Below are positions 1-25,551 of a stretch of DNA of 25,551 bases, in pieces. Within the stretch, counting starts at the first letter, position 1; each line of letters opens with the position of its first letter. The stretch covers positions 1 to 25,551 of the forward strand of contig JAZDJN010000092.1 in assembly GCA_043803945.1 (NCBI GenBank), read 5' to 3'. The stretch comes from a bacterium. Lineage in GTDB: Bacteria; Bacteroidota; Ignavibacteria; UBA10030. The notes beneath the pieces are model-generated. The model saw only the letters and a list, made by a program, of their open reading frames with translations, searched no databases and had not been told where the DNA came from. A program made the position numbers and the translations under genes.

Positions 1-86
1 GTTGACACTAATTTTCCATATCGCTTGTTTAATCGTTTATCCCCTATCGCTACGTGCTTGAGCTCTTCTGTTATCCATCGCTCCAT
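1..86 (-). CDS. IS4-family transposase, N-terminal fragment (runs off the window)
   Basis: Not in the ORF track. My translation is MERWITEELKHVAIGDKRLNKRYGKLVS, matching the Tn5-type DNA-binding motif W..EE.....GD.RL..R. RBS-like AAAGGA lies at 95-100 on the minus strand. Confidence 0.85.
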   Translation of the reverse strand, partial: MERWITEELKHVAIGDKRLNKRYGKLVS

Positions 87-97
87 GATATTGTTCC

Positions 98-140
98 TTT
101 CAATATGTTATCGTATACTTATCTCAATAACATATTGAAA
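98..140. promoter_or_regulatory. Perfect 14-bp inverted repeat in the transposase leader, touching the RBS
   Basis: TTTCAATATGTTAT (98-111) and ATAACATATTGAAA (127-140), with a 15-nt loop. Confidence 0.55.
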
Positions 141-225
141 AATAAACGTCTTGTACAAGTCCTCTCACCCTTCTCACGAATTGTGGGTAATGAGAAGCAT
201 CAATTGGGAGAGGGAATGAGCCCGC

Positions 226-251
226 CCGCCTGACCACGTGCGGTCGGGCGG
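226..251. repeat. GC-rich REP-like hairpin, possibly also a terminator for the DUF5107 gene
   Basis: CCGCCTGACC-ACGTGC-GGTCGGGCGG lies about 50 nt downstream of the stop at 299. It loosely resembles the CCTGCCTGC...GCAGGCAGG element at 5033. Confidence 0.45.
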
Positions 252-298
252 TGGGGAGGGCACTAGAAAAACAATCGCATAAAGAATAATCTATACCA

Positions 299-3200
299 CT
301 ATTCATTTCGAAGTATCTGCAACACTTCCACTACCAGTTGAGAAAAAGAATACATGCCGTTTAAGACATTAGGCTCCGCAGCATTAATCTTCTGTTGCAT
401 TTCCTTTGTGTCTGACACACTCAACCGTTTAAATGCTTTCCCAAGTTCTTCCTGTTTCCCAAGTTCTTTGAGAGCGAGCATATTAAGTAAACTGCCGCCG
501 CGTGAATCCGATGCCGCATCACCTGTAGATGCAGTCACGCGTTTGAACAGAGTTGCTGCTTCGGTCTTCTTGTTCAGATTCTTCTGACAAACAGCTTCCA
601 GATAATTCTCAAGGCGGTCATCCACTTCATAGGGTTTGCCTACTCCGAGGCGCTCCGGCCAATCGCGTGCCTTCTTTATTAAACTGATCGCATCGCCAAC
701 CTTCTTCTCCTTCATCAACTCTGCAGCCCTCAAAACGCACACCTGCCGGTATGCTTCTCGACCATACTGCGCACCTTCAAAAGGAAGAATTGTGATTGTG
801 TCAAGAATTGCGAGGCTTGCAGTATAGTTACGATTGAGGAGCAAAGTGCGGGCATGATTGAATTGCACCACATAGCTCGTTGGGAATTTCTGGACGCTTC
901 TGCCGGTGATTTCGAGGGTTTTACTGAACTCCCCGTGCTCAGTATAATAATCGGCAAGTACACGGTATGCACGCCATTCATTCGGACCTTTCTCCAGTGC
1001 ACGGAGATAATCCTGGAGAGCAAGACTTGAATTTTTCGCCTTCATGAAATTCGCTCGTGTAACATAGAATGCAGCGTATTCGGGTTCATTTCCACACGCG
1101 GCAAAATACAGTTCGGCGAGCTCGGTTCTATTCTTGCTCCAGTACGCCAGAGCAAGATAATAGTTCGTCTGCCAGGCAGGCTGTTGATTCAAAGCCCAGT
1201 GGAGAATATCGATCGTCTCCGTCCGATATGGAAATACTAAATATGGAGAAGATTGAATGGCCTGATGTAAATGCACTTTACTTCGGTTTTCGTCGGCGAT
1301 CTTAGCATACAAATATGCCAACCAATATTGAACAATCGCATGCCGGGGAGACTGTTCAAGCACTTTTACTGCATCATTGAACAAGCCCAAATTGAAATAG
1401 GTGCTGGCCATTTCCAAATAAGATTCCTGAGGCAGCTCCCATCGGATCATTGATTTAAAATTGGTCAATCTCGTGTCTGTCGGATCTAATAAGTAGCTCT
1501 CGAAGTGAGCTGCATGGTTGAGAGGGTCGAGTTGAAGGATTTTTTCGATCATGCTTTTCGCATCATCGACATGCTGTTCTTTCCGAAATACTATCGCCAG
1601 GATCTGATATGCTTTGATATTGAATCGATCATAATCGAGTGCCCGCCGTGCAAACTCTTCGGCTCTGGAGAGGTCACCTTCGAGCAACGACACTTCTGCA
1701 AGCTGCTGATAGGCTGCCGAGCGGTATTCTGTGGATCGTGCGGCAGTGCCGAATCCATCCTTCGCATCATAGTAACGGCCGAGCTTCCTGTTCACGAGGC
1801 CATAGATGAAGCTTGCTTCCGGATCGTAGGCATCGTTGGTGAGCGCTACCGTGACGAACTTCAGTGCCTTTTCGTACTCCATCATCCGGTAATATACATT
1901 TGCCGCTGCCGCGATAGCAGGGGTAAATAAGTTTTCCTTTTTCAAACTTGCAAGAAATTTTTCCAGCGCCCCATTATAATCACGCTGCCTCGTTCGTTCC
2001 ACACCGTCAAGATACAATCCATAGGAAGAAGTCCAATCGAAGTTGTTGTTCGCCAGAACCGGCCGCTGCAACTTCTTTGCTTCTTCTTGTTCGGTGTTGT
2101 AGGTAATCAATTTCCCCACACTCACTTGAAGCTCTCCTTCTCCTACAGATTGAATTACATCTTTAAACGAATCCAGTGGATTGAGATCGATCTTCTTGGA
2201 GTAAATGTTTTTCCCGTTGAGCGACACTTGAATTTCCTCGCTGATCTTCTGAAGCGGGCAAAAACTGATTTTCAGTTGATTCCCCTTCCTCTCCACATTT
2301 AACGCCCCGCTCAGATTTGCCTCAACGAGTCCACCGGTACGAAGAAACGGGTACCATGCCTCATCAAAGCGTTCTGCTCCATACGGTGCAAAAGAGAGAT
2401 GCTTAAACGGTGTACGCGTGCTCCCTCCTGCTGCCTGATTGAAGAGTAACCCGGATTGAATCTCGACATACTGCTTGTTCCCCAATTCCGGGTCAGTTAA
2501 TAAATTCTTCCAGATTTCTCCCTGCCGTGAAAGTCCCCAGATCCAGATTTTCTTTCCTGGCTTATCAGTAAAGGGCGACCAATGGACGACGCCAAAATCA
2601 TCGTTTGCATAATGAGCAGCATAGAAATCTGTGTAGGTGCCAAGGACATGGTAAGATTTGTAGGATCCGAAATTATTGTTTGTATAGAAGGAGAGATTTC
2701 TTCCTTTCGAGTCTTTGGGCCAGGAGAAGTATTCACCGCCATGGCCGATGTATCCTGAACCGGGATAAATGAGATGCAGATCCTCGGATGCATCGGCAGC
2801 GGCATTCATCCAATGATAGAGCGATGTACTGAGTTCTGTCGGATTGTACCAGAAGGAGTGCGTTGTGAAATAGGCTTTGTCTTTCGACAATTTGATCTCT
2901 ACCCTCCATTCAGTGCGCGAGGGCAGATCGATTGAGCCAGCTATACAACTGACACTTCCATCGGCATTTGTGCGTGTAAGGTAATCGACGGGTGTTGCCG
3001 TTGCGGGAGTGTGGCCGATATCGCCGAAGTTGAATTCGATTCCACCAGAAGTCCACGGACCGCGCATGGCAATCTCACGAAACTTCACAACCTTATTATA
3101 ATAGATAAATGCTTTTTCAGTTTTCTTTTCAAAGGCACCTAATATCTTCCCTCCAATTTCGGGAGCAATGAGAACTTTGATATACGGATTTTCCAGTGTG

Positions 3201-3421
3201 ACAATTTTCCATTCCTTCTCGACTGGATAAAGGCTGTATCCTTCAAAACGGAAGTAGGGATAGATGTTGTTCATCCTTGCGACCGGATCGGGGTCGCCGA
3301 AGGGGTAGGTGTGGAAGAGCTGTTTGGATTCTGTGATGGTGGCTAGTTGTCCCCATACGAAATTGGAGAGACAGAGAAAATGGAAAATTAGAACAAATCG
3401 AATCTTCTTTAGAGAGGACAT
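299..3421 (-). CDS. Exported DUF5107-domain protein with C-terminal TPR repeats (about 1040 aa)
   Basis: I moved the start to ATG 3421 (MSSLKKIRFVLIFHFLCLSNFVWGQ, signal-peptide-like), which has an AAGGAG-type RBS just upstream. The N-terminal domain has YPYFRFEGY, LENPYIKV..PEIGGKI, RGPWTSGGIEFNF, PGKKIWIWG and YVEIQSG. The C-terminal half is helical TPR-like repeats. Confidence 0.8.
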   Translation of the reverse strand: MSSLKKIRFVLIFHFLCLSNFVWGQLATITESKQLFHTYPFGDPDPVARMNNIYPYFRFEGYSLYPVEKEWKIVTLENPYIKVLIAPEIGGKILGAFEKKTEKAFIYYNKVVKFREIAMRGPWTSGGIEFNFGDIGHTPATATPVDYLTRTNADGSVSCIAGSIDLPSRTEWRVEIKLSKDKAYFTTHSFWYNPTELSTSLYHWMNAAADASEDLHLIYPGSGYIGHGGEYFSWPKDSKGRNLSFYTNNNFGSYKSYHVLGTYTDFYAAHYANDDFGVVHWSPFTDKPGKKIWIWGLSRQGEIWKNLLTDPELGNKQYVEIQSGLLFNQAAGGSTRTPFKHLSFAPYGAERFDEAWYPFLRTGGLVEANLSGALNVERKGNQLKISFCPLQKISEEIQVSLNGKNIYSKKIDLNPLDSFKDVIQSVGEGELQVSVGKLITYNTEQEEAKKLQRPVLANNNFDWTSSYGLYLDGVERTRQRDYNGALEKFLASLKKENLFTPAIAAAANVYYRMMEYEKALKFVTVALTNDAYDPEASFIYGLVNRKLGRYYDAKDGFGTAARSTEYRSAAYQQLAEVSLLEGDLSRAEEFARRALDYDRFNIKAYQILAIVFRKEQHVDDAKSMIEKILQLDPLNHAAHFESYLLDPTDTRLTNFKSMIRWELPQESYLEMASTYFNLGLFNDAVKVLEQSPRHAIVQYWLAYLYAKIADENRSKVHLHQAIQSSPYLVFPYRTETIDILHWALNQQPAWQTNYYLALAYWSKNRTELAELYFAACGNEPEYAAFYVTRANFMKAKNSSLALQDYLRALEKGPNEWRAYRVLADYYTEHGEFSKTLEITGRSVQKFPTSYVVQFNHARTLLLNRNYTASLAILDTITILPFEGAQYGREAYRQVCVLRAAELMKEKKVGDAISLIKKARDWPERLGVGKPYEVDDRLENYLEAVCQKNLNKKTEAATLFKRVTASTGDAASDSRGGSLLNMLALKELGKQEELGKAFKRLSVSDTKEMQQKINAAEPNVLNGMYSFSQLVVEVLQILRNE

Positions 3422-3744
3422 TGCAGCCTCCTTCGGTATGACGGCGAGCGAAACAATCTGTCTCGTATTTGCTTGATGTGTTCGGGATTTACAGAAAAAG
3501 GTAAATGGGGAAATGAAGAAAGGCAAGGATTAATAATAGCTAAGTTGTTTTTATGAATTATTAGGCAGTCTTCTTGCTAATGAGTCATTAATAATGGATA
3601 TTTTTGTTAGAACATTCTCTATAGAATTGCCACTCCATGTTCATTAAAATCCATAACCGTGAATACCTTAATTCCATCCCTTTGAAACTTCTACAGAGAC
3701 TCGTGCGTTTCATAGTATAAAGAATTTCTATTGAGATCAGACTA

Positions 3745-4332
3745 ATGCAATTACGAAACACACCCAGAGAAAAACTACTACATGCAATCCTGTATTTTGC
3801 CTCTAACGTGAAGAATCCTTCCAAGATCAAAATCTTTAAACTTCTCTATTTTTTTAATTTTGAACACTTCAGGAATACGGGACAGAGTGTCACAAATCTT
3901 GATTACTATGCATTTGATTTTGGTCCCGTTCCAAAAGAGTTTTATCAGGAAATCAATGAGAATAGAGTGCCTTCTGATTTTTTGCCTTACTTAACGATTA
4001 TTCCTTTTACCTCAGAGGAAAGTGGTAAGAAGGGTGGAATGTTCGAAGTAAAAAAGAAACCAGACTTGACGATTTTCTCTCCACGACAACAAAAAATTCT
4101 TGAAAAACTTGCCTTCACGTTTAAGGATGTCGATGCAGGGCTGATTTCAGATGTTTCACACTTCAAAAATCATCTATGGGACCGTACCATAAAAGAAAAA
4201 GGGAAGTTTTCAAAAATAGATTATCTCTTAGCCATCGATGAGGATGCAAAGATTTCAGCAGAAGATGCTCATGAATTGCTGAGAGAGAAGCAAGAGATGT
4301 ATAATAATTTTCCTCCATCATCTACAATTTGA
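3745..4332 (+). CDS. Panacea-domain (DUF4065/SocA/GepA-like) antitoxin-family protein
   Basis: Motifs KIFKLLYF, TGQSVTNLDYYAFDFGPVP and ISDVSH...W are typical of DUF4065. The gene is AT-rich relative to its neighbours. Confidence 0.8.
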   Translation: MQLRNTPREKLLHAILYFASNVKNPSKIKIFKLLYFFNFEHFRNTGQSVTNLDYYAFDFGPVPKEFYQEINENRVPSDFLPYLTIIPFTSEESGKKGGMFEVKKKPDLTIFSPRQQKILEKLAFTFKDVDAGLISDVSHFKNHLWDRTIKEKGKFSKIDYLLAIDEDAKISAEDAHELLREKQEMYNNFPPSSTI

Positions 4333-4341
4333 GGTAGACCT

Positions 4342-4437
4342 ATGGGTAGGGGTACGGTTTACTTTCACTTCGTTAATTGCATTAAGAAACTGAAAGAGGA
4401 TATCAGTGAGAAACACTTTAAAATGATTGTTCGTTAG
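4342..4437 (+). pseudogene. 31-codon ORF right after the Panacea gene; possible internally deleted partner or toxin gene
   Basis: GAGGT RBS at 4331-4335, ATG at 4342, translation MGRGTVYFHFVNCIKKLKEDISEKHFKMIVR*. It occupies the position of a TA partner. The remnant status is inference. Confidence 0.4.
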
Positions 4438-4461
4438 TGGACTTAACGCGCATCAACTCCT

Positions 4462-4548
4462 CTATCCCGCCACCTCTCTCACCACACTCTCCATCAACTT
4501 CTCGCTCGCTGATTGTGATTGCCTGAGCTTTGCTTCTACCGCATGGCA
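4462..4548 (-). pseudogene. hsdS: C-terminal fragment of a type I R-M specificity subunit
   Basis: Not in the ORF track. Translation CHAVEAKLRQSQSASEKLMESVVREVAG* resembles the HsdS terminal helix (LCD.LE..L.QSQ...EKLM.AV..E). Confidence 0.6.
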
Positions 4549-4601
4549 ATTTAATATTGGTTGACTGATAAATAAAGACGATTCACTGCTGCTCCTAGCA
4601 A

Positions 4602-4793
4602 CTTATAGAAAAGGATGTATTCTGTTCTTTTCGGTATGACTCTTTTGAAGGATTTTCCCCTGAGGATAACTTTACCTTTTGTGAAGTATACTTCTTCTCT
4701 AACCTGGGATTGCAAATCCCATCCGGATTTTTCAATGGCTGGAGTGATGAACTTGGTGCAAATGTCCCGTTCGCTGAGGGATTTCTTATTCAT
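4602..4793 (-). pseudogene. hsdR: N-terminal 64-aa fragment of a type I restriction subunit (EcoAI/EcoEI-like)
   Basis: MNKKSLSERDICTKFITPAIEKSGWDLQSQVREEVYFTKGKVILRGK...KRTEYILFYK is the typical HsdR start. Similarity stops abruptly and the frame ends at 4551. The usual RADY motif appears as RTEY. Confidence 0.85.
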
Positions 4794-5032
4794 TTGCCGA
4801 TCAATTTCTTGATGGAGAGGGATGAAGAAAATCACATGAAATGTTCTTTTCTCCGAAGCGAATATAGGTATTCTTTCCAATGATAGCTACAAACCCCAAT
4901 CCATCATTGAATACTAAGATCCATAAGATCGTCGTTATCATTCCCGATCCTGATAATCCTGAATTTGATTTTCCAGCAAACTCTTTCCATCTTTCCATCA
5001 CTGTATAGCAGGGTGCTGAAAAAGAAAACCGC

Positions 5033-5067
5033 CCTGCCTGCCGAAGTGCCGTCGGCACGCAGGCAGG
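5033..5067. repeat. REP-like palindrome of the CCTGCCTGC...GCAGGCAGG family
   Basis: Perfect 9-bp outer arms (5033-5041 and 5059-5067) plus inner hairpin GTGCCG-T-CGGCAC. A related copy lies at 23460-23492. Confidence 0.7.
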
Positions 5068-5145
5068 CAAGACGCCAAGAGCGCCAAAGTGAATTATACT
5101 TGTATTTTCAATCAGACTTAAAGAAATCTCTTGGTGTCTTTGGCA
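5066..5145. repeat. Short tandem-repeat inverted element (GCCAAG / CTTGG type)
   Basis: Left units CGCCAAG (5073) and CGCCAAAG (5082); right units CTTGGTG (5130) and CTTTGGC (5138). Confidence 0.4.
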
Positions 5146-5213
5146 GTTCAATCATTTATTGATGATAGTTTTTTCAGCAACCTCATAGACACTGACCGAT
5201 TGGAAAACGAAGC

Positions 5214-7136
5214 ATGTACGATTTCATCTTCAAACCGTTCAACGAAATGACTGAATCCGATTACTCAACTGTCGGATTTATGTCAGGCCTTGAAATCCAT
5301 CAACAACTCTACACCGAGAAAAAGTTATTCTGCCGCTGCCCTGCAGGTCAGTATAGCGAAGTCTACGACGCCGAAATTCTGCGGCATATGCGCCCCACAC
5401 TTTCTGAGTTAGGCGAATATGACGGCACGGCACTGATGGAATTCAAGACTAAAAAAGAAATCATTTATCGCATTAAGCGTGAAACGGTTTGCACCTACGA
5501 GATGGACGACACTCCACCCTTCGAACTTAACGACCACGCGCTTGATGTTGCACTTGGTATTGCCATGCTCTATCGCTGTTTTATGGTGGACGAACTGCAC
5601 ATTGCACGAAAACAGTACCTCGATGGAAGCATTCCCACCGGATTCCAGAGAACAACAATTGTCGGTGTTGACGGAAAAATTCCCTACCGCAACCGTGAAA
5701 TCCGGATTTTTCAATTAGGATTGGAAGAAGATGCCTGCCGGGAAGTGAGCGATATCGGTCATCAGCGCGTCTATCTGACCGACCGTCTGGGCATGCCGCT
5801 CATCGAAACGGTCACGGCGCCCGATATGCGGACACCCTACGAAGTCGCAGAGGTCGGGCAGATTCTCAGACGCATCGTACGGAGCACAGGCATGGTACGT
5901 ACGGGGATTGGTGCGGCACGCCAGGATGTGAATGTGAGCGTTACGGGCGGAACCAGAGTAGAAATTAAAGGAGTTCCGCGAATCCCCAACATTCCATTGC
6001 TCACCTACAACGAAGCCATGCGGCAATGGAACCTGCTGCGTCTGCGGGAGGAACTTGCTCGGCGCGGAATCACTCCAGAGACATTCTGGTCACGTACCGA
6101 ACAGGTAACCAAACTCCTGAAGAAGACACGATTCCATCCAATTGCAAGTGCGCTCAATTCCGGAATGGTGGCGTATGCGGTTATCCTTCAGGGCTACAAA
6201 GGATTGCTTCGCTGGCAAACACAAACCGATACATTTTTCTCACGGGAAATTTCTGATCGCGTTCGTGTCATCGCATGCCTCACCACACTTCCCAACATCG
6301 TCCATTCAGACAGCCCGAGTGAAACACTCTCGACGTCCGACTGGAAAGCGATCAGGAAAGCCACCGGTACAACTGAAGATGACACTGTCGTAGTTGTGTG
6401 GGGCGATAAACAGGATTCAGAGACAGGAGCGAAAGAAATTGCGATTCGTGCAAAGGAAGCGACAATCGGAATACCTTCAGAAACTCGACAGGCATTGAGC
6501 GATGGAACAAATGGTTTTGAACGTATCCTTCCGGGCCCAGATCGGATGTACCCTGACACTGACTTGCCGCCAAAGAAAGTCACTCCCGAACGACTTGAGA
6601 GCATTCGTATCGCATTGCCTCAACCTGTTTGGCTGCGAGAAGCGTGGTATCAGACGCTCGGCATTCCTCAGGATGTGATCAAACCCCTGGCAATGTCTCC
6701 CTTTGCAGATCTTTTCGAAACCGTCACGAAAGAGTGGCAGTTCAATCCCTCTCTCGCATCGGTCGCACTGGTTCAATGGCGAAAGAGGTTGAAACGGAAA
6801 GGACTAAACGTCTCTCTCTTGACAGTCGAAATCATGAAATCAATATTTCAATTATTTCATAAGAAGCATATTGCCAAGGAGGGAATCTCTCTCCTGATGG
6901 AGCGGACATGCAAACGAGGAACACTCGCTGTGGAAGATATTCCTTCTCCCTGTCCTGATACTGAATTTTCTCTGATAGTGGATTCATCGCATCAGCTTAT
7001 TCACTCTCTGTCACTGCGTCATGAAGAGAAAGAAGAGGAAGTCCGGATGGGATATGTGATGAATAAACTACGGGGAAGAATCGACGGAGCAGTTGTTGCC
7101 GAACGGGTTGGATTCCGAAAGGAGGTGCAGCAATGA
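5214..7136 (+). CDS. gatE: Glu-tRNA(Gln) amidotransferase subunit E (archaeal-type)
   Basis: 640 aa with GLEIHQQL..KLFCRCP, RPTLSELGEYD, DGSIPTGFQRT, LEEDACR, DRLGMPLIE, RQDVNVSV, VEIKGV, an AspRS-like insertion (IVHSD region), LPGPDRMYPDTDLPP and a tail MGYVMNKLRGRIDG. The insertion and motifs distinguish GatE from GatB. Confidence 0.93.
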   Translation: MYDFIFKPFNEMTESDYSTVGFMSGLEIHQQLYTEKKLFCRCPAGQYSEVYDAEILRHMRPTLSELGEYDGTALMEFKTKKEIIYRIKRETVCTYEMDDTPPFELNDHALDVALGIAMLYRCFMVDELHIARKQYLDGSIPTGFQRTTIVGVDGKIPYRNREIRIFQLGLEEDACREVSDIGHQRVYLTDRLGMPLIETVTAPDMRTPYEVAEVGQILRRIVRSTGMVRTGIGAARQDVNVSVTGGTRVEIKGVPRIPNIPLLTYNEAMRQWNLLRLREELARRGITPETFWSRTEQVTKLLKKTRFHPIASALNSGMVAYAVILQGYKGLLRWQTQTDTFFSREISDRVRVIACLTTLPNIVHSDSPSETLSTSDWKAIRKATGTTEDDTVVVVWGDKQDSETGAKEIAIRAKEATIGIPSETRQALSDGTNGFERILPGPDRMYPDTDLPPKKVTPERLESIRIALPQPVWLREAWYQTLGIPQDVIKPLAMSPFADLFETVTKEWQFNPSLASVALVQWRKRLKRKGLNVSLLTVEIMKSIFQLFHKKHIAKEGISLLMERTCKRGTLAVEDIPSPCPDTEFSLIVDSSHQLIHSLSLRHEEKEEEVRMGYVMNKLRGRIDGAVVAERVGFRKEVQQ

Positions 7137-8521
7137 GTACGGAAGCCAACTATAAGGGGTATCGCGGCGAAGCGCTCTCGGTCTTAAAGAACTTTGGCGC
7201 TCAGGTCTGGAGTGATGTCGAAATCAAGACCAGCAGAGGATCTTATGCAGGAATTGTCCTGCCGCGATCTGAGACGGCGGATCCGAATCACATCGTTCTC
7301 AAATTGCGATCTGGATATAACATCGGGATTGCAGCGAATAGTATTGAAGCAATTCTTTCAATAGGAAGAAAAGAAGCACACTATAAAATTCCCGAGAAAG
7401 AATTTCCTTACGATCCAAAAAAACCGCGGGTCAAGCTTCTCGGAACAGGCGGTACGATTGCCAGCAGGCTCGACTATCGAACAGGCGCCGTGATCCCTGC
7501 CTTTTCTCCCGGAGAGTTGTATGGCTCTGTGCCCGAACTTGCCGACATCTGTAATCTCGAGACTGAAAAATTGTACGGGGTCTTCAGCGAAAATATGGGC
7601 CCCGAACAGTGGCGCGGTACTGCAGAAGCAATCGGGCGGGAAATCCAAAAAGGTGTGCAGGGAATTGTTATCGGGCATGGTACAGACACGATGCACCATA
7701 CAGCCGGTATTCTTTCCTTTATGGTTCAGAATTCTCCAGTACCAATCGTGATGGTAGGTTCTCAGCGCTCCAGCGACCGGCCCTCATCTGATGCGGCGCT
7801 GAACCTGATGCACAGTGTCAAGACTGCTGCAGAAAGTGATATTGCCGAGGTGATGGTCTGTATGTTTGGTCCAACATCGGATGACTATGGACTTCTTCAT
7901 CGCGGGACGCGTGTCCGGAAAATGCATTCAAGCTACCGATCGACATTCCGGACAATCGGCGATATACCGATTGCCATGGTGAGCCGCGAAAAGATCACAC
8001 CGCTCCGGCAGGATTACAAGCGGAGACGTGATGATAAGGATGTTATCATCAACACTGCATTCGAAGAGATGGTAAGTATCGTTTACTATTATCCTAACAT
8101 GCGCCCGGACATCATCGATTCCCTCATCGACAATAAGTATAAAGGTATCATCATCGCTGGCACCGGATTGGGCCACGTAAACAAACCCCTTTATCCTGCC
8201 CTCAAGCGAGCCAAAGAGAATAATATTGCAGTCTATATGACCGTTCAGACACTATGGGGATATGTTCAAATGTATGTGTACGACACCGGTCGGGATATGA
8301 TGGAACTCGGGGTGGTGCCCATGGCGAATATGCTGCCCGAAATCGCCTATGTTAAACTCGGTTGGGCGCTCGGCCAGACATCAAATCTCGATGAAGTGAA
8401 AAAAATCATGTTTACGCCGATCGCGGGTGAGATCACCGAACGCGAACCCAGCAACGGGTATTTGATTTTCCAGGGTGGTATTCCGGAGGTCGAAGAGTTT
8501 ATTTCGAAGTATAGAAAATAA
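7133..8521 (+). CDS. gatD: Glu-tRNA(Gln) amidotransferase subunit D (asparaginase-like glutaminase)
   Basis: 462 aa with the GatD-specific N-terminal domain (VLKLRSGYNIGI), GTGGTIASRLDYRTGAV, HGTDT, GSQRSSDRPSSD, RKMHSS, GTGLGHV and MLPEIAYVKLGWALG. ATGA overlap with the gatE stop. Confidence 0.93.
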   Translation: MSTEANYKGYRGEALSVLKNFGAQVWSDVEIKTSRGSYAGIVLPRSETADPNHIVLKLRSGYNIGIAANSIEAILSIGRKEAHYKIPEKEFPYDPKKPRVKLLGTGGTIASRLDYRTGAVIPAFSPGELYGSVPELADICNLETEKLYGVFSENMGPEQWRGTAEAIGREIQKGVQGIVIGHGTDTMHHTAGILSFMVQNSPVPIVMVGSQRSSDRPSSDAALNLMHSVKTAAESDIAEVMVCMFGPTSDDYGLLHRGTRVRKMHSSYRSTFRTIGDIPIAMVSREKITPLRQDYKRRRDDKDVIINTAFEEMVSIVYYYPNMRPDIIDSLIDNKYKGIIIAGTGLGHVNKPLYPALKRAKENNIAVYMTVQTLWGYVQMYVYDTGRDMMELGVVPMANMLPEIAYVKLGWALGQTSNLDEVKKIMFTPIAGEITEREPSNGYLIFQGGIPEVEEFISKYRK

Positions 8522-8710
8522 CCTAATCTTCAATGATAAAATGACAAACATGCCGCAACGGCTGAGAGCTTCAAGCAGAAGTATGGCAAAAAGGATCTTT
8601 GGGAATGCGCCCGCTACATGATTTTCAAGGCGTGGGGTCGAGAGCGGGTTCCTGCCGATCTGTTCCCCAACGATCAGGATCGGGCACTGGAAAAAAATCT
8701 CTTTTTCGTC

Positions 8711-8760
8711 TTGAGTTTCTCTAATCTTAATTATATCATTTCATAAGCAACAATTATGAA
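8711..8760 (+). promoter_or_regulatory. Candidate sigma70-type promoter with a downstream palindromic operator for the corrinoid operon
   Basis: TTGAGT (8711-8716), 17 nt, TATCAT (8734-8739), then the inverted repeat TTCATAA-N7-TTATGAA at 8740-8760. AGGAG RBS precedes ATG 8818. Confidence 0.4.
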
Positions 8761-8817
8761 TCCATATGTAAAACAGTTCCAGATCGCTGGGATTAGAGAA
8801 CTATTTCAGGAGTCGAT

Positions 8818-9486
8818 ATGAGTGAAATTTTAGCTTCATTGCAAAAGTGTATTGAACGCGGTAAAGTTAATATCAAATCCCCATACCCCCCGGACATGAA
8901 AGGGCAGGATGGAGCAGATGAGTTGGCCCGCAAGGCGCTCGATTCAGGAGTCTCTCCACAGGATATTCTCTCCAACGCATTGATGCTGGGCATGCAGCAT
9001 GTTGGAGTTCGATTCCGTAATAAGGAAATTTTTGTCCCTGATGTCTTGATGGCTGCAAAAGCAATGGCGGCTGCCATGGAGCATCTGAAACCGTTCTTTC
9101 AATCAGCAACCCTAAAACACCGCGGCTCCATCGTTATTGGGACCGTCATGGGCGATTTACACGACATTGGCAAGAAACTCGTGTCGATGGTCGTTGAAGG
9201 TGCCGGCTGGGAGGTCGTTGATCTCGGTACCGATGTCTCCGCTGAAAAATTTCTGAAAGCGGTTGAAGAACATCCGGGATGTTCAGTTGGCCTAAGCGCA
9301 TTGCTTACCACAACCATGGTCCACATGGAAAGCACAGTCCAGAAAATTAAGGCTGTCTCTCCCACAACAAAGATCATCATTGGCGGAGCGCCCGTTACCA
9401 AGGAATTTGCGCAGAAGATCGGCGCAGATGGTTACTCTCCCGATCCGCAGGGTGCGGTTGAATTCCTCAATGCCGGTTTGGTTTAG
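8818..9486 (+). CDS. Corrinoid (cobalamin-binding) protein: cap domain plus B12-binding domain
   Basis: GMQHVGVRF...FVPDVLMAAKAM cap, GDLHDIGK (DxHxxG), LSALLTTT and IIGGAPV. Confidence 0.93.
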   Translation: MSEILASLQKCIERGKVNIKSPYPPDMKGQDGADELARKALDSGVSPQDILSNALMLGMQHVGVRFRNKEIFVPDVLMAAKAMAAAMEHLKPFFQSATLKHRGSIVIGTVMGDLHDIGKKLVSMVVEGAGWEVVDLGTDVSAEKFLKAVEEHPGCSVGLSALLTTTMVHMESTVQKIKAVSPTTKIIIGGAPVTKEFAQKIGADGYSPDPQGAVEFLNAGLV

Positions 9487-9494
9487 GGATCAGC

Positions 9495-10226
9495 ATGAGT
9501 GAATCCAATCATCCTGAGATATACCATTTTACTCCGACATTTTCAGACCTCGTCATCCACCGCCCGTTGATTGAACGGGCGCTGGGTTATAAAAGCGGTT
9601 CGGTTCCGCAAATCGTCGAACATATCATCGACGAAGTATTGCCGGATGTGCCACAACACCTCTCCATCCAGTGCGGCTTCAGAATTCTTCCGCCAGGAAC
9701 TCTCTCCATCTCCAAACAAGCCATTGAATTTAATGGTACACGCTTTGAGACCGCCCCGATTATCTCGACACGGCTTCGGAATTCACTCAGCCTTGCTCTC
9801 TTTGTTGCGACCATCGGACCACGATTAGAGCAATGGTCAAGACAACATTTAGACGAGGGTGATTCGGTTCGCGGCTTCATCATTGATGCAATCGGTTCTG
9901 AGGCCGTGGAACAAACGGCAGATTGGCTGGAGAAACAATTGCAGCAGATTGTCAAGGAACGCGGGTGGAACAGCACCAATCGGTACAGCCCCGGTTACTG
10001 CGATTGGATGGTGATTGAACAACATAAACTCTTCTCCCTTCTCCCTCCCGATTTTTGCGGAATCCGATTAACCGAGAGCGCCCTGATGGTTCCGATCAAA
10101 TCGGTGAGCGGCTTCATCGGCCTCGGTCCCGATGTGAAAAAGGAGGAATACCAATGTTCCATTTGTGACCTTCAGGATTGTTTCAGACGCAGGGAAGAAT
10201 CCACCATCGAAGCTCCTACTATATGA
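9495..10226 (+). CDS. Stand-alone B12-dependent methionine synthase activation (AdoMet-binding) domain protein
   Basis: LFVATIG, IIDAIGSEAVE, RYSPGYCDW, GIRLTESALMVPIKSVSG, and a C-terminal CxxCxxxxC motif. Confidence 0.88.
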   Translation: MSESNHPEIYHFTPTFSDLVIHRPLIERALGYKSGSVPQIVEHIIDEVLPDVPQHLSIQCGFRILPPGTLSISKQAIEFNGTRFETAPIISTRLRNSLSLALFVATIGPRLEQWSRQHLDEGDSVRGFIIDAIGSEAVEQTADWLEKQLQQIVKERGWNSTNRYSPGYCDWMVIEQHKLFSLLPPDFCGIRLTESALMVPIKSVSGFIGLGPDVKKEEYQCSICDLQDCFRRREESTIEAPTI

Positions 10227-11140
10227 AACCCAAAATTGTTGTCGTCGGCAGTGCAAACACCGATATGATTCTCAAGACCTCTCATCTCCCCAAATCGGGG
10301 GAGACTGTTCTGGGAGGAAAATTTTCGATGGCAGCAGGAGGCAAAGGAGCAAACCAGGCTGTGGCCGCTGCACGAGCCGGCGGAGATGTTACCTTCATAT
10401 CGCGGTTGGGTTGTGATCTCTTTGGTGAGCAAGCCCTGGCTGGCTATATACGCGATGGCATTAATACTCAATTTATCCAGCAGGAACCGGAGACTTCTTC
10501 AGGAATTGCATTCATCGTCGTTGATGCAAACGGCAATAACAATATTGCAGTCGCATCGGGTGCTAATGCTCATCTCTCACCCGATGACATTAATCTTGCC
10601 AGAAGCGCCATCGCTGCTGCGGATATCCTCCTGGTTCAATTAGAAATTCCCATCGAAACAGTACGCCATGCGATTCTTCTTGCGTCTCAGGCGGGTGTTA
10701 CGACAATATTGAATCCGGCTCCGGCTCAATTACTCGAGCATGAACTTTTGGGACTCGTTTCAATCCTGACACCAAACGAATTTGAAACTGAAATGCTGAC
10801 AAAGATTAGTGTGAAAGAAGATCCATCAGCGCCTGCACGGGTCCTTCTGAAGAGTGGAGTCGCGAAGGTTATTATTACTCTCGGTGAGCGTGGCGCTTTT
10901 TTTGCAGATGGGACACATTCGGAATTGATACTTGCCTATCCCGTTAAAGCAGTGGACACTACGGCAGCGGGCGATGTATTTAATGGAGTTCTTGCTGTCG
11001 CTGTAGGAGAAAAACAGGAGATCCGATCGGCTATTCGATTTGCCAATGCGGCCGCAGCATTATCTGTCACTAAGCTCGGAGCACAGCCTTCAGCACCATC
11101 ACGGAATGAAATTGAAAGTCTCATCGCTGCTGGAAAATAG
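10223..11140 (+). CDS. rbsK: Ribokinase (PfkB family)
   Basis: Start at ATG 10223 (ATGA overlap with the upstream stop). VVGSANTD, GGKGANQAVAAAR, QLEIP, LNPAP, TPNEFE and DTTAAGDVFNG. Confidence 0.88.
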   Translation: MKPKIVVVGSANTDMILKTSHLPKSGETVLGGKFSMAAGGKGANQAVAAARAGGDVTFISRLGCDLFGEQALAGYIRDGINTQFIQQEPETSSGIAFIVVDANGNNNIAVASGANAHLSPDDINLARSAIAAADILLVQLEIPIETVRHAILLASQAGVTTILNPAPAQLLEHELLGLVSILTPNEFETEMLTKISVKEDPSAPARVLLKSGVAKVIITLGERGAFFADGTHSELILAYPVKAVDTTAAGDVFNGVLAVAVGEKQEIRSAIRFANAAAALSVTKLGAQPSAPSRNEIESLIAAGK

Positions 11141-11181
11141 AACACCATTTCTTAGTACGAAGCGTGAGGGAGCATAGTACC

Positions 11182-11727
11182 ATGAGACATGAAGAGATTA
11201 TCGCAATTCAGCGACGTACAGCAGAGATACTTCAGAAGTCGCACATCGCAGTAACAGCTCAAGAGAGAGAGAGTATCGAAGTCGCGGATTTTGGGCTCAA
11301 CGACATTGAGAACGTGGGGCTCGAAATTGTGGTCTATGAAAACAATGACCGCTATTGCGCTAAAGAACTGATAATGTTTCCGCGGCAGATCTGTCCGGAA
11401 CATCGCCACCCTGCCATCAGCCCGCAAAATACCGGCAAACAGGAAACCTTTCGATGCAGATTTGGAGAAGTGTACTTATATAGTGAGGGGCCACCAACTC
11501 CAAACCCAAAAGCAGTTGTCCCCGACCAATACAAACCTTTCATGACCGTCTGGAAGGAAATTATTCTTACTCCAGGCCATCAGTACACACTTCCCCCGAA
11601 TACGTTGCATTGGTTTCAGGCTGGCGACGCAGGTGCGGTAGTTTCCGAATTCTCTTCGACGAGCATCGATGAAGCAGATATCTTTACCGATCCGAATATC
11701 AAGCGCATGCCCGAGGTCGAAGCATAA
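11182..11727 (+). CDS. D-lyxose/D-mannose family sugar isomerase (cupin)
   Basis: VADFGL, YCAKEL, QICPEHRHP, GKQETFRCR, PNTLHWFQAG, VSEFSSTS.DE.DIFTDP. The start is ATG 11182 or GTG 11164. Confidence 0.88.
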   Translation: MRHEEIIAIQRRTAEILQKSHIAVTAQERESIEVADFGLNDIENVGLEIVVYENNDRYCAKELIMFPRQICPEHRHPAISPQNTGKQETFRCRFGEVYLYSEGPPTPNPKAVVPDQYKPFMTVWKEIILTPGHQYTLPPNTLHWFQAGDAGAVVSEFSSTSIDEADIFTDPNIKRMPEVEA

Positions 11728-12884
11728 TGACAGCCAAAGAACGATTCCTTGCCGCTCTTGAACGAAGGATGCCCGACCGGCTTCCGGTGACGACGCATCA
11801 TGTCATGGAATTCTTTCTCAAGAAGTATATGAACGGAATTTCCACCGATGAGTTTTTTGCGACGTTCGAGCTTGACCCGATTCGCTGGGTGAACATTTTC
11901 AAACCGGGCGATTCCAATGGAGAATATTTCGATCCGACAGACCACCCCGGACCGCTGGAACCCTGCCGTATCTCTTCCGATTCATGGAGGATTGAACAGG
12001 AAGAACTTGCCAACCCGCACTATACAACCATTCGATATAATATTATCACACCCAAAAAAACATTAACCACGGTACTTCAAAGTAACGAACATACCACATG
12101 GGTTTCAGAGCGATTGATCAAAGAGAAAGCGGATATCGACGTTATAGCACTCTATGCCACCAAACCAACATGTGATGTTCAGCGCGTGAACCGCTCTGCT
12201 GAGGAATTTGGCGACCGCGGGTTGGTTCGTGGACACATTGCCTGCTTCGACATTTACGGCCAGCCCGGATGCTGGCAGGATGCATCGGTTCTCTATGGGA
12301 TTGAAGAATTGATCATGGCAACATTTGAGGATCCTGACTGGGTTCACTTGTTCTTGAAAATACTCTTTGAGAGAAAAGATACCTACATCGAATCTCTATT
12401 CGGAGCACGGTACGATCTTCTTGAACTCGGAGGGGGCGATGCTTCTTCAACCGTAATCTCACCGCAGATCTTTGATGAATTTGTCGCTCCCTACGATACA
12501 GAACTTATTTCGAACGCCCATGCTGCCGGCCAGCGTATTGTGTACCACACCTGCGGCGGGATGATGCCATTCCTGGAGCAGATTGCCAATTTGAAACCCG
12601 ATGCAATGGAAACCTTCACGCCTGAAGGGATGGGTGGAGATACACTCCTTTCTAAAGCCAAGCAGCGCATCGGACACCAGGTCTGTATGATCGGCGGATT
12701 CGATCAATTTCATTTCTTTAAGGGATGCACACCTGAGGCAACGCGACAGGAGGTTCGACGTTGTTTCGAAGAAGCCGGATCGGGCGGCGGCTATATCCTC
12801 TGCCCATCAGATCATTTTTTCGATGCAGACATTGAGTTAGTTGCAGCATTCGCCGATGAAGCAAAAAAATGTCTCTATCCCTAA
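11727..12884 (+). CDS. Uroporphyrinogen decarboxylase / MtaA-CmuA family TIM-barrel protein (putative corrinoid methyltransferase)
   Basis: MTAKERFLAAL..RMPDRLPV start, ISPQIFDEFVAPY, YHTCGG (H-x-C metal motif), MIGGFDQ and GGYILCPSDHF. TAATG overlap with the upstream gene. Confidence 0.82.
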   Translation: MTAKERFLAALERRMPDRLPVTTHHVMEFFLKKYMNGISTDEFFATFELDPIRWVNIFKPGDSNGEYFDPTDHPGPLEPCRISSDSWRIEQEELANPHYTTIRYNIITPKKTLTTVLQSNEHTTWVSERLIKEKADIDVIALYATKPTCDVQRVNRSAEEFGDRGLVRGHIACFDIYGQPGCWQDASVLYGIEELIMATFEDPDWVHLFLKILFERKDTYIESLFGARYDLLELGGGDASSTVISPQIFDEFVAPYDTELISNAHAAGQRIVYHTCGGMMPFLEQIANLKPDAMETFTPEGMGGDTLLSKAKQRIGHQVCMIGGFDQFHFFKGCTPEATRQEVRRCFEEAGSGGGYILCPSDHFFDADIELVAAFADEAKKCLYP

Positions 12885-12947
12885 GGACTGAGAGGAAGTC
12901 AACGACAGGATCTCACTGTCAGAAGAGACGATAGAAAGGGGCTGCCT

Positions 12948-13955
12948 ATGAAATGTCCAAAATGTGGTCACGACCAACCTGATGATGCTTTAAAGTGCCA
13001 GCGATGTGGTATAATATTTACAAGGCCCGGAGCACCAAGAATTCCAGTAAAGCCGACGGCGAAAATCCCTGCAAAACCTCTTATTGTGACCACTGTTCTG
13101 CCGAACATGCAACTCTCTTCGCGCCCCTCCCTCCTTACCATGCTGGGAGTACTTTTCACAATCCTCATTATTGTCGGCATTCTCTGGTGGCTCTACAATA
13201 CTGAGGGACTTCCCGTCTTGGGAGGGTCCTACATCAGCGATACAGGATTCGCTCTCTATCCGCCCTACGAATGGGCAATGCTGACGAAGGATAATTATCT
13301 CGCCTTCTTTGAATCTGAAGGGAACAAATTTCCCGAACAACTCAGGCCTTATATCGCCAATAATAAAATCGAAGTTGGATTCATCAAACTGCTCGATGAA
13401 AAAACTTTTTCGCCTTCTGTGAATGTCACACTGACTGAAATCAATATGCCCGTGCTCGACGAGGAGGCAAAAGACGAAGCCGTCAAGGTAATTTCAGAGG
13501 AGTTCAGTAAAGTGGTGGACAACTATGAACTCTTGAAGGCAGAGCTTCTAGAGATTGATAAAACAACTTCACTTCGGCTGCTGAGCAGGGCGACTGTTGA
13601 TATTAAAGTGAAGGAGGGACAGACAGAATATTTCACCACACCGCGGGGAAAAAAACGAGTGACGGGCAGATCACCCGATCAATGGAGTTCCTATACTTTA
13701 AAATTTGAGCAGACATTTATCCGTGCAAAGAATAAAGCATTCATCGTTACCTGCACTGCACTGGAGAGTCAATATCAGGAGTATAAACCGAAATTCGACA
13801 ATATCCTCTCCTCATTCCGGGTAATTGACCGGCCGCCGCGCTTTGGGATCATCATGATGGGTGCAATTCAGGGCGGGCTCTATATGATGCTGGCATCACT
13901 CCTGCTTTATCTGATAACAGGAATTGTCCGTCTCTTCAAACCTTCTGCAATCTGA
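12948..13955 (+). CDS. Hypothetical membrane protein: N-terminal zinc ribbon, two TM segments, extracytoplasmic domain
   Basis: CPKCG...CQRCG, a Pro/Lys-rich linker, TM LLTMLGVLFTILIIVGILWWL and C-terminal TM IQGGLYMMLASLLLYLITGIV. The central domain ends FDNILSSFR, which is PsbP/DcrB-like (tentative). Confidence 0.7.
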   Translation: MKCPKCGHDQPDDALKCQRCGIIFTRPGAPRIPVKPTAKIPAKPLIVTTVLPNMQLSSRPSLLTMLGVLFTILIIVGILWWLYNTEGLPVLGGSYISDTGFALYPPYEWAMLTKDNYLAFFESEGNKFPEQLRPYIANNKIEVGFIKLLDEKTFSPSVNVTLTEINMPVLDEEAKDEAVKVISEEFSKVVDNYELLKAELLEIDKTTSLRLLSRATVDIKVKEGQTEYFTTPRGKKRVTGRSPDQWSSYTLKFEQTFIRAKNKAFIVTCTALESQYQEYKPKFDNILSSFRVIDRPPRFGIIMMGAIQGGLYMMLASLLLYLITGIVRLFKPSAI

Positions 13956-13990
13956 CAGGGGCACCACTCCACCGACATCCTGATACCACA

Positions 13991-14500
13991 TTAGCGGATC
14001 AAACAGCGTTTGATCTCGCCGATGTACATTCTGTGGTAATCACGTCCGGGATAATTTTCATGAATCGCAGGATCGAGAAAGTGTTCCGGGTTAATGTCCT
14101 GGAAATAGAGTTTTCTGCACTCAAGGATGAGCCGCGCCTCGGCAAAGGATATTACCCCGGCAGAAATCTCTACGGGGGTCAATCCGCACTCTCTGGCTTT
14201 GTCGACGTTTCGGCCTGAACGGGATCCACAATAGTCCAACGCAGATCGATACGTTCTTGGGAAAAAGGAGAGAGAAAATTTGTTAGCCTTCTCCATAAAT
14301 TGGTAGGTATATCGTTGTGGACGGATAAAACAAAAGCAGACATTTCTATTCCACAGGACACCAAATCCACCCCAACTTGCCGTCATCATATTAAACTGCG
14401 TTGGCGTACCCGCTGTAATCAGCATCCACTCCTTGTCAAGAAGCGTGAAGATGTTCTCTGTAAGTGATTCCACCGCAAGTTCGGTCAACCCGGCCTTCAT
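13991..14500 (-). CDS. Flavin reductase-like (split-barrel FMN-binding) protein
   Basis: WMLITAG, NMMTASWGGFG, IRPQRYT, CGSRSGRNVDK and YHRMYIGEI. The start is taken at ATG 14500 with a GGAG RBS. Confidence 0.85.
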   Translation of the reverse strand: MKAGLTELAVESLTENIFTLLDKEWMLITAGTPTQFNMMTASWGGFGVLWNRNVCFCFIRPQRYTYQFMEKANKFSLSFFPRTYRSALDYCGSRSGRNVDKARECGLTPVEISAGVISFAEARLILECRKLYFQDINPEHFLDPAIHENYPGRDYHRMYIGEIKRCLIR

Positions 14501-14530
14501 AAATTCTCCATGACTCCTCAGTGAGGAAAA

Positions 14531-14666
14531 CATTGAACAGTGATGACGCTGAAAAACACAAGATTGCCACAGAAACTATTGTTCTACGGAGGAAAGAATG
14601 ATCTTCAAAGTTATTCATAATACTTCATCTGTGACTATCAGTGCGTTTCTTGTGTTATCGGTGTTC
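14531..14666. repeat. About 10-bp-period tandem repeats arranged as inverted arms (CACAGAT / ATCTGTG type)
   Basis: Left: CAGTGAT, CGCTGAA, CACAAGA, CACAGAA. Right: ATCTGTG 14627, ATCAGTG 14637, TCTTGTG 14648, ATCGGTG 14657. Confidence 0.6.
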
Positions 14667-14739
14667 TATTCTTGGTTTTTCGTATCTGAATCCTTTATTC
14701 ATTGCGGCGAGTAGCACTAGGAAAATTCAGTTCTTTACA

Positions 14740-16407
14740 CTACGCCTTCAGATTTGCCGTTGAGAGAAATCGCGGCGATCTCCGGAATTTTGTTGCCTGC
14801 TCAAAGGAATATGCCAGCTTGATAAGCATCGGCTCGCTCCAGGCCCGTCCAAGGAAGGAAATTCCTACCGGCAATCCAAAGACCGTTCCTGCAGGCACCG
14901 TAATGCTCGGATAGCCCGCCACTGCTGCTGCCGTTGAACTTCCCCCGATAAAGTGATCGCCATTAATCAGGTCTGTTACCCACGCTGCTCCCTCTGTCGG
15001 TGCGACGAGCGCATCAAGTTTATGCTTATTCATCACTGCATCGATCCCTTCTGTGCGCGACAACTTCCGGCATTCCTTTAATGCATTAATATACTCTTTA
15101 CGCGTGAGCGGTCCTTTCATCTCGGACTTGATAAAGGTCTCCTGGCCAAAGTAGGTCATCTCAAGTGCCGAATTCTTTTCATTGAATTCAATAATCTCTT
15201 TCAATGTATGGACCGGCGCCTTGGGACCGAGGCGAGCAAGATAGGCATTCAGATCCGCCTTGAGTTCGTAGAGAAGCACAGTAAATTCAGCATCATCAAA
15301 CCTGCCAATCGTTTCGATATTCGCCGGATCGATCAGCGTTGCACCGCTGCGCGTGAGTACTTCAAGGGCTCCATTGATTACTCTATCAACATCTTTGTGA
15401 AAACCAAAGTATCTCCTCACAACTCCGATGCGGGCACCACGCAGGCCATCCGGATCGAGATAGGCTGAATAATCGGTGGAAAACTTTCCCTTGCTTCCAG
15501 ATGATGCTTTATCTTCTGTATCAACGCCAACAAGTCCACCGAGCAGGATCGCGGCATCACGCACAGTGCGTGCCATCGGTCCGGCTGTATCTTGTGAGTG
15601 AGAAATCGGAACGACGCCCGTCCGGCTTACCAATCCAACAGTCGGTTTAATCCCTACAATTCCATTGATGGATGATGGACTTACAATCGAACCATCCGTT
15701 TCCGTTCCTACTGCCACGGCACAGAGATTTGCAGCAGCCGCCACCGCAGAACCAGAACTGGAGCCCGATGTGTTTCGATCCAGTGCATAGGGATTTTTCG
15801 TTAATCCTCCACGGCCACTCCAACCGCTCGTTGAACGGCTTGACCGGATATTTGCCCATTCGCTCAGGTTTGTTTTTCCAAGAATGACGGCTCCGGCCTT
15901 GCGTAATTGTTGAACCAGAAAGGCATCCTCAGGCGGTTTCGATCCCACCAACGCCAGGGATCCAGCAGTCGTGGCCATGCGATCTGCAGTATCGATGTTA
16001 TCTTTGATGAGTACTGGAATACCGTGGAGTGGGCCGCGCACACTCCGTTCTTTCCGCTCCTTATCGAGAGCATCGGCGATCGCAAGCGCATCCGGATTCA
16101 ATTCGATGATGCTGTGCAGTTCCGGCCCTTGCCGGTCGATCGCTTCAATCCTTGAAAGATATTGCTCTGCGATCGAACGTGCTGTGAGTGAACCTGAGTT
16201 CATACCTAGTTGAAGTTCGGTAATCGTAACCTCATCTAACTCGAAAGGCGGGATTTCTGTGACAGGTTTCGGAGATGCTGCCAGAGTTTCGATCTCGGAG
16301 AAGGCAGGCAATGCAGCAGCAATTATTCCGCCGGACAATCCGCTTTTTATAAAGTCTCTTCTACTCTTCCGTTTGGATTTAGTGTTGTGTCCCTCATTGT
16401 TCTGCAT
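14740..16407 (-). CDS. Amidase-signature family enzyme with a Tat signal peptide
   Basis: SRRDFIK Tat motif, GPLHGIPVLIKDNI (catalytic Lys), GKTNLSEWAN, SGSSSGS and GTETDGSIVSPS. Confidence 0.92.
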   Translation of the reverse strand: MQNNEGHNTKSKRKSRRDFIKSGLSGGIIAAALPAFSEIETLAASPKPVTEIPPFELDEVTITELQLGMNSGSLTARSIAEQYLSRIEAIDRQGPELHSIIELNPDALAIADALDKERKERSVRGPLHGIPVLIKDNIDTADRMATTAGSLALVGSKPPEDAFLVQQLRKAGAVILGKTNLSEWANIRSSRSTSGWSGRGGLTKNPYALDRNTSGSSSGSAVAAAANLCAVAVGTETDGSIVSPSSINGIVGIKPTVGLVSRTGVVPISHSQDTAGPMARTVRDAAILLGGLVGVDTEDKASSGSKGKFSTDYSAYLDPDGLRGARIGVVRRYFGFHKDVDRVINGALEVLTRSGATLIDPANIETIGRFDDAEFTVLLYELKADLNAYLARLGPKAPVHTLKEIIEFNEKNSALEMTYFGQETFIKSEMKGPLTRKEYINALKECRKLSRTEGIDAVMNKHKLDALVAPTEGAAWVTDLINGDHFIGGSSTAAAVAGYPSITVPAGTVFGLPVGISFLGRAWSEPMLIKLAYSFEQATKFRRSPRFLSTANLKA

Positions 16408-16436
16408 TGACTCTGACTCCTTTCACTATATAGTGA

Positions 16437-16510
16437 CACGAAGAAACGGAGAAGAACCACGAAGAAAGAAATCTTCGTGTACCTTCGTGCCTCCTTCGTG
16501 GATCTTCGTG
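16437..16510. repeat. About 10-bp-period tandem repeats arranged as inverted arms (CACGAAG / CTTCGTG type)
   Basis: CACGAAG at 16437 and 16458; CTTCGTG at 16473, 16483, 16494 and 16504. The palindrome TCACTATATAGTGA is adjacent at 16423-16436. Confidence 0.7.
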
Positions 16511-16611
16511 TAACAAAACACCTTTTATGTTGAATACGGAGACTGTCTTTGCAGCAGTGGTAGGTGCTATCTCAACCATCTTGTCCTTCATGCGATGAAA
16601 CGATCATTCTC

Positions 16612-19026
16612 TCAATGTTCATCGATGGTATCAACTTCTTTCCATTGTCCGTCTCGTTCAAATCTCAACGTTCTGATCTCGAACGGAGCGAAGGAGATTT
16701 TCAATGATTTCTTCATTGTCTTGAGCTTAAGTGTAGATTGTGTTGGCCTCCCTGTGGTTTCCTGCAACCGAATAATTAAGGCTTTACCATCCCACGAGCG
16801 TTTGTACGCCAGCATGCGGATCTTGGATGGAACAAGTTCAACGAAGTTGTCAAGTTGTGATTGTTTTTTACCTATCGGAAGATGAGAGTAAGCCAGCGGC
16901 GGAGCAATCAGCCACTCTGCCAGACCTGCTACCCGGTTACGTACTTCATCGGTATCACCTGCCGTTACCAGGAGATGAATATCATGAATTCCCTGATCCA
17001 TAAATTTTCTAGCAGGCGTGTCGCCCAGGGCAAGTCCCTGTTCATGGCAATATGCTGCACTCCGTAACACTGAGAGTCTCAATTCCCCATCCAGAAGATC
17101 GATTCCATGCTGTCCGTTATTGATCAGAGCAAGTGCCGTCTTCCGTCCATTGATTTCCCCTTCGACCATGCACCATCGTCCATGCACATGCTCCTGTCCA
17201 TCCGCAGGGCGATGAATAGCTCCTCCAGGCACTTCACAGAGGAGAGAGCTAGAATTGAAGGATGTCGGTATGGCAAGCTTCAATCGCCGGAGTGCTTCAT
17301 TCCATTGGATCCTGAACTGAAATTCGAGCACCGGCCAATCGGGATATGAAAGCGTACGGAGTGCGATGGTACTTTTATTATAGGTGAATACGGATTCCGT
17401 AATTCTTCGAATCGGACCATCTGCAATCACACAGAACCTTTCAGGGATTGGAACGAATTCAGCTATAACATTTCTGTAACTCCACCTGTCACTACCCCAC
17501 GCATCACCATCATCTTCAACGATAAGCGGCTGCAGCAACAATCCATTTAAACACTCCCTTCCTCCACCGGCATCAAGATTCCGAATTAATCCCTCCTGAG
17601 GATCGAGTTTATAGTTCATTACAGGAGCACACCCCGATTGCTCACGTGTTCCCTCATGGAGCTGCAGTTCGTATCGGGACACACCCAATTGAGGAAGCTC
17701 TGCCTTAAAACTCACCCTCCTTCTCCATGAGTTAAAGGGCAGCAACGACTCGGGTTGCTCCTCCTGGCATGGGATTTCACTACCATCAAGTGCATAAAGC
17801 CGCAGATGCCAGTTTCCTGTCCATTTTGGCTGGTAGGCAATGACACATTCAACTTGAGCAGGACAGCTTGTGACCGAAGGATTGGTATTATAGAGAGAGA
17901 CGGGGATATAAAGACATCGATGGTTTCCTTTGTTGAGATTCGTTGCCGCTCCCGTTCGAATGCGTCTTACGGATTCTGCGGAACGGCCATACTGATCAAG
18001 TGCGTCGTGTTCTGCGGGTTCTATGCAAGATCCAGGCAGAATGTCATGAAAATCGTTAAACAGATGATCGCACCATGCTTCTGCCAATGTATCCTCGGGG
18101 TACGGCTGATGATTGTGCCACCAGGACGCGGAGCGCAGTGCTTCCGCCTGCACAAGCTCGGCAAGACCTTTCTGTGCACGGCGCTTCACACGCGAGAGCG
18201 AGGTATAGCATCCTGTGAATGCGCGTTGAAGATCTCCCTGGAAAATTGGGGCATGCGTTTTATACTTCCTTAATGCATGGTATAAATTCTCCGTGGTGCT
18301 GTAGATGATGTTTATCCGCTCTTCTCTTGCCATGCATTCATCGATGATCGCAAGCGCCTCCTGTGTTGCTCCTCCGCCATGATTGCCCACACCCCAGAAC
18401 ACCGGCACATCGCGTTTCAGTTGAAGTGCCAGTTCAATCCCCTGCTCAATTCTGCTCTGAATATTCTCAGCTTCTGCATGGTATAATCCGACCGCGATCC
18501 GGTAGGTGAGTATCTCCGAACCATCCACACCCTTCCATCGATACAGATCGGCTGGTAAGTCGAGCTCATGCTTCTGTGGGCGCATATGGATATACATATG
18601 ATATCCGGCAAGGTTCAGGATCTGTGGCAAACCGCCGCTGTGTCCAAACGAATCAAAATTGTAAGCAACGATTGGTTCTACATTGAAGTGTTTGCGGAAG
18701 AACTGCCTTCCTTCCGCGATGTGCCTGATGATCGACTCGGTTCCGGGGATATTGACATCCGGCTGTAAATACCAGCCTCCGCTGATACACCAACGCCTGT
18801 TCCTGACAAGTCTCTGGATCTGTTTGAATAATGGGCGATCATATTCGAGAACCCAGCGATAGAGCACCGACTCGTTATGATTGAAGATGAATTGTTTATG
18901 CTCATTAATTAATTCGATGGCATTGCCAAATGTGGCCAGTGCCTCGGAACATCCCTCTTCCCATCGCCATTGCCAGACGGGATCAAGGTGGGCGTTGCAG
19001 ATCATATGGATGGTTGGTTTCTTCAT
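16612..19026 (-). CDS. Glycoside hydrolase family 38 (alpha-mannosidase-like), probably cytoplasmic
   Basis: NAHLDPVWQW (Zn ligands), GGWYLQPD, FDSFGHS (nucleophile Asp), GVGNHGGG, GCYTS and FHDILPGS. No signal peptide. Confidence 0.9.
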   Translation of the reverse strand: MKKPTIHMICNAHLDPVWQWRWEEGCSEALATFGNAIELINEHKQFIFNHNESVLYRWVLEYDRPLFKQIQRLVRNRRWCISGGWYLQPDVNIPGTESIIRHIAEGRQFFRKHFNVEPIVAYNFDSFGHSGGLPQILNLAGYHMYIHMRPQKHELDLPADLYRWKGVDGSEILTYRIAVGLYHAEAENIQSRIEQGIELALQLKRDVPVFWGVGNHGGGATQEALAIIDECMAREERINIIYSTTENLYHALRKYKTHAPIFQGDLQRAFTGCYTSLSRVKRRAQKGLAELVQAEALRSASWWHNHQPYPEDTLAEAWCDHLFNDFHDILPGSCIEPAEHDALDQYGRSAESVRRIRTGAATNLNKGNHRCLYIPVSLYNTNPSVTSCPAQVECVIAYQPKWTGNWHLRLYALDGSEIPCQEEQPESLLPFNSWRRRVSFKAELPQLGVSRYELQLHEGTREQSGCAPVMNYKLDPQEGLIRNLDAGGGRECLNGLLLQPLIVEDDGDAWGSDRWSYRNVIAEFVPIPERFCVIADGPIRRITESVFTYNKSTIALRTLSYPDWPVLEFQFRIQWNEALRRLKLAIPTSFNSSSLLCEVPGGAIHRPADGQEHVHGRWCMVEGEINGRKTALALINNGQHGIDLLDGELRLSVLRSAAYCHEQGLALGDTPARKFMDQGIHDIHLLVTAGDTDEVRNRVAGLAEWLIAPPLAYSHLPIGKKQSQLDNFVELVPSKIRMLAYKRSWDGKALIIRLQETTGRPTQSTLKLKTMKKSLKISFAPFEIRTLRFERDGQWKEVDTIDEH

Positions 19027-19029
19027 GAG

Positions 19030-19908
19030 TCACCTTCTGGTTGAAAATGTCTCAGCAAGCTTTGTAATAAAATTCGCATTTGTCCCGCAGCAACCTCCGA
19101 TAAAATTTGCTCCCGCGGCAACGATTTCTTTTGTATAAGAGGAAAACTGTTCCGGCAATGCTCGGTAAGCGATCTTGCCATTGACAATCTCCGGCATTCC
19201 CGCATTTGGTTTGATCCAGATGGGGAGAGCTGTAAGTGATCGAAGGCTTTTACAGATAGAAAGAAAATGCTCGACCCCCATCCCGCAATTAGCTCCAAGG
19301 GCGTCGACATCGATCGCTTCAAGCTGTTCCACGACTTCTTCCGGACTGTTACCCATCATCGTCCGGTCGTGATGCAACCCGGAGTCGAACACCATGGAGA
19401 CAATGACCGGTAAGCCTGTACTTTTCGCTGCCCGAGCTGCAATGACCGCCTCCTGAAGGTCGCTCATCGTTTCGACAACGATCCCTTGAGCGCCCCCTTC
19501 GGCAAGGGCTTGTGCCTGCTCATTGAACGCAGCAGACATTTCTTCTTCGGTGATCTCTTCAGTCATCAAGAGTTTTCCAGTCGGACCCATCGATGTAAAG
19601 ACCAGGGTTTCGCTTCCGGCAGCCTTTCTTGAGAGTGACGCTCCTGCCCGATTTATTTCTCCGGTCTTCGCCTCTGCTCCATGGGAAGCGAGCATGATCC
19701 TGTTTGCACCAAATGTATTACTGAGGATGATCCGGCTTCCGGCTTTCACGTACGAGCGTGCAACAGCTTCTATCGCCTCCGGCTTGGTCAGATTCCAAAG
19801 GTCGGGGCATTCCCCCGGCTTCAGACCGCGTTGTTGAAGTTGTGTTCCCCAGGCACCATCGGTAATGATAGGGGATTGTTCAAGTAGAGACTTTATGGTT
19901 GGATGCAT
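19030..19908 (-). CDS. Homocysteine S-methyltransferase family protein (stand-alone MetH Hcy-binding module)
   Basis: TDGAWGT, NTFGAN, GPTG, VETMSD, GANCG, KPNAGMP and IGGCCGT (Zn-binding cysteines). Confidence 0.92.
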   Translation of the reverse strand: MHPTIKSLLEQSPIITDGAWGTQLQQRGLKPGECPDLWNLTKPEAIEAVARSYVKAGSRIILSNTFGANRIMLASHGAEAKTGEINRAGASLSRKAAGSETLVFTSMGPTGKLLMTEEITEEEMSAAFNEQAQALAEGGAQGIVVETMSDLQEAVIAARAAKSTGLPVIVSMVFDSGLHHDRTMMGNSPEEVVEQLEAIDVDALGANCGMGVEHFLSICKSLRSLTALPIWIKPNAGMPEIVNGKIAYRALPEQFSSYTKEIVAAGANFIGGCCGTNANFITKLAETFSTRR

Positions 19909-20014
19909 ACCAAGAACTCGATGTGATGTTGAGATGTTAATATCCTGTTTCTTACTGCGAAGGAATAATAAGGAATTTGTTCGAGGTACTCAATGGAATG
20001 TGCAGGTTCGCGAA

Positions 20015-20126
20015 AGAAGTCCGTCTTTTTCCATAGAAATACCCTTGAGAAAAGACGGACTTCTCCTTCTGAATAAAATGACCGTCATCTCTCAAAGAGA
20101 GAACTTAAGGTAGATGACGGTCATTT
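20015..20126. repeat. Pair of REP-like inverted doublets (type A then type B)
   Basis: AGAAGTCCGTCTTTT 20015 / AAAAGACGGACTTCT 20050; AAATGACCGTCATCT 20076 / AGATGACGGTCATTT 20112. Confidence 0.85.
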
Positions 20127-20135
20127 ATGAAGCCT

Positions 20136-21698
20136 TTAAAAAGGGAAATCCTTGGTATTATCGAAGTCGCCTTCAACTTTTTTTACCTGAGGTTTCTTGG
20201 CAACCTGGTGGGTGGTATTGGAGGTGACATAAATTGCTTTGCGCGGAACTGTCGGGCATGCATGCTCGCAGGCACCGCACCCTACACAAATATCATTATT
20301 CAACTCAGGAAGCATCAGCTTCCCTTCGTACGGTATCATGTGAACTGCTTTTGTCGGGCAATGCTCAGAACACGCACCGCAATCTTTCTTCTTCGTAATG
20401 ACAATGCAATCATCCTTTACAAAAGCCGCCTTTCCGATCTGCACAAGCTTCTTTGCTTCTTTGCCTAATGGTAAAATCGCACCGCTCGGACAGACCTCTC
20501 CACAAACCGTGCAATCGTAATTGCAATAGCTGGCGTTATAATTCATGCGAGGCTGGAATACTCCTGCAATCCCATACTCGATGAACGACGGATAAAGCAC
20601 CTGGGGAGGACATGCAGTAACACAGAGATGGCAGGCAGTACAATAATTCGTGAAATGCGCAGTGCTCCGAGACCCGGGAGGCGTTACGGGAGTCCGCCTG
20701 CTCTCACCGTAACTGATCGGTGATGCAGCAGTCGAATCATTGGCTACGGTAATAGGTATCGTTGCCATCGCAGCGGAAGAAACTGCGGCCCCCATGAATT
20801 GCCTGCGGCTTTCATCTACCGGTTTCGATTTCCGATGCAGTAAGGTCTCTTTCCAATAATTCTCATACTTCAATCCGACGCTTGGACAGACATCGATACA
20901 ATTAAAGCAACTAACACACTGGCTGAAATCGATCATCTTCTTACCACTCTCAATACAGTTTGCTTTACAGACTTTTTCGCAAAGCTTGCACTCTGTGCAT
21001 GTCTCTTCGTTGACAACTATTTTAAAAAAAGAGACACGCGAGAGAATGCCTAGGAATGCTCCTGCGGGACAGAGTGTATTACAGAACAATCTGCCATGGT
21101 TGTAGGACATATAGACGACGACTGCGAGGAAGAGAACAGGAACAATCAGCGCCCAAATCTGAACGGGCCGGATGAAGAGAGCATGCAGGGTGTAGAGACC
21201 GAATTTCCCCAGGATGAACGCGGCGGCATTATTGACATGGCCGACGAGGGGATTAAAAAGGTTGGAGATGATCCTTCCATAATTACTGAAGGGTTCCACA
21301 AGGTTTAGCAGAATCAAACTGCCGCTTGCAAATGCCAGCGTGATAATCCCAAAGAGCGAATAATGGAGAAGTGTATAGGGCTTCCGGTATTTAAACCATC
21401 TCCTCTTCCGGTTCCGCTTCGCGATCTTAATGACGACATCCTGCAATGTCCCCAGCGGACAGATCGACGAGCAATAAACCCTGCCAAACAGAAGTGTGAG
21501 AAGAAGAACAAATCCTAATCCGAGCGAACTGAGGGCAGTGTAGGTGAGAATTTTCGTAAGTGACGGAATGAGTTGAAGAGAAACAAAAAACGTTGTGACC
21601 GATGTGGGAAATATTTCCCACAAATCCAGAAACAAGAAGGTTACAATTGCAAAGAAAAACAGTGAAATACCAACACGAATCTTCTTCAGTCGCTGCAA
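20136..21698 (-). CDS. Membrane polyferredoxin, NapH/MauN-like plus NapG/MauM-like fusion
   Basis: TTG start with a GGGGAG RBS. Several TM segments, CSSICP and CNTLCP motifs, two CxxCxxCxxxC motifs, internal SRRQFMG plus a hydrophobic stretch, then four more 4Fe-4S motifs. Confidence 0.88.
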   Translation of the reverse strand: MQRLKKIRVGISLFFFAIVTFLFLDLWEIFPTSVTTFFVSLQLIPSLTKILTYTALSSLGLGFVLLLTLLFGRVYCSSICPLGTLQDVVIKIAKRNRKRRWFKYRKPYTLLHYSLFGIITLAFASGSLILLNLVEPFSNYGRIISNLFNPLVGHVNNAAAFILGKFGLYTLHALFIRPVQIWALIVPVLFLAVVVYMSYNHGRLFCNTLCPAGAFLGILSRVSFFKIVVNEETCTECKLCEKVCKANCIESGKKMIDFSQCVSCFNCIDVCPSVGLKYENYWKETLLHRKSKPVDESRRQFMGAAVSSAAMATIPITVANDSTAASPISYGESRRTPVTPPGSRSTAHFTNYCTACHLCVTACPPQVLYPSFIEYGIAGVFQPRMNYNASYCNYDCTVCGEVCPSGAILPLGKEAKKLVQIGKAAFVKDDCIVITKKKDCGACSEHCPTKAVHMIPYEGKLMLPELNNDICVGCGACEHACPTVPRKAIYVTSNTTHQVAKKPQVKKVEGDFDNTKDFPF

Positions 21699-21707
21699 GA
21701 CGCTCCC

Positions 21708-22631
21708 CTACACGGTAATCCGTTTGATATTCAGGTTCTCCAAGTCCATCCTGCCAACTTTCTGTTCTGCGGCAAGAGTGATGTACCGAACTTCTTTTGG
21801 ATCCATCCCAAAGAGCTTTGTTGCTGCCGTATCGATGGCGACGATATCCGTGGAGATCAGGAGAGACTTCATTGTTGCCACATCTTCAACGGAGACTCCG
21901 CGAGGGCCATTTCGTTTCATGACAAAGTAAGCATCAACCACATTTAATGTCGGTTTTCTGAAGGTGGCAAAATCGGCGATGCATTGATGAAGGTCGTTGC
22001 CATGCCAGAAACCGCGATCCCACACATTCCCCATCAGATTCTTCATTCCAATGGTGATGCGTGATGAACTGTGATGTTTAAGAATAGGCACGTTAATGAA
22101 GACGTCGGACGAGAGAATCACTTCATGTTCTTTCGACCTCGTCAGTGTTTTACCGGCCGGCACTGACACATTCTGATAGTAACCTTCTGTATGAGCAGGC
22201 ACGACCTTTGCACCAGCGAGTTTTGCCGCTTCCTCAATGCCGCTGTTTTTATAGCATCGCTGCCAATTGTCGCAGGTATGATCGAAGACATACACTTCTT
22301 TTGCTCCGGCTGCCAGACATTCTTTAACAATCTCACTGATCAGCTTTGGATGGGTGTTACCGCCCCGGTCGGGTGGTACGTCCCAGCCCATATTCGGTTT
22401 GATGGCGACCTTTTGGCCTTTTTTCACAAAGGATTTTATTCCGCCCAGGGCTTCGATTCCCTTCTGGAACATCACATCGGGATCGCCGCCGCGCACGGCA
22501 ACGAGATCGAATGGCACTGTTCCTTTTTCCTGAGGAACAGCACCGAGCAGATTTTGCTGCTGTAACGCGAGGTAAGATCCTGCCGCTAATGATGCACCGA
22601 GACTTTTTCTGAAGAATGACCTTCTATCCAT
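21708..22631 (-). CDS. Tat-exported DUF362-domain protein
   Basis: Start moved to ATG 22631 (MDRRSFFRK). VAIKPNMGW, NTHP, FDHTCD, INVPILKHH, GMKNLMG and DIVAID. Confidence 0.85.
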   Translation of the reverse strand: MDRRSFFRKSLGASLAAGSYLALQQQNLLGAVPQEKGTVPFDLVAVRGGDPDVMFQKGIEALGGIKSFVKKGQKVAIKPNMGWDVPPDRGGNTHPKLISEIVKECLAAGAKEVYVFDHTCDNWQRCYKNSGIEEAAKLAGAKVVPAHTEGYYQNVSVPAGKTLTRSKEHEVILSSDVFINVPILKHHSSSRITIGMKNLMGNVWDRGFWHGNDLHQCIADFATFRKPTLNVVDAYFVMKRNGPRGVSVEDVATMKSLLISTDIVAIDTAATKLFGMDPKEVRYITLAAEQKVGRMDLENLNIKRITV

Positions 22632-22733
22632 AGCTTCCCTACTACTTCTTGATGGTTGACAATTTTTCTTTGCTGTAGAAGCTATAAAACACTTAAAGGA
22701 AAGGCAAGGGGAATGTTGCAAGTGAGGAAGCGG

Positions 22734-22883
22734 AGAAGTCCGTCTTTTTCCTTAGAAACACCTTTGAGAAAAGATGGACTTCTATCTATCCAACGAAGAC
22801 TACTTCAGTCGTATTTATTGAGAACCTGATTGTAGATGACCGTCATCTTACTGAGGTTTATCTCTGAGAGATGACGGTCATCT
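22734..22883. repeat. Pair of REP-like inverted doublets (type A then type B)
   Basis: AGAAGTCCGTCTTTT 22734 / AAAAGATGGACTTCT 22769; AGATGACCGTCATCT 22834 / AGATGACGGTCATCT 22869. Confidence 0.85.
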
Positions 22884-22897
22884 CTCTCATCTTAGAG

Positions 22898-23803
22898 TTA
22901 CTCAAACAGCTTGAGATATGAGAGAATATCTTTAGAGCAATCCTTTGATGCTTCAACAAATATAAGCGACGTCGGATTGAGTTGGCGGAGCGAAAGGCGA
23001 GAATTTCCTGAAATGCGTTGTGCAAATGTCTTTCCAGGCGGAGTCGAAAATCCCTGTTTAACACTAAACTCTTTCAAATCGCTCTTTGATGCGAACTCAA
23101 TCAGAGCAATCCAGATCCACTCCTTTTCCCTCTCGATCGGAAGGATGTAAGCATGGTACCCCGAGAAGCCCTCAAACCGATCCTCCCAATCCGCAAAACT
23201 ATTCTGCACTCCCAATCTACCATACATCAATTTGATGTTCTGTTGATGAAGTGCAAGTTTGGTATTCCGGAACTGCGGCGGAAGGTTAATCTTCGTCGAC
23301 TTGATCTTTCGAAGTAATCTCTGTGCAAATTGTACCATGCGTTCTCTGGTCTGATCAGAACCGGAAGCATTGCTGATATTAATATAATATTCAGAACATG
23401 CTATCTGCAGTTGATGCGAAGAGAGGCAGGAGTATAGAGAAAGCGAATCGACAGAAACGCCCGCCTTCCTAAGAACTTGTTCGGCAGGCAGGCACTTCGA
23501 TCTGTTGATGGAAAAAATTCCAAAGGCATGCAGCGGGCTTTTCATCTTATAGATCTGAATTGTAAACTCATCACCGGCAATTGCAATCTCCTGCAGGCCA
23601 AGGATCTCGAATCCATACTCAAGATACAGTTCAGCTCCTCCATCGATGTAGCCAAAGAGCGCTTTTCCTTTGAACGTCTCTACACGTGTGACAGTAGCTC
23701 CGAGAAGATCCTCTCCCTTAAGGATAGGAAGTCCTTTCTCCTGAGACCACGGAAGGGGATTTGTGAAGAGAAGAAGAATTGCGATATATATTATGCACTT
23801 CAT
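22898..23803 (-). CDS. Exported hypothetical protein, DUF6599-like
   Basis: Signal peptide MKCIIYIAILLLFTNPLPWSQ. LFGYIDGGAELYLEYGF and IYKMKSPLHAFGIFS motifs. The family name is from recall. Confidence 0.7.
   Translation of the reverse strand: MKCIIYIAILLLFTNPLPWSQEKGLPILKGEDLLGATVTRVETFKGKALFGYIDGGAELYLEYGFEILGLQEIAIAGDEFTIQIYKMKSPLHAFGIFSINRSKCLPAEQVLRKAGVSVDSLSLYSCLSSHQLQIACSEYYINISNASGSDQTRERMVQFAQRLLRKIKSTKINLPPQFRNTKLALHQQNIKLMYGRLGVQNSFADWEDRFEGFSGYHAYILPIEREKEWIWIALIEFASKSDLKEFSVKQGFSTPPGKTFAQRISGNSRLSLRQLNPTSLIFVEASKDCSKDILSYLKLFE
23460..23492 (-). repeat. 33-bp REP-like element lying in-frame inside the DUF6599-like gene
   Basis: The minus strand reads CCTGCCTGCCGAA-CAAGTTCTTAG-GAAGGCGGG. 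The first 13 nt are identical to the intergenic element at 5033 and the 3' arm is 7/9 identical. It encodes LPAEQVLRKAG. Confidence 0.65.
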
Positions 23804-23822
23804 AGAATCTTTCAGGTATGGA

Positions 23823-23969
23823 AGATGACCGTCATCTTACTAAGGTGTAACGCGATTAGATGATGGTCATCTATACAACCGTTCAGGTCGGGAGCGAAAC
23901 TCCCTCCCAGTTACCAGCAGAAGTCCGTCTTTTTACATCGAATTACCAGTGAGTAAAAGACGGACTTCT
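23823..23969. repeat. Pair of REP-like inverted doublets (type B then type A)
   Basis: AGATGACCGTCATCT 23823 / AGATGATGGTCATCT 23858; AGAAGTCCGTCTTTT 23919 / AAAAGACGGACTTCT 23955. Confidence 0.85.
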
Positions 23970-24003
23970 ATAATGCGAGATGAGTAATTACTTAAAAATA
24001 TTC

Positions 24004-24038
24004 ATCAGTGAAAATCTGTGACATCAGTGTTATCTGTG
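24004..24038. repeat. Four 9-10-bp-period ATC(A/T)GTG tandem units (single arm)
   Basis: ATCAGTG 24004, ATCTGTG 24014, ATCAGTG 24023 and ATCTGTG 24032, directly after the DUF362 stop. Same motif as 14627-14663. Confidence 0.6.
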
Positions 24039-24040
24039 GT

Positions 24041-25204
24041 CTACACTTTCTGCAATTGTATTTTACTGATATCGGATTCGCCAAGGCCGTAATTCTTTGC
24101 CAGGTCGAGGAATAATCTTCTGCCCGGGACATCTTCCTTCTGTAATTTTTCGTCGATTCGCTTCTTCACCACTATTTCATGGCCAATCCGATCCACTGCA
24201 ACGGGATCAGTTCCAACAAGGACTGTCTTGTATTCGGTGAAGAATTTAGGATCGGCACCGGGGCCCTTGTCGTAACATCCTTTTATTCCATCCACTATAT
24301 TCAATACCACTTTATCGCGTACTGGCTCGAAGCAGGGTACTTCGGCGCAGGTTTCATGCCAGCTGCGATGCAGTCGGCCGGTGTTGGATATACAACCATA
24401 CGCGAGATTCTTCAGACATAATGTGACTGTTGGTCCGGCATTCTTCAAGATCGGGATATTGATAATTTTGGTAACCTGCTGCGTGCAGATCTTGCCGAAA
24501 TATGAATGCTTCCCTTCATTGATCATGTACGGCAATGTTTCGGCATCATATTTTTGTTCGAGATCGGCCCAGTAGGACCACTTCTCATCGATCATGTCGG
24601 CTCCATACAATTTCCCTTCAGCATTATAGAAAGAGCCCTTCTCGTCTTTCCGTTCCGTGCCGATGATCTGCACACCGGGGAAATTTTCTTTTGTGAATCC
24701 GACCTCGTGCATTTCAAATTCACGACGATCCCAAATAACAATATTCTTTTTCGGGATACCGGATTCTTCAAGCTGCTTCACAATCGCATGAACAATCTCA
24801 AGACTCGTCGAAAGATCTTTGCCGGCAACCGGATTCACTTTCAATCCGATAATATCCTCTGGCGTGACAAACTGGTTCCATGCTTTCGCTATCGAGGAGG
24901 CGCCGGTGAGTGTCAGCAAGCTTTTTCGCACCATTGCATCGACAACGGGCAGATCGATCTTGTTGTTGGCAATCGATTTATCGTCATAAGCTTGAATCAC
25001 CGTTCCAGGATATTTCCCTGGCAGTGATTTCTCGTTCCGCGGCACTTTCAAAGCATCTTGAATATTTGTGGCAGGCTTTGCGGGCTTTGGTTTCTCCTGA
25101 GAGAGCATCTCCTCAGATGCCAATGCGGCTACAGCGGTTCCAACTGCCGCTAAGCGTACAAATTCCCTGCGACCGATTTTCAATGGATCATCATATGTTT
25201 TCAT
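24041..25204 (-). CDS. Second Tat-exported DUF362-domain protein
   Basis: GRREFVR Tat motif, IGLKVNP, IVIWDR, INIPILKN, LCLKNLAYG and TDPVAVD. GGAGG RBS. Confidence 0.82.
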   Translation of the reverse strand: MKTYDDPLKIGRREFVRLAAVGTAVAALASEEMLSQEKPKPAKPATNIQDALKVPRNEKSLPGKYPGTVIQAYDDKSIANNKIDLPVVDAMVRKSLLTLTGASSIAKAWNQFVTPEDIIGLKVNPVAGKDLSTSLEIVHAIVKQLEESGIPKKNIVIWDRREFEMHEVGFTKENFPGVQIIGTERKDEKGSFYNAEGKLYGADMIDEKWSYWADLEQKYDAETLPYMINEGKHSYFGKICTQQVTKIINIPILKNAGPTVTLCLKNLAYGCISNTGRLHRSWHETCAEVPCFEPVRDKVVLNIVDGIKGCYDKGPGADPKFFTEYKTVLVGTDPVAVDRIGHEIVVKKRIDEKLQKEDVPGRRLFLDLAKNYGLGESDISKIQLQKV

Positions 25205-25411
25205 GCTTCCTCCAATGTGGATCTGTTTAGTTTGTCAAAAGAGAATTTAACCGCCCCCGATGAATCGAGGCAGGCAAAACGTTGAGGAGAGATTAAAGGA
25301 ATATTTGACATTGAACGTCTTAGCGCGCGGCGTCTTGAAGTAACCGATATTTGGTTGAAGATAGTCGACATATCTTCTTCTTCCATTACCCCTTCATCCC
25401 CTCCTCGATGG

Positions 25412-25551
25412 CTTATCATTACCCATATCTTTGAAAAATGAGATAGGCTTGAGCAATATCATCGAGACGTCTCAAGCCGCGCCATAATACTTTCACACCC
25501 GGATATCCATCACCCTTGCGTCCTAAGAACCCACCTAATCGTGCAAGCATC
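25412..25551 (-). mobile_element. IS4-family (IS50/Tn5-like) insertion sequence, right end, truncated by the window edge
   Basis: Terminal repeat CTTATCATTACCCATATCT at 25412-25430. The transposase stop codon lies inside it. Confidence 0.88.
25419..25550 (-). CDS. IS4-family transposase, C-terminal fragment
   Basis: Not in the ORF track. Translation MLARLGGFLGRKGDGYPGVKVLWRGLRRLDDIAQAYLIFQRYG* matches the Tn5-type C-terminal motif ARLGG...RK.DG.PG...LWRG. Confidence 0.92.
   Translation of the reverse strand: MLARLGGFLGRKGDGYPGVKVLWRGLRRLDDIAQAYLIFQRYG

Follow-up and report, generated by a model that had tools for sequence, protein, structure and literature searches.

Why would a bacterium encode GatDE, and what could it use the enzyme for? 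This amidotransferase is classically regarded as archaea-specific, an archaeal signature enzyme, and bacteria make Gln-tRNA(Gln) with either GatCAB or GlnRS. Here, we analyze a window consisting of one whole 25.5-kb contig (C92; JAZDJN010000092.1:1-25551) from the 118-contig assembly GCA_043803945.1, in which a gene for each GatDE subunit is found.

A 2022 review still calls GatDE archaea-only and GlnRS absent from all archaea (PMC9499178). It describes an archaeal GatDE that recognizes archaeal tRNA-Gln by its A1:U72 pair and its D-loop, a GatCAB that also amidates Asp-tRNA(Asn), which characterized GatDE does not, and evolutionary models in which GatDE was present in LUCA or the archaeal stem and co-evolved with archaeal tRNA-Gln (PMC9499178). 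A preliminary description of the window knew of no functional characterization of a bacterial GatDE. We likewise found neither a description nor a characterization in the literature searched.

gatE and gatD form an intact two-gene cassette

The window encodes intact gatE and gatD joined by an ATGA overlap, as had been read from the sequence at the outset (Table 1). Positions 7130-7139 are gcaATGAgta, with the gatD ATG (7133-7135) overlapping the gatE TGA (7134-7136). Among 68 same-strand gatE-gatD pairs in related loci, the commonest spacings were -1 (17 pairs) and -4 (16 pairs), counts that rest on naive start calls. The only genes that recurred across 86 loci were gatD (77 loci) and gatE (74 loci); the next gene cluster was found in 10, and the pair was accompanied in these loci by neither a tRNA gene nor any other conserved partner. 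gatE-gatD is a self-contained two-gene cassette.

Table 1. Positions of features in the window, counted from its first nucleotide
Feature	Position	Strand	Size or basis
gatE, Glu-tRNA(Gln) amidotransferase subunit E (kinase/transamidase), bacterial-clade type	5214..7136	+	640 aa
gatD, Glu-tRNA(Gln) amidotransferase subunit D (asparaginase-type amidase)	7133..8521	+	462 aa
ATGA start/stop overlap, gatE-gatD coupling	7133..7136	+	sequence read directly
AGGAGG, Shine-Dalgarno-like, 7 nt upstream of gatD ATG, within gatE end	7120..7125	+	sequence read; function inferred
Promoter-like TTGGCA-18-GATAGT, upstream of gatE	5140..5169	+	9/12 match, not above chance
DUF5107+TPR neighbor	299-3526	-	profile match
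DUF362 neighbor	21708-22721	-	profile match
Polyferredoxin neighbor	20136-21698	-	profile match

The three neighbors named in the preliminary description (DUF5107/TPR, DUF362, and polyferredoxin) were all recovered by profile matches. The sigma70-like promoter that it had offered as a further sign of a bacterial context does not hold up: seven such 9/12 sites lie within 4300-9000, versus 6.4 +/- 3.0 in shuffled sequences. The promoter and terminator scan gave counts at chance level throughout, and its terminator search found none on the plus strand downstream of gatD.

GatE and GatD are members of the GatDE family

The window GatE exceeds the cut-offs of both GatE equivalog models, with 532.9 bits for NF003107 (cut-off 456) and 449.7 bits for TIGR00134 (cut-off 319.55). 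Scores against six GatB models are all far below cut-off (best 137.3 bits; cut-off 338), and these models cover only residues ~100-300 of the protein. It aligns with Pyrococcus abyssi GatE, 1zq1_C, from residues 15-632 to 8-623 (318.7 bits) and continuously with 2d6f_C from residues 15-632 to 2-609. Because both alignments run end to end, the AspRS-like insertion and the C-terminal YqeY-like tail noted earlier are indeed present. PF02934 (catalytic cradle) matches with 159 bits, PF02637 (GatB_Yqey) barely passes its cut-off (29.5 versus 27 bits), and PF02938, precomputed in some relatives, gives no call. The metal-ligand motifs already noticed in the sequence are found as GLEIH at 25, LEED at 170, and PLIE at 195. 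More broadly, 87 columns are conserved at 90% or more in the archaeal tier, and in 66 of them the bacterial tier has an unchanged residue; the cradle residues G25/E27/H29, E171/E172, P195/L196/E198, and R236/D238/N240/S242 are conserved at that level (at least 90%) in both. The remaining 21 of the 87 columns are changed or relaxed in bacterial GatE, in which a further 95 columns, without such conservation among archaeal sequences, reach at least 90%.

GatD scores 520.8 bits against NF003217 (cut-off 310) and 512.3 bits against TIGR02153 (cut-off 324), and less, 384.8 bits, against the type I asparaginase model TIGR00519. Its Pfam domains are GatD_N, Asparaginase, and Asparaginase_C, with GatD_N (PF18195) at residues 24-73 (55.5 bits; cut-off 25.7). 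The archaeal structures 1zq1_A and 2d6f_A match with 405 and 389 bits, respectively. The catalytic motifs reported earlier are in place as GTGGTI at 104, HGTDT at 182, and RKMH at 262, each identical to the corresponding stretch of 1zq1_A and 2d6f_A, and we take their Thr, Thr-Asp, and Lys to be the catalytic residues. An SDRPSSD motif lies at 214. GatD is partnered with GatE, adjacent and overlapping in the window and co-occurring in 74-77 of the 86 loci. These results confirm that GatE and GatD are intact members of the GatDE family with conserved catalytic residues. The window proteins share with archaeal GatDE (Methanothermobacter thermautotrophicus 2D6F; P. abyssi 1ZQ1) the same two subunits, the catalytic motifs, and the domain layout from end to end, that is, the GatD N-domain and asparaginase fold and the GatE cradle, insertion, and tail.

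The comparison with bacterial GatCAB shows a common cradle in GatE and GatB, with 37 of the 66 all-GatE columns identical in the host's own GatB. The two enzymes differ in that GatDE has an asparaginase-type GatD where GatCAB has an amidase-signature GatA and GatC, and in the GatE insertion, which is absent from GatB.

GatE of this type forms a bacterial clade that moves between bacteria

The GatE/GatB tree places GatE of the window type in one bacterial clade, apart from archaeal GatE (SH-aLRT 95), and so recovers the distinct clade that had been suspected. The host's own GatB falls outside all GatE, from which a branch 2.7-4.2 substitutions per site long separates it; together with the equivalog scores, this supports the original assignment to GatE and GatD rather than GatB and AnsA. 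All organism-named members of the clade are bacterial (Ignavibacteria/Bacteroidota, Aminicenantes, KSB1, Coatesbacteria, and Desulfobacterota), and the best 80 genomic loci for GatE are all from bacterial metagenome-assembled genomes (MAGs). The window GatE is 30-40% identical to archaeal-tier representatives versus 62-71% within the Ignavibacteria/Aminicenantes crown. The classical restriction of GatE to archaea therefore does not apply to this protein, given its bacterial host and the best 80 loci; bacterial occurrence contradicts the textbook distribution, not the family membership of the protein.

The host itself is bacterial, as initially proposed. The assembly has 31 Sigma70_r2 matches, no TBP, and bacterial-type tRNA-Gln; its domain was assigned from these markers, and a search of the assembly found neither bacterial nor archaeal SSU rRNA. 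The tetranucleotide correlation of the contig with the assembly is 0.974 (rank 49 of 94 contigs), and gatE-gatD, with a GC content of 0.494, has a tetranucleotide fit inside the range of random 3.3-kb pieces. The impression by eye that the genes are not compositionally foreign thus proved right; contig and cassette are ordinary for the assembly.

We considered whether the locus could be an artefact, whether by mis-binning of an archaeal contig, by chimeric assembly, or as an import from archaea so recent that it would not truly belong to bacterial biology. The window is one whole contig among 118, its DUF5107/TPR protein has no counterpart in 24 relatives (0/24), and homologues of its corrinoid protein elsewhere are only 44-61% identical, leaving no insertion site of the cassette that synteny could map. 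However, contig composition lies at the assembly median, GatE groups with bacterial sequences, and other genes of the contig have homologues in relatives. Relatives have the locus on contigs 1-2 Mb long, in a 2.4-Mb complete genome, on a 4.2-Mb chromosome, and in single-contig genomes. An artefact is refuted for practical purposes and retains a negligible probability.

GatE is distributed patchily around the host, with copies in only 6 of the 41 order-sample genomes and in 3 of the 19 class-sample genomes that belong to the host family. A single clade for the four family GatE copies is rejected (AU p = 0.00018), and Aminicenantes and KSB1 copies nest within the Ignavibacteria-type crown. A patchy, non-monophyletic distribution with nested foreign copies indicates that the cassette moves between bacteria. 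The initial idea of a long-resident bacterial GatDE therefore stands for the clade as a whole, which is deeply diverged internally, saturated in dS, and ameliorated in composition, but not for the host lineage.

The host already has two other routes to Gln-tRNA, and the cassette is under selection

The host genome (G000) encodes GlnRS (721 bits), AsnRS (486 bits), GatB (584 bits; on contig C16), GatA (614.5 bits), and GatC (109 bits), all above cut-off, and two AsnB-type genes. With GlnRS, complete GatCAB, AsnRS, and AsnB in place, GatDE fills no gap, and it is a third route to Gln-tRNA, as had been suggested, in the sense that the host encodes GlnRS, complete GatCAB, and GatDE. Archaea have no GlnRS according to the 2022 review (PMC9499178); here, GlnRS and GatDE coexist and GatDE is not the sole Gln-tRNA route.

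The tRNAs differ from those of archaea as well. Both host tRNA-Gln genes are U1-A72/G73, in contrast to the archaeal identity pair A1:U72 (PMC9499178), and no A1-U72 tRNA-Gln-like gene or dedicated archaeal-like tRNA was found in the host assembly. Substrate recognition by this GatDE must therefore differ from that of the characterized enzymes. Within the host, U1-A72 is common to tRNA-Gln and tRNA-Asn and, apart from a single odd tRNA-Met(cat) call on contig C4, is seen in no other tRNA.

A similar redundancy is described for Bdellovibrio bacteriovorus, Deinococcus radiodurans, and Thermus thermophilus, which keep GatCAB despite having GlnRS and AsnRS (PMC4206432) and so also combine direct charging with a tRNA-dependent amidotransferase. 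In our case GatDE is the additional enzyme, usually in the company of an AsnB-type synthetase. GatCAB in those three bacteria is retained for tRNA-dependent asparagine synthesis.

An enzyme whose task is nominally covered by GlnRS and GatCAB might be a decaying relic with no current function. Both frames are intact, though, and dN/dS in close bacterial pairs is 0.04-0.20 for gatE (nine pairs) and 0.016-0.08 for gatD (four pairs where computable), with dS often near or above 1. Of 68 full-length bacterial GatD, 67-68 have the catalytic motifs, the conserved GatE columns are retained, and the window GatD is 88-89% identical to GatD in other Ignavibacteria-type loci, across families. Bacterial gatE-gatD is under strong purifying selection, and decay is hardly credible as an explanation.

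GatE accompanies GlnRS and is associated with absence of GatB

We surveyed a class sample of 301 genomes, each at least 90% complete, with GatB as a proxy for GatCAB in relatives. GatE is present in 70 of them, some single-contig, and is accompanied by GlnRS in 66. The search for GatB found none in 28 of the 70 GatE-positive versus 12 of the 231 GatE-negative genomes (odds ratio 12), and among GlnRS-positive genomes it was not found in 27 of 66 with GatE versus 10 of 99 without (odds ratio 6.2); these counts include related genomes and hence are not independent. The 28 genomes with GatE in which GatB was not found span eight families (for example, 12 of 14 genomes in f23 and 5 of 6 in f15). 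The combination of GlnRS and GatE with no GatB found also occurs in all three Aminicenantes genomes tested and in G009, G011, and G025. The frequent lack of GatB in genomes with GatE suggests that the roles of GatDE and GatCAB overlap.

GatE is rare among genomes that lack GlnRS (4 of 136), and only one, G186 (96% complete, 140 contigs), has GatE with neither GlnRS nor GatB found. GatDE is essentially never the only Gln-tRNA route in the class sample. Ten GlnRS-positive genomes have neither GatE nor GatB, and neither amidotransferase is therefore required.

Two explanations other than an accessory Glu-tRNA(Gln) amidotransferase bear on this pattern. The first is a shifted or broadened substrate, in which GatDE chemistry would act on Asp-tRNA(Asn), with a dual specificity like that of bacterial GatCAB, or on another aminoacyl-tRNA. 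GatDE stands in for GatCAB in GlnRS-positive genomes and is hardly ever the sole Gln route, an enzyme tuned to U1-A72 could see both tRNA-Gln and tRNA-Asn, and the bacterial-only and altered GatE columns, along with the unusual constraint on GatD, would fit a new substrate. Against this, the catalytic and cradle residues are those of archaeal GatE, the cassette has no conserved partner or accompanying tRNA gene, and a tRNA-dependent asparagine route is not generally needed, as AsnRS is present in 40 of 41 relatives and AsnB-type synthetase in the host and in 23 of the 28 GatE-positive genomes with no GatB found (read off the list; only AsnB-type was surveyed). AsnB-type synthetase is present in 225 of the 301 class genomes overall, and we rejected a general takeover of tRNA-dependent asparagine synthesis by GatDE on the basis of the 23 of 28; in the other five such a takeover is conceivable. 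We consider a changed substrate improbable, but worth keeping in view.

The second explanation, a special case of the one we prefer, is a conditional back-up that would make Gln-tRNA(Gln) under, for example, glutamine limitation, when GlnRS would run short of free glutamine, with asparagine as the amide donor of GatD. Archaeal GatDE is reported to accept asparagine as well as glutamine in this role, GatD is an asparaginase homologue by its TIGR00519 score, and GlnRS is nearly always alongside. However, we found no regulatory element, the promoter-like matches being at chance level, and no link to nitrogen control in the gene neighborhood, and we regard a back-up of this kind as decidedly unlikely.

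A proposed role for bacterial GatDE

On balance, we think that bacterial GatDE is probably a working accessory Glu-tRNA(Gln) amidotransferase, acquired by transfer, that overlaps with GatCAB and can partly replace it. By homology, translationally coupled GatE and GatD would form a heterodimer of the bacterial branch of the GatDE family. The asparaginase-type Thr/Thr-Asp/Lys site of GatD would hydrolyze the amide of glutamine or asparagine to yield ammonia, and GatE, with ATP, would activate the side-chain carboxyl of glutamate on tRNA-Gln and amidate it to give Gln-tRNA(Gln). We infer this chemistry, the tRNA substrate, a non-discriminating GluRS, and the physiological role. Because GlnRS and complete GatCAB are also encoded, GatDE is not the essential route in the host. 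The cassette may have been acquired by bacterium-to-bacterium transfer and kept in GlnRS-bearing lineages where a single GluRS probably still mischarges tRNA-Gln. It would overlap with GatCAB and could replace it once AsnRS and asparagine synthetase make the Asp-tRNA(Asn) activity dispensable. Several observations count against an accessory amidotransferase: (i) a competent Glu-amidotransferase would be expected to serve sometimes as the sole route, which is rare, (ii) GlnRS in 66 of the 70 GatE-positive genomes already supplies the canonical product, (iii) ten GlnRS-positive genomes do without either amidotransferase, and (iv) the host tRNA-Gln do not have the A1:U72 pair of the archaeal substrate.

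A bolder proposal, which we offer tentatively and expect may well fail, is that bacterial GatDE is more than a transplanted archaeal pathway, namely a distinct, strongly constrained lineage tied to GlnRS-bearing bacteria. Its dedicated task could be to correct the Glu-tRNA(Gln) that a relaxed GluRS produces by mischarging. Alternatively, it could be re-tuned to U1-A72 and also amidate Asp-tRNA(Asn), which would explain full replacement of GatCAB. In both cases, a supposedly "archaeal signature" enzyme would have a whole bacterial branch that recognizes tRNA by rules of its own and differs in physiology.

Taken by itself, the locus is otherwise unremarkable, one of thousands already auto-annotated. 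The present analysis adds the redundancy with GlnRS and GatCAB in the host, the co-occurrence pattern in the class, and the non-monophyly in the host family. With a large bacterial clade covering 70 of 301 genomes of one class and several other phyla, the stated distribution of GatDE is wrong. Bacterial GatDE occurs with a U1-A72 tRNA-Gln, on which it is predicted to act. GatCAB-less bacteria tend to carry GatDE, nearly always with GlnRS, and so provide a natural experiment in amidotransferase replacement. They also raise the questions of why a tRNA-dependent amidotransferase is kept beside direct charging, how GatE recognizes its tRNA, and whether a relaxed GluRS persists after GlnRS gain.

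GluRS in the host and its relatives

The best match of the host GluRS is the T. thermophilus enzyme (1j09_A, 430 bits), with whose Arg358 an Arg of the host protein aligns, a position that we presumed to mark discrimination. Arg occupies this position in 53 of 53 class GluRS, whatever the genome state, including 14 from single-GluRS, GlnRS-less genomes that are necessarily non-discriminating, and we dropped it as a marker. GluRS copy number was also rejected, with two copies in the GatE-rich families f13, f25, f30, f31, and f20 and also in the GatE-free f12 and f27. The host and most GatE-positive genomes have one copy. Four genomes of the host family (G006, G007, G014, and G122) have a single GluRS and no GlnRS and must therefore have a non-discriminating GluRS. 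Their GluRS are 63-64% identical to that of the host, for which a non-discriminating GluRS is thus plausible.

An intact GatDE operon

ORF calls and a reading of the sequence bear out the preliminary description of full-length gatE and gatD genes coupled by an ATGA overlap, at the coordinates it gave, and every catalytic and metal-ligand motif that it listed for the two proteins was found. GatE scored 532.9 bits against NF003107 (cut-off 456) and 449.7 bits against TIGR00134. GatD scored 520.8 bits against NF003217 (cut-off 310) and carries the GatD-specific N-domain PF18195 together with both asparaginase domains. With these scores over the equivalog cut-offs, and with each GatB model far under its own cut-off for the window GatE, the proteins are true GatE and GatD rather than GatB. 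Both align from end to end with the two archaeal enzymes whose structures are solved, those of Pyrococcus abyssi (1zq1) and Methanothermobacter thermautotrophicus (2d6f): GatE matched 1zq1_C with 318.7 bits over residues 15-632 and 2d6f_C with 317.5 bits, and GatD matched 1zq1_A with 405 bits and 2d6f_A with 389 bits. The operon is real and intact, and every sequence criterion places its products squarely in the GatDE family.

Features of the window around gatE and gatD
Feature	Position	Strand	Remark
AT-rich islet	3600-5200		directly upstream of gatE
SocA/Panacea-domain antitoxin-like gene	3745-4332	+	in islet
Two small ORFs	4551-4880, 4801-5151	-	in islet; without Pfam match
gatE	5214-7136	+	ORF, 640 aa
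gatD	7133-8521	+	ORF, 462 aa
gatE/gatD overlap, ATGA	7133-7136	+	read from sequence
AGGAGG	7 nt upstream of gatD start		read from sequence
Same-strand cluster downstream of gatD	8818-12884		corrinoid (B12-binding) protein, Met_synt_B12-like protein, PfkB kinase, lyxose-isomerase-like cupin, URO-D/MtaA-like methyltransferase
Amidase-signature protein	14740-16407	-	555 aa; GatA relative

A bacterial host

The window is the entire 25,551-bp contig C92 of a 5.54-Mb, 118-contig assembly (100% complete, 0.4% contaminated) in which no SSU rRNA was found. The host is bacterial and Ignavibacteria-like. Its genome has 31 Sigma70_r2 matches versus 0 for TBP, bacterial-type tRNAs and canonical GatA, GatB and GatC genes, all of which agree with the bacterial context first proposed for GatDE, and the loci nearest to the window's are labelled Ignavibacteria/Bacteroidota. 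The tetranucleotide profile of the contig correlates with that of the genome at 0.974 (rank 49 of 94 contigs). For gatE and gatD together, GC content (0.494) and tetranucleotide correlation (0.847) lie inside the ranges of random 3.3-kb pieces (0.416-0.496 for 5-95% and 0.834-0.871 for 25-50%, respectively), so the earlier impression that the genes are not compositionally foreign holds. The DUF5107/TPR neighbor has a counterpart in 0 of 24 relatives, and the corrinoid protein downstream of gatD has only moderate homologues; a missing synteny anchor is plausible because the genome is a singleton genus and much larger than those of its kin. The stronger case against an artefact is the occurrence of GatDE in other genomes.

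A large bacterial clade of GatDE

We scanned one genome per prokaryote species and found 573 stretches with a GatE relative. The best 80 of these 573 are all from bacterial MAGs (62-71% identity), with labels that include Ignavibacteria, Bacteroidota, Chlorobiaceae, Aminicenantes/Acidobacteriota, KSB1 and FCB. Some of these loci lie on a complete genome of 2.4 Mb, a 4.2-Mb chromosome or contigs of 1.0-2.1 Mb. Among 1.84 billion representatives, GatE had 672 matches at E <= 1e-30 in two tiers: a near tier of about 50 representatives at 44-66% identity, and the rest at 30-40%, the level of the archaeal proteins in the PDB. Organisms named in the near tier are Deltaproteobacteria, CSSED10-310, Coatesbacteria (2), Desulfaltia, Clostridiales, Aminicenantes (4) and 'bacterium'; those in the far tier are Thermoprotei, Thorarchaeota and Aenigmarchaeota. 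Wherever the source names an organism, the name agrees with the split, the labelling of the tiers resting on these few named representatives and 80 titled loci, as most representatives are nameless.

A FastTree tree of 187 rows, with the genome's own GatB as root, gathers the window copy, every one of the 72 labelled bacterial loci and the near tier in a single group (109 rows, support 99) and places the far tier in another, of 76 rows. IQ-TREE (LG+C20, 55 rows) recovered a bacterial-tier clade of 40 rows (SH-aLRT 95) and an archaeal-tier clade of 13 rows (93); a Heimdallarchaeota representative was basal, with unresolved placement, in both trees. The distinct bacterial clade suspected from the window is thus a single group in both analyses, and the window locus belongs to it. 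Across 86 loci, the recurring genes are gatD (77 loci) and gatE (74 loci) alone, the next commonest gene cluster reaching 10; the order is gatE then gatD, the commonest spacings being overlaps of 4 or 1 bases. The pair is therefore a self-contained two-gene cassette without a conserved partner.

The suggestion that this cassette is long-resident in bacteria stands for the clade as a whole but not for the window's lineage. The clade is old: its sublineages are only 45-50% identical, dS is saturated and the window copy is compositionally ameliorated. Strong GatE matches occur in 6 of the 41 genomes of an order-level sample, and the Aminicenantes and KSB1 copies are nested inside an Ignavibacteria-type crown (support 97, IQ-TREE). 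Forcing the four same-family copies (the window's and those of genomes G009, G018 and G021) to be monophyletic cost 86.3 log-likelihood units (p-AU 0.00018), for a group that is defined by taxonomy yet was named after the FastTree tree had been seen. GatDE is not vertically inherited in the window's lineage.

In bacteria, both genes are subject to strong purifying selection. Of 87 columns at least 90% conserved in archaeal-tier GatE (n=76), 66 show that residue at 90% or more in the bacterial tier (n=109) too, the cradle motifs among them; the others comprise 19 relaxed columns and two conservative changes, A72T and E448D. A further 95 columns are conserved only in the bacterial tier. Full-length bacterial GatD keeps GTGGT, RK.H and S.RPSSD in 68 of 68 sequences and HGTDT in 67 of 68. 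We obtained dN/dS of 0.04-0.20 for gatE (nine close bacterial pairs) and 0.016-0.08 for gatD (the four close pairs that were computable), with dS often saturated in these pairs. Relative to copies from other families, the window proteins are 88-89% (GatD) and 68-71% (GatE) identical; GatD is much more conserved than GatE across the clade (GatD ORFs, loci L004-L092).

Co-occurrence with GlnRS and GatCAB

The genome under study needs no extra route to Gln-tRNA. It encodes GlnRS (721 bits), AsnRS (486 bits), one GluRS, GatA, GatB, GatC and two AsnB-type asparagine synthetases; GatDE, put forward initially as a third route, is here an extra one. We surveyed GatE, GatB and GlnRS in 301 genomes of the class, each at least 90% complete. 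GatE was found in 70 genomes and 45 of 151 genera, concentrated in families f13 (18/19), f23 (14/31), f22 (12/28) and f15 (6/14), with none in f11, f12, f14, f17 or f26.

Co-occurrence of GatE and GatB in 301 genomes, by GlnRS state
GlnRS	Genomes	GatB only	GatB and GatE	GatE only	Neither
Found	165	89	39	27	10
Not found	136	130	3	1	2

GlnRS is present in 66 of 70 genomes with GatE versus 99 of 231 without. GatE hardly occurs outside GlnRS-bearing genomes and is essentially never the sole route to Gln-tRNA; the only such genome among the 136 is G186 (96% complete), a doubtful case. GatB was not found in 28 of 70 genomes with GatE versus 12 of 231 without, or, among GlnRS-bearing genomes only, in 27 of 66 versus 10 of 99; as the genomes are related, odds ratios overstate independence, and the weight lies in recurrence across families and phyla. 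GatE without GatB spans eight families (for example, 12 of 14 GatE-bearing genomes in f23, 5 of 6 in f15 and 6 of 18 in f13). GlnRS and GatE, with GatB not found, also occur in three of three Aminicenantes genomes tested and in G009, G011 and G025 of the order-level sample. GlnRS, GatB and GatE are all present in a KSB1 genome; one unclassified chromosome carries the last two but gave no GlnRS match.

Proposed function

The simplest reading of this co-occurrence would be a functional overlap between GatDE and GatCAB. Characterized GatDE is a Glu-tRNA(Gln) amidotransferase, so the task in common would be the conversion of Glu-tRNA(Gln), and this would require a GluRS that still mischarges tRNA-Gln. 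Such mischarging is plausible in the host: GlnRS-less genomes of the same family have a single GluRS, necessarily a non-discriminating one, which shares 63-64% identity with the host's. One GluRS residue, a putative discriminator between the two kinds of enzyme, was rejected as a marker, being Arg in 53 of 53 GluRS examined, whatever the genome state. We lean toward an enzyme that does amidate Glu-tRNA(Gln), in an accessory role that overlaps with that of GatCAB.

Were GatDE a full substitute, some genomes lacking GlnRS and GatCAB should live on it alone, and there is only the one doubtful case. This would fit a bacterial GatDE whose substrate has shifted or broadened, for example to include Asp-tRNA(Asn), as would the bacterial tier's own conserved GatE columns and the U1-A72 pair common to host tRNA-Gln and tRNA-Asn. 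However, an AsnB-type synthetase is present in 23 of the 28 genomes with GatE in which GatB was not found, and AsnRS is nearly universal; we regard such a shift as rather unlikely. Recognition of tRNA must have changed, because archaeal GatDE is said to read A1:U72 of tRNA-Gln (PMC9499178), whereas the host tRNA-Gln genes have U1-A72.

As the preliminary description guessed, these proteins are already auto-annotated: the NCBI pipeline names them GatE. We found no description of bacterial GatDE in the literature searched, with subscription journals and supplements outside it; the clade is overlooked by this searchable literature. The single window locus is ordinary; what is new in bacterial GatDE as a class is the bacterial host, the different tRNA identity context, the coupling with GlnRS and the partial replacement of GatCAB.

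Additional observations

The islet upstream of gatE has a GC content of 0.386, and its tetranucleotide fit falls at the 5th percentile of random pieces; it resembles the remnant of a toxin-antitoxin or mobile element. The cluster downstream of gatD resembles a corrinoid-dependent methyltransferase system; no plus-strand terminator was found between the two, and a paralogue of the window's corrinoid protein lies on contig C99. The amidase-signature protein was rejected as GatA (TIGR00132 223.5 bits, below the cut-off of 481), the true GatA being on contig C55.

The host genes for GlnRS, GluRS and AsnRS are clustered in a stretch of less than 12 kb (C98:10806-22044), and GlnRS and AsnRS are a few kb apart on one contig in many relatives too. 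In the Aminicenantes genome G327 (C3:723150-724734), the GlnRS match is broken into two neighboring pieces that overlap, covering model positions 1-347 and 338-523, which suggests a frameshift or assembly error. Outside the window, contig C112 carries an 85-nt tRNA (16163-16247, plus strand) that ARAGORN calls tRNA-Arg(tct) but that has a tRNA-Ser body, with a long variable arm, G73 and an acceptor stem (GGAGAGG/CCTCTCC) identical to that of the genome's tRNA-Ser genes; a normal 77-nt tRNA-Arg(tct) is on C44. The C112 tRNA may read AGA as a Ser-type tRNA, or it may be a pseudo-tRNA or a suppressor tRNA.

Follow-up and report, generated by a model that had tools for sequence, protein, structure and literature searches.

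A corrinoid methyl-transfer operon with sugar-catabolic genes in an Ignavibacteria genome: a candidate pathway for sugar demethylation

Results

A proposed dispersed methyl-transfer system associated with sugar catabolism

We analysed a 25,551-nt stretch of DNA, hereafter the window, from an uncultured Ignavibacteria-type bacterium. Its contents are best explained by a MetH-like, dispersed system of corrinoid methyl transfer that is tied into sugar catabolism of the mannose/lyxose type, an explanation that we regard as evenly poised. The system may strip the methyl group from a methylated sugar, probably of manno- or lyxo-configuration, in a reaction that depends on B12 but not on oxygen, and pass it to homocysteine or folate; we give this reaction about an even chance of being correct. 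The activity, substrate, metal and direction of transfer are proposals, put forward on the basis of the observed gene contents, operon structure, recurring neighbourhoods, conserved motif, fold likeness and passing complex model. If true, anaerobic methyl removal from sugars would be a reaction not yet described. In the literature searched, we found no paper describing B12-dependent sugar demethylation with such genes, and an earlier statement that no characterised pathway has this gene set holds within those limits.

Operon architecture

Positions 8818–12884 of the forward strand contain five co-oriented ORFs, encoding a corrinoid protein, a MetH activation-type protein, a ribokinase, a cupin isomerase and a UroD-like protein. 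These contents, and the junctions of 8 nt, ATGA, about 40 nt and TAATG, agree with a previous reading of the sequence alone. More specifically, the corrinoid and activation genes are joined by TAG, 8 nt and ATG, the activation and kinase genes overlap by 4 nt (ATGA), and the isomerase and UroD-like genes overlap by 1 nt (TAATG). The gap between the kinase and isomerase genes is 41 nt to ATG 11182, which is preceded by a GAGGGAG-like ribosome site, or 23 nt to an alternative GTG start at 11164. The kinase most likely starts at ATG 10223, rather than at the TTG at 10178 given in the ORF list. Downstream, the UroD-like gene is followed by 63 nt and an unrelated zinc-ribbon membrane gene. Pattern scans for promoters and terminators yielded nothing above chance. 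An Rfam search of the window returned zero families, and hence no cobalamin riboswitch.

The first gene (8818–9486) encodes a stand-alone B12-carrier protein of 222 residues with cap and Rossmann B12-binding domains (PF02607, 67.3 bits; PF02310, 87.8 bits) and a GDLHDIG motif. Its nearest NCBIfam models are of the MtgC and pyl_corrinoid types, every one scoring below its cut-off. The second (9495–10226) encodes a TM0269-like, MetH activation-domain-like protein of 243 residues (PF02965, 42.8 bits, spanning positions 123–253 of the 273-position profile; PDB 1j6r, E 3.4e-9). This protein carries an RYSPGY motif and a C-terminal CxxCx5C tail. In an alignment of its relatives, Ser165, Pro166 and Gly167 are invariant and Arg163 is nearly so; the cysteine tail occurs in 12 of 14. 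The host genome, rated 100% complete, yielded no RamA-type activase (PF14574); we propose a MetH-like repair role for the activation protein.

The PfkB-family kinase (10223–11140; PF00294, 225.5 bits) meets the NCBI ribokinase equivalog TIGR02152 (365 bits; cut-off 299.65). The cupin (11182–11727) belongs to the D-lyxose/D-mannose isomerase family; its best structure match is PDB 7nzo, an isomerase of that family (E 3.6e-79), with further matches to 2y0o (E 1.3e-60) and PF07385 (35.8 bits). According to the available text of PMC8378251, the nearest solved isomerase is D-lyxose-specific. Such an enzyme would fit poorly with a ribokinase, which counts against sugar demethylation.

The UroD-like protein and its predicted corrinoid partner

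The last gene (11727–12884) encodes a 385-residue protein of the UroD/MtaA superfamily, the proposed sugar:corrinoid methyltransferase (MT1). The PF01208 match (82.1 bits) covers only residues 182–381, in the C-terminal half. The MtaA/CmuA NCBIfams score 50–61 bits, far under their curated cut-offs of 235–400, and no hemE model matched in an NCBIfam profile search with E values up to 0.01. The H-x-C motif noted earlier is present as H274-T-C276 and is invariant in 31/31 aligned family members. In the MtaA-type chain 4ay7, the aligned residues are HiC, which we take to be the MtaA zinc site and to be missing from HemE. No third zinc ligand was identified, Cys359 varying as C, S or A. The AF2 model (pLDDT 93.8) contains an additional β-sheet subdomain at residues ∼52–128. 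Its top PDB fold matches are the MtaA-type methyltransferases 4ay8 and 4ay7 (E 1.1e-13, TMq 0.60), and UroD decarboxylases score almost level with them. The family is large and unnamed, sharing 63–72% identity across several phyla, with members in MAGs labelled Ignavibacteria/Bacteroidota, Chloroflexi, Aminicenantes, Hydrogenedentota, Spirochaetes and Verrucomicrobia. The host genome has 13 further UroD-family matches, some adjoining GH38/GH123/GH29, GH67, sugar ABC transporter or sugar symporter genes.

We then modelled the UroD-like protein with the corrinoid protein. The predicted complex had an ipSAE of 0.79 (runs 0.78–0.79), as compared to 0.01 for the best of three controls; this score is the model's own confidence. 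Among solved complexes, 116 of 157 reach the mark that it passed, as do 2 of 215 mismatched pairs; both counts are approximate here because we supplied alignments of our own. At least 91% of contacts agreed between runs, and partner pLDDT was at least 87. In the predicted interface, loops 241–248, 277 and 301–304 of the UroD-like protein would face the B12-signature loops 112–117, 164–165 and 190–192 of the corrinoid protein.

Recurring gene neighbourhoods

To place the operon among its relatives, we surveyed 80 loci related to the UroD-like protein; these come from kindred genomes and are not independent samples, and neighbour genes occurring in a single locus were left unannotated. Recognised carbohydrate genes lie near the orthologue in 60 of the 80 loci. 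The commonest neighbour is a D-lyxose/mannose isomerase gene, directly upstream in 25, followed by a GH38 α-mannosidase gene in 15; 30 loci have a glycoside hydrolase of any kind. In many Chloroflexi loci, the UroD-like gene is immediately 3′ of GH38. The isomerase–UroD pair also occurs in Aminicenantes- and Eubacteriales-labelled MAGs, with a different PfkB kinase. PfkB kinases were found in 12 loci, and additional UroD paralogues likewise in 12. No aromatic-catabolism genes were among the recurrent neighbours of the surveyed loci. The complete set of five genes, in identical order, is found in five loci (L010, L011, L013, L014 and L023), all from Ignavibacteria/Bacteroidota-labelled MAGs. 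Because a ribokinase gene is retained in only five of the 80, the exact five-gene set is a one-clade feature. No carbohydrate neighbour was recognised in 20 of the 80 loci, which include all four corrinoid–activation–UroD loci that lack an isomerase; an amino-acid-type permease gene lies upstream in L018 and L030. The association with sugar genes proposed in the sequence-only reading is supported by the carbohydrate neighbours, including the isomerase and GH38; the support is weaker for the ribokinase and in these four loci.

The corrinoid link proposed in that reading also gained support, from the complex model and from gene distribution. Corrinoid and activation genes adjoin the UroD-like orthologue in 9/80 loci, and a corrinoid gene is also adjacent to it in G124, G133 and G151. 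Of 36 other genomes bearing the orthologue, at least 34 have a small stand-alone corrinoid gene, and a 35th has one within a 382-aa frame. In the class sample, such a gene occurs in 7/7 orthologue-bearing genomes versus 41/144 others. Because these genes are common where the orthologue is absent and elsewhere serve MttB-family enzymes, their presence is not specific. The activation-protein query had no match in 23 of the 36 orthologue-bearing genomes.

A homocysteine methyltransferase paired with a mannosidase

On the reverse strand, the pair at 16612–19908 comprises a stand-alone homocysteine S-methyltransferase module six kb from the operon (HcyMT; 19030–19908; 292 residues) and, 3 nt downstream, a GH38 α-mannosidase (16612–19026; 804 residues; PF01074, 167.5 bits; PF07748, 59.6 bits; PF09261, 54.4 bits). 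HcyMT matches the full PF02574 profile (229.6 bits), together with the N-terminal part of PRK08645 (269 bits) and PRK07534 (243 bits), both under cut-off. It is the sole stand-alone copy among three PF02574 matches in the genome. Judging by this arrangement, HcyMT is likely co-transcribed with the mannosidase and is a candidate methyl acceptor enzyme (MT2). In L040, L064, L067 and L068, the GH38 genes that neighbour the UroD-like orthologue are 47–51% identical to this mannosidase. In L025, an HcyMT gene is divergently adjacent to corrinoid–activation–UroD, and in 11 of the 36 genomes the distance from one to a stand-alone corrinoid gene is no more than 2.6 kb. Counting HcyMT, the window would encode the modules of a split methionine synthase, with the UroD-like protein standing in for the folate module. 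The earlier interpretation, corrinoid methyl transfer tied to sugar genes, is partly supported, although it overlooked this likely acceptor. Contig C99 of the same genome encodes a second corrinoid protein, 54% identical to that of the operon, a methyl-THF:corrinoid methyltransferase-like protein and MTHFR.

Proposed pathway

In the proposed route, a methylated sugar would be freed in the cytoplasm by the GH38 mannosidase and other hydrolases. The UroD-like protein would bind it at the zinc-type H-x-C site, and the Co(I) of the corrinoid protein would take the methyl group, leaving the plain sugar. The cupin would isomerize this aldose to a ketose (D-lyxose to D-xylulose or D-mannose to D-fructose), which the PfkB kinase would phosphorylate. 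HcyMT would discharge methyl-Co(III) to homocysteine, yielding methionine; alternatively, the methyl group might pass to tetrahydrofolate via the C99 methyltransferase-like protein and MTHFR. When the cobalt becomes oxidised to Co(II), the activation protein would restore it in the manner of MetH, by a reductive methylation that uses S-adenosylmethionine.

Comparison with known systems

The MtaA/MtbA methylcobamide:coenzyme M methyltransferases (4ay7/4ay8; TIGR01463, PRK06252) are the best sequence and fold match and have an aligned H-x-C; like them, the UroD-like protein is predicted by the model to dock onto a corrinoid protein. Unlike them, the UroD-like protein scores far under cut-off, matches over its C-terminal half only, has the extra subdomain, occurs in a sugar-catabolic setting and is proposed to act on the donor side. 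We know of no coenzyme M metabolism in the host's bacterial lineage. The best solved match of the activation protein, TM0269 of Thermotoga maritima (1j6r), is likewise a stand-alone protein of the MetH activation-domain type, and the RxSPGY stretches of the two align. TM0269 reportedly serves a MetH lacking the activation domain, whereas the protein described here has a Cys-rich tail and is tied to a stand-alone corrinoid protein.

The Odm/Vdm aryl methyl ether O-demethylases of Acetobacterium dehalogenans and relatives comprise methyltransferase I, a corrinoid protein, methyltransferase II and an activating enzyme. They too combine a UroD-superfamily donor enzyme (family as given in the available text of PMC10418091) with a corrinoid protein and remove O-methyl groups without oxygen, which is only proposed here. 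They differ in using phenolic ethers, an ATP-dependent RACE/RamA-type activator and a folate methyltransferase; the present genome has no RamA-type gene, a MetH-type activation protein and a homocysteine methyltransferase nearby. Type 1 mlp clusters (Kountz and Balskus, PMC10418091), widespread in bacteria, likewise have MtaA-like UroD proteins and a corrinoid protein without a folate methyltransferase. As far as the same text goes, they need Mlp2, Mlp3 and a Ram/RACE activase, and methyl-sulfur or methyl-selenide metabolism is proposed; the present operon has a single UroD-like gene, no Ram and sugar enzymes.

In the split methionine synthase/MtgBCDE hub of Ruegeria pomeroyi and Phaeobacter inhibens, as described in the accessible portion of PMC12478193, MetH modules are also separate proteins whose partner genes may be dispersed, and one corrinoid protein takes methyl groups from alternative donors for delivery to homocysteine or folate. 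In that hub, a glycine betaine methyltransferase of the MttB family is the donor enzyme, that portion gives no sugar-gene link, and our corrinoid protein scores 194 against the MtgC cut-off of 370. The sharing of a single corrinoid protein by several methyl-donor enzymes, whose partner genes are located elsewhere, has precedent in this hub (PMC12478193) and in what is available of PMC8604678. The cytochrome P450 6-O-methyl-D-galactose demethylase of marine Bacteroidetes addresses the same problem, methyl ethers blocking sugar catabolism within a polysaccharide-utilisation pathway; it is described in the available parts of PMC6292453 and PMC10033563 as oxygen-dependent and oxidative, releasing formaldehyde, and from an unrelated protein family.

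Alternative explanations

The UroD-like protein might be a corrinoid methyltransferase with a non-sugar donor. This would be some small methylated molecule that co-occurs in decaying biomass, for example a methoxylated aromatic, a glycoside of one, or a methylated thiol or amine, and the sugar genes would be mere neighbours in a catabolic island. The characterized donor enzymes OdmB and VdmB act on aryl methyl ethers, and mlp clusters are proposed for methyl-sulfur or methyl-selenide compounds (both per the available text of PMC10418091). A sugar methyl ether should also be a poorer leaving group than an aryl ether, which counts against sugar demethylation, and the four isomerase-less loci and the permeases of L018 and L030 point the same way. 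However, the 1-base overlap with the isomerase gene, the position directly after it in 25/80 loci or 3′ of GH38 in many Chloroflexi loci, and the lack of aromatic-catabolism genes among recurrent neighbours render a non-sugar donor unlikely. To the same degree, we doubt that the UroD-like protein performs some other, corrinoid-independent sugar reaction beside a split methionine synthase present by chance. Adjacency to corrinoid and activation genes in only 9/80 loci would fit this, as would corrinoid–HcyMT, corrinoid–HcyMT–MTHFR–MeTr and MttB–activation–corrinoid clusters that have no UroD gene, sub-cut-off scores to every methyltransferase NCBIfam and the near-equal fold scores of UroD decarboxylases. 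The invariant H-x-C aligned with 4ay7, the absence of a hemE match, the passing complex model and the stand-alone corrinoid genes in at least 34/36 and in 7/7 orthologue-bearing genomes argue against it.

The UroD-like protein might also, like MtaA, be an acceptor-side enzyme that moves the methyl of methyl-Co(III) to a thiol or sugar hydroxyl, so that the system would methylate. In MtaA, the H-x-C zinc site activates a thiol, and among solved and curated proteins the methylcobamide:CoM methyltransferases come nearest. This role is improbable, as most sugar loci have no other methyltransferase-like gene, the genes around it are catabolic (hydrolases, importers, kinase and isomerase) and the window has a separate acceptor enzyme, HcyMT. 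Least probable is an absence of functional coupling: in one clade, a pentose module of kinase and isomerase would have been inserted among the methyl-transfer genes, and the broader associations would reflect shared ancestry and crowded catabolic islands. The restriction of the five-gene order to Ignavibacteria/Bacteroidota-labelled MAGs (5/80) and the non-independence of related genomes are in keeping with such an insertion. By contrast, the tight junctions, the isomerase–UroD pair with a different PfkB kinase in Aminicenantes- and Eubacteriales-labelled MAGs, and the pairing of a second methyl-transfer gene with a mannosidase in the window all favour coupling.

The five-gene operon and its surroundings

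The ORF listing of the window places five genes in one orientation at 8818–12884. The first gene, from 8818 to 9486 (+), encodes a stand-alone corrinoid protein, corr, matching PF02310 and PF02607 above cut-off. It is followed at 9495–10226 (+) by act, whose product resembles the MetH activation domain: it matches PF02965, and among solved structures its best hit is 1j6r (E = 3.4e-9). The third gene encodes a PfkB kinase that scores 365 bits against the ribokinase equivalog TIGR02152 (cut-off 299.65); its start is most likely ATG 10223 (+) rather than the TTG of the ORF list. A cupin isomerase, from ATG 11182 (+), closely resembles two D-lyxose/D-mannose isomerases of solved structure, 7nzo with E = 3.6e-79 and 2y0o with E = 1.3e-60, and has an alternative GTG start 23 nt from the kinase end. 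The last gene, 11727–12884 (+), encodes a UroD-superfamily protein of 385 aa, of which PF01208 covers residues 182–381 only. The junctions claimed by the sequence-only reading were borne out: the first gap measures 8 nt, the second junction is an ATGA overlap, the third leaves 41 nt before ATG 11182, and the last is a TAATG overlap. The five-gene observation of that reading was confirmed as a whole.

The operon is preceded by gatE, gatD and a 296-nt gap, and is followed by a zinc-ribbon membrane gene that recurs in none of 80 related loci. No Rfam family, including the cobalamin riboswitch, reached its gathering threshold in the whole window. Pattern scans for promoters (6 promoter-like sites, 7.0 expected) and terminators (10 terminator-like sites, 5.6 ± 2.6 expected) were at chance level. 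The genome to which the window belongs, as contig C92, comprises 5.5 Mb in 118 contigs and is rated 100% complete; the window's genes have their nearest relatives in Ignavibacteria/Bacteroidota MAGs.

The gatE and gatD genes, spanning 5214–8521 (+), encode an archaeal-type Glu-tRNA(Gln) amidotransferase in a bacterial genome (GatE, NF003107, 532.9 vs. 456 bits; GatD, NF003217, 520.8 vs. 310 bits). Of 61 genomes sampled from the class, 13 exceed the cut-off of the gatD_arch model, this one included; none of the four others sampled from its family does so. Between a DUF5107-TPR gene and gatE, an isolated gene at 3745–4332 (+) encodes an antitoxin-like protein with a SocA/Panacea domain (PF13274, 59.2 bits).

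The UroD-like protein resembles MtaA-type methyltransferases

Clustered at 90% identity, the family of the UroD-like protein numbers at least 4,804 clusters (E up to 1e-20; 7,999 candidates scored), named in their sources only as ‘uroporphyrinogen decarboxylase (family)’ or ‘hypothetical protein’, and the protein's ESM Atlas matches are exclusively unnamed URO-D clusters. True uroporphyrinogen decarboxylases rank close behind the best structural matches. The hemE equivalog TIGR01464 was not listed for the protein at E up to 0.01, and the protein carries an H-x-C motif; we therefore rejected the reading as HemE. The genome holds 13 further UroD-family matches. Among the five of these 14 genes that were scanned with NCBIfam, none reached the hemE equivalog (best 99 vs. 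303 bits).

MtaA-type enzymes are the nearest to the UroD-like protein in sequence and fold, but it falls far below the scores for membership: 50.8 bits against TIGR01463 (MtaA/CmuA; cut-off 235.4), 60.8 against PRK06252 (244) and 53.5 against MtaA_Meth (400). The sole PDB sequence match was the MtaA-type chain 4ay7 (E = 0.005), in which HTCGG aligned to HICGN. The AlphaFold model (pLDDT 93.8, pTM 0.92) comprises a UroD barrel and a β-sheet subdomain at approximately residues 52–128, and in Foldseek the MtaA-type methyltransferases 4ay8 and 4ay7 took the top ranks (E = 1.1e-13, TMq 0.60).

The zinc site of MtaA and CmuA is formed by His-x-Cys and a distal Cys. When 28 orthologues were aligned with 3 paralogues, H274 and C276 proved invariant in all 31 sequences. 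C359, the obvious candidate for the distal Cys, varies among Cys, Ser and Ala; C320 and C346 are conserved in orthologues and absent from the closest paralogue, and S361-D362-H363 is nearly invariant.

Orthologues 63–72% identical to the UroD-like protein occur in MAGs labelled Ignavibacteria/Bacteroidota, Chloroflexi, Aminicenantes, Hydrogenedentota, Spirochaetes, Verrucomicrobia and others. Within the class the distribution is patchy (7 of 151 sampled genomes, this one counted), and none of the seven genomes sampled from its family held an orthologue.

The corrinoid carrier and its activation protein

The translation of corr contains GDLHDIG, which corresponds to the DxHxxG loop, and its cap and B12-binding domains both score above cut-off; D113, H115 and G118 are invariant in 10 of 10 aligned sequences. 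In a complex model, the UroD-like protein and corr scored 0.79, against 0.01 for the best of three controls; runs agreed in at least 91% of contacts and partner pLDDT was at least 87. Of 157 solved complexes 116 attain the mark for this score, as do 2 of 215 mismatched pairs; since our own alignments were used, these figures apply only roughly. The predicted interface involves, on the UroD side, the invariant loop 241–248 and residues 277 and 301–304 around the H-x-C site and, on the corr side, loops 112–117 (DxHxxG), 164–165 and 190–192 together with cap residues 69–81. The model thus supports binding of corr by the UroD-like protein without demonstrating it.

Both corr and act adjoin the orthologue in 9 of 80 loci, and corr adjoins it in three further class genomes (G124, G133 and G151). 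We searched for a carrier in 36 orthologue-bearing genomes that lack an adjacent act. PF02607 was matched in all 36, and 34 held a stand-alone carrier (open frame of 184–290 aa); in one more, a corr-like gene occupies a frame of 382 aa and adjoins a homocysteine methyltransferase gene, and G020 has PF02607 only in frames of 923 and 299 aa. The act query matched in 13 of these genomes and gave no match in 23. In the class sample, where related genomes are non-independent samples, a stand-alone corrinoid gene was present in 7 of 7 orthologue-bearing genomes (best E up to 1e-40) versus 41 of 144 others. The stand-alone carrier is clearly not specific to the UroD-like family.

The RamA/RACE-type activase family PF14574 was unmatched in this genome, rated 100% complete; the activator present in the operon is of the MetH type, not the RamA type. 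The RYSPGY stretch of act, which we take to bind SAM, aligns with the equivalent stretch of TM0269. The C-terminus of act carries a CxxCx5C motif that 12 of 14 aligned relatives share. It is missing from two MttB-linked copies (L123 and L127), and a third MttB-linked copy (L129) has a variant. Electrons may enter through this tail, which could bind a metal or an iron-sulfur cluster.

Methionine synthase modules in the window and genome

The five-gene operon contains no acceptor-side methyltransferase. A candidate that the sequence-only reading had missed is encoded on the opposite strand at a distance of 6 kb: a stand-alone homocysteine S-methyltransferase, HcyMT, at 19030–19908 (–) that matches the full PF02574 profile (229.6 bits). 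A GH38 α-mannosidase gene, 16612–19026 (–), follows 3 nt downstream and is 47–51% identical to the orthologue-linked GH38 genes of four loci (L040, L064, L067 and L068). PF02574 has three matches in the genome, MetH, a 642-aa open frame and HcyMT, of which HcyMT alone is stand-alone. With HcyMT, corr and act, the window thus holds the homocysteine, cap/B12 and activation modules of MetH as separate genes; since the pterin module is absent, the set does not qualify as a split MetH.

PF00809 was matched in this genome only on C33, on C101 (there within MetH) and on C99. The last of these contigs carries a methyl-THF:corrinoid methyltransferase-like gene together with MTHFR and its small C-terminal-domain partner, as well as another corrinoid protein, which shares 54% identity with corr of the operon. 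Related arrangements were found elsewhere: in L025, HcyMT is divergent from, and adjoins, corr-act-UroD; in 11 of the 36 orthologue-bearing genomes, no more than 2.6 kb separates HcyMT from a stand-alone corr gene; and in one genome (L136) corr, HcyMT, MTHFR, its partner and MeTr form one row.

Upstream of HcyMT-GH38, the stretch 20136–25204 (–) encodes a 520-aa polyferredoxin (NapH/NapG-like 4Fe-4S), two DUF362 proteins and one DUF6599 protein; the 80 related loci yielded no homologue of any of these.

Genomic neighbourhoods and the nature of the substrate

The neighbourhood survey covered 80 orthologue loci. Genes of the window itself were sought by tblastn, and neighbour clusters present in at least two loci were assigned by running Pfam on their representatives. 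ORF clustering caught 69 of the 80 UroD genes, some being lost to antisense frames in high-GC loci, so the counts of corr, act, kinase and isomerase rest on tblastn. The isomerase lies directly upstream of the orthologue in 25 loci and a GH38 α-mannosidase lies nearby in 15. A PfkB kinase, sugar ABC permeases and further UroD paralogues each occur in 12; the kinase is 52–60% identical to the ribokinase in five loci and is another kinase, at 30–34%, in seven. Any glycoside hydrolase (GH38, GH31, GHL10, GH78-like, GH3, GH116, GH2, GH29, GH127 or DUF2961) was found in 30 loci and any recognised carbohydrate gene in 60. The complete five-gene order occurs in five, all labelled Ignavibacteria/Bacteroidota.

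Within this genome, the closest paralogue of the UroD-like protein (37%) lies between GH38 and GH123; genes for a rhamnose mutarotase, a BNR protein and GH29 are close by. Other UroD matches adjoin GH67 with a ribose-type ABC transporter, a glycyl-radical enzyme with a sugar ABC transporter, or sugar symporters; a few have housekeeping neighbours.

According to the sequence-only reading, the UroD-like enzyme transfers the methyl group of a methylated sugar onto cobalamin, and the kinase and isomerase salvage the sugar. The 20 loci in which no recognised carbohydrate neighbour was found (genes of single loci being left unannotated) count against a sugar substrate. So does the fact that these include all four corr-act-UroD loci lacking the isomerase, two of which have an amino-acid-type permease upstream. 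As to which sugar, the isomerase meets the family model PF07385 (35.8 vs. 20.8 bits), and its recurrence together with that of GH38 points to a manno- or lyxo-configured substrate. According to PMC8378251, the closest solved isomerase is D-lyxose-specific, with <2% activity on mannose. The kinase looks like a ribokinase, passing PRK11142 (350 vs. 341 bits) as well as TIGR02152, and 5-methylthioribose and RNA-derived 2-O-methylribose were considered for this reason. We ranked these ribose-type substrates below manno- or lyxo-sugars because ribokinase accompanies the orthologue in 5 of 80 loci, the isomerase in 25 and GH38 in 15.

Proposed pathway

In the pathway that we propose, the UroD-like protein would act as the donor-side methyltransferase, passing the methyl group of a methylated sugar to Co(I) of corr. 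The freed plain sugar would be isomerised and then phosphorylated, methyl-Co(III) would be discharged to homocysteine or THF, and act would repair Co(II) with SAM. MtaB catalyzes a zinc-assisted attack of Co(I) on methanol; by analogy, we infer that attack on an alkyl methyl ether would proceed in a similar fashion. We consider a corrinoid-dependent methyltransferase role of the UroD-like protein likely, judge the chances of a methylated-sugar donor, with the pathway as drawn, to be evenly balanced, and regard the interpretation as a well-supported hypothesis rather than a finding.

The glycans of algae, plants, bacteria and invertebrates contain methylated sugars, and to our knowledge the only route in the literature for removing their methyl ethers requires oxygen (P450). 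The pathway would bear on the fate of methylated sugars in anoxic sediments, peat, digesters and guts. If correct, a B12-dependent sugar demethylase would bring a new substrate class to corrinoid methyltransferases, provide a function for the large UroD-like family, tie glycan breakdown to B12 demand, methionine and one-carbon metabolism, and make available a biocatalyst that cleaves alkyl methyl ethers without oxygen. With candidate donor enzyme, carrier, repair protein, candidate acceptor and sugar enzymes all inside 11 kb, the window lends itself well to testing. A broader proposal, which we advance tentatively and think somewhat more apt to fail than to hold, is that anaerobic or facultative glycan degraders of several phyla use B12 to strip sugar methyl ethers, an oxygen-free counterpart of the P450 route, by way of a reworked MetH. 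In this proposal, sugar-specific donors would replace the folate module, and glycan methyl groups would pass directly to methionine or to the folate pool.

Comparison with known systems

The methyl ether blocks ordinary sugar catabolism, according to PMC6292453, and the known sugar demethylase described there and in PMC10033563 is an oxygen-dependent P450. Corrinoid-dependent sugar demethylation was undescribed in the literature searched, whose coverage leaves out most subscription journals. In logic, the window's system comes closest to aryl O-demethylases and to the split MetH/MtgBCDE hub, in which one carrier serves alternative donors (PMC12478193). Similarly, several donor enzymes of Eubacterium limosum share MtqC, MtqA and RamQ, which are encoded elsewhere (PMC8604678). 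Type 1 mlp clusters, as defined in PMC10418091, contain at least Mlp2, Mlp3 and a corrinoid protein, along with a Ram/RACE protein, within one cluster, whereas the operon has one UroD-like gene and the genome has no RamA-type gene. Membership of the type 1 mlp clusters and of the classical O-demethylases was accordingly rejected on gene content.

Other methyl-donor families beside corrinoid or sugar genes

Corr and act also occur with other donors, as MttB-act-corr-HcyMT in G008 and MttB-act-corr in G012. Sugar demethylation may draw on recruits from three mutually unrelated donor families: UroD-like, to judge from the isomerase, kinases and GH38; MtaB-like, from a hexose kinase and a ROK protein; and MttB-like, from galactokinase and sulfatase.

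The close homologue of the methanol:corrinoid methyltransferase MtaB, encoded in this genome at C87:230000–243500 (L118:2155–12879), matches PF12176 with 527.6 bits and scores 420.5 against NF040651, below the cut-off of 720. It adjoins an MtaA/CmuA-like protein, a hexose kinase (TIGR03168, 268 vs. 216 bits) and the ROK protein, in a locus that also holds two large proteins outside any family. It adds to the UroD-like proteins another methyl-donor family, unrelated to them, that is found next to sugar kinases.

Three genomes, G015, G026 and G027, that are probably related to one another have galactokinase, corrinoid-protein and MttB-family methyltransferase genes in succession (L123:4047–7949, L124:5523–10765 and L125:3158–8448). 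An act gene lies 0–2.8 kb beyond, directly in L123 and after an aminotransferase gene in L124 and L125, and a sulfatase is nearby in L123 and L124. These loci may represent a B12 route for methylated galactose of sulfated galactans.

GH67 α-glucuronidases free 4-O-methyl-glucuronate from xylan. At C82:22500–40500 (L114) of this genome, a GH67 gene lies 2.8 kb from one UroD-like gene, and a second, fuller-length MtaA/CmuA-like gene ends a ribose-type ABC transporter operon with a β-helix GH141-like protein.
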